The notes under the pieces were generated by a model, which saw nothing but the letters and a program-made list of their open reading frames with translations, was not told where the DNA came from and ran no database searches. A stretch of 64,000 nt of DNA from Rickettsiales bacterium. GTDB taxonomy: Bacteria; Pseudomonadota; Alphaproteobacteria; Rickettsiales; JABIRX01. Position 1 is the first letter of the stretch. Each line of letters opens with the position of its first letter. The position numbers and the translations under genes were made by a program. Where the stretch lies: assembly GCA_965658435.1 (NCBI GenBank), contig CBFHSE010000002.1:239-64238 (forward strand), given 5' to 3'. Below are positions 1-64,000 of the stretch, piece by piece.

Positions 1-94
1 GGATTAAGATTAAGAAAGAAACAAGATCATAAAAATGAGTAAATTTTTTAAAAAAATCTAGTCAAAAAAAATTTTTGCATTATTAATCTCTATC

Positions 95-808
95 ATGCAA
101 AAAAACCATGAAGGATTTACTTTTCTAGAATTAGCAATAGCCTTAATTATATTAAGTCTATTAGTATCAGCTGCTACTGTAGGTAAAGAAATGGTATCTC
201 AAGCGAAAATAAAAAATTCAATTGAACAACTAAATGAATTACAAAATTCTATTAGAGCATTCAGATTAACCTATGGAGAACTTCCAGGCGATATTGCAAG
301 CGCCACTAATTACTGGGCTGAAACTGAAAATGGTAATGGTGATGGAAGGTTACAAGAAGTAGAAGGAAAATCTTTATGGCACTCACATTTGCAACTTGCA
401 GAATTAGCGCCAGGGTTCAATAAAGACAATGAAAATAGACCTATGTCAAGTTTAACAGCATGGGGAATTGAATTTATCTATGATGATCAATGGGGAAATT
501 ATAAAACTAGAAATATATTAAAGCTTTATGATTATGATAATAGTGGGTATGTAGAAATTGAAGCAGAAAAGCTACATGCAATAGATAAAAAATTAGATGA
601 TACAAGACCCTATACAGGAAAAATATTAGCAACTTCAGAAAATAATCTTTGCGATGAAAATGGTAATGCAGGGTCAATTAAATGCTGTGCAAATTATATG
701 AGTATGACTAACTCAAACTTTGATAATACAAGCCCTTCAATTAAAAAAAGCGAATATATTTTTGGTTCAGAAATATGTAGCTATCTTTTTATGGAATTAA
801 ACATCTAA
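95..808 (+). CDS. Type IV pilin / type II secretion pseudopilin-like protein
   Basis: N-terminus MQKNHEGFTFLELAIALIILSLLV matches the prepilin cleavage/methylation motif (G|FTxxE) followed by a hydrophobic helix. The rest of the protein is not recognised. Confidence 0.7.
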   Translation: MQKNHEGFTFLELAIALIILSLLVSAATVGKEMVSQAKIKNSIEQLNELQNSIRAFRLTYGELPGDIASATNYWAETENGNGDGRLQEVEGKSLWHSHLQLAELAPGFNKDNENRPMSSLTAWGIEFIYDDQWGNYKTRNILKLYDYDNSGYVEIEAEKLHAIDKKLDDTRPYTGKILATSENNLCDENGNAGSIKCCANYMSMTNSNFDNTSPSIKKSEYIFGSEICSYLFMELNI

Positions 809-1792
809 ATTTACTAAAAAACGTCCTGAAGTTTTCCCTTTTAACATTAATTCTGATATTTCTTTTATATCAAACAACGAAATTTCCGTAATGATTTTTT
901 CTAAATAACCCCAATCTTTAAAAGAAGAAATATAAGACCATATTTCTTGTCTGACTTTCATATTACAATTTGCAGATGAAATACCTTGTAACCTAATACC
1001 TCTTAAAATAAATGGGAACAGGTTAGATGCTAAATTACTACCCAATATATTACCACAAGCACATATAATACCATTATAATTAACCTGCTTTATAATCGTT
1101 TCTAATATTTCCCCTCCCAAATTATCTATCACAATATCAAAATTCTTATCAAGCAGTGGCTTTGTATTTTTAAGATCATCTGAAAAATTTAAAAAACTTA
1201 TATTTTCTAACCCTATTTTATTAAAAAAACCCTGATCATTTCCTCGTGACAAAACCAATAAATTATCTGATTTATTTTTTAATAATAATAAAGATATCAA
1301 ACCAACTCCACCTTTGGCTCCAGTTACTAAAATTTTTTTATCAGAAATATCATCAATAAATTTTTCAATATAATTTACAGAAAGAGCAGCAGCAAAACCA
1401 GCTGTTCCAAATAACATAGCTTGACGCAAACTAAGATTTTTTGGTTTTTTAACTACCAATTCTGAATTTAATACCACATATTCAGCAAAACCACCAGAAT
1501 GATTCATTCCTATATCGTAACCAGTAGCTATGATTTCTTCCCCTTCGGTAAAATTGCTTGCTTTTGACTCCACAATAACTCCAGACAAATCAACACCTGG
1601 AATATGAGGATAATTTCTTGTAACTCCTCTATGACCAGATATAGATAAACAATCTTTATAATTAAGAGAAGAATATGATATTTTGATCAATAACTGACCA
1701 TTTTGTATTTTTGGAACAGTTAAATTAACAATATTTGCCTTATATTTATCATTTTTAAAATCTATCTGTAATGCCTTATATTTTTTATTCAT
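797..1792 (-). CDS. YhdH/AcuI-family NADPH-dependent quinone/acrylyl-CoA reductase (MDR superfamily)
   Basis: Collinear with the E. coli YhdH pattern: SSLNYKD, HIPGVDLSG, GGFAEYV, GTAGFAAALS, VTGAKGGVG. Confidence 0.75.
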   Translation of the reverse strand: MNKKYKALQIDFKNDKYKANIVNLTVPKIQNGQLLIKISYSSLNYKDCLSISGHRGVTRNYPHIPGVDLSGVIVESKASNFTEGEEIIATGYDIGMNHSGGFAEYVVLNSELVVKKPKNLSLRQAMLFGTAGFAAALSVNYIEKFIDDISDKKILVTGAKGGVGLISLLLLKNKSDNLLVLSRGNDQGFFNKIGLENISFLNFSDDLKNTKPLLDKNFDIVIDNLGGEILETIIKQVNYNGIICACGNILGSNLASNLFPFILRGIRLQGISSANCNMKVRQEIWSYISSFKDWGYLEKIITEISLFDIKEISELMLKGKTSGRFLVNLDV

Positions 1793-2712
1793 GATCTTGG
1801 ATGTAAATTATGATAATTTTTAAATAACTTATCTTTATTAATTTTAGTATATCTTTCAGTTGTAGTTAAAGACTCATGCCCAAGCATTTCTTGTATTTCC
1901 CTTAAATTAACACCATTTGCTAATAAATGAGAAGCAAAACTATGCCTAAGTGAATGCGGCGTAGCAGATGAATCTAATTGTAATGCAAATTTTAACTTTT
2001 CAATCTTTCTTTGAATTATTCTAGGGCTTAAATCACCTCCTTTAACACCTTTAAAAATTTTTTCACCACGCCTAATATTAAAAGGCATAGACCTAATATA
2101 TTTTCTAATTTCAGTATAAATATTATCAAGTAAAGGAACATATCTTTGCTTTTTGCCTTTACCTCTTACCATAACAAACTCTGAATTAATGTCAGACTCA
2201 GTTAATGATAATACTTCAGATATTCTAAGACCCGTACTGTAAAACAGCAAAATAACCACATAATCTCTGCAACCAACCCAATCATCATATTTTTTTAATA
2301 CATCAAATAATCTAGATATCTCTGACAATTCTAAAGATTTTGGTAATGATTTAGCGATTTTAGGATAATTTAAATCTAAAAATGGAGAATTTTTTAATTT
2401 TAATTTATCTTCTATAGTAGCATAAAAACTTTTTAAGGCTGATAATTTTCTAGCCCTGGTTACAACTGATAATTTACGTTTTTTATTGCTTGCTAAAAAA
2501 GATCTTATTGTCTCAACATCAAGTTCTTTAAAACTATTAACTCCTATTTCTTCAGCTTTATATTCAGATAAAAATAAAGTAAAATCTTTAAGATCCAAAG
2601 AATATGAATCTACTGTTTTTACAGAATATTTCTGAACTTCTAATAATTTTTTTTGCCAAAAAAGCAGTAGATCTCTTAATTTAGCATCTGCAATAAAAGA
2701 CCAAGCTTGCAT
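1789..2712 (-). CDS. Tyrosine site-specific recombinase, XerC/XerD family
   Basis: C-terminal catalytic signature HSLRHSFASHLLANGVNLREIQEMLGHESLTTTERYTKI, plus an N-terminal SAM-like core-binding domain. XerC and XerD cannot be told apart by eye. Confidence 0.85.
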   Translation of the reverse strand: MQAWSFIADAKLRDLLLFWQKKLLEVQKYSVKTVDSYSLDLKDFTLFLSEYKAEEIGVNSFKELDVETIRSFLASNKKRKLSVVTRARKLSALKSFYATIEDKLKLKNSPFLDLNYPKIAKSLPKSLELSEISRLFDVLKKYDDWVGCRDYVVILLFYSTGLRISEVLSLTESDINSEFVMVRGKGKKQRYVPLLDNIYTEIRKYIRSMPFNIRRGEKIFKGVKGGDLSPRIIQRKIEKLKFALQLDSSATPHSLRHSFASHLLANGVNLREIQEMLGHESLTTTERYTKINKDKLFKNYHNLHPRS

Positions 2713-2724
2713 TTTGCCTTGAAA

Positions 2725-3381
2725 TTAAAGAATTTTCTGACCTGATTTTTTCCAATCAGCCACAAAAACATCAAGACCTTTATCTGTTAATGGATGCTTA
2801 ATTAACTCCTTAACAATTTTTGGAGGAATTGTAGCAATATCAGCTCCAATTTTTGCACATTCTATTAAATGGATTGGGTTTCTAATAGAAGCAGCAAGTA
2901 TTTTAGTTTCTATATCCGGGTAATTATCATAAACATCCCTAATTTCAGAAATTAAATTCAAGCCATCAAGACCAATATCATCTAACCTACCTATAAAAGG
3001 AGAAATATAAGTAGCTCCAGCCTTAGCTGCCAACAAAGCTTGGCTAGCAGAAAAACATAAAGTGACATTAACAGTTGCCCCCTCACCTGTTAATTGTTTA
3101 CATAATTTTAAACCGTCCCAAGTTAAAGGTAATTTTATCGTTATATTATCAGCTATTTTTCTAAGCTCATAAGCCTCTTTTAACATTTGATCATATTCTG
3201 TAGCAGCAACTTCAGCACTTACTGAGCCAGAAATTACTTTACAAATTTCACATAAAATTTCTTTAAAATCTTTACCTTCCTTTGCAACTAATGAAGGGTT
3301 TGTAGTGACCCCATCAATTAAGCCGGTTTCTGATAATTCATTAATCTCTAAAATATTAGCTGTATCTATAAAAAATTGCAT
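2725..3381 (-). CDS. tal: Short-type transaldolase / fructose-6-phosphate aldolase family
   Basis: [15 protein letters not shown]...GVTTNPSL and ...TIKLP... are typical of 215-220 aa subfamily 3B transaldolases. Confidence 0.85.
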
Positions 3382-3432
3382 TTTTCCTCTAACAAATTTA
3401 TAAAAAGCAAATTACTCCTAATATTTAAAAAA

Positions 3433-4332
3433 ATGAAGTATTATCTCTATTTTATTTCACAACCCAACAAATTAACAAAAAATATCTATAAAGAGATATT
3501 ACAATATATTAAAAATCATCAGCTAAAAATTTTAAAAGAAGAAATATTAGCAGAATCGGAATGTTACTGCTTTCTTTTAAATTTAAATTCAGATGAAAAC
3601 ATATTCTTAAACAAAGTAAGAAAAGATTTTTACAAATTAGAAATAGATATTTTTTTGATTAAAGAAGAATATAGAAAAATCAAAAAATTACTAATAGCTG
3701 ATATGGATTCAACAATAATTGAAAATGAATGCATAGATGAAATAGCTAAATATGCTAATAAATATGAAGAAGTTAAAAAAGTTACCGAAGCAGCAATGAA
3801 TGGAGAATTAGATTTTAGCTCTTCCTTAATAAAAAGAGTAAAATTATTAAAATCTATTCCATTAACAAGCTTAGAGGAAATTTATAATAATAACATCAAA
3901 TTATCATATGGAGCAGAAATATTAGGAAAGACCCTTAGAAAATATAATTGCCACCTTGCCTTAGCCTCTGGAGGATTTCAATTTTTTACCAATAAAATTA
4001 AAGAAAAAATATCATTTAACGAAGACCATTCCAATAATCTAGAAGTAAAAAATAATATTTTAACAGGAAATATTATTCCACCAATTTTTGATAATTATAG
4101 CAAATTAAAATTAAGCCAAAATTTACAAAAAACACTCAATCTTCAACCAGAAGAAATAATTTGCGTTGGAGATGGAGCAAATGATATACCAATGTTAAAA
4201 AGCACCCCATTTGGAATTGCTTATAAAGCAAAAAAAACAGTAAAAACAGCAAGCCATCATCACATAAATCATAGCTCATTAACATCGATATTATATTTAC
4301 AAGGAATAAAAAAAATTGATTTTATTATTTAA
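3433..4332 (+). CDS. serB: Phosphoserine phosphatase (HAD superfamily)
   Basis: HAD motif I ADMDSTIIENECIDEIA, then AMNGELDF, ASGGF and GDGANDIPM. The ORF opens at 3376, but that start overlaps tal, so I prefer the internal MKYY start at 3433. The start is uncertain. Confidence 0.75.
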   Translation: MKYYLYFISQPNKLTKNIYKEILQYIKNHQLKILKEEILAESECYCFLLNLNSDENIFLNKVRKDFYKLEIDIFLIKEEYRKIKKLLIADMDSTIIENECIDEIAKYANKYEEVKKVTEAAMNGELDFSSSLIKRVKLLKSIPLTSLEEIYNNNIKLSYGAEILGKTLRKYNCHLALASGGFQFFTNKIKEKISFNEDHSNNLEVKNNILTGNIIPPIFDNYSKLKLSQNLQKTLNLQPEEIICVGDGANDIPMLKSTPFGIAYKAKKTVKTASHHHINHSSLTSILYLQGIKKIDFII

Positions 4333-4389
4333 AATAATTTTAATTAATAAACTTGTAATTGTTAATTTAGTTACTATATAATAAATGCG

Positions 4390-6234
4390 ATGAAAAAAAA
4401 GTCAGACAACAATAAAAATTCTAAAAATTTTCTAATCTGGGTAGCAATATTTGGAGCATTTTTAGTAATAAGCAGCCTAATTAATCAATCAAACAGACAA
4501 AAAAACCAAATAGATTTTTCAGACTTCCTGGCAAATGTCAAAGCGGGTCATGTTATATCTGTTTCAATATCTAGCAATAATGCGATTGAAGGAAAATATA
4601 AAGATAATAGCATTTTTACCACCCAAGCTCCTAATTATCCTAACTTAATAGATAAATTAGAAGAAGCTAATGTAAGAATCAAAGTAACAACAGCAGATAA
4701 TATGAAAACCACCTTAATTTCTGCTTTAATATCTTGGTTACCATTTATCATCATAATTTTTGTTTGGGTTTATTTTGTCAAAAAAATGGGTAAAGGAGGA
4801 GGAAACCCCTTAAGCTTTGCAAAAAGTAAAGCTAAAATGTACATGAATAAAGACATTAAAATAACTTTTAAAGATATTGCAGGAATTGAAGAAGCAAAAG
4901 AAGAGATAATGGAATTAGTAGAATTCCTCAAAGACCCTTTCAAATTTAAAAAATTAGGAGGAAAAATACCTAAAGGTTGTTTATTAATCGGAAACCCAGG
5001 CACAGGAAAAACCTTATTAGCGAAAGCAATTGCTGGCGAAGCAAAAGTTCCTTTTTTTAGCATTTCAGGATCTGATTTTGTTGAAATGTTTGTAGGAGTA
5101 GGAGCAAGCAGAGTAAGAGACTTATTTGAACAAGGAAAAAAAAATGCTCCTTGCATAATTTTCATTGACGAAATTGATGCAGTAGGAAGACATAGAGGAG
5201 TTGGCGTTGGTGGAGGTAATGATGAAAGAGAGCAAACTTTAAATCAACTTCTTGTAGAAATGGATGGCTTCCAAGAAAATGAGGGTGTTATTATTTTAGC
5301 TGCAACTAATAGAGCAGATGTTCTTGACAAAGCTCTCCTTAGACCAGGAAGATTTGACAGACAAATCAACGTTCCAAATCCCGACGTAAATGGCAGAAAA
5401 AGAATTTTAGAAGTTCATGCTAAAAATGTAGAAATAGCTCCAGATGTAGATTTAAGCATAATTGCTAGAGGAACTCCTGGTTTTGCAGGTGCTGAATTAC
5501 AAAACTTAGTTAATGAGGCAGCTCTTCATGCGGCTCGTCATAATAAAAAAATGGTAACCATGAAAGATTTTGATTATGCAAAAGATAGAGTCTTGATGGG
5601 TGCTGAAAGAAAATCAATGGTAATGAAAGAAGAAGAAAAGAAACTAACAGCTTATCATGAAGCAGGTCATGCTATTGTTACAGTATTTTCAGAAGCATCA
5701 GACCCAATCCACAAAGCAACTATAATGCCAAGAGGAGCAGCTTTAGGAATGGTAATGCGTTTACCTGAAGATGACAAATTATCAGTCACATATGAAAAAC
5801 TTAAGGCAGATCTTGCTGTTGCGATGGGAGGTAGAGTTGCTGAGGAAATAATTTTTGGTGCAAATAAGGTAACCACAGGTGCCTCATCAGATATTCAGCA
5901 AGCTACGAGAATATCAAAAATGATGGTAACTAAATGGGGAATGTGTGAAGCAATTGGACCAATAATGCATGAAATGAGTCAAGAAGACTTCATATCTAAT
6001 GATAAAGCAAATCTCATAGATGAGGAAGTAAAAAAATTAGTAGAAGGAGGCTATAATACAGCAAAAATTCTTCTTAAAAAACATATTAAAAAACTCCATT
6101 TACTTGCTGAAGCTCTAATAAAATACGAAACTCTTAGCGGAAGTGAAGTTAAAGAAATTATTGCAGGTAAAAAAATTCGTACCAATCAAGCAAAAGAAAC
6201 TGTTGCTAAAAAAACAAAAAAAACAGCATCATAA
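4390..6234 (+). CDS. ftsH: ATP-dependent zinc metalloprotease FtsH
   Basis: Two N-terminal TM helices, Walker A GNPGTGKT, Walker [10 protein letters not shown], the SRH region and the HEAGHA zinc motif. Confidence 0.97.
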
Positions 6235-6257
6235 ACCAAACCCACAATTAACTCATA

Positions 6258-6605
6258 ATGCAAAACTCATTTAAATTAGCAACCTCTTTAAAAAATATAT
6301 TAGAAGAAAATAAAGCCGAAGAAATATCATTAATTGCTATGGCAGATAAAAATGATATTTGTGATTATATGATTATTGCCTCAGGAACATCTAACAGACA
6401 TGTTATATCACTAGCAGAAAAAATTATTCAATATATAAAACATGAAACTCAGTTAAATTATAATTCTGAAGGAATGGATGATGGAAAATGGGTATTAGTT
6501 GATACACCCCAAATTATAACTCATATATTTCATCCTGAAACAAGATCATATTACGACTTAGAAGCATTATGGTCAAACCCAAAACAAAGATCTAAAACTG
6601 ATTAA
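6258..6605 (+). CDS. rsfS: Ribosomal silencing factor RsfS (iojap family)
   Basis: About 115 aa with CDYMIIASGTSNRHV and KWVLVD...HIF motifs, characteristic of RsfS. Confidence 0.85.
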   Translation: MQNSFKLATSLKNILEENKAEEISLIAMADKNDICDYMIIASGTSNRHVISLAEKIIQYIKHETQLNYNSEGMDDGKWVLVDTPQIITHIFHPETRSYYDLEALWSNPKQRSKTD

Positions 6606-7330
6606 ACCTTCCAAAATATAATATTTGCAAACCAACCAGCGAATAAAGCAGCAAAAACACAAAACAAAGCATAAGCTATACTATAATCATGAGCTGAATT
6701 ATAAATAAATGATTCAAACCCAGTACGCTTTACTTCAATTGGAATAGTTTGCATAGCAACAAAATTATTATCAGACACTAGATAAATATCCACATTATAA
6801 ACACCATGTGGAATAGTTTTAGGAAAGTTCAAATTAGCTTTAAATAAAGTATCTCCCATAAATTTAATTTTATTAACATTTTTAGCATATAACTCATTAT
6901 TAAATTTCTCTTCATAAATAGCTGAACGAAAATCATCTATCTCCTCAAGATAAGCCTCACCAGTATAATTTAGAGGTATATTTTCAACTCCTATATTTAA
7001 ATTCTTTACTAATAATTCATTTGATATATTGGCAACATCAAAGCTACTATATATATCATAAAAACCATAAACATCCTTAAATTTCATTTGCTTTCTATTT
7101 AGCCATATTCCAGCTATTTTTTCTTTTTTTCTTACAGCATAATCTTCATCAGGACCCCTAACAACAACAATAATCTCACCTGGTGAATTTCTAGCCCCGA
7201 ATAAAAATAGCTTCTGACCTGAAAATCTTGCATCTATAAGAATTTTATCATGGCTAATATCTGAATCGATAGGTTTTGCAAAAATATTGCAAGATATCAA
7301 TGTTAAAATACAGATTATTTTAATTCTCAT
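6602..7330 (-). CDS. Alphaproteobacterial TIGR02186-like membrane protein (partner of TauE permease)
   Basis: Signal peptide, a single C-terminal TM helix, and translational overlap with the upstream TauE/SafE gene. I recall this pairing as typical of alphaproteobacteria. Confidence 0.5.
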   Translation of the reverse strand: MRIKIICILTLISCNIFAKPIDSDISHDKILIDARFSGQKLFLFGARNSPGEIIVVVRGPDEDYAVRKKEKIAGIWLNRKQMKFKDVYGFYDIYSSFDVANISNELLVKNLNIGVENIPLNYTGEAYLEEIDDFRSAIYEEKFNNELYAKNVNKIKFMGDTLFKANLNFPKTIPHGVYNVDIYLVSDNNFVAMQTIPIEVKRTGFESFIYNSAHDYSIAYALFCVFAALFAGWFANIIFWKV

Positions 7331-8234
7331 CGATTAACATCACCTCAAAAGGGTTAATAGGAGCAATAAAAAAACCTAATGCTAATTCAAATACTAAAGT
7401 AAGAATAATAATTGCTAATATAGCTCGTAATTTTTCTGCAGAACAAAATAAAGAAACTCTAGTTCCAAATTGAGCTCCTACAACTGAGCTAACTAATAAT
7501 ATACCTGCCAATACTATATCTACAGATTGAGTAGTTAAAATATGCAAAATAGTTACATTAGAAGTAACAAATATAACTTGAAATAATGAAGTACCAACAA
7601 CTACTGAAGTTGGCATCCCTAATATATAAATCATTGCTGGGATCATTATAAACCCTCCACCAATTCCCATAATTGACACTAATATACCAGAAAAAATACT
7701 TACAAAAACAGGTATTAACAAACTTATTGTTAAGTCTGAACGCGGGAAATAAATTTTAAAAGGCAGCTTATTATATAATTTATCTTTCCTATTAAGCTTC
7801 ATTGACCGAGATTTAATCTTAAAAACAGCTTTAAAGCTCTCATAAGCCATTGAAAAACCAATAAAACCAAGTACAAATATATATAAAAGGGAAATAACCA
7901 AATCAATTTGACCAAATCCTTTTAAAAACTTAAAAATTAATACTCCAATTGATGAACCGACAAAACCGCCCATAATTAAAATATTACCCATTTTAAAATC
8001 TACATTTTTACGCCTTGCATGAGTTAAAAAACCAGAAAATGAAGAGGCTATTATTTGATTAGCAGAGGATGCAACAGCTATGGCTGGCCCAACCCCCATA
8101 AAAATTAATAAAGGTGTCATTATAAAACCTCCACCAATACCAAATAAACCGGATAAAATGCCAGCAAAAAAACCAGCTAATAATAGCCATAAAATATTTA
8201 TTGGTATTTCTGCAATAGGCAAATATATTTCCAT
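7320..8234 (-). CDS. TauE/SafE family sulfite/anion exporter (DUF81)
   Basis: Polytopic membrane protein with duplicated GIGGGFIM(T/I)P motifs. Confidence 0.8.
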   Translation of the reverse strand: MEIYLPIAEIPINILWLLLAGFFAGILSGLFGIGGGFIMTPLLIFMGVGPAIAVASSANQIIASSFSGFLTHARRKNVDFKMGNILIMGGFVGSSIGVLIFKFLKGFGQIDLVISLLYIFVLGFIGFSMAYESFKAVFKIKSRSMKLNRKDKLYNKLPFKIYFPRSDLTISLLIPVFVSIFSGILVSIMGIGGGFIMIPAMIYILGMPTSVVVGTSLFQVIFVTSNVTILHILTTQSVDIVLAGILLVSSVVGAQFGTRVSLFCSAEKLRAILAIIILTLVFELALGFFIAPINPFEVMLIDEN

Positions 8235-8303
8235 TAAAACTCTGAAAAAAGAGGTTCTATAAAGTTAAAGAATAAGGCTATTTATAAAGATATAATTATA
8301 AAA

Positions 8304-9695
8304 TTAAAGATTTTTAAAAATCTCTAAGGCCTTATTACGAGCATCAGCATGATTTACAATTGGTTTAGGATAATTTTCACCTAACTTTACTCCAGCAAAA
8401 TCTAACTCTTTCTCGGATGCCTCCCAAGGTCTATGAATATACTTATTTGATAATTTTGATAATATTGGTAACCATTTCCTAATATATGTTCCATCATCAT
8501 CAAATTTTTCTCCTTGAGTAATTGGATTAAAAATTCGAAAATAAGGTGCTGCATCAGCTCCACTTCCTGCAACCCACTGCCACGAAGCACTATTATTTGC
8601 CATATCAGCATCTAGTAACTGATTCCAAAAAAACTCTTCGCCAAGTCTCCAATCAATAAATAAATCTTTTATTAAAAAAGAAGCCACTATCATTCTAGCT
8701 CTATTATGCATATAACCAGTTTGATATAATTCTGTCATTGCTGCATCAATAACTGGATATCCTGTTTTGGCTTTTGCCCATTTATTAAATAAATGCATAT
8801 TATTTTGCCAAGGAAAACTATCAAATTTACTATTAAAATTTTTCTCTCTCAACTCTTTAAAATGATAAAGTAAGTAATAGGAAAATTCTCTCCAGCATAA
8901 TTCTGAAATAAATTTACTAATTTGCTTATCATTTAATCTATTTCTTAAAGTTTGGAAAATATAATCAACAGATATTTCACCAAAATGTAAATGCGGTGAC
9001 AAAGCAGAACAAATATCTTTATTTAGAAAATTTCTACCTTCAGCATAATTTACAACTTTTCTATCTATAAAATCATGAAATTTTTCATAAGCAGCTTTCT
9101 CACCCATTGTAAAATATTTTAAAAATTTGCTCCCCCAATCAGGGTTTTTAGGCAATAAATTTAAATCATCAATAGATAATGAGTTAATATTATTTTCATA
9201 TAAGTTAATATCCCCCCCCTCTTCTAATTCAACAAAATTCTCTTCTAAAAAAAGCTGCATTTTTTTATAAAATGGCGTAAATACTTTAAAATAACTACCT
9301 TGATTATTTTTGATTTGCCATGGTTCAGAGAGCAAGTTAGCTCTATAACTTTCAACAGTTAATTTATCTTTAAAAAATTCTTTTATTTTCTTATCAGATG
9401 AAATAGCTTCTGGTTCATATTGACGATTCCAAAAAAGATAATCAGCTTTACTAAAAGCAATTATTTCACTTAAAACCTCAACTGGGTCACCTATCCTGAT
9501 GATTAATTTATTATCATATTGCAAGGATAGCTTTTGCAAGGAATGGTAAAGCCAAACCCTTTGAGCTTCGCCATAATCTTTAGGGTTATAAATAAATAAA
9601 GGTATAATATGAGCTGATTTAGCAGCTTCGCTTAAGGCTTTATTATATTTAATACGCAAATCCTTACGATGCCATAAAATAGCAACTTTACTCAT
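8304..9695 (-). CDS. phrB: Deoxyribodipyrimidine photolyase (class I CPD photolyase/cryptochrome family)
   Basis: ILWHRKDLR start, and a FAD-binding C-terminal region: TGYPVIDAAM...GYMHNRARMIVASFL...DADMANNSASWQWVAGSGADAAPYFRIFNP. Confidence 0.9.
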   Translation of the reverse strand: MSKVAILWHRKDLRIKYNKALSEAAKSAHIIPLFIYNPKDYGEAQRVWLYHSLQKLSLQYDNKLIIRIGDPVEVLSEIIAFSKADYLFWNRQYEPEAISSDKKIKEFFKDKLTVESYRANLLSEPWQIKNNQGSYFKVFTPFYKKMQLFLEENFVELEEGGDINLYENNINSLSIDDLNLLPKNPDWGSKFLKYFTMGEKAAYEKFHDFIDRKVVNYAEGRNFLNKDICSALSPHLHFGEISVDYIFQTLRNRLNDKQISKFISELCWREFSYYLLYHFKELREKNFNSKFDSFPWQNNMHLFNKWAKAKTGYPVIDAAMTELYQTGYMHNRARMIVASFLIKDLFIDWRLGEEFFWNQLLDADMANNSASWQWVAGSGADAAPYFRIFNPITQGEKFDDDGTYIRKWLPILSKLSNKYIHRPWEASEKELDFAGVKLGENYPKPIVNHADARNKALEIFKNL

Positions 9696-9697
9696 AA

Positions 9698-10108
9698 TTA
9701 AATATTACCTAAAATTGCTATATATAAATTAGAAATAGCACCTGCAAAAATACTAAGAAATGTTAAAAACATCGCTATCATTCTTATATTATCTCTAATA
9801 ACATTTTCTGATAGGCTAAAAGCATGTAATAACCTTCCTAAAAGCAAACTAAAACCAGCTGTATGCACTAACCAAAAACCAGCACCATTGCTTTCACTAA
9901 GTATAAGTAAAATTAATGATATCGGTACATATTCAATAAAATTCGCGTGTCTTCTAATCAAAATTTTTAAGCTTTTATTATTACCATCACCAATTGTAAT
10001 ATTATGCAAAATTCTTAGCCTAATAACCGAAGCTGAAAGATAAAAATAAATAAACCCTAAAATTGACGCATAAAAACTTGTCCAATACATATAAACCTTT
10101 TTTGACAA
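9698..10108 (-). CDS. MAPEG family membrane protein
   Basis: About 135 aa with four TM segments and RRHANFIEYVP, a MAPEG-like motif. Confidence 0.6.
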   Translation of the reverse strand: MSKKVYMYWTSFYASILGFIYFYLSASVIRLRILHNITIGDGNNKSLKILIRRHANFIEYVPISLILLILSESNGAGFWLVHTAGFSLLLGRLLHAFSLSENVIRDNIRMIAMFLTFLSIFAGAISNLYIAILGNI

Positions 10109-10171
10109 TTTTGTTAACTTGAATAAAACTCTTTTTCAAGGAATAATATTGAATAATCAAAATAAGAATTT

Positions 10172-10558
10172 ATGAAATCGGATAAAATAAACAAACAAAA
10201 AAACGTCCTAGGTGAAGAATTAGAATTTTGTTGTTACAAACCTAAAACTGGATTTTTACGAAATGGCTATTGTCATATAATACCAGAAGACCGAGGATCA
10301 CATACAATATGCATTGAAATTACCAATGATTTTTTAAATTTTCAAAAAAAAATAGGCAATGATTTAAGCACCCCAGCTCCAGAATTTAATTTTCCCGGCT
10401 TAAAAGATGGTGATAGATGGTGTGTTTGCGCCTCAAGAGTAAAACAAGCAATAACTGCAGCTATTAATATAAAAATACTGCTTCGCTCAACTAATGAAGC
10501 CGCATTAGAATATGTATCACTAGCTGAAATGAAAAAATACGCCATTGATATTTCTTAA
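10172..10558 (+). CDS. DUF2237 family protein
   Basis: NVLGEELEFCC...GFLRNGYC...DRGSHTIC...RWCVCASR is the conserved cysteine pattern of DUF2237. Confidence 0.7.
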   Translation: MKSDKINKQKNVLGEELEFCCYKPKTGFLRNGYCHIIPEDRGSHTICIEITNDFLNFQKKIGNDLSTPAPEFNFPGLKDGDRWCVCASRVKQAITAAINIKILLRSTNEAALEYVSLAEMKKYAIDIS

Positions 10559-10710
10559 GTAGAATAATCTATAAAGAGTTTCTTTCGCACCCAAAGTCGT
10601 AATATTAGAGGTTTATAATTATATACAAGGTTAAAAAGTTAATATTAATAACAAACAACAAGTTTATAAAAAACCTCTCTTAGAATTTTTAATAAATAAT
10701 ATTCAGAAAT

Positions 10711-11547
10711 TTAAATTCCTCTAGAATTAGGATTTTCTTTGTGAATATCTTCTGCACTAATACTTTGTTTATATATTGGTTTGATTAATTCTGGAGGTAA
10801 TATGTTTACCCAAGATTGCTTCCCTAACATATTTGACGATCCCATTGCAAAAGCAATTATTTTGCTACGATACCCAGCAATTAATATGTTAGATATTTCA
10901 TCAGGCAAAAAAGAGCAACCTCGATGTAAGGATAATCCATGATCTAAAGCTAAATTCAATATAGAGTTGCCTTTCCTATCAGTAGAATATATAATATCTT
11001 GATCATAAGAAATAAATTTTCCAAGCAGCTCTATGTCTTTCTGTTTATCAGAATCAATTTCTTCATCATTAAAAATATCATACATAATCCTATGAACTGC
11101 AGATCGCAACTGATCATCATTATCACGAATATATTGTAATAAAATATAAATATTTTCATAATTTCTATTTTCAACCTGTGTCATTAGCACAGTATCGCCT
11201 TTATTATTAACAGCATGAATATTTGCCTCATATTTTATTACTAATAATTCAAATAAATCTTTGCCCTCAGTAAGGTGTAAAGCTGTATTTTTATTCCTGC
11301 TATTTTGCTGATTAACATTTGCACCTTTACGTATAAAAAAAAGAGCCATATCATAATGTCCATATATAACAGCTTGATGCAGCAAACTATTACCAGTTTC
11401 ATTATCCAACAATTTTAATAATTCATCATTACAACAAACGAGATCTTGAATTAGATTCTTATTCATATAAGAATCAGTTGTATCTTTTTGAAGCTCAAGA
11501 AATATCTTTTCAAAATCAATCATATCGTATCTCTTCCTAATCAACAT
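10711..11547 (-). CDS. Ankyrin-repeat protein
   Basis: Repeats such as GNSLLHQAVIYGHYDMALFFIRKGANVNQQN and NTALHL...; KGDTVLM...; GNSILNLALDHG. Confidence 0.7.
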   Translation of the reverse strand: MLIRKRYDMIDFEKIFLELQKDTTDSYMNKNLIQDLVCCNDELLKLLDNETGNSLLHQAVIYGHYDMALFFIRKGANVNQQNSRNKNTALHLTEGKDLFELLVIKYEANIHAVNNKGDTVLMTQVENRNYENIYILLQYIRDNDDQLRSAVHRIMYDIFNDEEIDSDKQKDIELLGKFISYDQDIIYSTDRKGNSILNLALDHGLSLHRGCSFLPDEISNILIAGYRSKIIAFAMGSSNMLGKQSWVNILPPELIKPIYKQSISAEDIHKENPNSRGI

Positions 11548-11601
11548 ATTATACTATAAATTCTTTTGCATATCAATAAAAATCTAACTTTTAATTATTG
11601 A

Positions 11602-11676
11602 TGGTGCCGCCAAGAAGAATCGAACTTCCGACCCCCACATTACCAATGTGGTGCTCTACCACTGAGCTATAGCGGC
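11602..11676 (-). tRNA. tRNA-Thr (anticodon GGU), CCA encoded
   Basis: The reverse complement GCCGCTATAGCTCAGTGGTAGAGCACCACATTGGTAATGTGGGGGTCGGAAGTTCGATTCTTCTTGGCGGCACCA folds as a cloverleaf. The anticodon loop is TTGGTAA. Confidence 0.9.
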
Positions 11677-11680
11677 AAGC

Positions 11681-11899
11681 TTATTTAACAGATTTTTTTG
11701 AATTAGTTTTTACTGTTTTCTTTTTAACAGTCTTTTTGGGAAGAGCCTTAGATTTCTTTTTCTCATCCTCAGACATTTCTTTTCTGAAACTTTTTATACC
11801 TTTAGCAAAGTCAGCCATAATTTTAGATATTCTACCTCCTCCAAATAATATTAAAACTATCAATAAAATTATAAGTAATTGCCAAATTCCAAGAGACAT
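11681..11899 (-). CDS. tatA: Twin-arginine translocase subunit TatA/E
   Basis: MSLGIWQLLIILLIVLILFGGGRI, followed by an amphipathic helix and a lysine-rich tail. Confidence 0.85.
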   Translation of the reverse strand: MSLGIWQLLIILLIVLILFGGGRISKIMADFAKGIKSFRKEMSEDEKKKSKALPKKTVKKKTVKTNSKKSVK

Positions 11900-11962
11900 A
11901 TAAATAATAAAAAATTTTAATCATTGTAATAGATATAATTTCCTCAAGCAAGCTTAAAAAAA

Positions 11963-12751
11963 TTAAGTTTCTGTTTTTTTCCCAAAAATTGATCTAGTTG
12001 AACTACGCCATTTCTGATTATTATCTTCTTTCTTAAATTGATTTCTCGCAAAATTATCAAGTTTCTCTGCAAATTTAATATTTTTTGTCATTTCCACAAT
12101 ATGATCTCTTTGCTGCGCTTTCAAAGACTCATTAAAATTAGCATTTATCCAAGATATAGTATTTTTAAACAAAAATTTAATTTCATCTAAACGGAATTTA
12201 TAATTTTCGCTATAGCCTCCAACCTCTTTACTTCTTGCCAATAACTCAAAAAATCTTGCCAAATATTCAGAATTATGTTGCTTTTCAGGATATACAGAAA
12301 TTTCCTTAAAAATTATTTGTTTAATAGCATTTTTAAGAAGTATGTGGGTTTGACCTATATTTTCCAAATCAGATAAAAATATATCCTTAAAATGTGACTC
12401 TAAGACAACTCTGCTTTCATATTCTAAAGCATGAGTTATTTCATGAGCCAGAACTTCAACATTTAATTTTTTTAACCTAATTTGATATTTATTTCTTTTA
12501 AAAAAAACGCCAAGATATTTATTAAACACAGAATCTTGTTCAGTAATACAACAGCCATCTAAACCATGTAAAGAATTATCCTCAATGATAAATTTTACCA
12601 TGCCAATCTCACATTTAGTAAGAATAACATCCAAGCCTATTTTAAAAAAATCAATTTTATATAATTCTTTATAGCAATTTAAAAAATATTCTAATTCTTG
12701 CTGCTTCTCATATGAAATATTATTTTTTAAAATCTGTTCTATGCTTGTCAT
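11963..12751 (-). CDS. Hypothetical protein with HExxH motif (possible metallopeptidase)
   Basis: The only recognisable element is LAHEITHALEYE. Confidence 0.4.
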   Translation of the reverse strand: MTSIEQILKNNISYEKQQELEYFLNCYKELYKIDFFKIGLDVILTKCEIGMVKFIIEDNSLHGLDGCCITEQDSVFNKYLGVFFKRNKYQIRLKKLNVEVLAHEITHALEYESRVVLESHFKDIFLSDLENIGQTHILLKNAIKQIIFKEISVYPEKQHNSEYLARFFELLARSKEVGGYSENYKFRLDEIKFLFKNTISWINANFNESLKAQQRDHIVEMTKNIKFAEKLDNFARNQFKKEDNNQKWRSSTRSIFGKKTET

Positions 12752-12804
12752 TCTTCTTTTTATGATTTAAAAATATCTCTTAAATATTATTTTACCCTAT
12801 TAAT

Positions 12805-13374
12805 ATGTATTTGTTAATCGATAATTATGATAGCTTCACCTACAATATAGTTCACTATCTTGGTGAAATTGGCGTAAATGTCATTGTTAAAAGAAATGAC
12901 GAAATAACAATTGAAGAAATAAAAAAAGAAAAACCTAAAGCTATATTCATATCTCCAGGCCCATCAACACCAAATGAATCAGGCATATGTCTTGATATGG
13001 TAGAAAATTTTAAAAATAACACTCCAATTTTTGGCATCTGTCTTGGCCATCAAATTATAGGACAAAATTTTGGTGCCAAGATTATAAAAGCAGACACTCC
13101 AATGCATGGAAAAATATCTAATATAATGCATAATCAAAAAGGAGTTTTTAAAAATATAAAAAACCCTTTTAAAGCAACCAGATATCACTCTCTAATAATT
13201 GATAGAAATAGCCTATCTCAAGAATTCGAGATAACAGCAGAAACAGAAGATAAAGTAATAATGGCCATTAAACATAAAACTCTTCCCATTGAATCAGTAC
13301 AATTTCATCCTGAAAGTATTGGTACAGAAAATGGAAAAAATCTTTTACAAAATTTTATTAAACTATATTGTTAA
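12805..13374 (+). CDS. Glutamine amidotransferase component II of anthranilate/aminodeoxychorismate synthase (TrpG/PabA)
   Basis: MYLLIDNYDSFTYNIV, GPSTP, GICLGHQ, ATRYHSL and VQFHPES form the class I GATase triad context. Confidence 0.85.
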   Translation: MYLLIDNYDSFTYNIVHYLGEIGVNVIVKRNDEITIEEIKKEKPKAIFISPGPSTPNESGICLDMVENFKNNTPIFGICLGHQIIGQNFGAKIIKADTPMHGKISNIMHNQKGVFKNIKNPFKATRYHSLIIDRNSLSQEFEITAETEDKVIMAIKHKTLPIESVQFHPESIGTENGKNLLQNFIKLYC

Positions 13375-13437
13375 CACAATTTTAGTTAAAAATTATCCAC
13401 AGCCCAAGCAACGATTTTTAACAAATTTTTAAATAAT

Positions 13438-13725
13438 ATGAATATTATCGAAATCACTATTGGTGAAAAAAATTATAAAATATCATGTAATCCAGGTGAA
13501 GAGGATCACATTGTAAAGCTTTCACAAAAAATCAACAACAGATATAATAATTTAAGTAAAAATATTGGAGATAAAGCTTCTGAAAATTTAATGCTCGTTA
13601 TTATAGCTCTAATGTTAGAGGATGAATTATCTAATCTTCAGCAAAATCATAATCAAAATGCTAAAATTGCCAATATCTCTAAAAAGCTTGAAAATATTAT
13701 ATCTAGACTTGAAGAAGCATCATAA
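13438..13725 (+). CDS. zapA: Cell division protein ZapA
   Basis: About 95 aa with ITIGEKNYKISC...EDHI...LMLVIIALMLEDEL. It sits upstream of the putative 6S RNA and the MTHFS gene, as in E. coli. Confidence 0.7.
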   Translation: MNIIEITIGEKNYKISCNPGEEDHIVKLSQKINNRYNNLSKNIGDKASENLMLVIIALMLEDELSNLQQNHNQNAKIANISKKLENIISRLEEAS

Positions 13726-13789
13726 TTAAAAATAAATTCGATATTTGTTGAGAAAATATCAAAATAATTATATAATTAAATTATATTTA

Positions 13790-13935
13790 ACTGCTTGGCT
13801 CGATCAAGGTTTTTTCGCTTCAGATCTATAATAAATATCTAGGGAGCGGTCACTGAGTTCTGCTGTGGCATTAATCAAACTGCACCCACCTTAACAAAAT
13901 AGGGTCTAAGATTGAGAACCGACGACCAAGTGGTT
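13790..13935 (+). ncRNA. ssrS: Putative 6S RNA
   Basis: A GC-enriched segment of about 150 nt in an otherwise extremely AT-rich spacer, in the conserved zapA-ssrS-ygfA position. The 5' CTTGGCTCGATCAAGGTT can pair imperfectly with the 3' GAACCGACGACCAAG as a closing stem. The 3' half (CACCCACCTTAAC...AGGGT) resembles the E. coli CACCUUGAACCAAGGGU region. Ends are approximate. Confidence 0.55.
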
Positions 13936-13956
13936 AAACTAGATAAAAAACTGACA

Positions 13957-14472
13957 ATGAATAAAAATTTTTTAAGACAAAAATTTAAAAAATTACGCTC
14001 ATCTATAAGCGAGGAAGAAAAATTAAAATCTGAAAAATTTATCTTAAAAAAGTTAAAAAATCATCTTCAAGAAAAACAAATTATTGCGATTTATTATCCC
14101 CTAAAATCTGAAGTAAACCTAATTTCATTAAAAGAATATTACCCTAATATTTTGCTTCCTAAAATAATCAATAATAGCTCTCTTAAATTTTTTTCTATTC
14201 AAGAAAAATTAATAAATAATCCAGTTTTCAAAATAAAAGAGCCCATTGGCCATAAAGAAGTAAAGCCCGATATTATTATTTGCCCTTTAATTGCTTTTGA
14301 CAAACATAAAAATCGTCTAGGTTATGGCAAAGGTTATTATGATAAATTTTTAAATAACAACAACGTCACTAAAATTGCAACTGCATTTTCAGTACAAGAA
14401 GCTGAACAAATTCCTTATGAAAATCATGACATCAAAATGGATTTAATAATAACTGAAAAAGATATATTCTAA
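13957..14472 (+). CDS. 5-formyltetrahydrofolate cyclo-ligase (MTHFS)
   Basis: LRQKFKKLRSSISEEEK..., PLIAFDKHKNRLGYGKGYYDKFL. The ORF opens at 13912, but that extension overlaps the putative 6S RNA, so I prefer the MNKNF start. Confidence 0.8.
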   Translation: MNKNFLRQKFKKLRSSISEEEKLKSEKFILKKLKNHLQEKQIIAIYYPLKSEVNLISLKEYYPNILLPKIINNSSLKFFSIQEKLINNPVFKIKEPIGHKEVKPDIIICPLIAFDKHKNRLGYGKGYYDKFLNNNNVTKIATAFSVQEAEQIPYENHDIKMDLIITEKDIF

Positions 14473-15188
14473 TTTTCAATTGAAAGCTTAGATTTACGAG
14501 ACTTTCTCCTTCTTTTACCAACCCTTCTTTTACTAACTATATCCATATCAACTTTAACTCTTTTTTCAATATAGCTAGTTAAACATTCAGATAATTCATC
14601 CATTTTTTCTCTGAAAAAATGATCAGCTCCTTCTATCAAAGAGTAATCGATTTCTATATTTTTCTGTAATGATAATTTATCAGCCAATTTTGCAGCGCTT
14701 TCTTCAGGAACAATACTATCTTTATTTCCCTGCACAATAATCCCTGATGCAGTGCATGGGGCTAAAAAAGAAAAGTCATATTTATTTGCAGGTGGAGAAA
14801 TAGAAACAAAACCCATTATTTCAGGTCTACGCATCAATAATTGCATAGCAATCCATGAACCAAAAGAAAAACCACCTATCCAAAATATATTAGAAGTTGG
14901 ATTTTGTGATTGCAGCCAATCCATAGCTGTTGTCGCATCAGCTAGCTCGCCAATTCCGTCATCATATTTTCCTTGTGATTTACCAACTCCTCTAAAATTA
15001 AACCTTAAAACCGAAAAACCATTATCAACAAATGCTTTAAATAAACTATAAGCAACCTTATTATTCATTGTTCCACCATGAAGTGGATGCGGATGCAACA
15101 CCAAAGCAACCGGAGCTTTAGGTTCATTACTATGGTAGTAACGCCCTTCCAACCTACCTTCAGGACCATTAAATATTATTTCAGGCAT
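14469..15188 (-). CDS. Alpha/beta hydrolase (COG2945-like) with a very basic C-terminal tail
   Basis: GRLEGRY...LHPHPLHGGTMNNKV...FNFRGVGKSQG and the nucleophile elbow GFSFGS. The tail is KRRVGKRRRKSRKSK. Confidence 0.7.
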   Translation of the reverse strand: MPEIIFNGPEGRLEGRYYHSNEPKAPVALVLHPHPLHGGTMNNKVAYSLFKAFVDNGFSVLRFNFRGVGKSQGKYDDGIGELADATTAMDWLQSQNPTSNIFWIGGFSFGSWIAMQLLMRRPEIMGFVSISPPANKYDFSFLAPCTASGIIVQGNKDSIVPEESAAKLADKLSLQKNIEIDYSLIEGADHFFREKMDELSECLTSYIEKRVKVDMDIVSKRRVGKRRRKSRKSKLSIEN

Positions 15189-15284
15189 AGCATATACTTA
15201 AATTGGTTAATAGTTGACTTCTCCGCTTGGTTATTATATACAAGTCAGCATATTTTATTAACTTTAAAATTAAGCAAAGTCAAT

Positions 15285-15707
15285 ATGCTACTTACTACAA
15301 AAGGAAGATACGCAGTTATGGCCATAGTTGATTTAGCACAGCAAGAAAGAGAAAAGCCAATAAAAATGGAGGATATCGCCAAAAGACAAAATATTTCTGT
15401 AAATTATTTAGAACAAATTTTTAATAAATTAAAAAATTCTGGTATCATCATTTCCCAAAAAGGTCCAGGCGGAGGATATTTATTACATGGAAAATCTAAT
15501 CAAATTTTTATCTCAGACGTAATTAAGGCGGTAGAAGAGCCAATAAAATTCACCAAATGTGATAAAAATTCAAATTGCAACGCAGCAGATGTAAAATGCC
15601 AAACACATTTTCTTTGGAAAGGCTTAGAAAAGCATATCCAAAAATACCTTGGCAATATTAGCATTAATGATATTTGCAAAGGAAAAATAGCTAACTTAAA
15701 TTATTAA
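15285..15707 (+). CDS. iscR: Rrf2-family Fe-S cluster regulator IscR
   Basis: MLLTTKGRYAVMAIVDLA... is a winged HTH. The gene lies first in the isc operon. The upstream part of the ORF (15078-15284) overlaps the hydrolase gene and is rejected. Confidence 0.85.
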   Translation: MLLTTKGRYAVMAIVDLAQQEREKPIKMEDIAKRQNISVNYLEQIFNKLKNSGIIISQKGPGGGYLLHGKSNQIFISDVIKAVEEPIKFTKCDKNSNCNAADVKCQTHFLWKGLEKHIQKYLGNISINDICKGKIANLNY

Positions 15708-15713
15708 TATAAA

Positions 15714-16925
15714 ATGCAAAAACCTGTTTATCTAGATTATCAATCAACCACCCCAACCGATCCAAGAGTTGTAGAAAAAATGCTACCATATTTTGCTGAA
15801 AAGTTCGGCAATCCTCACTCTAGAAGTCATTCTTATGGCTGGGTAACTGAGGAAGCCAGCGAAATAGCTCGAGAACATGTAGCAAATCTAATTGGAGCAA
15901 GCCCAAAAGAAATAATTTTTACTTCAGGTGCAACTGAATCAAATAATATTGCCATTAAAGGAATTGCCAAATTTCATGAAAAACAAAAAAATCACATAAT
16001 TACAGTAGCTACAGAACATAAATGTGTTTTAGATTCATGTAGAATATTAGGAACAGAAGGCTTTGATATAACCTATTTACCTGTTCAATCTAATGGCCTA
16101 ATTGATTTAGAAGAACTTAAAAAAGCTATTACTGATAAAACCATTTTAATTTCAGTAATGACTGTAAATAATGAAATTGGGGTAATCCAACCTATCAAGG
16201 AAATTGGAAAAATTTGTAAAGAAAACTCAATATATTTCCATACTGATGCAGCACAAGCATTTGGTAAAATACCCCTTGATGTAGATGAGATGAACATTGA
16301 TTTAATGAGCATTTCAGCACACAAAATCTACGGGCCAAAAGGAATTGGAGCTTTATATATCAGAAGAAAACCTCGCGTAAGATTAAAACCAATAATTAGT
16401 GGTGGAGGTCAAGAAAGAGGCTACAGATCAGGAACTTTACCTACGCCTCTAGCAGTAGGTTTTGGTGAAGCGGCAAGATTAGCTAAAATTGAAATGTCTG
16501 AAAATAAACAACATATCGAAAAACTAACAGCTAAATTATATGATAGCTTAACAAAACAAGTACCAGATATTTATCTAAATGGTGATAAGCAACATAGAAT
16601 TTATGGTAATTTAAATTTAAGCTTTGCTTATATTGAAGGAGAGTCGATGATCATGGCAATAAAAGACCTTGCAGTATCTTCTGGATCTGCTTGCACCTCA
16701 GCTTCACTTGAACCATCATATGTTCTTAAAGCACTTGGCGTAGATGAAGAGCTAGCTCATACATCAATTCGTTTTGGAGTTGGAAAATTTACAACTGAAG
16801 AAGAAATTGATTTTGCAATAAAAACAATTCTTAATTCAATTGAAAAATTAAGATCATTAAGCCCTCTTTGGGAAATGGCTCAAGAAGGAATTGACCTCAA
16901 ATCAATACAATGGGAAACACATTAA
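15714..16925 (+). CDS. iscS: Cysteine desulfurase IscS
   Basis: [19 protein letters not shown] (PLP lysine), SSGSACTS (active-site Cys), C-terminal WE..H. Confidence 0.95.
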
Positions 16926-16947
16926 TTAACTTTTTATTTATTTTATT

Positions 16948-17340
16948 ATGGCATATAGCGAAAAACTTTTAGATCATTACAACAATCCTCAAAATGTTGG
17001 TTCATTAGATAAAAAACAGAAAAATGTTGGCACAGGGCTTGTAGGAGCTCCAGCATGTGGTGACGTTATGAAGTTGCAAATTGAAGTTAATGAAAAAGGC
17101 ACAATTGACAAAGCATGTTTTAAAACTTTTGGTTGTGGCTCTGCAATTGCATCTAGCTCTTTAGTTACAGAATTAATTAAAGGCAAAACCTTAGAAGATG
17201 CTCAAAAAATTAAAAATACAGATATAGCCAAAGAATTATCTTTACCTCCGGTAAAAATTCATTGTTCTGTGCTTGCTGAGGATGCAATAAAAGCTGCAAT
17301 TACAGATTATCAAAAAAAACAATCTGAAAATAATGAGTAA
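16948..17340 (+). CDS. iscU: Fe-S cluster scaffold IscU
   Basis: YNNPQNVG, GAPACGDVMKL, FGCGSAIASSS, LPPVKIHCSVLA. Confidence 0.95.
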   Translation: MAYSEKLLDHYNNPQNVGSLDKKQKNVGTGLVGAPACGDVMKLQIEVNEKGTIDKACFKTFGCGSAIASSSLVTELIKGKTLEDAQKIKNTDIAKELSLPPVKIHCSVLAEDAIKAAITDYQKKQSENNE

Positions 17341-17719
17341 AAACAAGCTTAGTTTTTCTAATAAATCTGTAGATTATTTAAAAGTTACAGAAAATGCCAT
17401 AAAGGCAATTAAAGATAAGATTGCCCATAAGGAAGATGTATTTGGCATAAAAATAGGTATAAAAACCAGAGGTTGCTCAGGAATGGCATATAATATTGAA
17501 TATGCTAACAAAGAAACTATCACCGAATATGATGAATTACTAAATAACCAAAAAGTAAATATCTTCATAGATCCCAAAATATCTCTTTTTCTATTCAACA
17601 CAGAAATGGATTTTGTAGAAAAAAAAACTGAAAATGGCATGATTGTAGAATCAGGTTTTATATTCAACAATCCAAATGAAACAGGAAGATGTGGTTGCGG
17701 TGAGTCATTTTATGTTTAG
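17333..17719 (+). CDS. iscA: A-type Fe-S carrier IscA (HesB family)
   Basis: GCSGMAY motif and the C-terminal CGCGESF. Confidence 0.9.
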   Translation: MSKNKLSFSNKSVDYLKVTENAIKAIKDKIAHKEDVFGIKIGIKTRGCSGMAYNIEYANKETITEYDELLNNQKVNIFIDPKISLFLFNTEMDFVEKKTENGMIVESGFIFNNPNETGRCGCGESFYV

Positions 17720-17725
17720 CTAAAA

Positions 17726-18325
17726 ATGAACCAACAAAATTTTACATGCTATAATTGCAAAAACAGCAATCAATTTGGAGCATTATTATGCTCACATTGC
17801 CAAGCAATCCAGCCTATTAGCGAAAAAAATTATTTCAAAATTTTTTCACTTCAACAAAATTTTTCCATAGATAAAAATAAATTAGAAGAAAATTATTTAA
17901 ATTTACAAAAATTACTACACCCAGATAATTTCCAGCAAAAATCAGCTATTGAATTAAACTTAGCATTGCAACATACAAGCATGGTTAATGAAGCATATTT
18001 AAATTTAAAATCAGATCTAAAACGCAGTGAATATCTTTTAAAAATAGAAAATATTATTGTTAATCAAGATAATAAAAGCTCTATCTCACCCGATAATGAT
18101 TTACTAAATTATATTTTCAACCTAAGAGACGAAATTGAAGAGATAGAAGATCAGGAAGAACTAAACAAAATTAAAGAAAATATAAAAAAAGAAGAGATAG
18201 ACTTAATTAAAGAATTGGAGCTGTTATTTACAAAAAAACAATATGATGTAATTGCAAAATTGACAATAAAACTAAGATATCTCGAAAAAATACAAGAAGA
18301 ATTAGAAATTAAATTAGCACTATGA
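17726..18325 (+). CDS. hscB: Co-chaperone HscB with N-terminal CxxC...CxxC zinc-finger
   Basis: J-domain core YF..F......D...L...Y..LQKLLHPDNF, preceded by CYNC-x10-CSHC. Position in the isc operon supports the call. Confidence 0.85.
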   Translation: MNQQNFTCYNCKNSNQFGALLCSHCQAIQPISEKNYFKIFSLQQNFSIDKNKLEENYLNLQKLLHPDNFQQKSAIELNLALQHTSMVNEAYLNLKSDLKRSEYLLKIENIIVNQDNKSSISPDNDLLNYIFNLRDEIEEIEDQEELNKIKENIKKEEIDLIKELELLFTKKQYDVIAKLTIKLRYLEKIQEELEIKLAL

Positions 18326-20148
18326 ATTTAATCCAAATTAACGAAGAAAATAAACAAGAAATTAACAAAAAAATTGCCATAGGAATTGACCTTGGCACAA
18401 CAAATTCTTTAGTTGCATTTTCTGAAAATAAAAACCCAAAAATCCTGAAAGCAGATAATGAGCTAGAAGCAATAAAATCTATTTTATCCCTTGATGAGAA
18501 AAATCAAATTATTGTTGGAAACACAGATAAAAATTTAAAATCAATCAAATCCATAAAAAGATTGATGGGCAAAACAAATGAGGATTTAAGTGAAGAATTA
18601 AAAAATTATAATTATGACATTCTTGAAAAGACAGAAGAAAACATAATTAAGCTAAATTTTGCAGATAATATCACCCCTATTGAAGCATCAGCAGAAATTT
18701 TAAAAACATTAAAAAAAAGAGCAGAAAAATCATTACAAACAAAAATTAATGATGCCGTAATTACAGTTCCTGCATATTTTGATGATGCAGCTAGAAATGC
18801 CACAATTGCAGCTGCCAAAATTGCCAATTTAAATATCCTAAGATTAATTAATGAACCTACAGCAGCTGCCCTAGCTTATGGTTTTGACAAAGATCTTGAG
18901 GGGATTTATGCAATTTATGATTTTGGTGGCGGAACATTTGATGTTTCTATCCTAAAAATGCATAAGGGTATTTTTCAGGTTATTGCTACAAAAGGTGATA
19001 ATTTTTTAGGAGGAGACGATCTTGATATTGCCATCGCTAATTATCTTACAGATAAATTTCAAATTGCTAATAACATAGCTTTAAATGAAGCAAATCTTGC
19101 TAAAGAATCTTTAAGCAAAAATAAAATATATGAAAATAAGCAATTAAAAATAACTCTTCATCAAGAGGAATTTCACGAAATTATCAAACCATTAATTAAT
19201 AAAACATTAGATATTTTTGCAACAGCAATTCAAGATGCAAAAATTAATAAAACAGAAATAAAAGAAACAATTTTAGTTGGTGGATCTACTAAAATTAGCT
19301 ATTTAAAAACATTGTTAGCAGAGTTTTTAGAAAAACCAGCTTTAGATAATATTAATCCTGACAATGTGGTTGCTCTTGGCGCTGCACTGCAAGCAGAATA
19401 TCTCACTAACTCAACAGGTAATTTATTAATTGATATAATACCATTATCACTTGGAATAGAAACAATGGGAGGGATTACAGAAAAAATAATACCAAGAAAT
19501 AGCGCTATACCAATTTCATATTCTCAAAAATTTACCACCTTTAAAGATAATCAAACTGGTATGCAAATTCATATTGTTCAAGGAGAAAGAGAGTTAAGCA
19601 ATAAAAACAGATCTCTTGGATATTTCGAATTAAAAAATATTCCTAAATTACCTGCAGGAAAAGCCATTATTAATATCCATTTTAATATTGATATGGACGG
19701 AATTTTAACTGTTACAGCAGAAGAAGAAACAAGCAATATTAAGCAAGAAATAATAGTTAAGCCATCCTACGGACTAGATGAAAAGCAATTAATGGAAATT
19801 TTACAAAAAACTCATCAAAATGCCAAAGATGACATGATAGAAAGATTAATTGCTAAAAATAACATTTCACTTTCTTCTTACAAAGATCAAATTGAAAAAA
19901 TAATAGCAGATAAAGATTATAATTTTAGTACAGAAGAACAAAAAGAGGCAGAAGAATTTTGTATAAAAATGCAAGAAGAAAAAGAAAAACTAAACAAATC
20001 CAATAACTATAATCAATTAGAAAAGCTGCAAAAAGATACAAAGGAATATCTAAATAACCTATGTTTAAAAAAAATAAATATAATTACTTCTTCATTAGAA
20101 GGAAAAACTATTGCAGAAATTGATAATTTATTTAAAAATAAGAAATAA
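18322..20148 (+). CDS. hscA: Fe-S cluster chaperone HscA (Hsp70 family)
   Basis: IGIDLGTTNS, VITVPAYFDD, INEPTAAALAYG, DFGGGTFDVS, LVGGSTK. Confidence 0.92.
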   Translation: MNLIQINEENKQEINKKIAIGIDLGTTNSLVAFSENKNPKILKADNELEAIKSILSLDEKNQIIVGNTDKNLKSIKSIKRLMGKTNEDLSEELKNYNYDILEKTEENIIKLNFADNITPIEASAEILKTLKKRAEKSLQTKINDAVITVPAYFDDAARNATIAAAKIANLNILRLINEPTAAALAYGFDKDLEGIYAIYDFGGGTFDVSILKMHKGIFQVIATKGDNFLGGDDLDIAIANYLTDKFQIANNIALNEANLAKESLSKNKIYENKQLKITLHQEEFHEIIKPLINKTLDIFATAIQDAKINKTEIKETILVGGSTKISYLKTLLAEFLEKPALDNINPDNVVALGAALQAEYLTNSTGNLLIDIIPLSLGIETMGGITEKIIPRNSAIPISYSQKFTTFKDNQTGMQIHIVQGERELSNKNRSLGYFELKNIPKLPAGKAIINIHFNIDMDGILTVTAEEETSNIKQEIIVKPSYGLDEKQLMEILQKTHQNAKDDMIERLIAKNNISLSSYKDQIEKIIADKDYNFSTEEQKEAEEFCIKMQEEKEKLNKSNNYNQLEKLQKDTKEYLNNLCLKKINIITSSLEGKTIAEIDNLFKNKK

Positions 20149-20166
20149 TTTTAATCACAAACTAAT

Positions 20167-20493
20167 ATGCCTAAAGTAATATTCATTGAAAATGATGAAA
20201 GAAAAGAAATTGAAGCAGAAAATGGGCTTTCAATTCTAGAAATAGCTCATAAAAACAATATTGATTTAGAAGGTGCCTGTGAGGGGTCTCTTGCATGTTC
20301 TACATGTCATGTAATTGTAAATGATAGTTTTTTCAATAAATTAGAAGAAGCAAGCGAAGAAGAAGAGGATATGCTTGATTTAGCTTTCGGAGTTACTCAC
20401 ACTTCAAGATTAGGTTGCCAGATCATTATGAGCGATGAATTAGATGGCATTGAATTACAAGTTCCTAGCAACACCAGAAATATTAGTCAATAA
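20167..20493 (+). CDS. fdx: [2Fe-2S] ferredoxin, adrenodoxin/ISC type
   Basis: [12 protein letters not shown]...SRLGCQI cysteine ligands. It is the last gene of the isc operon. Confidence 0.9.
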
Positions 20494-21626
20494 TGCTAAG
20501 AAAAACTAGAAAAAAACTTAAAATATTTTTTCTATTATTTTCAATAATTATCTCTGTAATTTTCACTGTTTATTTTGCCTTAACAACTACAGAAAAAAGA
20601 ATTTTAACAGAAATAGATAAGAAGTTCACTTCAATTTTTCCTGGCTCTTCATTAAATTACCAAGATTTTAATAAAACTGGCTTATTTTTTATTAAAAATA
20701 TAAGCATAAATCACATAATTATAGAACATAAAAACTATAAAATAGAATCTAATAAATTGATTATAGATTTATTAAACAACAAGGTAAAATATATAAATAT
20801 AAGCTCACCTATAATTATATTTCGTCAAAATTCCTTACCAGCAATTTCTCTTGAAACAAAAGAAAGCATAAATATAGAAATTGCTGAAGAAGAAAATAGA
20901 AACCTTAAAAATATATTAATTAAAATACCAGAGCCTATTTTATTCAAAAATAATATAGAAAATTACATTATAAATCATGATTCACCAGAGTTAAGATTAA
21001 GCTTAATAAATAACCAGCTTAAAAATTTAAGTTATAATGCTAGTAAAATTCTTTTTGTTAATGAAGGTGAGGCACAAAAAAAGTCAACATATGAAATAAA
21101 TGATTCATTCATAAATATAAATAAAAATGGCAAAAATACACTTTATGATATAAGAATTAACCAAAAAAACCTTACTGAAAAAGAAGAAAAACAAAACTCT
21201 ACAATAACTGCAAATTGGGAGCACATAAAAAAACAAACAGAAAACATCTTCAAAATTAACAATCTTCTTATAAAAAACCACGAGGTAAATTTTGAATTAT
21301 CAGGAGAAATAAGCAAAAATAACAACTCTATTTTTCCTAAAGGTGATTTAGAGTTAAAAATAGCCAATTACCCTCTATTGCTAGATAATTTTATTGATAA
21401 TATAAAACTACAAGCAAAAAATAACAGCCAATTTAAAGTCCTTTTCCAAAAAATACTACTTGAAGATGATTCTAAGCCAAAATTAACAAAATTTATAAAA
21501 AAAATAAATAAAAACAAAACAGATAACATTAATTTTAACATAAAATTTTCACCATATTTTTTCGTTAAAATAAATAATATAGATATAAAACAACTACAAA
21601 AACTACTAGAAGAAAGCTTCAAATAA
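20493..21626 (+). CDS. Hypothetical membrane-anchored protein (N/K-rich)
   Basis: One N-terminal TM helix and a long open frame with host-like composition. No motif recognised. Confidence 0.4.
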   Translation: MLRKTRKKLKIFFLLFSIIISVIFTVYFALTTTEKRILTEIDKKFTSIFPGSSLNYQDFNKTGLFFIKNISINHIIIEHKNYKIESNKLIIDLLNNKVKYINISSPIIIFRQNSLPAISLETKESINIEIAEEENRNLKNILIKIPEPILFKNNIENYIINHDSPELRLSLINNQLKNLSYNASKILFVNEGEAQKKSTYEINDSFININKNGKNTLYDIRINQKNLTEKEEKQNSTITANWEHIKKQTENIFKINNLLIKNHEVNFELSGEISKNNNSIFPKGDLELKIANYPLLLDNFIDNIKLQAKNNSQFKVLFQKILLEDDSKPKLTKFIKKINKNKTDNINFNIKFSPYFFVKINNIDIKQLQKLLEESFK

Positions 21627-21660
21627 AGCATTTATACTTGCCTAAAATAAAATAAAAATT

Positions 21661-22278
21661 ATGAGAAATATTTTAGGAACAAATGAATGTATAAACTGCA
21701 GAGAACAAAATCTTGAATCAGGTTTATTATGTTATAATTGTTTTAAAAAATTAGATTTTATTACTAATTATAATGATTTAACATCAATTTACGCCCATAA
21801 CAAACTAGCCAAAAAACTAGTAAAAAAAACAAAATATCAAGATACTCAAATATATTTAAACTTCTTTACTAACATCTTAATATATTACATTAAATGGCAA
21901 AAAATAGATTTTGACTATATAATACCTATACCAAGTGATTATTTAACCTTAATCAAAAAATCTGAGCATCATAATTTTTTAATTGCTAAAAAATTAGCCT
22001 CATATTTCCAGAAACAAACCTTAACTAATCTTTTAAAATGCAAAAACAAAAAAAGTCAAACCTCATTATCAGCAAAACAAAGAAAGAGAAATTTAAAAGA
22101 TATTTTTTACTTAAATGAAAAACAGCTTAAAAAAATTAGCTTCAAAAAAATCATCCTTTTTGATGATATTACCACAACTGGCTCTACATTAGAAAATGCA
22201 TCTAATATTTTAACAAAAAATACTACTATAAAAATTTATCCATTAACATTAAACAAAACCTACTTGACCATTAAGTGA
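21661..22278 (+). CDS. ComF-family phosphoribosyltransferase-like protein
   Basis: N-terminal zinc ribbon CINC...CYNC and the PRTase motif ILFDDITTTGSTL. Confidence 0.75.
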   Translation: MRNILGTNECINCREQNLESGLLCYNCFKKLDFITNYNDLTSIYAHNKLAKKLVKKTKYQDTQIYLNFFTNILIYYIKWQKIDFDYIIPIPSDYLTLIKKSEHHNFLIAKKLASYFQKQTLTNLLKCKNKKSQTSLSAKQRKRNLKDIFYLNEKQLKKISFKKIILFDDITTTGSTLENASNILTKNTTIKIYPLTLNKTYLTIK

Positions 22279-22328
22279 AGCTTATATAGAATATGCGGTT
22301 TTCAACCAATAATTAAAGGTAATTAAAT

Positions 22329-22535
22329 TTGTTACAAGTATTAGTAAAAGACAATAATGTTGAACTAGCATTAAAAACTCTTAAAAGAAAAATGCAAAGG
22401 GAAGGTGTTTTTAGAGTATTAAAACTAAAGCGCTATCATGAAAAAAATTGCGATATGAAAAAGCGCAAAACAGAAGAATCATTCAAACGTAAAAGAAAAA
22501 TCCAATATAAATTCGACGTTAAAATCCCAGAATAA
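22329..22535 (+). CDS. rpsU: 30S ribosomal protein S21
   Basis: (M)LQVLVKDNNVELALKTLKRKMQREGVF...RYHEK..., about 68 aa, TTG start. Confidence 0.85.
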   Translation: MLQVLVKDNNVELALKTLKRKMQREGVFRVLKLKRYHEKNCDMKKRKTEESFKRKRKIQYKFDVKIPE

Positions 22536-22545
22536 GCTTAAAAAG

Positions 22546-22638
22546 GGAGGGGTGGCCGAGAGGCTTAAGGCGACGGTTTGCTAAATCGTTATACGGGTAT
22601 TCCCCGTATCGTGGGTTCGAATCCCATCCCCTCCGCCA
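22546..22638 (+). tRNA. tRNA-Ser (anticodon GCU), long variable arm, CCA encoded
   Basis: GGAGGGGTGGCCGAGAGGCTTAAGGCGACGGTTTGCTAAATCGTT...GTGGGTTCGAATCCCATCCCCTCCGCCA. Acceptor stem GGAGGGG/CCCCTCC and anticodon loop TTGCTAA. Confidence 0.9.
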
Positions 22639-22938
22639 GTTTAACTGGTTCTAACCTCGTCTCCGCTCTATTTTTTAGCCAACTTAATCAGCGCTCTAAT
22701 CCCAGTAAATCTAAGGGTTTGCGAGTTTCAAAACTCTATTTCGGTCGCCCCTTTTCTTCTCCGTTTTTCATAAAATTTTATCAAAATCAGGGTAAATTTT
22801 CTCTCTTTCTCCGCTTGGGTCGTCCTGTTTTGATTTTAGGACGCTTCGATAAACACTGGCTTCACAGCTTTTCTATCGAACTTTTCTATGTGGGTGTGCG
22901 AGTGCAACTTTGATGATTTTTGCGAACTTTTCTATTTA

Positions 22939-24452
22939 GTTAACCCTGCAAAACCCAATTTCCAAAATAGTTTTTTTGCCAGATAGTGAGGATTTTTATG
23001 AATTTATCAAAAAGATTCTTGGATTTTTGCAAGAAATTAGAATATAAAATAAAGAGTAAAAGAATTTTGGTAATTTTTTGTAAAATTCTTTTAAAATTAT
23101 AGCCAAAGCCAGCCATATTAGCATTTATCTTATCGCCTTCTTCGCCCTTAAGATAGCTTTTATTTAAACGGTGATGGTTTTTTAAAATTGAGTTAATTTG
23201 TTCAATAGCATTCCTTCTTTTTAATTTCTTCCTGATTGTCTGAGTAATTGATTTCTTCTTTTGACCAGAAATAAATAATCTCTCTTTCTTCGGATAATCA
23301 TTGCCTCTATAACCCTTATCCAAAAAGGCCTTCTCGATTTCTTGGTTAATATTATTCTCGGTTTTCTTTATTACCTCATTTAAAATATGACCATCATACC
23401 TGTTCTTACCCTCAGTAATAACTGATAAAATAAAATTACTCTTATTGGTAGCAGATATCGTAGTCTTTGATCCAAATTCATATTTCTTATGCATCTTTCC
23501 CTTAGAAAAACACATAATATGCTCTGATTCATGCCAGGAATAAATCTTATTCTTATCATTGATCTTCTGATTTAAAATTCTCTTGGCCTTAATAATAATT
23601 TGCTGCGATTCCTCCAACTGATTCTTATCAGACTTTCTCTCAAAATCAGCAATCACCCTCCTTAAATAAGTTTGTAGCTTCCTATCCTGCTTCTTAGCCA
23701 GCTTATTCTTCCTTTGTCTTTGATAAAGACCTCGCAAAAATAAAGCCTTCTTGGCCAAAATATTGTAATTTTGCCTTAAATCTAAATTATAATCTTTAGC
23801 TTGCTTAACAAGCGCCTTCCTAGCTTTGTTGTAAAGCCTTGAATCTGTCGGATAAGTTATGTTCTTTTCTTGAATAGTTGAATCAATAGTAATCTCAGAT
23901 AAATCTTTTTTACTCTTAATCAAATTTAAATTAGATCCTATGCGAATAGTCTCCTGTAAAATTTTATTCATACCATCTTCACTAATCTTTTGCCTAAATC
24001 TAGTAAGGCCACTAGGATCTATCGGAAATTCATGACAGAAAAATTCTTCACCACAAAAAAACTGAAAATATGGATCACGAACCCAATCTTCAACCACCGC
24101 CTCATCCGATAGATTATAAATGCTCTGTAATATTGTTAAACCAATCTTTAACCTAATAGGTTTGGTAGATCTGCCATTATCAACACAATAACAATGCTCA
24201 AACTCATCTTCCAAAGAATCCCAATCTATTATTCGAGACAAAATCACTAATTCATGCTTCATATTGATAATTTGATCCAATCTAGAACGAAATAGATCTT
24301 CCTGCTTATCTGAAGAGTACCTTTTTAACATAAAAAACTAAAATTATTTGCAAGATTTTACTAAGAAATTAAAACTTTCTTGCAAATTATTTTAATAATT
24401 ATTGCCGTTGAAGCAAGGAATTTATTGGTATTATGAGGTTTTGCAGGGGTGA
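22939..24452 (-). mobile_element. IS5/IS1182-type insertion sequence (about 1.5 kb, single transposase)
   Basis: Imperfect terminal inverted repeats with a 12-bp identical core: CCCTGCAAAACC at 22944-22955 and GGTTTTGCAGGG at 24437-24448. The transposase ORF runs into the left repeat. CTATTTA flanks both ends (22932-22938 and 24453-24459) and may be a target duplication. Confidence 0.7.
22940..24331 (-). CDS. IS5/IS1182-family DDE transposase
   Basis: An InsH-like N-terminal domain (LFRSRLDQIINMKHELVILSRIIDW...KPIRLKIGLTILQSIYNLSDEAVVEDWVRDPYFQFFCG) and a DDE region (ITIDSTIQEKNITYPTD...FLDKGYRG...). Confidence 0.85.
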   Translation of the reverse strand: MLKRYSSDKQEDLFRSRLDQIINMKHELVILSRIIDWDSLEDEFEHCYCVDNGRSTKPIRLKIGLTILQSIYNLSDEAVVEDWVRDPYFQFFCGEEFFCHEFPIDPSGLTRFRQKISEDGMNKILQETIRIGSNLNLIKSKKDLSEITIDSTIQEKNITYPTDSRLYNKARKALVKQAKDYNLDLRQNYNILAKKALFLRGLYQRQRKNKLAKKQDRKLQTYLRRVIADFERKSDKNQLEESQQIIIKAKRILNQKINDKNKIYSWHESEHIMCFSKGKMHKKYEFGSKTTISATNKSNFILSVITEGKNRYDGHILNEVIKKTENNINQEIEKAFLDKGYRGNDYPKKERLFISGQKKKSITQTIRKKLKRRNAIEQINSILKNHHRLNKSYLKGEEGDKINANMAGFGYNFKRILQKITKILLLFILYSNFLQKSKNLFDKFIKILTIWQKNYFGNWVLQG

Positions 24453-24467
24453 CTATTTATCTGAAGA

Positions 24468-24941
24468 TCATAAAAGTAAATTATCTCTAATGGGAAAAAA
24501 TTTAGAAGCTGCATTAATCAAGGAATTTGCAGTTAAATCAGGAACGCCATATACCTCACTAGTGACATTAAAACTATTGTTAATTTTTCCAATTAATAAA
24601 TCGAAATCTCCATCCCCTGACGCTAAAACTACTATATCTGATTTTGGAGCATATTCCATAATATCAATAGCAATGCCGACATCCCAATCTCCTTTGCTAG
24701 ATCCATCGCTCCTGTTGATAAATGGCTTTAGTTTTACTTCAAAACCAATGGCTCTTAAAATATTTTGAAATTGCTTTTGTTTTTCATTATTACTATCTAT
24801 TGCATAGGCTATGGCTGTTACAACTTCTCTATTTGGCGTTATTTCTAACCAAAATTTATTATAATCAAAATGACGATTATATTTTTCTTTTGTAGTGTAA
24901 TATATATTTTGTACATCAACAAAAATTGAAACCTTTTTCAT
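24468..24941 (-). CDS. NYN-domain (LabA/DUF88-like) predicted RNase
   Basis: VSIFVDVQNIYY...VLASGDGDFDLLI places acidic residues as in NYN/PIN-like nucleases. Confidence 0.75.
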   Translation of the reverse strand: MKKVSIFVDVQNIYYTTKEKYNRHFDYNKFWLEITPNREVVTAIAYAIDSNNEKQKQFQNILRAIGFEVKLKPFINRSDGSSKGDWDVGIAIDIMEYAPKSDIVVLASGDGDFDLLIGKINNSFNVTSEVYGVPDLTANSLINAASKFFPIRDNLLL

Positions 24942-24946
24942 CGGAA

Positions 24947-25384
24947 TTATTTATTTTTTAAAATTTTATAAAGCATGGCCTTGTTTTTATAACTTTGTGA
25001 ATCTGAGGGGTTAAGCTCAATGGCTCTGTTATAATCAATTAGGGCATTACCATATTGTTTTAAATGATAATATACATTACCTCTACTTCTATAAGCATCA
25101 GGGGAATTGGTGTTAAGTTTTATAACTTTATTAAAATCTATTAGAGCCTTTTGATATTTATGTAAGATTGAATAAGATAATCCTCTATTATAATAAGAGG
25201 TGGCATGATTAGGGTCTAGCGTAATAACTCTATTAAAATCTTTGATGGCTTGTTTGTATTTTCCTAAATTTGCATTAGCAAGTGCCCTGGAATGATAGTT
25301 TTTAAGATCGGCTTTGCTTAGCTTTTCATCAATGGTACAGGAATTTGTAATAAGAATTAATGATGTTAGAAATAATAGCTTCAT
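24947..25384 (-). CDS. TPR-repeat lipoprotein
   Basis: Lipobox LILITNSC, followed by three to four TPR units (AIKDFNRVITLDPNHATSYYNRG..., ALIDFNKVIKLNTNSPDAYRSRG..., ALIDYNRAIELNPSD...). Confidence 0.75.
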   Translation of the reverse strand: MKLLFLTSLILITNSCTIDEKLSKADLKNYHSRALANANLGKYKQAIKDFNRVITLDPNHATSYYNRGLSYSILHKYQKALIDFNKVIKLNTNSPDAYRSRGNVYYHLKQYGNALIDYNRAIELNPSDSQSYKNKAMLYKILKNK

Positions 25385-27360
25385 ACTCCTAACCTGTTAT
25401 TTTGCACCTTTTTAGAAAATAGCCCAGTATCAGCAATCATCAAAATCATTTGTTCATAGCTCATATTTTGATTTAAGAAGCACGCTCTATAAAAATATCC
25501 TTTTTTTAAACCAGGCATAAAATTTGCCTCCATAAAATAAGGTACTCCAAAATCATCCATTTTGATATCTATTCTACCAAATGATCTGCCATTTAATGCC
25601 TTAAATGCAATAATGGCTAAAGCAGAAATTTTCTCATGAATTTTTAAATTTAAAACAGCAATAACTTGCTCTGCATCTTTAATCTTGGTATCAAAATCAA
25701 GAATGGAGTGCTTTTGAAATTGGCAATTAGGCACAATCTCTACTGGCATAGCTGATATTGAATTTTTTAGATGATCTTCAATTATTGCAACGCTATATTC
25801 TTTACCTGACAAATAAGCCTCAATTAAAGAATTTGATTTTTGGTTTTTGTTAATTGAGGAGACTTTATTTTCAAAATCTTCAAAATTATTTACGATTGAA
25901 TCTTGATCTATTCCTCTGCTATCACCACCAGTAATTGGCTTAATAAATAGCGGAAAATTAACTGGTAAAGATTCTTTGTTTTTATACTCGCCAGGACATG
26001 ATGTAAAAAAATCTGCTGTGTTAATATTAGATTTTCTTATTATATCTTTTGCTACAGATTTATCATATTCATTTTCTAGGGCTTTTCTATTTGACCCAAT
26101 GTAAGAAATATTATGTTCATCTAAATAGTCATTAAGCCAAATAATTTCGTCCTTGCCTAAATGATTGCAAAAAGTAAAATATTTTACTCCTGAAAATACC
26201 AAATCAGGATTTTTCTTCATTAAATCATCAAGATCTTCCTTATTTCTAATTACAGAGATAACTACCTTTTCATAAGATTTAGATAAAATATTTAAAATAA
26301 TTTGGGCATCAATATCAATTGCTATATTCGCTTGTTTGATATCACCTTCGATCATTACAATTTCAATATATTTATTAATTTTGCTAGATTTGTGATATTT
26401 TGAAATTGGCTGTCTTTTAATTGCTGAGCGTATAATTAGATTTAAAACCTCATCATATCTTAGCAAAGAATTTAACTCGTAAGATTTAGGAAAATAACTG
26501 CTTCCCTTCGTCATTCCAGGAGTTAAATTCGCCTCTATAAAATAACATCTTTCATGAGCATCCATTTTGATATCTATTCTTCCAAAATCCCTTGCTCCAA
26601 GAGCTTTAAATGCAGAAAGTGCAACATTAGATACTTTCTGATAAATATTAATATCTGTAATTTTTCTTAAAATTTCATTATCTTCACTTTTTATTTTTTT
26701 GCTTAAAATTCTTAAATCATCTTTTAGCGGAGCAATTATTTCTATCGGGGCAACAAGCATTGTGTCGGCGTTAATAATTGACACCGTAAATTCTCTTCCA
26801 GGTAAATATTCTTCTACTAAAATTGGTTCTTGGTAAATATCATATAACTCTTTAATTTTTGCCTGAAATCCAGCAAAATTAATTACAAAAGAATTGCTGT
26901 CTATACCATCGCTATTTGCAGAGTTATTTGGCTTTATAAATAACGGAAAAGGGATTGGAATCTCCTCAGAAGATTTATATTGATCTGGAATTGCTGTAAA
27001 GAATTCTGCCGTTTCAATTCCGTGTGATAAAATTTGCAGCTTAGAAGATGTCTTAGTAACATCATATTTTAGAACCTCTTTGCTAGAACCTGTATAATTA
27101 ATATTATTTGATTCAAAATATTCTGATAGCCAGATTTTTTGTCCGTGGCTATCAATCATGATCTTATTAGTTAGAAGTACGAGGTCTGGATTTCTACTTA
27201 CTACTGCATCTAAATCAAATTCATTACTACAAATAGTCGTCCTAATGTTAGGATAAAGATCTAATAGAAATTTATGAATATTTTTACATGTTGCGAGTGA
27301 TCCAAAAGCAGTGTTCTTTAGGGATTCATCACTGATAATTATTATTTCAATTTTTTGCAT
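25381..27360 (-). CDS. Tandem double ATP-grasp protein (two D-Ala-D-Ala-ligase-like modules in one polypeptide)
   Basis: Both halves repeat the same pattern: PDLV(L/F)..., NI(N/S)Y(T/I)GS, FPLFIKP...(S/G)DGID/SRGID, (V/I)E(E/A)YL(P/S)G(R/K)E(F/Y)(T/S)V(S/A)II, FGRIDIKMD...YF(I/M)EAN..PG(M/L)(T/K)KG. The stop overlaps the TPR gene start. Confidence 0.75.
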   Translation of the reverse strand: MQKIEIIIISDESLKNTAFGSLATCKNIHKFLLDLYPNIRTTICSNEFDLDAVVSRNPDLVLLTNKIMIDSHGQKIWLSEYFESNNINYTGSSKEVLKYDVTKTSSKLQILSHGIETAEFFTAIPDQYKSSEEIPIPFPLFIKPNNSANSDGIDSNSFVINFAGFQAKIKELYDIYQEPILVEEYLPGREFTVSIINADTMLVAPIEIIAPLKDDLRILSKKIKSEDNEILRKITDINIYQKVSNVALSAFKALGARDFGRIDIKMDAHERCYFIEANLTPGMTKGSSYFPKSYELNSLLRYDEVLNLIIRSAIKRQPISKYHKSSKINKYIEIVMIEGDIKQANIAIDIDAQIILNILSKSYEKVVISVIRNKEDLDDLMKKNPDLVFSGVKYFTFCNHLGKDEIIWLNDYLDEHNISYIGSNRKALENEYDKSVAKDIIRKSNINTADFFTSCPGEYKNKESLPVNFPLFIKPITGGDSRGIDQDSIVNNFEDFENKVSSINKNQKSNSLIEAYLSGKEYSVAIIEDHLKNSISAMPVEIVPNCQFQKHSILDFDTKIKDAEQVIAVLNLKIHEKISALAIIAFKALNGRSFGRIDIKMDDFGVPYFMEANFMPGLKKGYFYRACFLNQNMSYEQMILMIADTGLFSKKVQNNRLGV

Positions 27361-27503
27361 TAATTTATATTCTTGTTTAAGTTAAAAAACTTTAGCAGAA
27401 TTGAAGAATCAATTCCTCAGCATTCGCCTTAAACTAGAATACAATTAATGTGAGATAGGCATTGTAAACAAAGGTTAAAGTATAGCCAAATTAAGATAAT
27501 AAA

Positions 27504-27716
27504 TTAATCTACTATCTTAATATCTATTGCAGATAATTTGCCTTTATTTTTCTCAGTTTTATAAGAGATTTTTTGATTTTCTTCTAAATCAGAAATACCC
27601 TGTTTTTCTATTTCGCTTACATGAACAAAAACATCTTTGCTTCCATCATCCGGCTCAACAAATCCATAACCTTTTGTGCGGTTAAACCATTTTACCTTTC
27701 CTATTTGTGTTTCCAT
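27504..27716 (-). CDS. cspA: Cold-shock protein (CspA family)
   Basis: [15 protein letters not shown]...DVFVHVS contains the RNP1 and RNP2 motifs; 70 aa. Confidence 0.9.
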
Positions 27717-27979
27717 AATTTTAATTATTAGAGTTATTATTAAAGCATCTTTATAAAAATGCTCATTTCTTACCTAGTGCAATAATTGAATTAGGGACAA
27801 CTCTATAAAATTAGAAATAACAGAATTTAAAATATGAGGTAATAACTCTGCAACTGTAACTTATACCAAGAAAATCTTGCTAAAAACAATGAATTTAACT
27901 AAAGCTATCTGATTCTAGTTTGTTTTCTAGTATTAGCAACCTAATAGGTGAAATATTTAAAAAGAACATTTTATCCCTA

Positions 27980-28384
27980 CTAGAATCCCAACATCTCTTC
28001 CTGCTCTTGCCATAAATCAGGCATTTGTTTAGTAATTATGTCCTGCAATTTTAAAGTCCTTGGCTGAGTTCCGGTCAAAACTGCTTTGACAATTTTTGGT
28101 GATAAAAAATTAAGATTAAAAACTTTGCTGACATAGGAAGTACCAACTTTTTCTTTTCTTGCAATATCTGCTAGAGATTCAAATTTGTCTTCCTCCATCA
28201 AGTTTTTCCATTTATGGGCTTTGCCAATCATCTTGATTAATTTGTCATCAAAATGAGTTTTCTGCTCATCTATTGGGGTGTTTTTAGGGCAAATTACCAT
28301 TGCAGTACCGCCCCTCTTTTTTATTTGGATTGGCACAAAAATATCGATGGTTTCTTCATTTATTTGCTGGCTAACTGTTTCCAT
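27980..28384 (-). CDS. Recombinase-associated putative DNA-binding protein
   Basis: Lies 1 nt downstream of the serine recombinase. The C-terminal HTH-like segment SLADIARKEKVGTSYVSKVFNLNFLSPKIVKAVLTGTQP resembles accessory proteins I recall next to large serine recombinases. Confidence 0.5.
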   Translation of the reverse strand: METVSQQINEETIDIFVPIQIKKRGGTAMVICPKNTPIDEQKTHFDDKLIKMIGKAHKWKNLMEEDKFESLADIARKEKVGTSYVSKVFNLNFLSPKIVKAVLTGTQPRTLKLQDIITKQMPDLWQEQEEMLGF

Positions 28385-28385
28385 A

Positions 28386-29705
28386 TTAATTCGTTAATTC
28401 GGTTGATAATGAGTGAAGCCCTTCTTTAAAGATTTTGATATTTAGCCCTTCAGGTTTGATATCAATTTGTTTGATTAGAAGGTTGATAATTCTTGCCTGT
28501 TCAACTGGAAATAACTCATCCCAGACTTTATCTATTGTTTTAAATGAATTGATGATTTTATTTTCTGATAAATCGTCTTTCTTGGCGTTAATAGTGTGAA
28601 TTATAAACTCCGGCTTTTTTAGAAAATTTAAAACTTGGTCAGTCACTAAACTTTCAGTTTCACTAGCAGATATTCTGCCAACTTTGCATAGATCATTATT
28701 ACCTTTGTGCTTTGACTGGCAAATATAATAGCGATATCTTTTGCCTTGCTTGGTAGTATAAGTTGGCGTCATTTTTGAACCACATATTCCGCAATTCATT
28801 ATTCCTTTTAAAAGTGGAGCTGTTGTGACCCTTAATGATGGTAATTGAATTTTGTTGTTGGTTGATAGTAACTCTCTTGTTTTTTGCCAAATTTGCTCGT
28901 CAATAATTGGTTTGTGCATTCCATCAAAAAGCTTGTCTTTGTGCTTAACTTTGCCGATATAGAGGTGATTATTTAAAATTCTTCTGACATTAGATTTGTT
29001 AAATCTTTTACCCTTATGAAGCTTACCATTATTTGAGATCCAAGTTTTGGTGGTAAAGCCAAGATTATTTAATTCTCTAGCTGTTTCAGTAATTGAGGCT
29101 GTTTCTGCAAAATTTTGAAATAATATCCTGACAATTTTCGCCTCTTTTTCATTTATGAGTAATTTTCTATCTTTTACATCATAGCCAAGAGGAATATTAC
29201 CGCCCATCCACATACCTCTTTTGCATGAGGCTTCTAATTTATCTTTAATTCTCTCAGAAGTTAATTCTCTTTCATATTGGGCAAAACTTAACAGAACATT
29301 AAGCATTAATCGCCCCATTGAATTGGCAGTATTAAAACTCTGGGTTACTGATACAAAACTAACATTATGTTCATCAAGTAGTTGGATAATTTTAGAAAAA
29401 TCTAAAAGCGATCTGGTTAGACGATCAATTTTATAAACAATAATACAGTCAATTTTATCTTCTCTAATATCCTGAAATAATCTTTGAAGAGCTGGCCTTT
29501 CTAAATTGCCTCCGCTAAATCCGCCATCATCATAATGATCATTTACCAAAACCCAGCCTTCATGAGCTTGAGAGGAGATATAATTTTCTGCTGAGGCTCT
29601 TTGTGCGTCAAGGGAATTAAACTCTTGCTCTAATCCTTCCTCACAAGATTTTCTGGTATAGATAGCGCATCTTATTTTTTGTTTATTTCTTATGTTATCT
29701 ATCAT
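28386..29705 (-). CDS. Large serine recombinase (resolvase/invertase N-domain plus recombinase and zinc-ribbon domains)
   Basis: RCAIYTRKSCEE...SLDAQR (catalytic Ser region), GGFSGGNLERPALQRL, VYKIDRLTRSL, QYERELTSERIKD, and a C-terminal CGICGSKM...YYICQSK zinc ribbon. Confidence 0.9.
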   Translation of the reverse strand: MIDNIRNKQKIRCAIYTRKSCEEGLEQEFNSLDAQRASAENYISSQAHEGWVLVNDHYDDGGFSGGNLERPALQRLFQDIREDKIDCIIVYKIDRLTRSLLDFSKIIQLLDEHNVSFVSVTQSFNTANSMGRLMLNVLLSFAQYERELTSERIKDKLEASCKRGMWMGGNIPLGYDVKDRKLLINEKEAKIVRILFQNFAETASITETARELNNLGFTTKTWISNNGKLHKGKRFNKSNVRRILNNHLYIGKVKHKDKLFDGMHKPIIDEQIWQKTRELLSTNNKIQLPSLRVTTAPLLKGIMNCGICGSKMTPTYTTKQGKRYRYYICQSKHKGNNDLCKVGRISASETESLVTDQVLNFLKKPEFIIHTINAKKDDLSENKIINSFKTIDKVWDELFPVEQARIINLLIKQIDIKPEGLNIKIFKEGLHSLSTELTN

Positions 29706-30121
29706 GACTGTAATTTAAAGAATTTAGGCCCATTCCATCTGGTGCCGGTTATTTTTCTGGCAATAGCAGATAGGCTTTTCCACTTCTTGCCGTCATATTC
29801 AAAAGAATCCTTTAAAACTTCGACCTGATGCATCACTCCTTGCCACTCTCTGCATATTTTAGTACCTGGTAATAGATCAGTATGTTTCTTTAAAATTGAG
29901 GTTGATGTGCCATTAGCGATTTTATTGAGATTGTCGATTGATTCATCATCTAAAGCCCCAAATGCCAATTCTTGTAGCCGATAAGCTATTCTTGGCCTTA
30001 AAAATTCCTTATTGGTGTTAGCCACGCATTTTTTAGGCATAATCTCATTATAAATTTGCCGAAGGTCACTTGCTGACTTACTTTCTAATTCAATAATTTG
30101 TCTAATAATTGATTTGCTCAT
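29702..30121 (-). CDS. DUF2924-family protein (serine recombinase companion)
   Basis: LLPGTKICREWQGVMHQVEVLKDSFEYDGKKWKSLSAIARKITGTRWNGPKFFKL matches the DUF2924 signature from memory. Overlaps the recombinase start by 4 nt. Confidence 0.7.
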   Translation of the reverse strand: MSKSIIRQIIELESKSASDLRQIYNEIMPKKCVANTNKEFLRPRIAYRLQELAFGALDDESIDNLNKIANGTSTSILKKHTDLLPGTKICREWQGVMHQVEVLKDSFEYDGKKWKSLSAIARKITGTRWNGPKFFKLQS

Positions 30122-30315
30122 AAACGTTCTAAATTCAGGTTATTACTGGCTCTATGAACGCTTGCGAAAGGTTGCAAGTCAAGTTGTTCGTCTCTTTTTA
30201 GCGAAGATTCTTTGATATCTAAACGACGGATGGCAGTTGCTAATATTTCTCCGATCTCAGACAATCTTTGATGAGGGGATTTTTCTTGTTTTTGTGCCTT
30301 AGTTTGTAGTTTCAT
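30118..30315 (-). CDS. Small hypothetical protein, first gene of the recombinase operon
   Basis: 4-nt overlap with the DUF2924 gene suggests co-translation. No motif recognised. Confidence 0.35.
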   Translation of the reverse strand: MKLQTKAQKQEKSPHQRLSEIGEILATAIRRLDIKESSLKRDEQLDLQPFASVHRASNNLNLERL

Positions 30316-30423
30316 GTGCTATCAAGTTCATTTTCTAAAATTCTATTATTAGAATATGAAATAATGCTAGAAGCACAATGACACTTGATTACCTATATGT
30401 TCTAATGTTTACTAACGGAGAAA

Positions 30424-30771
30424 TTAACCAAGATATTTTAGGTGGGACTTACATTTATTCTTACAATCTGAACTACCAAAACCAGGAACAATAATTTCAC
30501 CGCAAGTTTCCTGATTTAAGATACATTCTTCTGCCTCAAATTTATGAACTTCGGTAATTTTGGCATTTTTGTCATTTAGCAGATAATCGATATGCCAGTG
30601 AAGTTTTTTATCAGGAGATTTTGATTGATGTCTTTTAATTCTTTCATCGATATTTTTCTTGGCTGATCCTGCGTAGATATAATGTCCTCTTGGAAAGGTA
30701 AATCTGCCGAGCTTTCCTACCTCTATTTCAATATTGTTCTTAATGTTAATGTGAAGTTGATAACTAATCAT
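30424..30771 (-). CDS. GIY-YIG superfamily protein (DUF123 / Uri-like endonuclease)
   Basis: GHYIYAGSAKKNIDERIKRH...LHWHIDYL pattern. Confidence 0.7.
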   Translation of the reverse strand: MISYQLHINIKNNIEIEVGKLGRFTFPRGHYIYAGSAKKNIDERIKRHQSKSPDKKLHWHIDYLLNDKNAKITEVHKFEAEECILNQETCGEIIVPGFGSSDCKNKCKSHLKYLG

Positions 30772-30796
30772 TTATTGCATTTTATAATTCTTTATT

Positions 30797-30813
30797 ATAC
30801 TATTAGGGGGTAT
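30797..30813. promoter_or_regulatory. Putative CsoR/RcnR-type operator (ATAC-N5-GGGGGTAT)
   Basis: ATACTATTAGGGGGTAT lies about 20 nt upstream of the first gene of a cassette that ends with a CsoR-family repressor. It resembles G-tract operators such as the B. subtilis copZA site ATACCCTACGGGGGTAT (from memory). Confidence 0.4.
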
Positions 30814-30834
30814 AGGCATAATTATTTATTTATC

Positions 30835-31467
30835 ATGAAATTATCTCTGACTCTAACAATATTATTATCATTTCTTGCAAGCAATGTTTTTGCTCGTCCT
30901 ATTTCTTATTCTGGCGGTACAACAATTATGCAAAATAATGATGCCATCAAAAATTCTATTCATGTTCATTATTCTCCAAGTTATAAATATTCAGTTGGTT
31001 ATAAGGGTGAATATTTTAGAAGAGATAAAATAGCCTTAAATGGGCTTCAATTAAATAATCTTCTTAAAAGATGGAACTTGCCAGGCTCTCAAGGAAATAT
31101 TTATCTTAAAACATCTGTTGGCAATGCCAATAAATCAGGAGAAAATGAATTATATGGTTTTACAGGGATAGCAGGAGATTTTGAAACTAGAAAATATTTC
31201 ATCTCTTATGAAAATAGATATTACAAATCAGATGGCAATATTATCTCTCAGTTTCAACAAAGTGCTAGGGTTGGAGTAGCTCCTTATGTTGCAGGTTATG
31301 GCAATCTTCATACTTGGCTAATGCTGCAAGTAACTCATACTCCTGAATTTGAAGGAGATGAGGTCATTGCGACTCCTCTTGTTAGATTCTTCAAGGGCGC
31401 TAATTTAGCAGAATTTGGAGTTAGTTCTAACAAAAGATTTTTATTTAACTTTATTGCGAGATTTTAA
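30835..31467 (+). CDS. Secreted protein, probable small outer-membrane beta-barrel
   Basis: Signal peptide MKLSLTLTILLSFLASNVFA, alternating aromatic/polar strands, and a C-terminal ...NFIARF. The upstream part of the ORF (30682-30834) overlaps the GIY-YIG gene and is rejected. Confidence 0.5.
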   Translation: MKLSLTLTILLSFLASNVFARPISYSGGTTIMQNNDAIKNSIHVHYSPSYKYSVGYKGEYFRRDKIALNGLQLNNLLKRWNLPGSQGNIYLKTSVGNANKSGENELYGFTGIAGDFETRKYFISYENRYYKSDGNIISQFQQSARVGVAPYVAGYGNLHTWLMLQVTHTPEFEGDEVIATPLVRFFKGANLAEFGVSSNKRFLFNFIARF

Positions 31468-31469
31468 TT

Positions 31470-31754
31470 ATGTTTAGAAAATTTATTACTGTTTTTTCAC
31501 TTATATTTTTAATCAATATTTCTTCTGCCTTTGCTAAAGAAATTAATGTTGATGTTAATGGCTTAGTTTGTGAATTTTGCGCCGTAACGATAGAAAAGAA
31601 TTTCAAAAAGAAGGATGAAATTAAAGAGGTAAAGGTTGATTTAGATCAAAAGAAAGTATTTCTAACTTTTAAAGATGGTAAAGATTTATCAGATAAAATT
31701 ATAAAAGATACCATCGTTAATAATGGCTATAATGTGGTTAAAATAAATAGGTAG
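31470..31754 (+). CDS. Periplasmic heavy-metal-associated (HMA) domain protein
   Basis: Signal peptide plus GLVCEFCA (the GMxCxxC-type metal site) in a ferredoxin-like ~70 aa domain. Confidence 0.75.
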   Translation: MFRKFITVFSLIFLINISSAFAKEINVDVNGLVCEFCAVTIEKNFKKKDEIKEVKVDLDQKKVFLTFKDGKDLSDKIIKDTIVNNGYNVVKINR

Positions 31755-31757
31755 ATT

Positions 31758-32132
31758 ATGATTAAAATAAAAGAATCATTATTACCATTTTTTGGATTAT
31801 TTACCTCAATTTCCACAATATTATGCTGTGCATTGCCAATAATTTTAGTAACACTTGGCATGGGAGCGGTTTTTGCTAGTTTAACTGCGAGTTTCCCTTT
31901 TATTACATGGTTGGCTGAAAGAAGCTTATATTTATTTGCTATAGCTACAGCTCTTCTCTTAATTGGTGGATATTTTATCTTTATAAAACCTCAAACCTGT
32001 CCAGCCGATAAAAAACTAGCCAAGATATGCAATAAAACCAAAAAATTCAATAAGATTATCTGGTGGATATCAGTAATAATTTTAGCTATCAGCTTCTTTT
32101 TTAAATATATTTTAATCCTATTAATTTCTTAA
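31758..32132 (+). CDS. MerC/MerT-like CC-motif heavy-metal transport membrane protein
   Basis: First TM helix carries ILCCALP. There are four TM segments and a second Cys pair, CPADKKLAKIC. Confidence 0.5.
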   Translation: MIKIKESLLPFFGLFTSISTILCCALPIILVTLGMGAVFASLTASFPFITWLAERSLYLFAIATALLLIGGYFIFIKPQTCPADKKLAKICNKTKKFNKIIWWISVIILAISFFFKYILILLIS

Positions 32133-32135
32133 AAT

Positions 32136-32411
32136 ATGGCATCCCTAATTACTGTTTTTATAACTGTTTTTTTAGCTGAACTTGGTGACAAAACGCAATT
32201 AGCAACAATATTATTTTCTTCGAATAAGGACACTAATTCATTTATGGTTTTTCTAGCTGCTTCATTTGCATTAGTAGCATCAACGGCAATTGCAGTTTTG
32301 CTTGGTAGCTATGGGGCTAAATATTTAGATATGATTCCATTAAAATTAATTGCTGGAATTGGCTTTATAGCTATCGGAACTTTTACAATTTTTGAACATT
32401 TTAAGGCTTAA
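32136..32411 (+). CDS. UPF0016 (GDT1/TMEM165) single-domain cation transporter subunit
   Basis: ELGDKTQLAT signature, 91 aa, three TM segments. Confidence 0.75.
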   Translation: MASLITVFITVFLAELGDKTQLATILFSSNKDTNSFMVFLAASFALVASTAIAVLLGSYGAKYLDMIPLKLIAGIGFIAIGTFTIFEHFKA

Positions 32412-32415
32412 AATT

Positions 32416-32715
32416 ATGACTAAAGAAAATAAAGCATGCTGCAGTAAAGAACATCCTGACAATTCAAAAGAATTACCAAGGTTAAAGAAAATTGCGGGTC
32501 AGATTAATGGCATCATCAAGATGGTTGATGATAAGAGATATTGTGTAGATATTTTGCAACAATTAGGAGCCGTTAAATCCGCTATCAACTCTCTTCAAGC
32601 TAACTTGCTTGAGACTCACTTAACCAATTGTGTTAAAGAAGCTTTTGAATTAAAGAAAGATGCTGATATTGAAGAAAAAATAAATGAGCTAAAGGAGATT
32701 TTTAAAAAATATTAA
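32416..32715 (+). CDS. CsoR/RcnR/FrmR-family metal-sensing transcriptional repressor
   Basis: LKKIAGQINGIIKMVDDKRYCVDILQQLGAVKSAINSL...HLTNCV carries the family's C-H-C ligand pattern. Start taken at MTKENK. Confidence 0.85.
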   Translation: MTKENKACCSKEHPDNSKELPRLKKIAGQINGIIKMVDDKRYCVDILQQLGAVKSAINSLQANLLETHLTNCVKEAFELKKDADIEEKINELKEIFKKY

Positions 32716-33137
32716 GTAATAAAAATAATTAATAAATATCGGCTTAATTTACTAATTGTTACCAATGTCAGGAATAGCCAAATATTAGTTCTAAATATTC
32801 CTGCAATTATCGTTAACGGATCGCCAATTATTGGCATCCAAGCTAACAATAGTGACCACACTCCCCATTTTTGATAAAATCTAGAATATTTATCAATTTT
32901 CCTTTTTTGGATTGGAAACCATTTTTTGTCTTTGAATTTTATCAGATAATATCCAATAAACCAATTTACCAAAGCTCCCAAAACATTTCCTATTGTTGCA
33001 ATTGTAACCAACAAAAATTTATCATGATTATTTGCAATATTTAAAGATGCTAAAACAAGTTCTGACTGAGCTGGAAATATTGTTGCTGCTAGAAATGAAG
33101 ATAAGAATAGGAATATTAAATCTAAAAAATTATTCAT
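32712..33137 (-). CDS. YqaA/DedA (SNARE-associated) family membrane protein
   Basis: About 140 aa, four TM segments, FRTNIWLF... and PIIGDPLTIIAGI motif. Confidence 0.7.
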   Translation of the reverse strand: MNNFLDLIFLFLSSFLAATIFPAQSELVLASLNIANNHDKFLLVTIATIGNVLGALVNWFIGYYLIKFKDKKWFPIQKRKIDKYSRFYQKWGVWSLLLAWMPIIGDPLTIIAGIFRTNIWLFLTLVTISKLSRYLLIIFIT

Positions 33138-33140
33138 TAT

Positions 33141-33674
33141 CTAATATTCTCTGATTACTTTTGCTACCACTCCCCAAAAATGTAGATTTTGATCTGCATC
33201 TTCAATATCAGGATAATCATCATTATCTGAAACTAACTTAGTTACTCCATTTTTTTGACTTAGCCTTTTTACAACCGCACCATTATCAACTGAGGCAATT
33301 ATAATATCTCCATCTCTAGCCTCTTTAGACTTATTAACTAAAAGAATATCATCAGGAAGGATGCCTGCATCTTTCATTGAATAACCTGATACTTTTACCA
33401 AAAAATGATCATTGGGATTTTGAACCATAAATTTTTCGTTCAGATTGTATAATTCATAATTATCCGAATCGGTAAAATTTGGCGCACCTGCCTCAACTTT
33501 CATATCAAATAAAGGAAGAGCAAAATCTTTTGTCTTGCTTTCCATCATATCTTTAACTGTATCCATCATGCTAACAGGCACTCTCATGATTCTTGTTGGT
33601 TCGCCATATCGACCCTGTCCAGATGGCCTTCCAGCACCTTTTCTTGCTCCACCACGTGTCTTGTTTTTCATCAA
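33141..33674 (-). CDS. S24 (LexA/UmuD-family) autopeptidase, probable SOS-cleavable prophage repressor
   Basis: The C-terminal 130 aa are collinear with UmuD/LexA: PLFDMKVEAGAPNF, VSGYSM (Ser), DGDIIIA, VVKRL (Lys). The N-terminal basic arm GGARKGAGRPSGQGRYGEPTRIMRVPVS is a type I recall in mobile-element S24 repressors. No umuC gene is adjacent. Confidence 0.7.
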   Translation of the reverse strand: MMKNKTRGGARKGAGRPSGQGRYGEPTRIMRVPVSMMDTVKDMMESKTKDFALPLFDMKVEAGAPNFTDSDNYELYNLNEKFMVQNPNDHFLVKVSGYSMKDAGILPDDILLVNKSKEARDGDIIIASVDNGAVVKRLSQKNGVTKLVSDNDDYPDIEDADQNLHFWGVVAKVIREY

Positions 33675-33763
33675 AAAAGAATTTTTAATTGTAAAAAAAT
33701 TAAAGTAAATTTAGAATAAGGTACTTAATTCATTTTAAAATTCAATTAAAACTATATTCTCTC
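33675..33763. promoter_or_regulatory. Divergent promoter/operator region between the repressor and rightward genes
   Basis: An 89-bp spacer containing the palindrome TTAATTgtaaaaaAATTAA and a direct AATTCA repeat. No operator was demonstrated. Confidence 0.3.
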
Positions 33764-34942
33764 ATGGAAACAAAGGTAAAAAAATTTATCAGAAATACCC
33801 CAGAAGAAGATTTGAAGAACTTTTTAATCAGTAATGATTTTATTGAAGTTCCTGAAGATTTTAAATGGGATGGTAAGAACCGAAAATATCATAGCTCATT
33901 ATTTGGCATGGTGTGGGCTTGTGAAGATGCCAAAAAACAGAATCTATTTGATACTATTGATAGAGTTCATGGCATGAGTGATGAATTGGGGCAAAATGCC
34001 TTATGTAGCATTGCTGGTAATGATGAGTTATTTTTGGATCAAAAAGGAGAATATGCCAGAGGGCTTTACATGCATCAAAAATTTCCTGATAAATTTAGAA
34101 CGGCGGAATTTTGGGTGTCACATGATTACAAAAGAAAATCAAAAGAATGGAGCTCATTTCATGGGGCAAAAAATAAGAAATTAGATAAATCAGCAGAAAA
34201 TATCATTAGGTTTAAAGAAGAGGTTTTAAGTCATCTCGATATCAGTAGAAAATTAAATCTAGAATTTAGCTGTCGTGACAAAAATGACAAAGATGGCAAT
34301 AAATTAGAAATTTGTATTTTAACTGGCTTTCATGATGGTTTGCCACAATCAATACAAACTTTTGATAAGGATGAAGTGGTAACAAGGCATTTTGCGCCAG
34401 CTAAAGATTTTTCAATTAGCTATGACCCAATAAGTGGATTGATTGATGTGATTTCAAATTCAAAAGATAATCGAGAATTTTTAGCCAAGAAATTTGCCAA
34501 TATTTTCCTAAAAAGTGCTGACGATAAATTTGAGATCAGGCTTAAAAAATATAATCTTGCCAAATTTAAGTCCTATCAGGATTTGATGAAAGATGTTGAT
34601 TTGAAGGATGGAATTGAAGATATCAAAGTTACCCTCATCAAACTAAAACCTCTCAACAGCAAAAACTCGACCACTCTTGAATCTCCATTTTCAGAAAAAA
34701 GAACAATTTATGAAATAGCAGAAAATTGGTTTGCTGGCAATAGTCCTTTATCAAACTCTTTTGAAATCAAAAAAGTAAAATTATCAATTAAATTCAAGCA
34801 AGATACCAAAAACCCCAGAGGTAAATTAATTAATGTAAATATTACCGATCCTAATGGCTGTGATTTAAAAGATCGAACGGAAAAAGAAAAAATCATCGGT
34901 GATAAATATCTAGAAAAATGGGGAATTGTTGAAAAAATATGA
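33764..34942 (+). CDS. Hypothetical protein (392 aa), no recognisable domain
   Basis: Long ORF with a balanced, protein-like composition. Its stop overlaps the next ATG (ATGA). Confidence 0.6.
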   Translation: METKVKKFIRNTPEEDLKNFLISNDFIEVPEDFKWDGKNRKYHSSLFGMVWACEDAKKQNLFDTIDRVHGMSDELGQNALCSIAGNDELFLDQKGEYARGLYMHQKFPDKFRTAEFWVSHDYKRKSKEWSSFHGAKNKKLDKSAENIIRFKEEVLSHLDISRKLNLEFSCRDKNDKDGNKLEICILTGFHDGLPQSIQTFDKDEVVTRHFAPAKDFSISYDPISGLIDVISNSKDNREFLAKKFANIFLKSADDKFEIRLKKYNLAKFKSYQDLMKDVDLKDGIEDIKVTLIKLKPLNSKNSTTLESPFSEKRTIYEIAENWFAGNSPLSNSFEIKKVKLSIKFKQDTKNPRGKLINVNITDPNGCDLKDRTEKEKIIGDKYLEKWGIVEKI

Positions 34943-35883
34943 AGTTAGATAGCCAGACATTTAAATTGCTAATTGATATCGTAGAGCAAGCAGATCCAAA
35001 TATTACTCACTCCCACCTCAAGTCAAATCTTGGCACAGAAATTGCCAACAACCTAATTCAAAATAATTACTTCAATAAAGGCAGAGATTTAGAAACCTAT
35101 TATTTGCCAGGTCAAGATCGAGAAGTCTATGTTGAATGGAATAATGATGAAAATTCCTACTTTTATTTATCGGATTTTGGTAAATTTTTGCCAGTTTCCG
35201 AAGAAGAGCTAAAAACTTATGATATTAATTTCACTAAACTAACCGAATTTATTGCCAATCAATTTGATATATCCAAAAACAACAAAAAGGATTCTAATAG
35301 CTATCTCAATGATCTTTTATTTTTTGTTGGTGATACAAATATAAACAAGAAAAAACATGCTATATTTTTTGCTAGAAGATTGACTAATCAAATGATTTTT
35401 CGAGATGTTGATCAGTTATTTTTAGATGAATCACCAACAAATTTTCCAAAATTAATTCTTACCTCATCCAATGAATATTGCCCAACAAAATTAAGTGATG
35501 ATGGCAAAATAATCTCAATTCCAAAACTTCTGACATTTTCAAAAGATAAGCTATTCAACATGGATTATATTTCAAATGTGCTTGGTAAAGGAGCTAGTGA
35601 TGAATATAAGCCATATATCCATTGTTCAGAAGGTGGAGCAGTTCTATTTATTGGTGATAAATCATATGATGTTGGTGGCGTTTCCCAGAGACAAGCAATT
35701 GAAATTATGTGTCGCTATTATCTAAAAAATGGAAATGAAAAAATCAGATGGCGCACAGTAATGGATGAAATCAATCCTGATTCAGATTCCAGGGCTCGTG
35801 ATCTTTTTAGAAAAAGCAAAATATCAGATTTAATCCTATCAAAAAATGGCTTCGTTTGGTTTAAAACCGAAGAAAATTCATAA
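34939..35883 (+). CDS. Hypothetical protein (314 aa), no recognisable domain
   Basis: Translationally coupled to the 392-aa ORF. No catalytic or nucleotide-binding motif seen. Confidence 0.6.
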   Translation: MKLDSQTFKLLIDIVEQADPNITHSHLKSNLGTEIANNLIQNNYFNKGRDLETYYLPGQDREVYVEWNNDENSYFYLSDFGKFLPVSEEELKTYDINFTKLTEFIANQFDISKNNKKDSNSYLNDLLFFVGDTNINKKKHAIFFARRLTNQMIFRDVDQLFLDESPTNFPKLILTSSNEYCPTKLSDDGKIISIPKLLTFSKDKLFNMDYISNVLGKGASDEYKPYIHCSEGGAVLFIGDKSYDVGGVSQRQAIEIMCRYYLKNGNEKIRWRTVMDEINPDSDSRARDLFRKSKISDLILSKNGFVWFKTEENS

Positions 35884-36001
35884 AAAAATCAAAAAAATTT
35901 AATTCCTCCCGAATCTCCCCCTTTGCTCCCCCCGATCTCCCTCTGACCATAGTTCTAAAGTTACCTTAGTTTTTTTATTAACTAACTAATGGTTTCTCAA
36001 C

Positions 36002-36223
36002 ATGACTGAACAATTACTTCTATCAGAAAAATCCTTAGCAAGAAAGTGGGGAATTTCTCACAAAACCTTGCAGAGGTGGCGTTGGCTCAAAATGGGTCCC
36101 GCTTACATCAAGATCGGTGGCCGTATCAGGTATAGCACCGATTCCATAAGGGATTATGAGACTAGCAATAGTCACTTAACTCCAATTCCTCCTTCTACCC
36201 CATTATCAACTTCAATTATTTAA
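36002..36223 (+). CDS. Excisionase/AlpA-like helix-turn-helix protein
   Basis: LLSEKSLARKWGISHKTLQRWRWLKMGPAYIKIGGRIRYSTDSIRDYE is a MerR/Xis-type winged HTH pattern. Confidence 0.7.
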   Translation: MTEQLLLSEKSLARKWGISHKTLQRWRWLKMGPAYIKIGGRIRYSTDSIRDYETSNSHLTPIPPSTPLSTSII

Positions 36224-36228
36224 ATATT

Positions 36229-36714
36229 ATGAATAACACGCTAACCATAGAGAGTGCTCGTCATATCCCAATCGGGGAATTATCCGAGCTAGAAATAAGT
36301 AAATTGGTGTCTTTGCAAAAGGATTCAATTGCCAATCTTGATCAAGCTAAACGATTAAAGGATTGGGTTGATTCAGCAATATCACTTAAATATCAGAATA
36401 AATCAACTGAAGCCAGACAGCTTCATGATAAAGCAACTGGCACAATCCACTTTAATGATGGCAATTTTAAGGTCACTTCTGTTGTCACGAAAAGAGTAGA
36501 TTGGGATCAAGTAAAACTTAAAGAAGCTGTTTCTGAGATTAAGGAATTTGGCGACAATCCTTACGAATACGTCACCATCGCCTACAAGCTTTCTGAAACC
36601 AAATTCAACGCTTGGCCAGAATATATCAAGAAGTTCTTTCGACCTGCCAGAATCCTAAAAACAAGTAAGGAAACCTTCAAGATTGAAGAAATTAAGGAGG
36701 TTGGCCATGAATAA
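36229..36714 (+). CDS. Hypothetical phage protein (position of Gp157-like protein in Sak4 modules)
   Basis: The assignment rests on synteny only: it lies immediately upstream of the AAA_24-type ATPase. Confidence 0.4.
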   Translation: MNNTLTIESARHIPIGELSELEISKLVSLQKDSIANLDQAKRLKDWVDSAISLKYQNKSTEARQLHDKATGTIHFNDGNFKVTSVVTKRVDWDQVKLKEAVSEIKEFGDNPYEYVTIAYKLSETKFNAWPEYIKKFFRPARILKTSKETFKIEEIKEVGHE

Positions 36715-37582
36715 TTTACCAATAATCAGCGCCGATGAGCGTTTAAAAGAAACTAGAGGAATCAAAGGCTGTATCTTCGGGCCAAGCGGAATTGGTAAAA
36801 CTAGTCTACTTTGGACTCTTGATACAAAAACCACTCTTTTCTTTGACTTGGAAGCTGGAGATCTGGCTGTTGAGGGATGGCCTGGCGATACAATCCGTCC
36901 TAAAACTTGGGAAGAATGTTGTGATTTTGCAGTATTTATTGGTGGTGCAAATCCATCTCTAAGGCCAGATCAGAAATTTTCTCAAGCGCATTTTGATGCT
37001 GTTTGTAAAAAATTCGGCGATCCAAAATCTCTAGATAAATATGAGACCATATTCATCGACTCAATAACTGTAGCTGGTCGACTTTGTTTCCAATATGCAA
37101 TGGGTCAACCAGAAGCAACATCTGATAAATCTGGCAAGCCTGATACTAGGGGAGCTTATGGTTTACATGGCAGAGAAATGATTAATTGGCTCACTCATTT
37201 GCAGCATACCAGAGCCAAAAATATTTGGTTTGTCGGCATCTTGGATCAAAAGCTCGATGACTTCAATCGCAATGTTTATTCCCCTCAAATCGAAGGATCA
37301 AAAACTGGTTTAGAACTTCCAGGCATTGTTGACCAAGTAATAACAATGGCTGAGGTCAAACAAGATGATGGCCAAGGGGAAAACAGCTCTTATCGGGCAT
37401 TCATCTGCCAAACACTCAATCCCTTTTCCTATCCAGCAAAAGACAGATCAAGGCGATTAAACATAATTGAAGAGCCTCATCTAGGCAAGCTAATGACAAA
37501 GATTAAGTCAGAAGCAAAGCCCATCGCTGAGCATCTTCAATATTCAAATTTTAACAATAATAACTCAAATAAAGGTAAATAA
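36707..37582 (+). CDS. Phage RecA-like NTPase (AAA_24 / Sak4-type single-strand annealing ATPase)
   Basis: Walker A FGPSGIGKTS and Walker B IFIDSIT. A strong AAGGAGG lies 7 nt before the ATG at 36707. Confidence 0.75.
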   Translation: MNNLPIISADERLKETRGIKGCIFGPSGIGKTSLLWTLDTKTTLFFDLEAGDLAVEGWPGDTIRPKTWEECCDFAVFIGGANPSLRPDQKFSQAHFDAVCKKFGDPKSLDKYETIFIDSITVAGRLCFQYAMGQPEATSDKSGKPDTRGAYGLHGREMINWLTHLQHTRAKNIWFVGILDQKLDDFNRNVYSPQIEGSKTGLELPGIVDQVITMAEVKQDDGQGENSSYRAFICQTLNPFSYPAKDRSRRLNIIEEPHLGKLMTKIKSEAKPIAEHLQYSNFNNNNSNKGK

Positions 37583-37584
37583 TT

Positions 37585-38157
37585 ATGTGGAACGATTTTA
37601 ACAATTCAGACAATCAATCATCTTACGATTTAATTCCGAATAACACTCTAGCAAAAGTTAGAATGCAAATCAGACCAGGTGGTCATGATGATAGGGATCA
37701 AGGATGGGGCGGTGGATACGCAACCAAAAACCAAAATACAGGATCAATCTATCTTTCTTGTGAATTTGTGGTTTTGGAAGGTGAATTTGCTAGGCGCAAA
37801 ATATGGAGCCTTATTGGTCTTCACTCAGAAAAAGGGCCAGAATGGGCAAATATTGGCAGATCTTTTGTAAAAGCCATTCTCAATTCAGCAAGAGGTGTGG
37901 CTGAATCTGATAATTCAGAGAAGGCTCAAAATGCTAGACGCATTAATGGTCTCAAAGATTTAGATGGCATTGAATTTATCGCCAAAATCTCTGTTGGTAA
38001 AGATCAAAATGGTGATGGCAAGAATGAGATTAAATTTGCCATAACTCCTGATCATAAGGATTATGCTAAATTGATGGGAAATATTTCCATACCTCAGCAA
38101 ACATCCAATGTGCAGCCAAAAACTGCAACAAATAATCGTCCAGCTTGGGCTCAGTAA
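37585..38157 (+). CDS. DUF669-like phage protein (SSB-like partner of Sak4)
   Basis: Called from position and N-terminal pattern (...SSYDLIPNNTLAKVRMQIRPG...). This is a recollection of the family, not verified. Confidence 0.45.
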   Translation: MWNDFNNSDNQSSYDLIPNNTLAKVRMQIRPGGHDDRDQGWGGGYATKNQNTGSIYLSCEFVVLEGEFARRKIWSLIGLHSEKGPEWANIGRSFVKAILNSARGVAESDNSEKAQNARRINGLKDLDGIEFIAKISVGKDQNGDGKNEIKFAITPDHKDYAKLMGNISIPQQTSNVQPKTATNNRPAWAQ

Positions 38158-38182
38158 TCAAATAAATTAAGGGTAATTTAAA

Positions 38183-39874
38183 ATGATACTGAGACCAAGA
38201 CAGCAAGAATTTGTAGATAAGAGTGTTGCCGCCCTAAAAGAACATGGCAACACTCTGGGAATAGCTCCAACAGGTGCAGGCAAAACTTTGATTCTATCCA
38301 AAGTCACAGGAGAGATAGTTCAAAAAAAGCAAAAAGCTCTAATTCTTGCTCATCGTGATGAGTTAACTTCTCAAAATAGGGATAAATTTCTTAAAATTAA
38401 TCCTAAATTTTCTACATCAATTTTTGATGCTAAAGAGAAATCGTTTGCTGGTCAGGCTGTTTTTGCCATGGTGCAAACTTTATGCAGGCAAAATAGCCTG
38501 AACCAAATTCCTAAAATTGATTTTTTGGTAATTGATGAAGCTCATCATTCAACATCAGATTCTTACCAAAGGATTATCGCTCAAGCAAAAAGTCTAAATC
38601 CAAATCTTCTAATTTATGGCGTAACCGCAACTCCTAATAGAAGCGATAAGAAAAACCTATCTGGCGTATTTTCTAATGTTGCTGATCAAATCAGGATATC
38701 AGAGTTAATTGCGTCAGGTCATTTAGTGCCACCTAGAACCTACATCATAGATGTTGGCACGCAAAGAGATTTAGGCAAAGTTAAGAAAACTGCTGGTGAT
38801 TTTGATATGAAGGAAGTTGAGGAGATTATGAATAAGTCTCCGATCACTCAGGAAGTTTTCAATAAATGGCAAAAATATGCCAGTGACAGAAAAACAGTAA
38901 TTTTTTGTTCCACTATTAAGCACGCAATTTCTGTTGCAGAAATTTTCAATAATAATGGCGTCAAAACAGTTTTAATTCATGGAAATTTAACTGATTTAGA
39001 GAGGAAAAACACTTTAGCCGAATATGAAACTGGTGACGCAAAAGTAATCGTAAATGTAGCTGTTCTAACTGAGGGTTGGGATTATCAGCCAACCTCCTGC
39101 GTAGTTTTGCTTCGTCCCTCCTCATTTAAATCTACCATGATTCAAATGATTGGTAGAGGGCTTCGAGTGGTATGTCCTGATCTTCATCCAAATATCAGCA
39201 AAGATGATTGCATAATTTTAGATTTTGGAACTTCTAGCCTAACTCACGGCTGTTTAGAAGTTGATGCAAATTTAGAAAATAACAAAAAATCAGATAAGAA
39301 AAAGCAGCCAAATTCACAGAAAAATTGTTTTGAATGCGATGCTCTAATTCCTAGCACTTCAAAAGAATGCCCCTTATGTGGAGCTGATCTTCATATTTTA
39401 GAACAAGAAGAGGTAAAGGAAGAGTTGGTTGGTTTTGAGATGACAGAAATTGATCTACTTACCAAAAGATCAAACTTCAAATGGTGCGATCTATTTGATG
39501 ATGAATCTTCCTTTATGGCCTGCGGCTTTAATGCATTTGCTGGAGCTTTTTTACTAAATGATAATTGGCACGCAATTGGTGGTAGTGAGTTTTTAGGGGT
39601 AAAATTATTAGCACATGGTTCAAAACAAATTTGCCTTGCTGCAGCCGATGATTTCCTCAATGAAAATGAAACCTACGAGAACGCCTATAAATCCAAAAAA
39701 TGGCTAAATGAAGCGGCATCAATAAAACAGATCAATCTCCTACCTCATAAATACCGAACCGATTTTGGCATCACCAAATATAAGGCAGCCAATCTCCTCA
39801 AATTCCATTTTAACAAAACAGCAATCAAGAGCCTGTTACTTGAGCATCAACCTCAAATGCGAGGCGTGTCATGA
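38183..39874 (+). CDS. Superfamily-2 DEAD/DEAH-box helicase with C-terminal zinc ribbon
   Basis: LRPRQQEF, APTGAGKT (motif I), VIDEAHH (II), TATP (III), VAVLTEGWD (V), QMIGRGLR (VI), and CFECD...CPLCG. Confidence 0.85.
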   Translation: MILRPRQQEFVDKSVAALKEHGNTLGIAPTGAGKTLILSKVTGEIVQKKQKALILAHRDELTSQNRDKFLKINPKFSTSIFDAKEKSFAGQAVFAMVQTLCRQNSLNQIPKIDFLVIDEAHHSTSDSYQRIIAQAKSLNPNLLIYGVTATPNRSDKKNLSGVFSNVADQIRISELIASGHLVPPRTYIIDVGTQRDLGKVKKTAGDFDMKEVEEIMNKSPITQEVFNKWQKYASDRKTVIFCSTIKHAISVAEIFNNNGVKTVLIHGNLTDLERKNTLAEYETGDAKVIVNVAVLTEGWDYQPTSCVVLLRPSSFKSTMIQMIGRGLRVVCPDLHPNISKDDCIILDFGTSSLTHGCLEVDANLENNKKSDKKKQPNSQKNCFECDALIPSTSKECPLCGADLHILEQEEVKEELVGFEMTEIDLLTKRSNFKWCDLFDDESSFMACGFNAFAGAFLLNDNWHAIGGSEFLGVKLLAHGSKQICLAAADDFLNENETYENAYKSKKWLNEAASIKQINLLPHKYRTDFGITKYKAANLLKFHFNKTAIKSLLLEHQPQMRGVS

Positions 39875-40233
39875 AAGTCTGTCAAATATGCAAAAGAGAA
39901 GCAGGAGGATTTGGATTTATTCCTCCTCCCCTTCGAGCAGGAGATCCAAGGAATCAGAGATATAGGAAATATTTTTGCTCTCGCAACTGCCAAGAAATTT
40001 TTAGTAACCATTTTAAAGAAAAAACAATGATCGATTTAACAAGAAAGGAAAAAGACTCAATCGAATATGCATTAAAACCACTTGGTGAATATGTAGCAGA
40101 AATAGGCATGAACAGACCAGTTGCTGATTACTCAAGAGAAGAAGTTCTTTGTCTAATTGAAGTGGCTGTCACTGCCTATCAAGAATCTATGCAGCAAAAA
40201 GAAGCTGACTCAATGGAGGATTTGCCATGCTAG
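39871..40233 (+). CDS. Hypothetical protein with N-terminal CxxC...CxxxC zinc-ribbon-like motif
   Basis: MKVCQICK...FCSRNCQE. Overlapping start and stop codons tie it to its neighbours. Confidence 0.4.
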   Translation: MKVCQICKREAGGFGFIPPPLRAGDPRNQRYRKYFCSRNCQEIFSNHFKEKTMIDLTRKEKDSIEYALKPLGEYVAEIGMNRPVADYSREEVLCLIEVAVTAYQESMQQKEADSMEDLPC

Positions 40234-40985
40234 ATTTTAATCACAGACCAAAATTATCAGAGGAAATATCAGCTCTAATTGATAAGGCGCTCACAAAAGA
40301 AAATGAGCAACAAACCCCAAGGGACTATCTAGGAGCATCTCGCCTTGGAGTCAGTTGTAATAGAGCTTTACAATTCGAATATACCAAAACTCCAAAAGAT
40401 GAAGGTCAGAATTTTACTGGCAAGATTTTAAGGATATTTCAGGCGGGGCATGTTTTTGAAGAGTTGGCAATTAAATGGTTAAGAGATGCTGGCTTTGAGT
40501 TAGTCACAAATAAATCAAATGGCGATCAGTTTGGATTTTCTGTGGCTGATGGAAAGATCAAAGGTCATATTGATGGCGTAATCACATCAGCACCAAACAG
40601 GTTAAACCTAAAATTCCCAATGCTATGGGAATGCAAATCTTTAAACAATAAATCCTGGAACGATACTGTTAAAAAAGGATTGGTAATTTCAAAGCCAATC
40701 TATGCGGCTCAAATTGCTATCTATCAGGCTTACATGGAAAGCTCTATCCCTGATATTTCTAAAAATCCTGCTCTTTTTACAGCGATTAATAAGGATACAG
40801 CAGAGATCCATTTTGAATTAATCCCCTTCGATAAATCCCTAGCTCAAAGCCTAAGTGATAAGGCGGTCAAGATTCTAACGGCGACTGAAGCAGGGGAATT
40901 ATTACCCAGAATATCAAGTGACTCCTCCTATTTTGAATGCCGGTTTTGCCCATGGAGTGAGCGTTGTTTTAATCTCAAATTTTAA
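40227..40985 (+). CDS. PD-(D/E)XK nuclease, Cas4/RecB-exonuclease-like with Cys cluster
   Basis: GHIDGV...LWECKS is a D...ExK core. One N-terminal Cys (VSCNR) and the C-terminal CRFCPWSERC match the Cas4-type Fe-S ligand arrangement. Confidence 0.7.
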   Translation: MLDFNHRPKLSEEISALIDKALTKENEQQTPRDYLGASRLGVSCNRALQFEYTKTPKDEGQNFTGKILRIFQAGHVFEELAIKWLRDAGFELVTNKSNGDQFGFSVADGKIKGHIDGVITSAPNRLNLKFPMLWECKSLNNKSWNDTVKKGLVISKPIYAAQIAIYQAYMESSIPDISKNPALFTAINKDTAEIHFELIPFDKSLAQSLSDKAVKILTATEAGELLPRISSDSSYFECRFCPWSERCFNLKF

Positions 40986-40991
40986 ATAAAT

Positions 40992-43106
40992 ATGAATGAT
41001 TTTTTAGATTTTAACAGCGCCAATAATCAATATTCTACTCCAGAAAAGCTTGATACTGATAGCATTAGAAATGCTCTGCTTAGCAGAATAGATGAAGCTC
41101 TACATTATTTACTACCCAATGGACATGTTCAAAATAACTGTTTTTATATTGGTGACACAGATGGCAATAAAGGCAAAAGCCTAGTTGTTCAGCTACAAGG
41201 AGATAAAAAAGGAAGTTGGTTTGATTTTGCTACTAACCAAGGTGGTGATCTTTTTAATCTATGGGCTGAGGTTAGAGGATATGGTAAAAATGAATTTCCA
41301 AAACTTTTAACCGAAATTAATGAGTGGTTAGGAAATGCGCCAACTAACCGGAAATTCCAGCCAGTTCAAAAACTTCCCCCAATGGATATTCTTGGCAAAC
41401 CATCTGCCGAGTGGAACTATCTTGATCAAAATAACCGACTCCTCGCCGTTGTTTATCGCTACGATAATGACCAAGGCAAACAATTTAGAATCTGGGATGT
41501 AAAATCAAGAAAAGCAAAAGCGCCAGATGTCAGGCCGCTTTACAATATTCCAGCTATAAAAACTTCTAAAAAAATAATCCTCGTTGAAGGAGAGAAAACA
41601 GCAGATGCCTTAATTGAGAATGGTTTTACTGCAACAACCGCAATGTTTGGTGCAAATGCCCCAATTGAAAAAACCGACTGGTCACCACTTCAAGGTAAAG
41701 AATTAATCATCTGGCCAGATAATGATGAGGCTGGCAAATCCTACGCAGAGAGGTTATCCAAACATCTAACAAATATCTGCTCTTTCATTTCAGTTCTAAC
41801 GCCTCCTGATGATAAAAAAGATAAATGGGATGCCTTTGACGCTGTAGTAGAAAAATTTGATATTAGAAGCTTCCTAAATACTGCAAAAAGTTCTGATCCA
41901 AAATTACCAAGCTTCACCATATCAGAGTTTCTAAATGATGAAACTCCAATGCCAGAGGATTTAATCTCACCAAGATTATTAACCCCTGGCGGACTTCTTC
42001 TAATTGGTGGTGCTCCCAAAGTTGGAAAGAGTGATTTTTTGATAAATTTCTTAATCCATATGGCAGCAGGCGAATCATTTCTTGGATTAAAACCACCAAG
42101 ACCTCTTCGCATATTTTATCTGCAAGCAGAGATTGGCTATCATTATATGAGAGAGCGTATTAAGAAGCTAAAAGTTTCAAAAGAAACAATTGCTAAAGCG
42201 TCCAGCAATTTAGTCTCCACCACTAATATTCAGATGATCCTAAATGATGATGGCGTTGATACAGTTTATAAAACTATCGCTCATAATTTTCCTAATCAAA
42301 AGATAGATATTTTATGCATTGATCCAATCAGGAATCTCTTTGACGGAGGAGCTCCCAATTCTAGTGAAAATGACAATAATGCCATGTTGTTTTTCCTACA
42401 AAATAGAATTGAAAAGCTCAGATCAATGCTCAATCCAGATATGGGTATTATCCTTTGTCATCATACCAAAAAAATTAAAAAGAAAGAAGTTGAAGAAGAT
42501 CCGTTTCAAGCATTTTCTGGTGCTGGAAGTCTAAGAAGCTTCTATTCAAGTGGCTTAATTTTGCACCGTCCTGACGAGCTTGATTCAAGGATAAATCTAT
42601 ATTTTGAATTAAGAAATGGTTCATCGATCCCACGCAAAATAGTTGAGAAAGAAGATAATAAATGGGTTGAGCTAAATCCATTTTCTGAGCGCTTAATTAA
42701 GCAGGATTATGGCAATAAGTTAGATGCTGAAAGACATAGAAAGTCCGATGTTGTTTTAGATTTAATTGCTGAAGAAGCACTCAAAGGAAACCTATATACC
42801 AGCAATCAATTTGCAGAAAAATTCGAGAGCAAAGCAAGTCTTGGCGGAAATAAAACAATCAGGGAGCGCATATCTGTTTTAGCAACCAAAGGATATATCA
42901 AATTCACTAATGAGGCAACAAGCCTTGGCTATGAAAGATGTCGCTCCAAATATGGTTTAATCTGCGTTGAGAACATGGAGTTTACGAATAGCTCAGGAAG
43001 CAAGCAAAGCGTTCTACCAACCCATTTTAAATGCCCAAATACAGGAGCCGCTCTTCCTGTGGAAAATAATAAAATATGGGTTTTGCATGAGGAGGTAGAA
43101 TCATGA
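40992..43106 (+). CDS. Bifunctional primase-helicase (TOPRIM plus RepA/DnaB-like P-loop ATPase)
   Basis: TOPRIM motifs ILVEGEKTADAL and IWPDNDEAGKSYA. Walker A IGGAPKVGKSDF and Walker B ILCIDPI. Confidence 0.8.
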   Translation: MNDFLDFNSANNQYSTPEKLDTDSIRNALLSRIDEALHYLLPNGHVQNNCFYIGDTDGNKGKSLVVQLQGDKKGSWFDFATNQGGDLFNLWAEVRGYGKNEFPKLLTEINEWLGNAPTNRKFQPVQKLPPMDILGKPSAEWNYLDQNNRLLAVVYRYDNDQGKQFRIWDVKSRKAKAPDVRPLYNIPAIKTSKKIILVEGEKTADALIENGFTATTAMFGANAPIEKTDWSPLQGKELIIWPDNDEAGKSYAERLSKHLTNICSFISVLTPPDDKKDKWDAFDAVVEKFDIRSFLNTAKSSDPKLPSFTISEFLNDETPMPEDLISPRLLTPGGLLLIGGAPKVGKSDFLINFLIHMAAGESFLGLKPPRPLRIFYLQAEIGYHYMRERIKKLKVSKETIAKASSNLVSTTNIQMILNDDGVDTVYKTIAHNFPNQKIDILCIDPIRNLFDGGAPNSSENDNNAMLFFLQNRIEKLRSMLNPDMGIILCHHTKKIKKKEVEEDPFQAFSGAGSLRSFYSSGLILHRPDELDSRINLYFELRNGSSIPRKIVEKEDNKWVELNPFSERLIKQDYGNKLDAERHRKSDVVLDLIAEEALKGNLYTSNQFAEKFESKASLGGNKTIRERISVLATKGYIKFTNEATSLGYERCRSKYGLICVENMEFTNSSGSKQSVLPTHFKCPNTGAALPVENNKIWVLHEEVES

Positions 43107-43119
43107 AAAATTTATACGA

Positions 43120-43445
43120 TACAGCAAGTTGCCTCAAGATGCCTTTCGCTGAATTACCCAATAATACTAAAACTTACTCACATCTACTATCAGGCAAGTT
43201 GCCTTACTTGTCAGCAAGATGGCAATGCTTTGCCAACTTGGCGGTACAAACATACTCACACTTACTATTTTGCACTCACAAGCAAGATGGCAAAGAGCTC
43301 ATTTTCAGACATCAAAAATGGCAAGTTGGCAAGGCTGCCAACTACTGGTTTTACTGGTCTCAACCACCCTAATTCAAGTTGGAACTCTTTCACCCTATTA
43401 CTTACGTAATAGAGAGCCAAAGGGCTCTCTTAATTACCGTAATAG
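43120..43445. repeat. Iteron cluster plus perfect hairpin, putative phage replication origin
   Basis: GCAAG(T/A)TG(C/G)C occurs five times in direct orientation (43124, 43194, 43214, 43282, 43321), and TGCCAACT occurs twice (43231, 43336). A longer unit AAAC(T/A)TACTCACA..TACTAT occurs twice (43169, 43248), and TACTGGT occurs in tandem. An 8-bp perfect hairpin AGAGAGCC-aaag-GGCTCTCT sits at 43411-43430, flanked by CGTAATAG repeats. Confidence 0.55.
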
Positions 43446-43507
43446 GGATTGGGTGATCGTGGATTTCGATCATCAGCATATTCTAACAACACGAAATTTA
43501 AAAAATT

Positions 43508-43975
43508 ATGAAAAACAAAAAAATTCTAGCATTAGATCTAGGAACAAAAACAGGCTGGGCAGTTTGTCTGGCTGATCAAAAAATTCTTAGTGGAACTGAG
43601 AATTTCAAATCAACACGCTTTGAAGGTGGAGGCATGCGTTATCTTCGCTTCAAGAATTGGCTTGATGAAATGAACAAGCTCTCTGGCACAGTTGATCAAA
43701 TCTACTTTGAGGAAGTCAGGCGCCATATCGGAGTTGATGCAGCACATGCCTATGGTGGCTTTTTAGCTCATCTCACCGCTTGGTGCGAAGCGGAGAATAT
43801 CCCATATCTTGGCATTCCAGTTGGCACAATCAAGAAGCACATCACCGGCAAAGGCAATGCCTCAAAAAGCCAGATCATCAGCAAAATCGCAGAAATGGGA
43901 TTTGCTCCCAAAGATGACAATGAGGCTGACGCTTTGGCTCTACTGGATTTAGTAATCAAAGATCAAGCGAGGTGA
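43508..43975 (+). CDS. RuvC-like Holliday junction resolvase (phage type)
   Basis: ILALDLGTKTGWAV (first Asp), YFEEV (Glu), DDNEADALALL (terminal Asp pair). Confidence 0.8.
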   Translation: MKNKKILALDLGTKTGWAVCLADQKILSGTENFKSTRFEGGGMRYLRFKNWLDEMNKLSGTVDQIYFEEVRRHIGVDAAHAYGGFLAHLTAWCEAENIPYLGIPVGTIKKHITGKGNASKSQIISKIAEMGFAPKDDNEADALALLDLVIKDQAR

Positions 43976-44196
43976 ATATGCAAAAAGATTATCAAAGCCC
44001 ACTGGGCAAAATGCAGCCAATAAAAATCGACATTGAGAAAGTCAAAAAAGATGGTTGGAAAAATGACGGAATATTGGTGGTCAAAAAGGATGATAAGCGT
44101 CTGAGCTGGGATGAGCAAGAGCTTATCAAACAAATTGGCAACAAAATTTACAACAATCAAAATAGGCAAAAAAATGGAAAATCAAAAATGGACTAA
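43972..44196 (+). CDS. Hypothetical small phage protein
   Basis: ORF coupled by ATGA to the RuvC-like gene. No motif recognised. Confidence 0.35.
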   Translation: MNMQKDYQSPLGKMQPIKIDIEKVKKDGWKNDGILVVKKDDKRLSWDEQELIKQIGNKIYNNQNRQKNGKSKMD

Positions 44197-44551
44197 AGAA
44201 ATCGTTGCTGATCGCTTTGAGGAGGCGGTCAGAACTTTAAGGAGACTTCCTGCAGTCAGGGTTAATGGTTATATGTCAGCTTGGCCAGAAATCATCTACA
44301 CCAAGAGAGAAATAGCCATGATGGATCAAAAACCAAAAAGATGGCCACCTACTGCTGAGGCTATATCCAACATGGAAGAAACCTGCAAATGGATAAATCT
44401 TTTAGATGAAATTGATGATCGCAAAGTCATTTGGCTAAGAGCCTCAAGACTACCTTGGAAAGAAATTTGCACAAAATTGGGAGTTGCTAGATCAACAGCC
44501 AATTGGAGGTGGCAAAAAGCTATACTCACAATTACTAACAAACTAAATTGA
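44174..44551 (+). CDS. Putative phage transcriptional regulator with C-terminal HTH
   Basis: LPWKEICTKLGVARSTANWRWQKAI resembles a sigma region-4 / HTH segment. Start chosen at MENQKW; the ORF opens at 44111. Confidence 0.45.
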   Translation: MENQKWTKEIVADRFEEAVRTLRRLPAVRVNGYMSAWPEIIYTKREIAMMDQKPKRWPPTAEAISNMEETCKWINLLDEIDDRKVIWLRASRLPWKEICTKLGVARSTANWRWQKAILTITNKLN

Positions 44552-44676
44552 TTTCCTATGTTTACTAATCACTAAAAAACCATTGGACATTTCAGGCTTA
44601 TTTGAGCTATATTTTTTTCATCCTCAAAAAATTGTAGCTACAAATCTTCGAAGAAAAAAATTAATATTTTGCAACC

Positions 44677-45258
44677 TTGGCAATCATAAACTTACATTTG
44701 GAAGATCAGGCAACAAAAAGCCTAAACCAGATTGCAAGCAGACAAATACCATTCATAGCCGCAAAGAGCCTGACTAATGTGGCGCAGAAGTCACAGGCGG
44801 AAGTTAAAAAACATATCAGGGATGAATTTCATATTCGCAAAAAATCAGGTGGATTTGAAAGCAGCATAAGAATCAAACCAGCTAATAAGAAAAACCTAAC
44901 CTCACAAATTTACACCATGGCAGCATTTGCTAGCCTACAGCAAACTGGAGGTAAGAAGAAAGCCAGAGATGGCAGGCTGGCAATACCGGTCTACAATAAC
45001 ATCAAGGATGTTAAGAGAAATACAGTCAAGAACAGCCCATCGGCATATCTTGCTGGTGATGCCTTCAAGATGAGAACAAAATCAGGTAAGGAAGTGATAG
45101 CGCAGCGTAAGCGTGGTGAATTGAAGATTTTATATTTCTTAAGGAAGGAAGCGGATGTTGAGAAGAGGTTTGATATGATTGAGGTCACTACCAAGGCAGT
45201 CAATGACTCCTTTGGCATGATCTTTAGAAGAAATTTACAGGATGTTTTGAGCAAATAG
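44677..45258 (+). CDS. Hypothetical phage protein (TTG start)
   Basis: A 193-aa ORF, basic in composition, with no motif recognised. Confidence 0.4.
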   Translation: MAIINLHLEDQATKSLNQIASRQIPFIAAKSLTNVAQKSQAEVKKHIRDEFHIRKKSGGFESSIRIKPANKKNLTSQIYTMAAFASLQQTGGKKKARDGRLAIPVYNNIKDVKRNTVKNSPSAYLAGDAFKMRTKSGKEVIAQRKRGELKILYFLRKEADVEKRFDMIEVTTKAVNDSFGMIFRRNLQDVLSK

Positions 45259-45450
45259 TAAACAAAAGTGTTTGTTAGTAAACATGCTCCCTTTCTTTAT
45301 TTAAACTAACAGAATAAAATAGGTACTGTCGGGCCTTTATCCATCGAGGGTAACGCGCACCGCAGCACTTTTTTAGCGTTAGCCTTTTAAAAGGGGTACG
45401 CGCTCACTTCAAGAAATAGGCATCAAGCCTTATCATTACTAGACCTATCA

Positions 45451-45492
45451 AGGCGCGTACTAATTAATTTTGGTACGCGCCTTTTTTATTTT
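45451..45492 (+). terminator. Rho-independent terminator
   Basis: AGGCGCGTAC-(12 nt loop)-GTACGCGCCT is a perfect 10-11 bp GC-rich stem, followed by TTTTTTATTTT. Confidence 0.65.
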
Positions 45493-45518
45493 AAACGAAA
45501 ATCTTTTAAGAAAATTTA

Positions 45519-46886
45519 GTGTGGATTCACATACCTTCAGAATTTTATCCCTCTGTAGCGGAGTCGGAGGAATCGAGCTTGGATTCAAGCTGGCTGTTCC
45601 CTCTGTTAGAACAGTCGGTTACATCGAGAACGAAGCCTTTGCGTGCAGTATCTTGGAAGCGCGCATGCAAGACAAAACCTTGGATGAAGCACCTATTTGG
45701 ACGGATCTTAAAACCTTCAACGGCAAACCTTGGCGTGGAAAAGTGGATTGCCTCACTGGAGGATATCCCTGCCAGCCATTTAGTGTCGCAGGAAAAAAAC
45801 TCGCTGAAAAAGACCCAAGACATCTCTGGCCAGAAATTAAACGACTCATCACAGAAATTGAACCACCCATCTGCTTCTTTGAAAATGTCGGCGGACATTT
45901 ACGATTGGGATTTGAGCAAGTCGCAAATGACCTATCAGAATTGGGTTACAAAATTAAGGCAGGCTTGTTTACAGCGCAGGAAGTCGGTGCTCCTCATAAA
46001 AGAGAAAGATTATTCATCTTGGCCTACAGTGATAGCGTCAGATCATCTATCAAATCCAACAGAAACTCTGGAGAGTTGGAAGAAGAGATCGGAGGCGAAG
46101 AAAAAACAAGGAATCAATCTTCACAAGCCACTAAGGATTGCTGTTCAGGAATTAGAAAATTGGCCAACTGTTGTGACATCGGATGCGGGCGTGGGAGCGA
46201 TCATATCCAAGAACGACACTTACAAAAAAACCTCAACAGGAAGTTTGAGGAAAATCAACAAGAATGGCAAAGACGGATCACTGGGACTTGCCAGAACAGT
46301 CAAGATGTGGCCGACAGTGAGAAGTTCATCTGCCAATGGGTCATGCCAAAACGAGATCAAGATGGGCAATCCAAAAGCGAGATTGGAAGTAGAAGTTCAG
46401 AACTGGCCAACACCAAGAGTGATGGAGCCGGGAAGCACGAGTCCGGGATATGGCAAGGGATTAAAAAACACTGCCATAAATTGGCGAACTCCCAATGCCT
46501 CGGATGGCGAGGGAGGAATAATGGAATGGAGAGATGGCAAAGCAGCAAAATTAAAGCTGAGGGATCATTCTGTTCATGCAGTGAAATCATGGGCAACACC
46601 AACAACGAGGGATTGGAAAGATGGCAGTGCGAAGAGCGAAAATGTTCCGACCAACTCCCTTCTTGGCCGCCAAGCCCCGCGAGCTATGAGCAGTGGGAAC
46701 GAATCCCAGATAACCTTAAACCCGCAATTCACAAATTGGCTGATGGGATGGCCAATCGGGTGGACGAAATTCGAGCCTCTGGAAATGGAGTGGTTCCGCT
46801 GGTTGCAGCTTATGCATGGAGAGTTCTTAGTGATGGAATGTATTTGGCTAAATGTAAAACAGAATCAAAAGAATCATGAAGGATAA
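45519..46886 (+). CDS. Overlapping +1-frame ORF (frame B) with six W-P/A/R-T repeats and an LMGWPIGWT motif
   Basis: 455 codons open in a frame offset by +1 from the C5-MTase. GTG start lies 2 nt before the frame-A GTG. Repeats are SWPTVIASD (46020), NWPTVVTSD (46161), MWPTVRSS (46308), NWPTPRV (46404), NWRTPNASDGEGG (46482), SWATPTTRDWKDG (46590), followed by LNPQFTNWLMGWPIGWT (46716-46766). Whether it is translated is unknown. Confidence 0.4.
   Translation: MWIHIPSEFYPSVAESEESSLDSSWLFPLLEQSVTSRTKPLRAVSWKRACKTKPWMKHLFGRILKPSTANLGVEKWIASLEDIPASHLVSQEKNSLKKTQDISGQKLNDSSQKLNHPSASLKMSADIYDWDLSKSQMTYQNWVTKLRQACLQRRKSVLLIKEKDYSSWPTVIASDHLSNPTETLESWKKRSEAKKKQGINLHKPLRIAVQELENWPTVVTSDAGVGAIISKNDTYKKTSTGSLRKINKNGKDGSLGLARTVKMWPTVRSSSANGSCQNEIKMGNPKARLEVEVQNWPTPRVMEPGSTSPGYGKGLKNTAINWRTPNASDGEGGIMEWRDGKAAKLKLRDHSVHAVKSWATPTTRDWKDGSAKSENVPTNSLLGRQAPRAMSSGNESQITLNPQFTNWLMGWPIGWTKFEPLEMEWFRWLQLMHGEFLVMECIWLNVKQNQKNHEG
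45521..46879 (+). CDS. DNA (cytosine-5)-methyltransferase, frame A
   Basis: Motif I LCSGVGG (45551), IV GGYPCQPFS (45758), VI FFENV (45875), VIII APHKRERLFI (45989), and the motif X region ADGMANRVDEIRASGNGVVP (46739-46798). The ~230 aa between VIII and X look non-globular. The ORF opens at a TTG at 45470 inside the terminator hairpin, so GTG at 45521 is preferred. The stop overlaps the next ATG. Confidence 0.7.
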   Translation: MDSHTFRILSLCSGVGGIELGFKLAVPSVRTVGYIENEAFACSILEARMQDKTLDEAPIWTDLKTFNGKPWRGKVDCLTGGYPCQPFSVAGKKLAEKDPRHLWPEIKRLITEIEPPICFFENVGGHLRLGFEQVANDLSELGYKIKAGLFTAQEVGAPHKRERLFILAYSDSVRSSIKSNRNSGELEEEIGGEEKTRNQSSQATKDCCSGIRKLANCCDIGCGRGSDHIQERHLQKNLNRKFEENQQEWQRRITGTCQNSQDVADSEKFICQWVMPKRDQDGQSKSEIGSRSSELANTKSDGAGKHESGIWQGIKKHCHKLANSQCLGWRGRNNGMERWQSSKIKAEGSFCSCSEIMGNTNNEGLERWQCEERKCSDQLPSWPPSPASYEQWERIPDNLKPAIHKLADGMANRVDEIRASGNGVVPLVAAYAWRVLSDGMYLAKCKTESKES

Positions 46887-48180
46887 TTTTTTGCCAAAAA
46901 TGGCAGACCATATTGAGATGAAGTCAGTTGAGGAGTTAATTCCATACTCCAAAAATGCTAGAACTCACAGCGAGAATCAAGTGGTGCAAATTGCCAATAG
47001 CATTATTGAATTTGGATTTACCAACCCAGTTTTAATTGATGGAGATAAAGGAATAATTGCCGGCCATGGAAGATTAATGGCAGCTAAAAAACTAAATTTA
47101 TCTCAAGTTCCAGTTGTTATTCTTGATCATTTAAGCGAAGCACAAAAGCGCGCTTATATTATAGCTGATAACAAATTAGCAGAAAATGCTGGCTGGGATG
47201 AAGAAATTTTAGCAAATGAACTCCATGATCTGAAAGAAGAAAATTTTGATTTAGATCTAATCGGCTTTGAAGATCAGGAATTAGAACGATTATTTACCAA
47301 CCTCTATGAATCAGACGAAAATGAGGAAGAGGAAAATTTACCAGAAATTGAAGAAAAGCCAATCTCAAAAGCCGGTGATATTTGGTTGCTTGGTGATCAC
47401 AAATTAATTTGTGGTGATTCATGCAAATTAGAAACTTACCAAGCCCTTCTTACCAATGAGCTAGCCGATATGACCTTCACCGATCCACCTTACAATGTGG
47501 ATTATGGCAACACAATGAAGGATAATTTAATTGGCAAAAAGAACGCTAAAACTGGCAAGGAATATAAAAACGCATCAGGGCAAAGAACAATTTTAAATGA
47601 TAATCTTGGTGATGATTTCCCTAAATTTCTTTTTGATTGTTGCTCAAATATTTTGGCACGTACAAAGGGAGCTTGTTATATTTGTATGAGTAGCTCAGAG
47701 CTTCATAATTTACAAAAAGCATTTATTGATGCTGGTGGTAAATGGTCAACTTTTATCGTCTGGGCAAAAAATCATTTCACTCTTGGTAGAAGTGATTACC
47801 AAAGACAATATGAGCCAATACTTTATGGCTGGAAAGAAAAGAACGATCATTATTGGTGTGGTGACAGAAATCAATCTGATGTTTGGTATTTTAACAAACC
47901 AAATAAGAGCGAGCTTCACCCAACAATGAAGCCTGTAGAACTCGTTAAAAAAGCTATTTTAAATTCATCTAAAACTGATGATATTATTCTCGATCCCTTT
48001 GGTGGATCTGGCTCAACTTTAATTGCAGCCGAGCAGTTAAAAAGAAGATGCAGAATGATTGAATTAGATCCGAAATATGTGGATGTTATAATTAAAAGAT
48101 GGCAAAATTTAACCGGTAAAAAAGCAATAAATTCGATTAGTGAAAAAAGCTTTGATGAAATTTTAAATGACAATGAGTAA
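46876..48180 (+). CDS. ParB-like nuclease domain fused to a beta-class N6-adenine/N4-cytosine DNA methyltransferase
   Basis: ParB N-domain (NARTHSENQV...NPVLID...IIAGHGRLMAA), motif IV TDPPYNV, and later motif I DPFGGSGSTLIAAEQL (order IV then I, i.e. beta class). Confidence 0.9.
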   Translation: MKDNFLPKMADHIEMKSVEELIPYSKNARTHSENQVVQIANSIIEFGFTNPVLIDGDKGIIAGHGRLMAAKKLNLSQVPVVILDHLSEAQKRAYIIADNKLAENAGWDEEILANELHDLKEENFDLDLIGFEDQELERLFTNLYESDENEEEENLPEIEEKPISKAGDIWLLGDHKLICGDSCKLETYQALLTNELADMTFTDPPYNVDYGNTMKDNLIGKKNAKTGKEYKNASGQRTILNDNLGDDFPKFLFDCCSNILARTKGACYICMSSSELHNLQKAFIDAGGKWSTFIVWAKNHFTLGRSDYQRQYEPILYGWKEKNDHYWCGDRNQSDVWYFNKPNKSELHPTMKPVELVKKAILNSSKTDDIILDPFGGSGSTLIAAEQLKRRCRMIELDPKYVDVIIKRWQNLTGKKAINSISEKSFDEILNDNE

Positions 48181-48367
48181 AGAAAATAATGACATTAAGG
48201 AATCAATAATTTTGGAAGCCAAAAAATTAGTTGAAGAAAATGGAAGCAAGGCAGTTGAAATTGTTAATCGAAAAATTGAAGGCTTGAAAAATCAGTATTC
48301 TAGAGAAAGTGATTTTGCTTTTTTACTATTAACTGAAGTGGAAAAATTATTGGAGGCTAAAAATTAA
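48167..48367 (+). CDS. Hypothetical small protein
   Basis: ORF overlapping the methylase stop. No motif recognised. Confidence 0.3.
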   Translation: MTMSKENNDIKESIILEAKKLVEENGSKAVEIVNRKIEGLKNQYSRESDFAFLLLTEVEKLLEAKN

Positions 48368-48675
48368 TAAGGTATGTAACTTTCCTCAATTGATTTGCAG
48401 ATATTTTTGCAAATTTTAAAAGCCTCTTTATCCCAAGGTTTTGTAGCATTTTCTTTATTATCTAGAAAATTTCTTAAATGAGTTTCGACTAAAAATCTAA
48501 CATCAGTATCATCGCCACAGGCTTCTTGTTCTGATAAGATTTGATCAAAAAGATCGTCATCACCAAGTAAATCATAAAGCTCATCTTCGGCAATTTTTGC
48601 TGGCAATGGTTTTGATGTTAATTTTTGTAATTTTTTAGCTTTTTGTACTGTTTGAGGTAAATTCCAAGTTCCCAT
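48364..48675 (-). CDS. Hypothetical acidic protein (opposite strand to the phage operons)
   Basis: A 103-aa ORF with an acidic central region. No motif recognised. Confidence 0.4.
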   Translation of the reverse strand: MGTWNLPQTVQKAKKLQKLTSKPLPAKIAEDELYDLLGDDDLFDQILSEQEACGDDTDVRFLVETHLRNFLDNKENATKPWDKEAFKICKNICKSIEESYIPY

Positions 48676-48689
48676 AAATTCTCCTGTAA

Positions 48690-48917
48690 TTATTGGTTAT
48701 ATTTGAATTCTTCTTCTTTCATGATGCCGGCAGCAAATAAAACATTCTCAAGTTTTTCTGCTAAATTATAAGTGTTACCAGCGTAAACCTCTTGAGAGCC
48801 TTCGAAATCATTAAGAAACTTTAAATTTTCTTCATGAAATTTGCTTAATTTTTGGATCATTTCAGATATATCAGAGTTATATTTTTTGATGCGCTCTTTT
48901 GCAGGTAAATTTGACAT
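48690..48917 (-). CDS. Hypothetical small protein (opposite strand)
   Basis: A 75-aa ORF lying 14 nt upstream of the 103-aa ORF on the same strand. Confidence 0.4.
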   Translation of the reverse strand: MSNLPAKERIKKYNSDISEMIQKLSKFHEENLKFLNDFEGSQEVYAGNTYNLAEKLENVLFAAGIMKEEEFKYNQ

Positions 48918-49042
48918 TTTTTATTAATTTAATTGATTAATAAATAAGCTCTAAAGCCTTGTATATTATAGCTTCTTACCTTTTGTCTATCAAGTTAATT
49001 AGTTAAAAAATAATCAAAGAAATTCAAGAATTATGAAGAAAT

Positions 49043-49555
49043 ATGGAACTCTCAATCAGAGCTTACGCAAAACATCGAGGAGTAACTGAAGGGGCAGTTA
49101 GAAAAGCAATAAAACAAGGAAGAATTAGCAAAAAAGATAATGGTAAAATTGATCCTAATTTAGCAGATAAAGAATGGTCAAAAAATACTGATCCAGCACA
49201 AATTAAAAAAACTGAAAATCAGGAACAGAATCAAGAAAAAATTAGCAATATTTCTTCTCCTTCAAACCCTCTATCAGTTGGCCCTAGCTATCAGCAAAGT
49301 AGAGCTATTAAGGAAGCTTATAATGCTAAATTAACCAGACTGCAATTTGAGAAGGAGTCTAAAAAATTAATCTCAGTAGATGAGGTAAAAATATCAGCCT
49401 TTAATGCTGCAAGAATGACCAGAGATAGAATGTTAAATATTCCTGATCGAGTGATTCCTGCTTTGGTTGGTAAAACTGATATTTTTGAGATGAAGGAAAT
49501 TTTAAAAACAGAAATAGTTAAAGCTTTAGAAGAATTATCAAAAAATGATGTATGA
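49043..49555 (+). CDS. Putative terminase small subunit
   Basis: N-terminal HTH (IRAYAKHRGVTEGAVRKAIKQGRI). It lies immediately upstream of, and overlaps, the large terminase gene. Confidence 0.6.
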   Translation: MELSIRAYAKHRGVTEGAVRKAIKQGRISKKDNGKIDPNLADKEWSKNTDPAQIKKTENQEQNQEKISNISSPSNPLSVGPSYQQSRAIKEAYNAKLTRLQFEKESKKLISVDEVKISAFNAARMTRDRMLNIPDRVIPALVGKTDIFEMKEILKTEIVKALEELSKNDV

Positions 49556-51410
49556 TGATCTATATTTTAAGAGCTTTAGAGCAGGATTAAAACCAGATCC
49601 AAATTTTAATATCTCTGAGTGGGCGGATCATCATAGAATTTTAACATCAATTTCTTCAAGCGAGCCTGGACCATGGAGAACAGATAGAACTCCTTATTTA
49701 AAAGAAATAATGGACTACCTTTCGCCAAGCAATTCTTGTGAAAAGGTTGTCTTCATGAAGGGTGCGCAAATTGGTGGTACTGAATGTGGCAATAACTGGA
49801 TGGGATTTGTAATTCATCATGCCCCAGGCCCGATGCTAATTGTAAATCCAACAGTAGAAACTGCCAAGAGAACCTCAAAAATGAGGATTGATCCTGCAAT
49901 TGAGAATTGCCCAGCTCTAAAAGATAAGGTAAATGATCCAAGAAGTAGAGATTCTGGCAATACCATGCTAATGAAGGAATTTCCTGGTGGAGTTCTAATT
50001 TTAACTGGAGCTAATTCTGCGGTTGGTCTTCGTTCAATGCCAATTAGATATCTATTCCTAGATGAAATTGACGGCTATCCAGACGATGCAGCATCTGAAG
50101 GTGATCCTGTAAATTTGGCAATTCAAAGAACAGCTACATTTGCTAATAGGAAAATATTCATGATCTCAACCCCGACTATTAAAAATTATAGTCGGATTGA
50201 AACTGCATTTTTAGAAGGAGATCAAAGATATTATTATGTTCCTTGCCCTGATTGTGGCGAGTTTCAAATATTAAAATGGCAAAATGTAAAATGGCCAAAA
50301 GGTGATCCAGAAAACGCCTATTATGAATGCAAAAAATGCAAATCGCATTGGCAAGATCATCAAAAGGCCGAAATTCTAAAAAATGGCAAATGGATAGCCA
50401 CCTCGAGTAATACTGATAAAAAGGTCGTATCTTTTCATTTATCATCACTTTACTCACCTCATGGCTGGGTAAGTTGGGGTAATATTGCCAAAGAATTTTC
50501 TGAAGTTCATAAAGATCCACCAAGGCTGCAAGTTTGGACAAATACTAAACTCGCTGAAACTTGGGAGGATATGTCTGGTGAGGCTATTGATCCTACGGGA
50601 CTTTTGAAACGAAGAGAAAATTTTGGCAAATATTTACCAAAAGATATAGCAATAATTACTGCTGGCGTTGATGTTCAAGATAACAGATTAGAGCTAGAAA
50701 TTGTTGGTTGGGGAAAAGATGAAGAATCATGGTCGCTTGATTATCAGGTGATTTATGGCGATCCATCAACTCCTGATTTGTGGGATGATTTGGATAAAAT
50801 TTTAAATCACACTTTTATTCATAGTAGAAATTTAGGCAATTTCCCTATTACTGCTGTAGCTGTGGATTCTGGTGGTCATTATACTGATCATGTCATTAAT
50901 TACTGCGATGAGCGAAAACATAAGAGAGTCTTTGCTATCAAAGGAAGTTCTAATGGTAATGGTGTTCCAATCTGGCCGGTAAGAGCAAGTCAAAATAAAA
51001 GGCTCAAAAAACCAGTTTATGTAATTGGCGTAAATGATGCCAAGGAAACCTTAATGCAGCGTTTAAGAATTGAGAAATTAGGTGCTGGTTATTGGCATTT
51101 TCCAATTGAGCGAGATCAAGAATGGTTTAATCAAATAACTTCTGAGGTTGTAAAAACCAAATATGTTAAAGGCAGACCAGTTCGTTCTTGGCAACCAAGA
51201 AAAGAAGGTCAGGCAACTGAAGGGTTAGATTGTAGAGTTTATGCTTTTGCAGCGCTTAGAGGTTTGGTTAGAAATTGGAAATTAGATTTAAACAAACTTG
51301 CTCACAAATTAGCAGAAATACCTCTTCGTGAATCTGAGCCAGATATTCAAAGTCAAAAAGCTAGCAGAATTTCACGAACAAGACGAGTTCGAAGCAAAGG
51401 AATAAATTAG
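49545..51410 (+). CDS. Terminase large subunit, lambda GpA family
   Basis: PGPWRTDRTPYLKEIMD, KGAQIGGTE (Walker A-like), LFLDEIDGYP, and a zinc-ribbon-like CPDCGEF...CKKCKSHW, as in GpA-type terminases. Confidence 0.9.
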   Translation: MMYDDLYFKSFRAGLKPDPNFNISEWADHHRILTSISSSEPGPWRTDRTPYLKEIMDYLSPSNSCEKVVFMKGAQIGGTECGNNWMGFVIHHAPGPMLIVNPTVETAKRTSKMRIDPAIENCPALKDKVNDPRSRDSGNTMLMKEFPGGVLILTGANSAVGLRSMPIRYLFLDEIDGYPDDAASEGDPVNLAIQRTATFANRKIFMISTPTIKNYSRIETAFLEGDQRYYYVPCPDCGEFQILKWQNVKWPKGDPENAYYECKKCKSHWQDHQKAEILKNGKWIATSSNTDKKVVSFHLSSLYSPHGWVSWGNIAKEFSEVHKDPPRLQVWTNTKLAETWEDMSGEAIDPTGLLKRRENFGKYLPKDIAIITAGVDVQDNRLELEIVGWGKDEESWSLDYQVIYGDPSTPDLWDDLDKILNHTFIHSRNLGNFPITAVAVDSGGHYTDHVINYCDERKHKRVFAIKGSSNGNGVPIWPVRASQNKRLKKPVYVIGVNDAKETLMQRLRIEKLGAGYWHFPIERDQEWFNQITSEVVKTKYVKGRPVRSWQPRKEGQATEGLDCRVYAFAALRGLVRNWKLDLNKLAHKLAEIPLRESEPDIQSQKASRISRTRRVRSKGIN

Positions 51411-51414
51411 TCTC

Positions 51415-51618
51415 ATGGAATCTTTAGAAGAACAATTAACGGAAGTCCAGCAAGCCATCTCGGATGTTTTAAATAATGCTCAAGAAGCAAGCTATAATGG
51501 CCAAAGAGTTAAAAAGGCAGATTTGGCAATTTTAGAGCAACGAGAAAAACGACTTTTGGTTCAAATTAAAAGAAAAAAACGAGGCGGAATTAGAATAAGA
51601 GGAACAACTCCAACATGA
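51415..51618 (+). CDS. Head-tail joining protein, gpW-like
   Basis: 67 aa, between terminase and portal as in lambda. Helical L..L...Q.AI pattern with a basic tail. Confidence 0.6.
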   Translation: MESLEEQLTEVQQAISDVLNNAQEASYNGQRVKKADLAILEQREKRLLVQIKRKKRGGIRIRGTTPT

Positions 51619-53186
51619 GCAAAAAATTAAGAATTTCTGATAACTGGCTGGATAAAACCATATCTTATTTTAGCCCACAAATAGGTCTAAAAAGATTAGA
51701 GTCTAGAGCCAGACTTTCTATTGCTGGAGGATATGTTGGCGCAAGGCGTGATCGTAGACAAACCAAATCATGGGATATAAGTGATGGATCTGCTGATAAT
51801 GTTACATTGCCTGATTTGCCAGCTCTCAGGGAAAGATCTCGTGATTTAATTAGAAATGCACCTCTTGCCTGTGGCGCTGTAAATACAGTTGTAACCAATG
51901 TTGTTGGTACTGGTTTAAAAGTTCAATCTCATATTGATCGTGAAGTTTTAAAACCATTTTTTAAAGATGAATCTGAATTTGATAAATTTGAAAGAAATGC
52001 CGAAAGAATTTTTAGAAATTGGGCAGAAAATACAGATTGTGATATTACCAGAAGTCAGACATTTTCTGAAATTCAAAATCTGATTTTAAGATCGGTTTTA
52101 GAAAGTGGTGATATTTTTATCATTAAAAGAAATGTTTCTCGATCAAGCAAGTTAATTGATCTTAGCCTACAATTAGTTGAAGCAGATCGAGTTTCAAATC
52201 CTGATTATAAAACTAACACAGAAAAGTTAATTGCTGGAGTTGAGGTTGATAAAAATGGAGCGCCGATTGCTTATCATATTTGCAATCAGCATCCAGATGA
52301 TTACCAAACTGAGAAAAGTAAAAAATATGTCAAAATCCCTGCCTTTGATAAATATGATAATAGACAGGTATTTCATATTTTTAATCGAATCAGACCAGGT
52401 CTAACAAGAGGAGTTCCTTATTTAGCACCAGTTATTGAAAGCTTAAAACAGCTAGATCGCTACACCGAAGCAGAAATAATGTCAGCGGTAATATCTGCCA
52501 TGTTCACTGTTTTTGTTAAATCAGAAGATGAAGAAGATTTAGCACCAATGACACCACTCGATGAAGTGGGTGGGAGAAGAGATGATGGTGATTATAAATT
52601 AGCACCAGGTGCAATTCTTGATTTGCAACCAAATGAAAATATTGAAATTGCCGATCCTAAAAGACCAAACCAAGCATTTGATCCTTTTGTGCAAGCAATA
52701 CTTCGTCAAGTTGGCGTAGCTTTAGAACTACCTTTTGAAATTTTAATTAAACATTTCACAGCAAGTTATTCAGCAGCGCAAGCTGCTCTTGTTGAAGCAT
52801 GGAAGTTTTTCTCATCAAGAAGAAGTTGGCTCGCAATACAGCTTTGCCAACCAGTTTATGAAATGGTAATAACTGAGGCTATTGCTAAAGGCTTACTCAA
52901 AGCACCAGGATTTTTCAATAATCCAATAATTAAAAATGCTTATTTAGGAGCTCAGTGGATTGGTCCACCAAGAGGTCAAATTGATCAGTTAAAAGAAGTT
53001 AAAGCAGCAGAGCTTCGTGTAAATATGGGAATTTCAACTCTAGCTGAAGAAACTGCTATTTTAACTGGTGGCGATTGGGAAAGAAAATATCCACAAATTT
53101 TAAAGGAACATTCCTTAAAGCAAGAAGCTGGAATTAACAATCAAACAAAACAAGAAAATATCAATTTAGAAAAAGCAGATGAATGA
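51615..53186 (+). CDS. Portal protein, lambda family
   Basis: LRERSRDLIRNAPLACGAVNTVVTNVVGTGL and the downstream conserved blocks. Size and position fit a portal. Confidence 0.9.
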   Translation: MSKKLRISDNWLDKTISYFSPQIGLKRLESRARLSIAGGYVGARRDRRQTKSWDISDGSADNVTLPDLPALRERSRDLIRNAPLACGAVNTVVTNVVGTGLKVQSHIDREVLKPFFKDESEFDKFERNAERIFRNWAENTDCDITRSQTFSEIQNLILRSVLESGDIFIIKRNVSRSSKLIDLSLQLVEADRVSNPDYKTNTEKLIAGVEVDKNGAPIAYHICNQHPDDYQTEKSKKYVKIPAFDKYDNRQVFHIFNRIRPGLTRGVPYLAPVIESLKQLDRYTEAEIMSAVISAMFTVFVKSEDEEDLAPMTPLDEVGGRRDDGDYKLAPGAILDLQPNENIEIADPKRPNQAFDPFVQAILRQVGVALELPFEILIKHFTASYSAAQAALVEAWKFFSSRRSWLAIQLCQPVYEMVITEAIAKGLLKAPGFFNNPIIKNAYLGAQWIGPPRGQIDQLKEVKAAELRVNMGISTLAEETAILTGGDWERKYPQILKEHSLKQEAGINNQTKQENINLEKADE

Positions 53187-54537
53187 CCTTTTTAAAATAG
53201 GTAAATACTGGGCAATTGAACCTGATTATTTGAAAGCGATATCAAAGGAATCACTCTCAACCAGATCAGAAAAGCCACTAAACAATAGCAGATCGGTTTC
53301 AATTAGAGATGGTACAGCAATTATTCCAATTCACGGAGTAATAACAGCCAGAACAACTCTTTTTAGCTTATTTGCTGGTGGAACTTCACTAGAAGATTTA
53401 GCCAAGGATTTTAGCGAGGCTTTAAATAGTGATGAGGTTACATCAATTTTATTAGATATTGATTCTCCTGGTGGTGTTGCTGTTGGCCCATTTGAAATGG
53501 CTGAGATGATTTTTAAGGGAAGATCAAAAAAGCCAATCTATTCCTATATTGGACGAAATGGATCATCGGCTGCTTATTGGTTAGCAAGTGCCACTGAGAA
53601 GATATTTGTTAATCAATCAGCTTTGGTTGGATCAATTGGAGTTGTAACAACAATTCCAGTTCAAGAGCAACCTGATATGGATGGCTATAAAAATATCGAG
53701 ATTGTTTCAAGCAATGCCAATTTGAAAAGACCTGATCCAAAAACCAAGGAAGGTTTAGCGGAAATTCGGCGAGAACTTGATGATCTTGAATCTACTTTCA
53801 TTGAATCCATTGCCAAATATCGATCCATTACACCAGAAATTATCAAAGCAGATTTTGGTGGTGGTGGCGTAGTGATTGGCAAAGAAGCAGTTAAACGAAA
53901 TATGGCTGATGCACTTGGAACTTATGAGGAAGTTTTAAGTCTTTTTAACAACCAAAATCAATCAATAACAATAAATAATCAGATTATGAGCAATAAAGAA
54001 AATCAAAACAGTCCAGATATTTCCAAAAAGGAAATAACTGCCGATTACATAAAAAAAGAATTTCCTGATGTTACTAATGCTATTATACAAGAAGTATCAC
54101 CAGATATTAAAAAATCAGCTTTCAATGAAGGCGTTGAAGCTGGCAAGAAGCAAGAGCGAGATCGAATCTTAGCTATTGAATCCGCTGCCTTACCTGGTCA
54201 TGAAGATTTAATTGAGGAAGCTAAAAAAGATGGCTCAATTACTGCTGAGAAATTAGCTCTAAAAATCATCGCAGCAGAAAAAAACAAAGCTTCAGATTAT
54301 TTAGCCAATACAAAAAAGGCAGAAGAAGAAATCCCTAAAATTGAGCCAAATATTGATAAATCTGATACAGGAGAAAAGCAAATTCCAAAAGATGCACCTC
54401 TTGAAACTAGAGCTAAATCAATATGGGAATCTAATGCTAAAATTCGAGCTGAATTTGGTGAAGATTTTGACGCATACCACGCTTTTGCCAAAGCAAATGA
54501 AAGTGGTCAGGTAAGAATTTTATCAAACAATAAATAA
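53179..54537 (+). CDS. S49-family (ClpP-fold) head maturation protease with scaffold-like C-terminal region
   Basis: LLDIDSPGGVAVG..., GSSAAYWLASA (Ser nucleophile region), and a long charged helical C-terminal half. Confidence 0.85.
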   Translation: MNDLFKIGKYWAIEPDYLKAISKESLSTRSEKPLNNSRSVSIRDGTAIIPIHGVITARTTLFSLFAGGTSLEDLAKDFSEALNSDEVTSILLDIDSPGGVAVGPFEMAEMIFKGRSKKPIYSYIGRNGSSAAYWLASATEKIFVNQSALVGSIGVVTTIPVQEQPDMDGYKNIEIVSSNANLKRPDPKTKEGLAEIRRELDDLESTFIESIAKYRSITPEIIKADFGGGGVVIGKEAVKRNMADALGTYEEVLSLFNNQNQSITINNQIMSNKENQNSPDISKKEITADYIKKEFPDVTNAIIQEVSPDIKKSAFNEGVEAGKKQERDRILAIESAALPGHEDLIEEAKKDGSITAEKLALKIIAAEKNKASDYLANTKKAEEEIPKIEPNIDKSDTGEKQIPKDAPLETRAKSIWESNAKIRAEFGEDFDAYHAFAKANESGQVRILSNNK

Positions 54538-54545
54538 GGAAAGTC

Positions 54546-54962
54546 ATGACAAAGTTAACAACAGATACAAATAGAGTTTACGAATTAGGAGATATTAATG
54601 AATTTCCTGTTCTTGGCGGTGAATTAATTTATCAGGGTGCAGCTATCGGTTTAGAAGTTGCTTCTGGCTATGTTAGGGATTTGCAAGTGGGTGATAAATT
54701 CTTGGGCTTTGCCGAAGATAATATTGATGCAACTAACTCTTCTGATGGTGAAAAAAATATCAGAGTAAAAAGAAGAGGAAATGTCACTTTAGAATTAAGT
54801 GGTGCTGCCTTAACTGATGTTGGCAAAAGTATTTATGCCGTGGACGATAATACATTTACCCTTTCCAACACTTCATCAGTTTATATCGGTCAAATTATCA
54901 GGCATCAATTAGGCGATGAAGTCATTGTTGATTTTGACGCAGCAAGAGTGACCCCAGCTTAA
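54546..54962 (+). CDS. Putative capsid decoration/cement protein (DUF2190-like)
   Basis: Lies between the protease and the major capsid gene. The pattern LIYQGAAIGL...G.V..L is only a weak recollection of the family. Confidence 0.4.
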   Translation: MTKLTTDTNRVYELGDINEFPVLGGELIYQGAAIGLEVASGYVRDLQVGDKFLGFAEDNIDATNSSDGEKNIRVKRRGNVTLELSGAALTDVGKSIYAVDDNTFTLSNTSSVYIGQIIRHQLGDEVIVDFDAARVTPA

Positions 54963-54992
54963 TCTAATAACAATCAATTTAAAGAAAATATC

Positions 54993-55958
54993 ATGAGTTT
55001 AGCAGAATTATCATCAAGGGCTATTATTGGCCGTTATTACAAGAGACTAAATCAAAAATCAGGCATGGCTTGGGTTGAGGCAGTCTCAAATTATTTTACC
55101 TCTGATCAAGAATCAGAAACTTATAAATGGCTAGGTCAAGTTCCAGTTATGAGAAACTGGGTTGGTGGCAGACAGGCAAAAGGTTTTACCACTAATGGAT
55201 TAACTATTGAGAATAAGCACTTCGAGGCAACTTTAGAAATTCCTTTAGTTGATTTAAGGCGCGATAAAACAGGTCAGATTGAGGTTAGAATTAATGAATT
55301 AGCCGATCGCACCAATTCACATTGGGCTCAATTACTTTCCAAGCTTATAATCAATGGTGAAAGCACAGTTTGCTATGATGGTCAATATTATTTTGATACT
55401 GATCATAAGGATGGAAACAGCCCTGTTCAAAGCAATAAAATCCAGGTCGATTTAACAGCATTTGCTAATCAAATTGATGGTGGTGCAGTTGGTGACGCTA
55501 GCAACCCTAGTGAAGCAGCACTTCGCTTAGCAATTCTAAAAACCATTCAGCAAATCCTATCATTTAAAGATGATCAAGGTGAACCAATGAATGAGAATGC
55601 CAGCAAGTTTTTAGTAGTCGTTCCAACTTCACTTTGGTATTTAGCAAAATCCGCAATTGCAGTACCACTTACTGTTGGTGGATCAACAAATATGGTGAAA
55701 GTGCTTGATGAAGTTGATATCTCCATAGCGCAAAATCCAAGACTTGGTTGGTCTGATAAATTTGCTATCTTTAGAACTGATAGCTCAGTTAAACCATTCA
55801 TTCGCCAAGAAGAAAAGAATGTGCAGTTAAAGGCAATTGCCGAAGGTTCTGAATTGGAATTCAAACATGACAAACATTGGTATGGTGTTGATACCTGGAG
55901 AAATGTTGGTTATGGCTTCTGGCAACATGCATGCCTTACTCAGTTAATTAAATCATAA
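54993..55958 (+). CDS. Major capsid protein, Mu gpT-like family
   Basis: TYKWLGQVPVMRNWVGGRQ...IENKHFEATLEI...CYDGQYYFDTDH is collinear with the phage Mu T protein (TYGWLGKFPTLKEWVGKR...IANKTFEGTVGI...CYDGQNFFDKEH). Confidence 0.8.
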   Translation: MSLAELSSRAIIGRYYKRLNQKSGMAWVEAVSNYFTSDQESETYKWLGQVPVMRNWVGGRQAKGFTTNGLTIENKHFEATLEIPLVDLRRDKTGQIEVRINELADRTNSHWAQLLSKLIINGESTVCYDGQYYFDTDHKDGNSPVQSNKIQVDLTAFANQIDGGAVGDASNPSEAALRLAILKTIQQILSFKDDQGEPMNENASKFLVVVPTSLWYLAKSAIAVPLTVGGSTNMVKVLDEVDISIAQNPRLGWSDKFAIFRTDSSVKPFIRQEEKNVQLKAIAEGSELEFKHDKHWYGVDTWRNVGYGFWQHACLTQLIKS

Positions 55959-55971
55959 TTAAGAAAAAACT

Positions 55972-56400
55972 ATGAGCAAAAATTATAAAGTAACAGGTCA
56001 TATTGCAATTTTGGGAGTTGGAATAGTTTTAAAACTTTCCAATTCTCAAGCTAGCATTAGGCAATCTTCATTAAAACAGAAATCAAAGGATACATTTACT
56101 GTGCTTGAGCCAGTGCAATTTAAGCAAGGTGAAGAGATCATCATTGTATCTGGTAATGTTTCAAAATCTTTACTGAGTAATCTAACTGACCTATCAGAAG
56201 ATAAGAAAAGTAAGGATGAGGATAAGAATCAAAAACCTGCCAATAACAAAAAATCATCTTCTAAAGATCAGAAAAACAAATCTGATAAAAAAGATGATAA
56301 AAAGGCAGATGAGACTTCTAATGAAATAATTGATTTACCTGAAAATTCTGATGAAGCAATTATCGATAATAATGACATAAACAATCTGCCAAATGTTTGA
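55972..56400 (+). CDS. Hypothetical phage protein with Lys/Asp/Ser-rich disordered C-terminus
   Basis: ORF in the head-completion region. Low-complexity tail. Confidence 0.35.
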   Translation: MSKNYKVTGHIAILGVGIVLKLSNSQASIRQSSLKQKSKDTFTVLEPVQFKQGEEIIIVSGNVSKSLLSNLTDLSEDKKSKDEDKNQKPANNKKSSSKDQKNKSDKKDDKKADETSNEIIDLPENSDEAIIDNNDINNLPNV

Positions 56401-56734
56401 TTTTGATGGTTTTGTAAATAAACCATCAATTCAGATTTTTGGAAGATCTACAACTATCACTCCTGCTAATGATCAATTTGCACCTTTTGAAATTAATGGT
56501 GATTTCCATGAGAATTATCAGGAGATAAGCAATAAAGCAACTGAAGCTGATATTAGCTCAAATGAAATTGTAATCTTTGTCAGAAATGCTGATCTGCCGG
56601 ATTATTATCCTAAAATTAATCAAGGTGATAAGATCGAAATTGATGGCAAAGATTATCAGATAATTGATGTTCAAACTCATATTCCAGGAAGTAAAAAACT
56701 AGTTTTGCATGAGTCACAAGAGGCAAATAATTAG
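56393..56734 (+). CDS. Hypothetical head-tail connector-region protein
   Basis: Called from position only. Confidence 0.35.
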   Translation: MFDFDGFVNKPSIQIFGRSTTITPANDQFAPFEINGDFHENYQEISNKATEADISSNEIVIFVRNADLPDYYPKINQGDKIEIDGKDYQIIDVQTHIPGSKKLVLHESQEANN

Positions 56735-57188
56735 AGATGCTATAATTAATCAGCTAAAGGATAAAACTGATGCTGGAAGCAATGTTTATGGTAATAGAGC
56801 AAAACCTCTTTTTGATCAGTTTTTACCGGCAATATTAGTTTATTCAAAACAGGAAAATATTCTTGAAGATCAATATAATGTTGATGGTTATGCACCTCTC
56901 AAAAGAGATTTAGAGATTGCCATTGAAGCGGTAATTTTAGGTGGTGATGATTTTGATCAAAAGTTAGATGATATTGCCGAGCAAGTCGAATCTGCTTTGG
57001 ATGGCTTTGAAATTGAAACCAGAAAAGCTGATTTGATCAAGCTAAAATCAACAGAGATCGATTATTCAATTGAAGGCAGTAAAATTTATGGAGCAGTCAG
57101 ATTAACATATTCGGTGATTTATCGAACTGAAGTGACGCAACCAGATAATAACGGAACTCCAATAACAGAAATTGAAAGCAACCTATGA
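56709..57188 (+). CDS. Putative head-tail joining / tail completion protein
   Basis: Position, size and N-terminal pattern (RQIIRDAIINQLKD...VYGNR) are reminiscent of tail-terminator-like proteins. Unverified. Confidence 0.4.
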   Translation: MSHKRQIIRDAIINQLKDKTDAGSNVYGNRAKPLFDQFLPAILVYSKQENILEDQYNVDGYAPLKRDLEIAIEAVILGGDDFDQKLDDIAEQVESALDGFEIETRKADLIKLKSTEIDYSIEGSKIYGAVRLTYSVIYRTEVTQPDNNGTPITEIESNL

Positions 57189-57370
57189 GAAAAATTAAAA
57201 TACAGATTATTTATAATCACACAAAATATAAAAAAGATCAGATTATTGAAGTTGAAGGAAAGGAAGCGACCCCTCTTTTAACAACAGGAAAAGCAATTAG
57301 ATCTCGTAAAATTCCTGAAGCTCAAAAAGAAAATAAATCTGATAAGAGACCTAAGAAAAATGATGTTTGA
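57185..57370 (+). CDS. Hypothetical small basic protein
   Basis: ORF coupled to its neighbours by overlapping codons. Confidence 0.3.
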   Translation: MRKIKIQIIYNHTKYKKDQIIEVEGKEATPLLTTGKAIRSRKIPEAQKENKSDKRPKKNDV

Positions 57371-57956
57371 TGAGCAGGATAGTTATGCGCTTTCTAATCT
57401 TGCCAAAAGACTTTCAAACATCATTAGAATTGGCACTATTTTTGAAATTAATTATCAAACAGCTAAAGCTAGAGTAAAAATTGGTGAGTTGGAAACTGAT
57501 TTTTTACCTTGGGCAAATGCTAATAGCGGAAGCAATAATAGTTGGAATCCGCCAGAAATTGACGAGCAAGTAATTATTTTATCACCATCAGGAGATTTAA
57601 GTCAGGCAGTAATTCTGCCATCGCTCTATAAAAATAATGCCAGCGATTCTGACCAAAATATAAAATCAATCACCTATCAGGATGGCTCAAAAATAAGCTT
57701 TAATGTGTCATCTGGGGCTTTGGACTTAGATCTCAAAGGAGATGTTACAATTAAGGTTGTTGGTAATGCTAATATTGAAGGTGATAATATCAATATTACA
57801 GCTAGTAGCAATATTACTCTAGATGGCAATGTTGATCTTGGCGGATCAGGCGGACAACCAATTGCCAGAATTGGTGATAAAGTTGAAATTACTGGTGGCT
57901 CTTCCGCTGGTCAGTGGCCAATAATATCAGGTTCAAGTAAGGTAAAATCAGCATGA
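57360..57956 (+). CDS. Baseplate assembly protein V (P2 gpV-like spike)
   Basis: IRIGTIFEINYQTAKARVKIGELETDFLPWA...EQVIILSPSGDLSQAVILPSLY is the gpV OB-fold pattern, followed by a repetitive C-terminal beta-helix. Confidence 0.85.
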   Translation: MMFDEQDSYALSNLAKRLSNIIRIGTIFEINYQTAKARVKIGELETDFLPWANANSGSNNSWNPPEIDEQVIILSPSGDLSQAVILPSLYKNNASDSDQNIKSITYQDGSKISFNVSSGALDLDLKGDVTIKVVGNANIEGDNINITASSNITLDGNVDLGGSGGQPIARIGDKVEITGGSSAGQWPIISGSSKVKSA

Positions 57957-58288
57957 ATATTAATGATGGCAAAGAAATTTCAGAAATTAACCACTTAAAA
58001 CAATCTATTGCCAATATTCTAACTACTCCAATTGGCTCAAGAACAATGAGAAGAGACTACGGCTCTAATCTTTTTAATAAAATTGATCGACCAATTAATG
58101 GTGAGTTAATCGCAGAAATTTATCTCGATATTGTTGAATCATTATTTATTTGGGAGCCTAGATTTGAAGTTGATCAAGTGGTGGTCGGTGAAATTAATCA
58201 AGGAAAAATCACCATCGATTTAGAAGGAAGTTTTTTGAAATCAGGTGAAAAAATAACATTAGAAAATATTGAAATTACAAATGCTTAA
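57953..58288 (+). CDS. Baseplate protein W (GPW/gp25 family)
   Basis: L.QSI.NILTTPIGSRTMRRDYGS motif, 111 aa. Confidence 0.8.
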   Translation: MNINDGKEISEINHLKQSIANILTTPIGSRTMRRDYGSNLFNKIDRPINGELIAEIYLDIVESLFIWEPRFEVDQVVVGEINQGKITIDLEGSFLKSGEKITLENIEITNA

Positions 58289-58290
58289 AA

Positions 58291-59139
58291 ATGAGCAATT
58301 TTACTCCAATAGATTTATCAAAATTACCTGCTCCAGATGTAATTGAAGCGCTAGATTTTGAAACTCTATTAACTGATTACATAAATGATTTTGTAGCAAG
58401 AAATCCAAATTACTCGACATTACTAGAAAGCGACCCTGCTATTATTTTAATGCAAGTAGTTGCTTATCGAGAAATGTTGCTTCGGGCAAGAATAAATGAA
58501 GCAGCAAAGGCAAATATGCTTGCCTATGCAACTAAGGGTGATCTTGATAATTTAGCAGCTTTTTTTGGCGTAGAAAGATTAATTGATGAAACAGACGAAA
58601 GACTTAGAAAAAGAACTCAGCTTGCCTTAGAAGGATTTTCTACTGCAGGGCCAGTTGGAGCATATATTTTTCATAGTCTATCTGCTTCAAATGAAGTGAA
58701 ATCTGTATCGGTAAAAAGTCCAAATCCTGGTGAAGTTTTGGTGACAATTCTTTCAAATATTGGCGATGGAACTGTTGGTCAGGAATTAATAGATACTGTT
58801 TTAGTCAAGTTAAATGAAGATGATATTCGACCTCTCACTGATTTAGTATCGGTTCAAGGAGCAGAAATTATTAACTATCAAGTGGAAGCAATAATTACTG
58901 TTTATTCTGGCCCATCATCGGCAGTTGTTGAAACAGAGGCAAATGATGATTTGCAAAAATTTATCTCTGATCGTCACGAGATTGGCAGAGTAATAGCAAT
59001 ATCAGGAATTTATGACGCTCTGCATGTTGATGGGGTTAAGAAAGTGGAATTAATATCGCCATTATCTGATGTTGAAACCACCAATGAACAAGCTCCATAT
59101 TGTACAAATATTTCAATATCAGTAGTAATCGATGAGTAA
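58291..59139 (+). CDS. Baseplate protein J
   Basis: Lies after W. ...LPAPDVIEALDFETLL... and the size fit P2 gpJ-like proteins. Confidence 0.8.
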   Translation: MSNFTPIDLSKLPAPDVIEALDFETLLTDYINDFVARNPNYSTLLESDPAIILMQVVAYREMLLRARINEAAKANMLAYATKGDLDNLAAFFGVERLIDETDERLRKRTQLALEGFSTAGPVGAYIFHSLSASNEVKSVSVKSPNPGEVLVTILSNIGDGTVGQELIDTVLVKLNEDDIRPLTDLVSVQGAEIINYQVEAIITVYSGPSSAVVETEANDDLQKFISDRHEIGRVIAISGIYDALHVDGVKKVELISPLSDVETTNEQAPYCTNISISVVIDE

Positions 59140-59860
59140 AAGCCTGTTACCAATAAATGCGAGTCAGTTACTAAAAGATTTAGAAAATTCCTCACTTAAA
59201 GCAACTAGCTTGGAAGCTTTAAATAGATATGTCACCAATCCTGATTTAGCACCAGATAATATTTTACCTTGGCTGGCTTGGGCAGTATCAGTTGATGATT
59301 GGAGTGACAATTGGAGTTTGGCTGTAAAAAGAAATGTTATCAAAGCTAGCATTAATATTCACAAGAAAAAAGGAACTATTGGCGCACTTAGATCAGCATT
59401 AGAAGCCTTCAACTATGAAAATATCAAGGTACAAGAATGGTTTGATTATGGCGGTGATCCTAATTTTTTTAGAGTCTTTTTTGATGTAACTGAGCCAGGT
59501 TTTGATGTTGGAATTTTACCACAAGTTCAAAAGGTAATTGATAATACTAAAAATGTTAGATCGCATTTAGAAAGCCTAAAGGCATTTTTATCAGCCGAGA
59601 TGGGTTTGATTAATATGGGATCAGCAATGATTTCCAAAGAAATCACGCCACTTCCTCAATTTATTTATGAAAATGATGATGAGATAAAGAATGTTTCAAA
59701 CTCTCCTTATATTGGGATATTTAGTATCTCAAAAGAAATTATGAATATTACTCCTGTAATATATGACTTTGATGATGAGTTGATAAATCAAAATTCGGCA
59801 ATGCCTGCAATTGGAACATTTTTAATATCAAAAGAAATTACAACGATTAATCCTCTTTAA
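59132..59860 (+). CDS. Tail protein I (P2 gpI-like) with a C-terminal ~33-aa repeat
   Basis: ILPWLAWAVSVDDW...KKKGTIGALRSALEAF is the gpI signature. C-terminal ISKEI(T/M)...IY(E/D)xDDE units are repeated 2.5 times. Confidence 0.8.
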   Translation: MSKSLLPINASQLLKDLENSSLKATSLEALNRYVTNPDLAPDNILPWLAWAVSVDDWSDNWSLAVKRNVIKASINIHKKKGTIGALRSALEAFNYENIKVQEWFDYGGDPNFFRVFFDVTEPGFDVGILPQVQKVIDNTKNVRSHLESLKAFLSAEMGLINMGSAMISKEITPLPQFIYENDDEIKNVSNSPYIGIFSISKEIMNITPVIYDFDDELINQNSAMPAIGTFLISKEITTINPL

Positions 59861-59863
59861 GAA

Positions 59864-60874
59864 ATGCCTCAAGATTATTACAGCTTGGTGACCAATATTG
59901 GTCTTATAAAAGAAGCCGAGGCAGGACAAATAGGAGCAAATCCTATTAATTTAACTGAAATTGCAGTTGGCGATGGCAATGGATCATATTATGAGCCTGA
60001 CAGCGCAGCAACCTCTTTAGTAAATGAGCTTTATAGAACAAATTTAACTTCTGCTGTTTTGGATGCCAATAATCCAAACCAGCTGATTATTGAAGGAGTA
60101 ATTCCTGAAGAAGCTGGGCCATTTTATATTCGTGAAGTTGGAATATTTGATTCTGATGGTGACTTATTTGCGATTGGAAAATATCCAGAAACCTTCAAAT
60201 CAAATTATGAATCAGGCTCTGGCAAAAGGCTTTATATAAGGCTGATAGTTGCTTTTGTTTCAATACCTAATGTTGAGATTGTTTTATCGGAGAATATTAA
60301 TTTTGATCCAAATTTTGAAGCTAATTTGAACATTGAATTAGCTAACAGACTTAAAATATCAGAAAATTTAGCTGATTTAAATGATGTCGCTATTGCTAGG
60401 AATAATCTTGGCTTAGGAATTGGAGCTTTAGCAGGAGATGCCTCAGAAGCTGAAAAAGGCATATCTCAAATAGCCGATCAATCAGAAACTGATAATGGCA
60501 GCGATGATTTAAAATTTGTAACTCCACAAAAGTTAAAAACAAATCTGATCAACCACCCATTTACAGTGGATTTGGTCAATTACCAAGCAAGATCGTATAA
60601 TACTATTTATCAGGCTAGTGAAGATGGTTATTTGGTCATTCAACTATTTGGATCATATATGAATGCTGCCAAATTATTAATTGGAACATCTAATCCTCCA
60701 ACCAGTCAAATTGGAATTTGGGGAGATGATTTAAATGGAAATACCAAAGCGGTTTCTGCCTGCTATCCAATATCTAAAGGAACATATTATAAATTAGCTC
60801 CAGCAACTGTTGGAGCTGGTTCTTACGGCTTTGAGTCTATAGTTTTCACTTTTTACCCAGTAAAACGCAGTTAA
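59864..60874 (+). CDS. Tail fibre protein 1 (P2 gpH-like N-terminus)
   Basis: YYSLVTNIGL...LTEIAVGDGNGSYY...FYIREVGIFDSDGDLFAIGKYPETFK is the conserved phage tail-fibre N-terminal domain. Confidence 0.75.
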   Translation: MPQDYYSLVTNIGLIKEAEAGQIGANPINLTEIAVGDGNGSYYEPDSAATSLVNELYRTNLTSAVLDANNPNQLIIEGVIPEEAGPFYIREVGIFDSDGDLFAIGKYPETFKSNYESGSGKRLYIRLIVAFVSIPNVEIVLSENINFDPNFEANLNIELANRLKISENLADLNDVAIARNNLGLGIGALAGDASEAEKGISQIADQSETDNGSDDLKFVTPQKLKTNLINHPFTVDLVNYQARSYNTIYQASEDGYLVIQLFGSYMNAAKLLIGTSNPPTSQIGIWGDDLNGNTKAVSACYPISKGTYYKLAPATVGAGSYGFESIVFTFYPVKRS

Positions 60875-60877
60875 AAA

Positions 60878-61444
60878 ATGAGCAAATATATAGCATATAA
60901 AAAAGATGGGGAATTTGATTTAGATGAAGGCTTTATTGATCAAAGCTGTTTTAAAGGAAAAACCAATAAAGAAATTAAGAAAATTTTTGCTAAAGATGGC
61001 TTTGATTTGGAGATTATTGGTCAGGATAAATTTAAAGAATTAACCTCAAATCAAATTGATCCAATTAAGATAGCTAAAACAAAGAAATATGACGAAATTG
61101 AGACCTTAAGAAAATCATATCAATTTGCACCGATCATCTATCAAGATTTAGAATTTTCGACCTCAATATTGGCAAGGCAGAACATAGTTGGAGTTATCTC
61201 AATTTTAAAAAATAACCCAGAATTAAGCAGTCATTATTGGAAGGATAATGATGATACGCAGTGTAATTTCACCTTAAGCGATTTTGAAAATCTATTAGCC
61301 ATAATTTCTAAAAGGGACAGCAAATTATACTACATAGAAGCACAGCTTAATAATGAAATATCTAAAAAATCAGATCCAATAATCTTAGAAGAAATTAATA
61401 TCAAGGAATCTTGGAAATCTTTTGAAGCAAGTTACTCGAAATAA
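60878..61444 (+). CDS. Tail fibre assembly chaperone 1
   Basis: Lies directly after a fibre gene. It is paralogous to the partial ORF at 63551 (…ARQNI…SKRDSKLY versus …ARQNI…SSRDTKLY). Confidence 0.55.
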   Translation: MSKYIAYKKDGEFDLDEGFIDQSCFKGKTNKEIKKIFAKDGFDLEIIGQDKFKELTSNQIDPIKIAKTKKYDEIETLRKSYQFAPIIYQDLEFSTSILARQNIVGVISILKNNPELSSHYWKDNDDTQCNFTLSDFENLLAIISKRDSKLYYIEAQLNNEISKKSDPIILEEINIKESWKSFEASYSK

Positions 61445-61446
61445 AA

Positions 61447-63525
61447 ATGCCCACTTATTACAGTCTTATAACCAATATTGGTCTGATAAATCATGCTAAC
61501 GCTGCCAATAATTTGGTGAAAATTGATTTAACCCAAATGGCAGTTGGCGATAGCAATGGAGCTTATTATGATCCTGATGGCAGTGAAACTGCTTTACAAA
61601 ATGAGCTTCATAGAGTCAACCTAACCCATGTGGTTATTGATGAAAACAACCCTAATCAGCTAATTGTTGAAGCGGTAATAGAAGAAGTTGTTGGCCCATT
61701 TTACATCAGGGAGGTTGGAATATTTGATTCTAATGGCGATCTTTTTGCCATAGGTAAATATCCAGAAACCTTTAAACCAAATTTACCAACAGGATCAGGA
61801 AAAAGGCTTTATATCAGAATGATTCTTGGTTTTGCAAATGCTCCAAGTGTAAATCTAATCATTAATAATGACATTAATCTTGATCCAAATTTTTCAACCA
61901 ATGTCAATAATGAGCTAAATAATAGATTAAAAATTTCAGAAAATCTTGCCGATTTAACTGATATTGATGCTGCTAAGTCAAATCTTGGCATAGGAAATTC
62001 TCAGGAAGGATTTGCAGGGCTTATAGAATTAGCAACCCAAGAAGAAGTTGATACAAAAACCGATGATTCTAAGGCTTTGACTGCAAAGAAATTAGCAGAT
62101 CAAGTAGATTTTTCTCAAATAAATCAAAACTCTACTTCAAAATTTGTTGCCAAATTGCCAATAAGCAGAACTTCTAGGCAGGCAATGGCAGTTATTATGA
62201 AGGATGGAGGAATTAAGATATGGGGTCGAGGATATGCCAATGGAAATACAGATGGCGGAGGCGGAGATCATTATTTACCAATAAATTTAGCAGTTGATCC
62301 AGAAAATCCACCAACAACTAAATTTACCCAAGTTTCTCTTGGCGCTCATTCTGGCTTTGCTTTAGATGAGGAAGGTAAAGTTTATTCTTGGGGGTATAAT
62401 GCTCAAGGCCATCTAGGACATTCAGATACAGTAGAAAAACCTTATGCCAAAAGAATAGAATATTTTGTAACCAATAATATTCAAATAAAGGAAATTATCA
62501 CCTTTAATGAAATTGGCCATAATGATGTATCGGCAGTATTTTTTATAACTACTAATAATCATGTTTATGGTTGTGGTGATAATCAGCAAGGAGTTTTAGG
62601 CGATGGCACTACAACCAATAGATATACTCCAATTAGAATTGGTACTTTAGAAAATGTAGTTCAAGTTGTGTTGACCTGTGGTAATGCCGGAACTGCATAT
62701 TTTAGAACTGACGATGGAGCTGGAAATAAAGAATTATGGGTAACTGGTTGGAATGCTAATGGACAGCTGGGTGTTGGTCACACTTCACGAGTAACAATAC
62801 CAACAAAAATATCGCCTTTTAATAATGTTTCTCATGTTGCAGCTTGTGGCGGAGTAGATACCGCAGGATCATCTACTTACGGCAGTGCCATATTAATTGA
62901 TAGTGGCAAAGTTTATACTACAGGATATGGTGGTCATGGTCAATTAGGTCATGGAAATGGCTCTAATCTATCAACATGGACAGAGGTTGCTAATCTTAGT
63001 GGGATTGTTGATGCTGGAATGGTTGGCACTCCCTACACAACAACTTATATCATTGATTCAGGCGGAAATATATTACTATGCGGCTATAATGGATATGGTC
63101 AATTAGGGCTTGGTCACACTAGCAATTCCAGTGTTTTTGTATCTCCAAATGGTGGAGATTTGGGGTTTCAAGGAAATATTAAGAAAGTTCTTTTGGCTGG
63201 TGATAAAAGTTATCAGGATATCATAATATTAGATAATGATGGTCAAATTTATGGCAGTGGTTATGGCTATTATGGAAGCTTATCTAGAGGCGGTTATGCA
63301 AATTATAATCATACATCCTTTAAGAAGGCTATAAAGTCAAAAATCGCTTACGAGAATAGAAAATGCATAGATATAACATCAGCTGGTTATAGCTATGTTT
63401 ATTGTATCTTTGCCTTATATGATGATGGAACTCTTCGTGTAACTGGTCACAATCACTATGGAATGCAAGGCTATGGCTCTCATTTAAGCATTCATTCCAA
63501 GACCTATAATGATGTAACTTTCTAG
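61447..63525 (+). CDS. Tail fibre protein 2: gpH-like N-terminus fused to a seven-repeat RCC1-like beta-propeller
   Basis: The N-terminal ~190 aa are paralogous to fibre 1. The C-terminal half has seven units: GYNAQGHLGHSDT, GDNQQGVLGDGTT, GWNANGQLGVGHT, GYGGHGQLGHGNG, GYNGYGQLGLGHT, GYGYYGSLSRGG, GHNHYGMQGYGSH. Confidence 0.8.
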   Translation: MPTYYSLITNIGLINHANAANNLVKIDLTQMAVGDSNGAYYDPDGSETALQNELHRVNLTHVVIDENNPNQLIVEAVIEEVVGPFYIREVGIFDSNGDLFAIGKYPETFKPNLPTGSGKRLYIRMILGFANAPSVNLIINNDINLDPNFSTNVNNELNNRLKISENLADLTDIDAAKSNLGIGNSQEGFAGLIELATQEEVDTKTDDSKALTAKKLADQVDFSQINQNSTSKFVAKLPISRTSRQAMAVIMKDGGIKIWGRGYANGNTDGGGGDHYLPINLAVDPENPPTTKFTQVSLGAHSGFALDEEGKVYSWGYNAQGHLGHSDTVEKPYAKRIEYFVTNNIQIKEIITFNEIGHNDVSAVFFITTNNHVYGCGDNQQGVLGDGTTTNRYTPIRIGTLENVVQVVLTCGNAGTAYFRTDDGAGNKELWVTGWNANGQLGVGHTSRVTIPTKISPFNNVSHVAACGGVDTAGSSTYGSAILIDSGKVYTTGYGGHGQLGHGNGSNLSTWTEVANLSGIVDAGMVGTPYTTTYIIDSGGNILLCGYNGYGQLGLGHTSNSSVFVSPNGGDLGFQGNIKKVLLAGDKSYQDIIILDNDGQIYGSGYGYYGSLSRGGYANYNHTSFKKAIKSKIAYENRKCIDITSAGYSYVYCIFALYDDGTLRVTGHNHYGMQGYGSHLSIHSKTYNDVTF

Positions 63526-63550
63526 TAAAATTCAAAAGAAAAATAATAAA

Positions 63551-64000
63551 ATGAGCGCTAATATCAACAAGGTATATCGCTACCCTTCAGAACTTCAGTT
63601 GAAGTTTCCTGAAGGGTTGAGTGAGATAAAATTTTTAAGTGAGATTGATGGGTTTAATTATTTGTCAATCAGACAAAATGATGATAATGAAATAAGCCTT
63701 CCCATTGAGTTTGAGGAAACAAAAACTCCAGAAATATTACTAACCAAAATCAGGAAAAAGAAACAAGATGAGGTTGAAGCTTTTAGAAAAGAATTGCAGT
63801 TTAAAGCAATTTCTTATCAAGAAGTTGAGATCTCAACCTCGCAAATGGCTAGGCAAAATATTCTAAGCATGATTGCTACGCCAAGTAGCAGTAAGATTAA
63901 ATACTATTGGCGTGACAATAAAAGAAAAAATCAAAATTTTAATTTAAATAATTTTCAAGAAATCATCAGCCTTATATCCTCAAGGGATACAAAGCTATAT
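63551..64000 (+). CDS. Tail fibre assembly chaperone 2 (partial, runs off the window)
   Basis: My own translation from the ATG at 63551 is open to position 64000 and is paralogous to 60878-61444. It is absent from the ORF track because there is no stop in the window. Confidence 0.55.
   Translation, partial: MSANINKVYRYPSELQLKFPEGLSEIKFLSEIDGFNYLSIRQNDDNEISLPIEFEETKTPEILLTKIRKKKQDEVEAFRKELQFKAISYQEVEISTSQMARQNILSMIATPSSSKIKYYWRDNKRKNQNFNLNNFQEIISLISSRDTKLY

Follow-up and report, generated by a model that had tools for sequence, protein, structure and literature searches.

On balance, we favour the view that two adjacent genes, here called A and B, together with the C-rich direct repeats that follow them, form a new two-protein transcriptional controller that has its own repeat-containing promoter and governs the downstream operon of a prophage. 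The unit formed by A, B and the repeat promoter most likely switches this neighbouring operon on. Comparison of the 64,000-nucleotide stretch of DNA analysed here (the window) with its relatives shows that A and B are conserved together, that the layout of repeats, -10 and RBS is conserved and has passed between different cargo operons, that some lineages have terminators after B, and where the unit lies relative to immunity genes. Binding of the repeats by B, activation in preference to repression and a possible sensing role of A are what we infer from this. The unit is widespread and had not been characterised before.

Results

Gene A (33764-34942, forward strand) and gene B (34939-35883, forward strand) both start with ATG and encode proteins of 392 and 314 amino acids. 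Open reading frame calls on the window place the stop of A and the start of B in a shared ATGA (34939-34942), which confirms the coupled pair reported in the preliminary description. The same description had called the pair domain-less. This holds in so far as neither protein reached a curated Pfam, NCBIfam or PADLOC cut-off in the profile searches, but A matches phrog_37634 and B has predicted winged helices. A tblastn search of 50,697 deposited phage genomes returned no match for either protein, and the first searches recovered 56 homologs of A and 77 of B. Judged by their sequences, A and B are real conserved genes, with A well conserved and B poorly conserved. Among the 95 evaluable loci, that is, those with enough DNA after A, a B-profile match follows A in 94, down to ~27% identity of A, so that co-conservation elsewhere, which had been proposed as a check on the pair, is borne out. 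The two genes overlap or abut in every co-conserved locus, and in one protein from the database A and B are read as one continuous open reading frame. A candidate sigma-70-type promoter for A-B (TTGTAA-17-TAGAAT, 33689..33717, forward strand; 9/12 matches in a consensus scan) lies inside the 89-bp gap between A and the divergent S24 gene, but is weak evidence, as promoter-like sites in this region are no more numerous than in shuffled sequence.

Protein A matches phrog_37634 over its full length (E 1.8e-52; residues 4-392 of A against positions 5-408 of the 416 in the profile), and a search of representatives gave a family of 1,071 clusters at 50% identity. In PHROGs, phrog_37634 is listed as of unknown function, without functional annotation, and no partner gene or cis element is linked to the family. 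In the AF2 model of A (pLDDT 82.9, pTM 0.72), the N-terminal domain (~1-124) is all-helical and is joined by two alpha/beta domains. The PNGCDLK motif at the C-terminal end (P363-N-G-C366-D-L-K369) is invariant across clades down to 20-24% identity, and G379, K381-Y382 and W386 are invariant as well. Profile, PDB and Foldseek searches found no Pfam, PDB or PADLOC relative of A, and sequence-profile searches of the PDB with alignments A1, A2 and A3, and with separate alignments of the N- and C-terminal domains of B, returned nothing meaningful. Foldseek matched A in the PDB only to the kinetochore proteins CENP-L/CENP-N, with low TM values (0.22-0.36) and no convincing known fold, and these matches were not accepted as homology. 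The fold class of these weak matches presumably resembles TBP/RdgC-like DNA-binding folds, which we treat as a lead only.

Protein B (AF2 pLDDT 86.9) is predicted to have winged-helix topology at ~5-56 and ~248-308, with the wHTH order of secondary-structure elements modelled at both ends, and a central alpha/beta domain at ~127-215. Below-threshold Pfam matches across the family are mostly to HTH or wHTH families, and weak Foldseek matches are to the winged helices of PhoB, KdpE, AfsR, RpaA and GntR. Foldseek gave no PDB match below E 0.07 and nothing in the viral structure library, and neither the sequence nor the structure of B significantly matched any DNA-binding family. L39 alone is invariant, while G131 and R146 come close. 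B is the fast-evolving partner of A, and so small a set of invariant residues is what a specificity subunit would be expected to show. The protein that corresponds to B in the high-GC lineage is a marginal homolog by profile comparison (E about 1e-3) and has a classic HTH at its end.

Behind B comes an array of four C-rich direct repeats (35901-35943, forward strand), spaced at ~11-12 bp, which we propose as the cis site of the A-B controller. They comprise R1, aattcctccc (35901-35910), R2, aatctccccc (35912-35921), the degenerate R3, tgctcccccc (35924-35933), and R4, gatctccctc (35934-35943), all on the forward strand. This array is the most C-rich 45 bp of the window (25/45 versus 16% C overall) and the sole one of its kind there, and TRF did not call it because it is degenerate. 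The gap that contains it is the sole sizeable one in an otherwise packed operon. About 12 bp past R4 lies a -10-like hexamer, TAAAGT (35956..35961, forward strand), within a conserved column block of alignment A4, in which A is kept at the second position and T at the sixth and which is preceded by TGn in some relatives. A scan of the gap found no -35 hexamer and no sigma-70 -35/-10 pair. We regard TAAAGT as the predicted promoter of the downstream operon. The first gene after the repeat element is an HTH_17 (excisionase/AlpA-like) gene (36002..36223, forward strand; Pfam, PHROGs), followed by genes for phrog_2480, a Sak4-like AAA_24 protein, phrog_2300, a DEAD helicase, DUF6511, a 252-aa protein and a primase-helicase; the order from HTH_17 to the primase-helicase is likewise present in relatives.

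The preliminary description had filed the C-rich element as a separate finding, but a homologous array aligns across lineages and the element belongs to one unit with A and B. All main lineages have, after B, four ~11-12-bp direct repeats, a further ~10-12 bp, a -10-like hexamer, ~30 nt, GGAG and ATG, and the ~110 bp after B align nearly without gaps between phage-type and Ubl-type (ubiquitin-like) loci. A strict periodic-array test was positive in 40 of 87 loci, compared with 6 of 870 control windows. The repeat cores differ by lineage (TCYCCCC, TCACCCC/TCACACC, TCACAAG and TTCTGCC), and the high-GC lineage has a palindrome in place of direct repeats. The core tracks the A-B lineage and not the cargo, CAC-type units preceding both Ubl and phage HTH_17 operons. 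As the repeat type is predicted equally well by A or by any part of B, this pattern indicates co-inheritance and is not proof that the repeats are read by B; for the same reason, a comparison of repeat type with the C-terminal domain of B in particular was uninformative.

In two loci (L007 and L072), intrinsic terminators lie between B and the repeats; therefore, A-B is its own transcription unit there, and a separate promoter is required for the downstream operon. In the window, no terminator follows B, and read-through from the A promoter could express the operon with no second promoter, which counts against the controller model. The extended -10 (TGn) of several relatives also counts against it, as such a promoter could work without an activator, and the repeats could then be a repressor site. 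Further points against the model are the degeneracy of the window's own array, the palindrome of the high-GC lineage and the absence of a significant match between B and any DNA-binding family. A comparison of the region upstream of A with the region after B revealed no operator common to both.

Direct repeats adjoining the gene of a protein with two predicted winged helices might also be read as an iteron origin, with B as an initiator like plasmid RepA/RepE and A as its helper. The phage units lie just upstream of helicase, primase and recombination genes, and the units of L070 and L127 adjoin CRI-like or Prim-Pol replication genes, as would suit an origin. However, the repeat units are only ~11 bp, whereas plasmid iterons are 17-22 bp, and no AT-rich unwinding element follows the array in high-GC relatives. 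Neither A nor B has a Rep-family match in Pfam or PHROGs, the conserved spacing from the last repeat to the -10-like hexamer, RBS and ATG fits a promoter rather than an origin, and the A-B unit stays constant while the replication module changes. Moreover, chromosomal units, such as that of Oleiphilus messinensis, precede a Ubl/JAB/E1 operon without replication genes. We consider an origin improbable, at roughly one chance in eight.

Type II and type III partition loci have a gene order akin to A, B and direct repeats, and a larger conserved protein, a DNA binder with small domains and repeats of ~11-12 bp resemble such loci. In a cassette of this kind, as in parMRC or tubZRC, A would be the motor, B the centromere-binding adaptor and the array, which is unique in the element, the centromere. 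Against this, A has no Walker, actin-like or tubulin-like signature or match, the elements carrying A-B use a serine recombinase for integration and reside in chromosomes, and it would be left unexplained why the geometry of -10 and RBS behind the repeats is conserved. A partition function is accordingly the most remote of the readings considered here, and we give it very little credence.

Across 64 related phage loci, A-B is fixed directly upstream of the HTH_17 gene and the replication operon. What lies to the left of A-B varies, being an S24 gene, an XRE and M78 peptidase pair, or the integrase module only; separate XRE and M78 genes stand just upstream of A-B in L078, L012, L122, L123 and L125. 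The variable cargo of the window is the stretch at 30.4-33.7 kb, which includes the S24 gene (33141..33674, reverse strand). Its product, a 177-aa S24 peptidase protein (Peptidase_S24, E 6.7e-26, residues 54-170), had been labelled a repressor. This label is not upheld, as the best PHROG score is UmuD-like (E 1e-26, versus E 1e-19 for repressor) and Pfam recognises no HTH in the protein. Of the 64 loci with at least 3 kb of upstream DNA, 8 have an S24 gene upstream of A, in close relatives only; the gene belongs to the left-hand region that varies and does not accompany A-B constantly. Downstream of A-B the cargo is diverse, with replication modules of three different kinds in phages, a MuF_C/SpoVG/CRI-like element and a Bub-like operon.

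The Bub-like cargo occurs in ten gammaproteobacterial loci, in which A-B is directly upstream of Multi_ubiq/JAB/ThiF (E1) genes and the unit of A, B and repeats heads the Multi_ubiq/JAB/E1 operon. Homologs of the Ubl, JAB and E1 genes are absent from the window and from every phage-type locus and accompany A-B in the gammaproteobacterial loci alone; A-B is therefore not an obligate part of the Ubl system. R-M genes lie upstream of A-B in L036 and L039. Bub operons carry the upstream two-gene controllers CapH+CapP and CapK+CapS, which are often directly downstream of R-M genes (PMC13373217; 10.1101/2024.11.21.623953), and A-B in L036 and L039 holds the position of these known Cap controllers.

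The PNGCDLK motif vaguely recalls the UBC HPN...C loop, which prompted the idea that A is the missing E2 of the gammaproteobacterial cassette. This candidate was rejected, because phage copies of A occur without any E1 or Ubl gene and because the Multi_ubiq protein of the cassette seems to be fused to an E2 already. By eye, this 347-aa protein has an extra C-terminal domain of ~125 aa, like that of the Ubl-E2 fusion BubAB of Type I Bub.

Discussion

The preliminary description interpreted the pair as accessory cargo of an immunity region and as a candidate two-component defence or exclusion system. A-B keeps the same core slot in the 64 phage loci, which does not agree with accessory cargo. 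Of the second proposal, an uncharacterised coupled module with relatives near R-M and Bub-type operons stands, whereas the core slot and the lack of a PADLOC match or a toxic or enzymatic domain speak against a defence role. In such a role, A-B would be a stand-alone defence, superinfection-exclusion or abortive-infection system, or the sensor/effector of the Ubl defence operon. The S24 gene next to the pair in the window, the rapid evolution of B, the lower GC content of A-B (0.30-0.33, versus 0.35-0.39 in the downstream early genes) and the relatives beside R-M systems and directly upstream of the Bub-like Ubl/JAB/E1 operon would all be compatible with this. However, the position of A-B is not a variable slot, its S24 neighbour is confined to close relatives, and the phage units lack E1, JAB and Ubl genes. 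PADLOC-DB 2.0 gave no match for the window, gammaproteobacterial or viral A and B or for the high-GC A, and no nuclease, NTPase, TM or toxin-like domain was detected. The conserved promoter-like cis element after B, moreover, has no role in a defence system of this kind. This conserved element of repeats, -10 and RBS, together with the position typical of Cap controllers, argues for regulation rather than a defence effector; defence or exclusion is less likely than regulation, and we put it at about one chance in seven.

An analogy had also been drawn with the rexAB genes beside cI in lambda, which are co-transcribed with the repressor and accessory. The likeness consists in a two-gene pair near an S24-type gene in a prophage. 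Judged by position, A-B lacks rexAB-like features: the pair is divergent from the S24 gene, is core to the phage family, heads the early operon and stays where the S24 gene is missing.

Phased 11-bp direct repeats that replace the -35 are the geometry of PhoB/OmpR-type winged-helix activators. As at the sites of these activators (and of SARP), the tandem ~11-bp repeats at the proposed A-B site are on one DNA face, end ~10-12 bp before the -10 and would take the place of the -35. The likeness does not extend to the protein itself, as B has no Trans_reg_C or Response_reg match, with Foldseek E values of only 0.2-0.7, and differs from PhoB/OmpR in having two predicted winged helices, an unrelated central domain and, always, the 392-aa partner A.

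CapK+CapS, a 'controller of adjacent pathways' made up of two genes, stands upstream of operons of the Bub, CBASS and Bil types (Chambers et al., EMBO J 2026, PMC13373217). Like A-B, it consists of two co-directional genes directly upstream of a Bub-type operon, often just after R-M genes; the second protein has a C-terminal winged helix (predicted for B), the first is larger and a presumed sensor, and the unit is portable, standing before different cargo operons. Domain content and size nevertheless led us to reject the identification of A-B with CapK-CapS. CapK is built of HTH-STAS-GHKL kinase domains, whereas A and 15 divergent members of its family gave no HATPase_c, GHKL or STAS match even at E<=5, and the Foldseek PDB matches of A include no anti-sigma kinase. 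CapS is a ~184-aa STAS-wHTH protein with a conserved phospho-serine, whereas B has 314 aa and its sole invariant residue is L39, with no STAS match in Pfam and no CapS, SpoIIAA or RsfB among its Foldseek PDB matches. The sites of CapS are palindromes and the candidate sites of A-B are four direct repeats with ~11-bp phasing; CapK/CapS act by de-repression, whereas the A-B geometry suggests activation. Unlike CapK+CapS, A-B is mainly a phage early-region module (64 phage versus about 10 Ubl loci in our sample).

CapH+CapP and ImmR+ImmA resemble the A-B model as two-protein switches found in temperate phages or ICEs and in defence operons, including Bub. They pair an XRE-type HTH repressor with an M78 metallopeptidase, however, and A and B have neither HTH_3 nor Peptidase_M78. 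As genuine XRE and M78 pairs are present as separate genes just upstream of A-B in several loci, A-B would work either downstream of this switch or in parallel with it, and is not one of its versions.

In the mechanism that we propose, A-B would be transcribed from its own promoter upstream of A, just downstream of the immunity genes of the phage. B would bind head-to-tail on the four phased repeats, which cover roughly -67 to -25 relative to a promoter with a -10 but no -35. A, translationally coupled to B and bearing the invariant PNGCDLK motif, may supply signal sensing or contact with RNA polymerase, and A and B together would turn on the adjacent operon. In the prophage, the targets would be the HTH_17 (Xis-like) gene and the recombination and replication genes, and the switch would be the commitment to excision and replication; in some Gammaproteobacteria, the target would be the Multi_ubiq/JAB/E1 (Bub-like) operon. 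More tentatively, and with the odds somewhat against the full set of claims, A-B and the repeats may be an undescribed and widespread signal-responsive switch, in effect a fourth 'Cap'-type controller common to lytic commitment in a large temperate phage family and to Bub defence operons. A and B would then be two new protein families, A a new fold that senses a signal or contacts RNA polymerase via the invariant PNGCDLK cysteine loop and B a specificity subunit with two winged helices that reads the phased 11-bp repeats, and B and the repeats would co-diversify into orthogonal specificities.

The unit is compact (2.2 kb), and of its copies at least one comes from an isolate in culture, Oleiphilus messinensis, which makes the controller hypothesis directly testable. 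If it is true, A-B would be a new controller coupling immune operons to a signal, unrelated in sequence to CapW, to CapH+CapP or to CapK+CapS, and a further case of such controllers being exchanged between phages and defence islands. It would also provide a function-level hypothesis for phrog_37634 and for a protein family that comprises over 1,000 clusters and lacks a Pfam model. For the phages themselves, a large and mostly uncultured family of serine-recombinase temperate phages, the gene pair and its cis site would gate excision and replication. Their hosts are Alphaproteobacteria from marine and freshwater habitats, among them AT-rich genomes of Rickettsiales-like bacteria and endosymbionts, in which no lysis-lysogeny circuitry is known.

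A conserved gene pair with a fixed place in phage genomes

Genes A (33764-34942, 392 aa) and B (34939-35883, 314 aa) lie on the plus strand and overlap in an ATGA, just as the preliminary description had placed them, and both are real genes. Calling them domain-less holds as far as Pfam, NCBIfam and PADLOC are concerned, in which neither reached a curated model, but A belongs to the PHROGs family phrog_37634 (full-length match, E 1.8e-52), whose function is not known. First searches recovered 56 homologs of A and 77 of B, and a profile search of 1.84 billion representatives gave an A family of 1,071 clusters at 50% identity, nearly all of 385-400 aa. The AF2 models of both proteins are confident (pLDDT 83 for A and 87 for B).

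Gene contexts were compared in 127 loci (L001-L127) drawn from exact-protein look-ups, viral contigs, GTDB genomes and metagenomes. In 95 of the 118 A hits, the end of A is overlapped or directly followed by an ORF of B size, and 94 of these 95 ORFs match a B profile; the pair is thus co-conserved elsewhere. The other hits are almost all on contigs that end less than 1 kb past A, with one frameshift (L019) and one unclear case (L112) as further exceptions. Among loci with enough downstream DNA, 64 carry the same HTH_17 gene after A-B, followed by phage recombination and replication genes, nine (ten including the truncated L081) carry a Multi_ubiq/JAB/ThiF operon, and the remaining few have other genes. 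The left side of A varies between loci. The integrase module alone is present in L002, L003, L022 and L031, and a pair of XRE HTH and M78 peptidase genes, often with a small DUF2188 gene, in L078, L012, L122, L123 and L125.

The element around A-B in the window is a prophage; it combines a large serine recombinase and DUF2924 integrase module (28.4-30.1 kb; DUF2924 gene at 29702-30121) with genes for terminase, portal, protease, major head and tail fibre from 49.5 kb on. The pair had been taken for cargo of the immunity region, yet the variable cargo is the block between DUF2924 and A (30424-33674), with DUF123/GIY-YIG, HMA, MerT-like, GDT1, CsoR-like metal, VTT/DedA and S24 genes, and A-B is fixed upstream of HTH_17. 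A-B is therefore core in these phages, not cargo. The S24 gene does adjoin A here, but its role as an immunity repressor is uncertain, since its protein scores best as UmuD-like and a profile search recognised no HTH in it; moreover, it lies upstream of A in only 8 of the 64 loci with at least 3 kb of upstream DNA, all eight being close relatives of the window.

Several features of the surrounding DNA were also recorded. In L002, L003 and L022, the place of the cargo block is taken by ~350-550 bp of non-coding DNA alone. These relatives and L031 share a long region upstream of A (9650-10000 in L022), with a conserved AAAAAGATTTACAAAAA promoter-like box and a ~170-nt leader before A; in L022 a perfect palindrome, TTAGCGGATTAATCCGCTAA, adjoins the leftward operon. 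This may be the real operator and leader region of these phages. A DUF2188 gene (~74-78 aa) often directly precedes A in phage-type and Ubl-type loci alike (L078 5731-5967, L123 2395-2631, L038 4979-5203; in L122, 4769-4993, near A on the opposite strand) and might serve the module as an optional third component; the gene is absent from the window. Insertions between B and the HTH_17 gene are tolerated: a PemK toxin gene and an adjacent 86-aa ORF on the opposite strand in the Acanthamoeba endosymbiont UWC8 (L124, 9110-9705), and 940-aa and 122-aa genes resembling, by eye, a histidine kinase and a response regulator in L078 (8287-11523). In L070 (10246-12448), A-B and CAC-type repeats precede a different small operon, made up of a 61-aa ORF, MuF_C, SpoVG and a replication protein with a weak likeness to Phage_CRI; Vsr-like and helicase genes lie at one flank and type I R-M-like genes at the opposite one (Vsr and R-M by eye); this is possibly a satellite-like element within a defence island. 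GC content steps at about 35900, the end of B, from 0.29-0.33 in A-B and the left cargo to 0.35-0.39 from the HTH_17 operon onward, which may reflect a different origin of the A-B unit or weaker constraint on it. The window prophage has two adjacent DNA methyltransferase genes (45470-48180), the second of which (46876-48180) fuses a ParB-like N-terminal domain to a methyltransferase and has homologs retained in distant relatives such as L005 and L010. In L001, whose A product is 97% identical to that of the window, the DEAD/ResIII helicase (14407-17118, 903 aa) contains an intein, as judged from its Hom_end_hint and LAGLIDADG_3 domains; the window counterpart (38183-39874, 563 aa) is without it.

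Contrasting conservation of the two proteins

Protein A is much better conserved than B. In clades down to 20-24% identity, W35, G76, F200, Y220, F244, D279, D282, I284 and G353 are invariant, as are P363-N-G-C-D-L-K369, G379, K381-Y382 and W386 in the C-terminal part, and no invariant histidine or P-loop was found across them. A gave no recurring Pfam signal even at E<=5, has no sequence relative in the PDB, and matched only CENP-L/CENP-N structurally, at low TM.

In B, L39 is the only invariant residue, G131 and R146 being nearly so. The preliminary description saw no HTH in B, and indeed none of the HTH/wHTH profile, Foldseek or hhalign matches is individually significant; however, the AF2 model has the winged-helix order H-S-H-H-S-S at ~5-56 and ~248-308, with a central alpha/beta domain between, and the weak family matches are mostly to HTH/wHTH (Crp-like, MarR, HTH_24, Cro, SarA/Rot, sigma-70 region 4), with the DNA-binding domains of PhoB, KdpE, AfsR, RpaA and GntR among weak Foldseek matches. 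In a high-GC phage lineage, the partner ORF of A is marginally homologous to B (hhalign E about 1e-3). In the contigs L012-L017 of such phages, this partner ends in a classic HTH, LTQKELAAAIKVSESSVSRAI, and a long palindrome, AATTGCAGTTGC...GCAACTGCAATT, replaces the four direct repeats found after B elsewhere; DNA-binding domain and site type seem to have been swapped together. A 687-aa protein from the representatives search (P0260) has A-like sequence running straight into B-like sequence, with PNTCNV in place of PNGCDL; it may be a natural A-B fusion, in line with A and B acting as a complex, or else a frameshift or assembly artefact.

A four-repeat element after gene B

The gap after B, the sole sizeable one in the window operon, holds four direct repeats with a period of ~11-12 bp: R1 (aattcctccc, 35901-35910), R2 (aatctccccc, 35912-35921), the degenerate R3 (tgctcccccc, 35924-35933) and R4 (gatctccctc, 35934-35943). 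A -10-like hexamer, TAAAGT (35956-35961), and the ATG of the HTH_17 gene (36002) follow. No other 45-bp stretch of the window is as C-rich as the array (C 25/45 versus 16% overall), and a whole-window scan found no second array. TRF did not call it, and a promoter scan found no sigma-70 -35/-10 pair in the gap; a candidate promoter, TTGTAA-17-TAGAAT, lies upstream of A (33689-33717). TRF does call an A-rich 11-bp tandem, AAAAATCAAAA (2.3 copies, 35873-35897), which spans the B stop codon, ends just before the array and has the same period; the lead-in AAAAATCAAAAAAA(T/C)TTAATTCC is kept in AT-rich relatives.

The same layout follows B in every main lineage: four units, the third degenerate, then ~10-12 bp, the hexamer (A at position 2 and T at position 6 kept), ~30 nt, GGAG and ATG. 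Across 16 loci from all clades, ~110 bp can be aligned nearly gap-free, whether HTH_17 or Multi_ubiq comes next. Of 87 loci, 40 passed a strict periodic-array criterion that overlooks many visibly degenerate arrays, the window's own included; among 870 control windows drawn at random from these loci, 6 did. The C-rich element, first reported as a separate finding, thus belongs to the A-B unit, which is best described as two protein families without described relatives plus a distinctive four-repeat promoter.

The repeat core is TCYCCCC in alphaproteobacterial phages and TCACCCC/TCACACC in gamma-type modules; smaller groups have TCACAAG, TTCTGCC or TTCTCTC. The core tracks the A-B lineage, not the cargo operon: CAC-type modules precede both Ubl operons and phage operons (L005, L072, L104), and the unit has been transferred between cargo operons. 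In L007 and L072, clear intrinsic terminators lie between B and the repeats.

Direct repeats, two predicted winged helices in B and nearby replication genes would also suit an iteron origin with its initiator. We regard this as improbable, given that copies of the cassette occur at chromosomal loci without replication genes, the repeat units are only 11 bp long, an unwinding element is missing, the spacing of -10 and RBS is kept, and replication modules change around a constant unit. A partition-like cassette, which the gene order recalls (motor, adaptor, centromere repeats), is very improbable, as A lacks an NTPase signature and the elements are integrated.

The same unit before ubiquitin-like operons

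In a gammaproteobacterial context, A-B and its repeats precede Multi_ubiq/JAB/ThiF genes (L036-L040, L075, L076, L083, L085, L121 and L122). The products of these three genes are a Multi_ubiq protein of 347 aa (PF14452, E 9e-30), a Prok-JAB protein of 177 aa and a ThiF/E1 protein of ~290 aa. At the C-terminus of the first, ~125 additional residues look by eye like a fused E2, resembling that described for BubAB. L036 and L039 are flanked by R-M genes of type I or a type III-like kind, L037 and L040 by ICE-like genes (N-terminal sequence only), and the locus of the isolate Oleiphilus messinensis by ordinary chromosomal genes. As the flanks differ, the five genes move as one cassette.

Bil/Bub operons are ubiquitin-like conjugation systems tied to anti-phage immunity (10.1101/2024.11.21.623966). 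Many have upstream controllers, namely CapW, CapH+CapP or CapK+CapS, the last a two-gene pair often directly downstream of R-M genes (PMC13373217). These controllers occupy the same position in front of the operon as A-B, but their domains are all absent from A-B. Our literature search found no publication describing A-B.

The R-M-flanked relatives upstream of Ubl operons bear out the suspected link of the pair to defence islands, and together with the fast evolution of B they could indicate a defence or exclusion module. We nevertheless consider that unlikely: A-B has a core position in phages, its phage copies lack Ubl genes, there is no PADLOC match or effector domain, and such a role leaves the cis promoter element without explanation.

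Discussion

The simplest reading of these findings, and the one towards which we lean, is a single portable transcriptional controller, made up of A, B and the promoter with its repeats, that acts on the neighbouring operon. The repeats span about -67 to -25 relative to the -10 at 35956-35961, with the proximal repeat at the -35 position. Phased 11-bp direct repeats in that arrangement are the sites of PhoB/OmpR-type winged-helix activators. Because of this likeness in placement, we propose that B would bind the four repeats head-to-tail, and that A-B would activate a promoter that fires poorly unaided. Once the upstream immunity system of the prophage is relieved, the A-B genes would be expressed first and would in turn activate the Xis-like gene and the replication genes; in the defence cassette, the pair would switch on the Ubl operon, presumably upon a signal sensed by A. 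What we infer in this scheme is that B binds DNA, that the effect is activation, and that A has a sensing role. Some relatives have TGn extended -10 elements; such promoters may not need an activator, and the repeats could then be a repressor site. Two further points speak against a controller: the window has no terminator after B, and the repeat type is predicted equally well by A or by any part of B. The remaining probability falls to something other than a controller, a defence module, an origin or a partition system.

The first interpretation is supported in part: the pair is uncharacterised, its two genes are conserved together and it has ties to defence islands, yet it is no cargo and is unlikely to be a defence effector. 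It is most aptly seen as a controller of the operon next to it, common to phages and immune operons. The module is widespread, compact and testable, and the function that we infer for it is relevant to the switching on of ubiquitin-like defence operons and of a large family of temperate phages from the environment.

Follow-up and report, generated by a model that had tools for sequence, protein, structure and literature searches.

Two co-extensive open reading frames on the forward strand of the window (the whole stretch of DNA analysed, 64,000 nucleotides) share positions 45519 to 46886 and carry, by turns, the conserved parts of a C5 cytosine DNA methylase. The double openness of this locus is far beyond chance and selection keeps both frames open; protein-level selection is limited to particular segments of each frame, the start codons are conserved and short segments are doubly coded. 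The reading favoured here, to which a probability of roughly 0.55 is given, is that both frames are fully translated from twin start codons and that the two chains assemble into one methylase. The chances are about even that a very large family of phage C5 methylases, spread across phyla, is always encoded in this way, by two interleaved co-extensive frames with twin starts whose products form a two-chain complex.

Layout of the locus

ORF A (45521..46879, + strand) has 452 codons from its GTG and is made up of a catalytic region, a stop-free spacer and a C-terminal module with motif X. Its frame runs for 471 codons without a stop, opening at TTG 45470 and closing with TGA 46877-46879. A hairpin resembling an intrinsic terminator, with a 14-pair stem (7 GC pairs) and a T-run in its T-rich tail, lies at 45450..45483 (+); since it overlaps there, TTG 45470 is improbable as a start, and GTG 45521 is a plausible one. 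This predicted terminator-like hairpin marks the 5' limit of the unit. ORF B (45519..46886, + strand, 455 codons) lies in the A+1 frame, which stays open for 458 codons between GTG 45519 and its stop (46884-46886), and includes an N-terminal pentapeptide, a spacer, W-x-T repeats, a motif IX-like element and a tail. Both starts are contained in the hexamer GTGTGG (45519..45524, +), which frame B reads as GTG 45519-45521 followed by TGG (Trp) and in which frame A starts at GTG 45521-45523. Downstream, a ParB-N6/N4 methylase gene (46876..48180, +) begins with an ATG that shares bases with the frame A stop (ATGA); frame B stops 7 nt further on. An earlier note on this DNA had described the ATGA overlap, which is indeed present, and on rechecking its positions for both frames, the motifs, the repeats and GTGTGG were all correct.

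The catalytic region of frame A (45537..46013, +) holds motif I (FxGxG, AdoMet binding; 45545-45571, +), motif IV (PCQ, with the catalytic Cys; 45758-45784, +), motif VI (ENV; 45878-45889, +) and motif VIII (QxRxR; 45977-46027, +), that is, all four motifs by which the N-terminal part of a C5 cytosine DNA methylase is recognised. The profile scan of both translations that the earlier note had proposed gave a match of PF00145 (Pfam) to frame A alone (E 1.2e-37), over profile positions 1-209. Moreover, frame A scored 106.2 bits with TIGR00675 (cut-off 100.65) and was matched by phrog_363 over residues 18-461. In its AF2 model the pLDDT is 78-96 for residues 1-173, 22-36 for residues 174-382 and 79-90 for residues 412-442; the N-terminal 173 residues are predicted to fold like the large domain of M.HhaI, residues 162-169 being the strand of motif VIII, and the top Foldseek matches of the model are M.HhaI (E 3e-12) and M.HaeIII.

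The frame A spacer that follows (46031..46663, +; pLDDT 22-36) occupies the same bases as the frame B repeat region, and neither protein-level selection (by codon-position patterns) nor a confident fold (by AF2) was detected in it. As nothing is conserved or folded between motif VIII and the C-terminal module, frame A is without a recognisable target-recognition domain (TRD). The C-terminal module (46664..46879, +) reads WPPSP ... W ... LKPAIHKLADGMANRVDEIRASGNGVVPLVAAYAW and includes a probable motif X (GNGVVP; 46781-46798, +), in a region modelled as helical (pLDDT 79-90); the PF00145 match ends before it, at profile position 209, so that this motif has no HMM match to confirm it. Its invariant residues are P383, P384, W392, P401, G409, R413, R418 and G421-N-G, the last invariant in 83 homologues. 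The motif [FWY][PA]PxP is present in frame A in 68 of 86 non-redundant loci, encoded with synonymous nucleotide variety, and the frame B reading of these bases is hypervariable.

Frame B begins, at codons 2-6 (45522..45536, +), with W-I-H-I-P, for which the family pattern is W-[LI]-[YH]-hydrophobic-P. The information content per codon position (1.04/1.89/0.19, 0.68/1.37/1.01, 0.29/1.89/0.03 and 2/2/0.09 bits) shows the periodicity of frame B, so the pentapeptide is conserved as frame B amino acids. The spacer behind it (45537..46013, +) overlies the catalytic region of frame A and is open without being conserved as protein: amino-acid identity over these bases is 0.61 in frame A, 0.40 in frame B and 0.36 in the third frame, and the N-terminal 165 residues of frame B were accordingly rejected as a real protein. 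The repeat region (46020..46715, +), a putative target-recognition part, consists of six W-x-T-x4-[DES] modules, starting at 46020, 46161, 46308, 46404, 46482 and 46590 (+); relatives have between 0 and 8 of them. The variable modules probably set methylation specificity.

The motif IX-like element LNPQFTNWLMGWPIGWT (46716..46766, +) is doubly coded with PAIHKLADGMANRVD of frame A, and variation is suppressed over it at all three codon positions. Its family pattern in frame B is LNPxFxxWLMGWPxGWT, with identities of 0.9-1.0 at N, P, F, M, G, W, P and W. When frame B was aligned with M.HhaI by hhalign, the single match was to motif IX (residues 271-294), with 13 residues in register and a weak E value of 0.076; the TRD and motif IX, which C5 methylases carry in the same frame and chain as the other motifs, would be separated from them here, and the motif IX assignment is weak. 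The tail of frame B (46767..46886, +) overlies motif X of frame A, is unconserved as frame B protein and is weakly stop-depleted; in other lineages frame B stops 6-11 codons past W-T. Searches with frame B in Pfam, NCBIfam and PDB sequences gave no match, no nuclease domain was detected with Pfam, NCBIfam or PHROGs, and no HNH domain was seen. Modelled alone from a 72-sequence alignment, it gave an AF2 result (mean pLDDT 44) of too low a quality for a fold search.

Both kinds of translation exist among annotated proteins, as the earlier note had stated. Frame-A-type proteins gave more than 6590 matches, every name supplied by a source being DNA cytosine methyltransferase, and 919 full-length homologues of the frame B type were found, whose identity falls as low as 27-35%, with about 96-99% coverage, among the matches listed and which are labelled hypothetical wherever a source gave a name.

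Selection on both frames in related loci

The expected number of stop codons was obtained from 5000 synonymous-codon permutations in which the amino-acid sequence and codon composition were kept. Over the N-terminal third, frame B contains no stop against 4.35 expected (permutation minimum 1) and, over the centre, frame A contains none against 12.9 (permutation minimum 4), whereas the third frame at this locus is undepleted (13 observed vs 12.4 expected, and 19 vs 15.7). The openness of each frame in homologous loci, which the earlier note had wished to see tested, follows the same lines. Summed over 143 loci, 13 stops were observed vs 324 expected for frame B over the N region and 49 vs 687 for frame A over the centre, with 908 vs 1006 and 1328 vs 1201 for the third frame. 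Both frames are open in 123 of these loci, and frame A crosses the centre without a stop in 135. The rough figure of 1e-10 once suggested for a chance open frame was of the right order, mononucleotide composition giving 1.4e-12 for 455 codons.

Among 164 related loci, drawn from independent metagenomes and genomes, 151 have the A/+1/A layout; a C-terminal match is scorable in 155 of the 164, and all but 4 of these have one common frame arrangement, while the repeats and LNPxFxxWLMGWPxGWT are in frame +1 in 163 of 164. The layout also exists in cultured phages of Paenibacillus, Bacteroides, Klebsiella and Burkholderia, and in E. coli prophages within complete chromosomes. All related loci examined, across four host phyla, have the frame B region, and only the number of modules varies. 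No relatives with all parts in one frame were found apart from rare, heterogeneous indel hybrids (5 in the best 150 cluster representatives and 5 in the first 120 matches), which were rejected as a sign of a fused ancestor or a fused norm. A nucleotide search of phage genomes returned a short, uninformative match to Ralstonia phage phiRSP only.

The start codons are likewise conserved. In all 69 non-redundant relatives the frame B start (ATG, GTG or TTG) adjoins a conserved TGG or sits one codon off, and this pairing persists over three different start layouts among the non-redundant loci; the same TGG has a frame A start at -10 to +2 nt in 68 of the 69. In lineages whose frame B begins inside A, its internal ATG is preceded, at a distance of 8 nt, by an SD-like AAGGAG or GGAG; in two of them, Burkholderia phage BcepC6B and a P2-like prophage of E. 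coli, the frame A codons for E-R-S are GAA AGG AGY, placing AAGGAG 8 nt 5' of the first frame B ATG. Frame B thus has a conserved start of its own, as the second ORF of a same-strand overlapping gene pair should. A 4-nt overlap of a start with the frame A stop occurs in 60 of 148 relatives.

Codon-position substitutions in 38 independent sequence pairs trace a path of selection from A to B and back to A, with motifs I-VIII selected in A, the W-x-T repeats and motif IX-like element in B, and motif X in A. This agrees with the alternating motif order that had been read earlier from the single sequence. The signal was unclean for KpV2811 vs BcepC6B (too divergent) and for Tadhana vs Xenia (too similar). 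In the catalytic region the mismatch rates at positions A1/A2/A3 are 0.096/0.054/0.204; in the repeat region variation sits at the frame B wobble position (0.300 vs 0.123 and 0.106; among close relatives, 0.62 vs 0.14 and 0.11), and the periodicity of frame A resumes after 46766.

The first junction, J1 (46016..46030, +), reads I-L-A-Y-S in frame A, at the end of the motif VIII strand, and S-W-P-T-V in frame B, and periodicity flips 0-15 nt past the F codon of RERLF. The Ala codon (GCN) of ILA(Y/H) varies synonymously while the TGG of the frame B Trp on the same bases is nearly invariant; J1 is therefore constrained in both frames. The second junction, J2, is at the 3' end of 46716..46766 (+). 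The C-terminal module of frame A begins about 100 nt 5' of it and overlaps motif IX of frame B, so no single chain switching at J2 can hold both. Purifying selection acts on both frames, as in overlapping genes, in a segment-specific manner, and is double at J1 and at about 46664-46766. True double coding amounts to only about 50-100 nt near 46664-46766 plus a few bases at 46016-46030. Genuine dual coding, as the earlier note had considered, holds in so far as both frames are selected to stay open and have conserved starts, but not along most of their length, most of each frame being spacer and little of it truly doubly coded.

Explanations of the alternation

In the two-chain reading, one ribosome-binding region would serve two start codons 2 nt apart (GTGTGG). 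Initiation at 45521 would give the frame A chain, with motifs I-VIII, a disordered spacer of about 210 residues and a C-terminal module of about 70 residues carrying motif X; initiation at 45519 would give the frame B chain, with a short N-terminal peptide, a spacer of about 160 residues, the W-x-T repeats and a motif IX-like helix. The parts supplied by frame B would be those of which the small, DNA-recognising domain of an ordinary C5 methylase consists. The spacer of each chain would be the functional sequence of the other out of frame, so that selection need only keep it stop-free, and the A and B chains would associate non-covalently into an active enzyme, as split methylases do. By sequence the motif sets are complementary (I-VIII and X in A; repeats and the motif IX-like element in B). 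In M.HhaI, motifs I-VIII and X make up the large domain, and the TRD and motif IX the small one; by analogy, the two frames would correspond to the two structural domains of C5 methylases. Also in favour of two chains are the depletion of stops in the partner frame but not the third, the conserved start of frame B, the SD-like sequences before its internal starts, the double constraint at J1, the overlap of the frame A C-terminal module with motif IX and the lack of recoding signals at the junctions. We infer that both chains are made, that frame B supplies target recognition and that the chains associate.

Some observations weigh against two chains. The frame B chain folds poorly alone in AF2 and resembles a TRD and motif IX only weakly. 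Each enzyme would bear the cost of about 370 junk residues, and an indel pair would suffice for an ordinary single-frame gene, yet none has become fixed. One clade (L014, L015, L017, L119, L120, L127) bears on both sides. Its A spacer contains 4-14 stops, while the N-terminal region of A, frame B and the C-terminal module of A are all intact; the sequence TGA-GGG-TGT-GGC-ATG (GAGG, then ATG) is found there in frame A, 27-28 codons 5' of WPPGP. As a natural experiment this favours the two-chain reading, since it suggests that the A spacer serves only as a connector, replaceable by a separate start. On the other side, since this clade can express the C-terminal module without reading through the spacer, the argument that an open spacer is required for that module is weakened.

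A different origin of the A, B, A path, also put forward in the earlier note, is double programmed recoding, in which a +1 shift after motif VIII (~46016-46030) and a -1 shift after GWT (~46766) would yield one single-chain methylase, with the unshifted full-length products as by-products. This, the main rival, is the weaker reading and rather unlikely, although selection follows exactly that path with sharp switches and the canonical motif order results. The stop-riddled clade even looks like a classic frameshift gene with motif X still selected, and rare in-frame hybrids in metagenomes (P0068, P0241) indicate that a fused reading is encodable. The junctions, however, lack signals: none of 139 loci has a slippery heptamer X_XXY_YYZ in frame B near J2, no homopolymer exceeds 5 nt at J1 or J2, no conserved RNA structure follows J2 (consensus fold -0.43 kcal/mol, no covarying pair) and the base at the presumed +1 site of J1 is fully variable. 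Neither a slippery site nor a stimulatory structure with an early zero-frame stop, the marks of frameshift genes, was thus found, early stops being confined to one clade. Moreover, recoding leaves unexplained both the openness, start and N-terminal peptide of frame B upstream of J1 and the central openness of frame A (135 of 143 loci); the inefficiencies of two sequential shifts would multiply, and the chimera would drop the A-selected WPPxP module and either the ILA(Y/H) of A or the Trp of B at J1. A plain A-to-B-to-A chimera is not the best fit. The PF00145 match was not extended in such a chimera when chimeric and centre-deleted constructs were scanned with Pfam, PDB and NCBIfam. A model of three shifts, with an early B-to-A shift after the pentapeptide, was rejected as unparsimonious and for want of a slippery site.

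It is improbable that frame A alone is a working methylase on which an unrelated gene (for example, a DNA-binding or anti-defence one) has been overprinted, with a coincidental likeness to motif IX. Frame A does have both methylase ends, phrog_363 spans its residues 18-461, and frame B matches nothing in Pfam, NCBIfam or PDB sequences, but between motif VIII and the C-terminal module frame A has no conserved or folded stretch, and the only hhalign match of frame B on M.HhaI is the 13-residue, in-register one to motif IX at its end. The ShiLan element (PMC11855218) offers a precedent for out-of-frame ORFs within the methylase genes of phages; unlike a patchy selfish insertion, frame B is family-wide over four host phyla, and its module number varies as in multispecific TRDs.

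Phase variation at the DNA level, in which repeat indels would switch the frame and both frames would be open so that every variant is long, is very improbable. There are A7 runs at 45793 and 46224, three hybrids (P0024, P0103, P0113) change frame at the A-run after motif IV, and L029/L030 carry an (AC)n tract beyond which motif IX and the C-terminal module are one frame off. That A-run, however, reaches at least 6 nt in only 24 of 130 loci and is thus unconserved, a switch there would remove motifs VI and VIII, and 151 of the 155 scorable loci are in one arrangement instead of a mixture of states; the hybrids are as rare and heterogeneous as errors or mutations would be.

Finally, an artefact, be it two compensating assembly indels, as once suspected, or a decaying pseudogene with a composition-driven open frame, is next to impossible: the window is a single sequence and its minus strand is also stop-poor (ORFs of 117, 83 and 82 aa), but recurrence of the layout in independent loci, cultured phages and complete E. 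coli chromosomes refutes the assembly error, each segment is under purifying selection and the third frame has the expected stop load.

Comparison with known systems and implications

With canonical single-chain C5 methylases such as M.HhaI and M.HaeIII, the locus shares motifs I, IV (PCQ), VI (ENV), VIII (RER) and, probably, X (GN) in the canonical DNA order, and it differs in that the TRD/motif IX region is selected only in the +1 frame. M.AquI is reportedly a naturally split C5 methylase, with alpha and beta subunits from separate genes divided in the variable region into I-VIII and IX-X, and M.HhaI and M.BspRI are said to have been engineered for fragment complementation. The likeness to these lies in two polypeptides with complementary motif sets, seen here at the level of sequence; unlike M.AquI, the ORFs here are co-extensive and overlapping, motif X would stay on the catalytic chain via a spacer, and the TRD and motif IX would be alone on the second chain.

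In the lambda Rz/Rz1 spanins, the short Rz1 lies wholly inside Rz and both frames are functional on the same bases. The same-strand +1 overlap and the separate starts are common to both systems, as would be the cooperation of the products, which occurs in Rz/Rz1 and is proposed here. However, in the present case both ORFs span the locus, the starts are 2 nt apart, functional segments alternate and about 50-100 nt are double-coded. As in genes with programmed frameshifts (prfB, +1; dnaX, -1; the phage tail chaperone G/GT), selection changes frame inside one gene; unlike them, there is neither a conserved slippery site nor a stimulatory structure, most loci have no zero-frame stop after the shift, the frame would have to change twice and the alternative frame is open, with a start upstream of the first switch.

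The ShiLan element is a patchy homing-type insertion in a phage methylase gene, which encodes an HNH nuclease with its start inside the insertion (PMC11855218). Common to both cases are a stop-free internal stretch and a disordered, low-confidence structure in the host frame, the other frame of ShiLan being a folded protein. The second frame here, in contrast, has no recognised HNH domain, is family-wide and full-length from a twin start, and apparently bears the recognition part of the methylase itself; neither the hidden homing nuclease nor the patchy distribution of ShiLan was found for frame B. Full-text searching of the accessible papers for frameshifts or overlapping reading frames in cytosine methylases turned up no account of such a layout; the ShiLan paper (PMC11855218) came nearest.

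If both frames are translated, the locus is a same-strand overlap of about 1.4 kb under selection in thousands of lineages, an unusually clear bacterial or phage case in a field where long overlapping genes are still debated. If the two-chain reading is true, one enzyme is made from two frames of one DNA stretch, a gene architecture undescribed before, and one that is systematically treated wrongly by today's gene callers and annotation pipelines; two frameshifts without a known signal would be equally surprising. The frame B modules, as probable specificity determinants, bear on phage escape from restriction and on the interpretation of methylomes, and the presence of the same layout in E. 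coli prophages makes it testable now. Gene callers choose either frame more or less arbitrarily, so that databases contain many half-junk protein sequences. Some Paenibacillus phage records list both frames, and NCBI PGAP annotates one intact E. coli copy as a pair of pseudogene fragments.

Anatomy of the locus and openness of its two frames

The C5 methylase locus is occupied on the plus strand by two frames offset by +1: frame A, the catalytic frame, with a stop-free run of 471 codons (45470-46879, with a plausible GTG start at 45521), and frame B, with a stop-free run of 458 codons (GTG at 45519, ending at 46886). The motifs, the six W-x-T repeats of frame B, the motif IX-like element LNPQFTNWLMGWPIGWT of the same frame (46716-46766), the motif X sequence GNGVVP of frame A (46781-46798) and the ATGA shared with the downstream gene have all been confirmed at the positions assigned to them in the earlier note. 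The catalytic part is unexceptional for the C5 methylase family. In the profile check of both translations proposed in that note, matches to PF00145 and TIGR00675 were confined to frame A, where they covered the first 250-270 residues; frame B gave no match to curated families in Pfam and NCBIfam scans.

The locus, with a G+C content of about 45%, is placed between replication genes and terminase, portal and tail genes, and is part of a phage or prophage. A hairpin resembling an intrinsic terminator (45450-45483) lies directly upstream. The gene directly downstream (46876-48180) encodes a fusion of a ParB N-terminal domain with an N6/N4 methylase (PF02195 and PF01555), so that the phage has two tandem methylases. 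The start of this gene and the stop of frame A are interlocked in ATGA, with the frame B stop 7 nt further on. In two E. coli loci, L179 and L180, a second methylase is found immediately upstream instead, being of the MT-A70 type in L180.

The absence of stops was assessed by permuting synonymous codons 5000 times, with the amino-acid sequence and codon composition of each segment fixed. Frame B over the catalytic region of the window was expected to contain 4.35 stops (permutation minimum 1) and frame A over the centre, i.e. the repeat region of frame B, 12.9 (permutation minimum 4); none was observed in either, and the third frame carried its expected load (13 observed vs 12.4 expected, and 19 vs 15.7). 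Over 143 scorable loci, 13 stops were observed against 324 expected in frame B of the catalytic region, and 49 against 687 in frame A of the centre; the corresponding figures for the third frame were 908 against 1006 and 1328 against 1201. Both frames are open in 123 of these loci. Thus, the double openness does not stem from chance or composition. Two ORFs of the minus strand (45545-45898; 117 and 83 aa) also overlie the catalytic region, and are most simply regarded as a side effect of clearing two plus-strand frames of TAA, TAG and TGA.

Selection by frame and distribution of the layout

Mismatch rates by codon position were obtained from 38 independent sequence pairs of 70-95% identity, the first position of frame A (A1) being the wobble position of frame B (B3). 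In the catalytic region, the rates at A1/A2/A3 were 0.096/0.054/0.204, with frame A under selection; in the centre, they were 0.300/0.123/0.106, with frame B under selection and no constraint on frame A seen in these rates. Frame B is also the selected frame in the approximately 70 nt up to the end of the GWT triplet of residues, with all positions suppressed (0.119/0.041/0.072), and frame A is selected again after it (0.125/0.089/0.203). Both switches are sharp, the first falling 0-15 nt past the F codon of RERLF (46016-46030) and the second at the end of GWT (46766). The selected frame therefore follows the path A, B, A, and the anatomy read from the sequence in the earlier note was right.

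Amino-acid identity over the catalytic region is 0.61 in frame A, 0.40 in frame B and 0.36 in the third frame; since the frame B translation is conserved there to about the same degree as the third frame, frame B over this region is a spacer. In the AF2 model of frame A, the centre is disordered (pLDDT 22-36) and the flanking parts are confident, matching the large domain of M.HhaI and M.HaeIII. A long helix (pLDDT 73-88) is predicted for the frame B tail overlying motif X (46767-46886; residues 422-454); this tail is not conserved as a frame B protein, and the helix probably reflects mere helix propensity.

Related loci (170) were retrieved from viral contigs and genomes, mostly alphaproteobacterial, Micavibrio and Rickettsiales MAGs, and the layout was scored in the 164 in which catalytic and repeat regions were both detected. 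The repeat region lies in the +1 frame with respect to the catalytic region in 163 of them, the sole exception (L136) being a mispairing with a distant second copy; the motif X part returns to the catalytic frame in 151, and none of the 164 has all parts in one frame. The layout also occurs in cultured phages of four host phyla, namely Paenibacillus phage Tadhana (annotated with two overlapping CDS), Bacteroides phage BS-TP4, Klebsiella virus KpV2811 and Burkholderia phage BcepC6B, as well as in prophages of 52 of 5426 complete E. coli genomes, and experiments on the two-frame methylase are feasible in E. coli. One E. coli copy, in a P2-like prophage, is located at NZ_CM143892.1:1312235-1313137 (locus L176, 1379-2281). 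With the frame B centre as query, 4269 cluster representatives at 50% identity were found, and proteins of the frame A type gave more than 6590 matches. The two-frame layout is a family trait, not an error.

Starts, junctions and the proposed pair of chains

The explanation we favour, with a probability of roughly 0.55, is that of two co-extensive overlapping genes with twin start codons and one ribosome-binding region, whose chains would assemble non-covalently into one methylase. As known from M.HhaI structures, the large catalytic domain of C5 methylases is built from motifs I-VIII and X, and the small recognition domain from the TRD and motif IX; from this assignment, frames A and B would map onto the two structural domains. 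In chain A, a disordered spacer would link motifs I-VIII to a C-terminal module that contains motif X. Chain B would carry a short conserved peptide at its N-terminus, followed by a spacer, W-x-T modules in variable number and the motif IX-like helix, its assignment as a putative TRD plus motif IX being suggested by weak similarity; alone, it gave a poor AF2 fold. Selection pattern, starts and openness are shown by the comparisons; that both frames are translated, that chain B acts in recognition and that the chains assemble is inferred.

In all 69 non-redundant loci, a frame B ATG, GTG or TTG adjoins a conserved TGG or lies one codon off, and this start is kept across three layouts (DTG-TGG, ATG-NNA-TGG and ATGCATGACCTGG); in 68 of the 69, a start codon of frame A falls between -10 and +2 nt. 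The pentapeptide W-[LI]-[YH]-hydrophobic-P which follows (45522-45536) is conserved, with the periodicity of frame B, at any distance to motif I. It is often continued by P-P-[ED], and could serve for docking, as a stability signal or, through the nascent chain, to influence translation. Moreover, in lineages with the frame B start inside frame A, the first ATG of frame B is preceded, 8 nt upstream, by AAGGAG or GGAG, an SD-like sequence formed by the frame A codons for E-R-S and seen in E. coli and Burkholderia examples. Judged by sequence, frame B has its own start.

At the first junction (RERLFI-L-A-Y), where frame A residues 162-169 belong to the strand of motif VIII in the AF2 model, the frame A Ala codon varies synonymously and the frame B TGG that overlaps it hardly varies, so the same bases are constrained in both frames. 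Towards the second junction, the frame A C-terminal module begins about 100 nt before the switch: [FWY][PA]PxP (WPPSP in the window, 46664) is found in 68 of 86 non-redundant loci in many synonymous spellings, its bases are hypervariable in the frame B reading, and the frame A invariants P383, P384, W392 and P401 lie upstream of the motif IX overlap. True double coding, over roughly 50-100 nt, may be what keeps in place the costly two-frame layout, which is never replaced by a single frame.

The recoded chimera, put forward in the earlier note, would join the selected parts in one chain by two recoding events. It fits the selection path, and also one clade with 4-14 stops in the frame A spacer, which keeps the C-terminal module as well as the catalytic region and frame B. 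No signal for it was found at the junctions: a slippery heptamer near the second junction was present in 0 of 139 loci, there were no junction homopolymers longer than 5 nt, and no conserved RNA structure was found. It also leaves unaccounted for the frame B start, the double constraint at the first junction, the openness of frame B upstream of that point and the frame A module starting before the second, since a chain switching there cannot hold both this module and the frame B motif IX. In the stop-bearing clade, a TGA-GGG-TGT-GGC-ATG cassette lies in frame A 27-28 codons before WPPGP, which suggests that the spacer only connects and is replaceable by a separate start. A simple A-B-A chimera is thus not the whole story; double recoding is unlikely, and two full-length chains are the more likely product.

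That frame B is an unrelated overprinted gene is more doubtful still; its lack of database matches would fit, but the methylase would be left without a recognition domain, and the sole hhalign hit of frame B on M.HhaI is an in-register match to motif IX (residues 271-294, E 0.076).

Phase variation is very improbable: simple repeats are present, but they are not conserved, and switching would remove essential motifs. The window contains A7 runs at 45793-45799 and 46224-46230. Three metagenomic hybrid proteins from two lineages (P0024, P0103 and P0113) change from frame A to frame B precisely at the A-run that follows motif IV, which has at least six As in 24 of 130 loci; as this run is not conserved in the family, the hybrids are probably homopolymer errors or mutations. 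In the identical loci L029 and L030, the frame B region contains an (AC)n tract (about 3200-3260; THTHTHT in translation); past it, motif IX falls in frame A, the C-terminal module falls in the third frame, and loss of one AC unit would bring back the usual layout. This tract could act as a phase-variable switch, or its length could be in error. Finally, an artefact, which had been raised as an assembly with compensating indels, is refuted by comparison with the related loci and deserves practically no credence. The probability left over falls to mixtures, such as two chains with some recoding, and to mechanisms not thought of.

Relation to known systems and to annotation

As a whole, the gene departs from the single-chain layout of the C5 methylase family. 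It would work most like an M.AquI-type split methylase, and its coding resembles that of embedded phage gene pairs such as Rz/Rz1. The closest published parallel found is the ShiLan out-of-frame HNH insertion in a mycobacteriophage methylase, a patchy selfish insertion with a nuclease (PMC11855218) which, in contrast to the role proposed for frame B, does not supply the recognition part of the enzyme itself. No description of a two-frame methylase architecture was found in the full-text literature searched, paywalled work and REBASE notes being outside its scope. The two-frame methylase is real and widespread and, as far as can be told, undescribed.

Annotation of these loci is uneven. In Tadhana (L171, 1192-1212), the first ATG of frame B is the third codon past a stop in that frame and has GGGAGG 12 nt upstream of it. 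Records of related Paenibacillus phages show two methylase CDS, a methylase plus a hypothetical protein, or one CDS. In L180 (E. coli cS100a, NZ_CM176582.1), the intact 390-codon frame A ORF (587-1756) is called by PGAP as two pseudogene fragments, one missing its C-terminus and one its N-terminus, likely owing to a spacer without homologue. An inserted pair of frame B W-P-T-P modules sets L179 and L180 apart.
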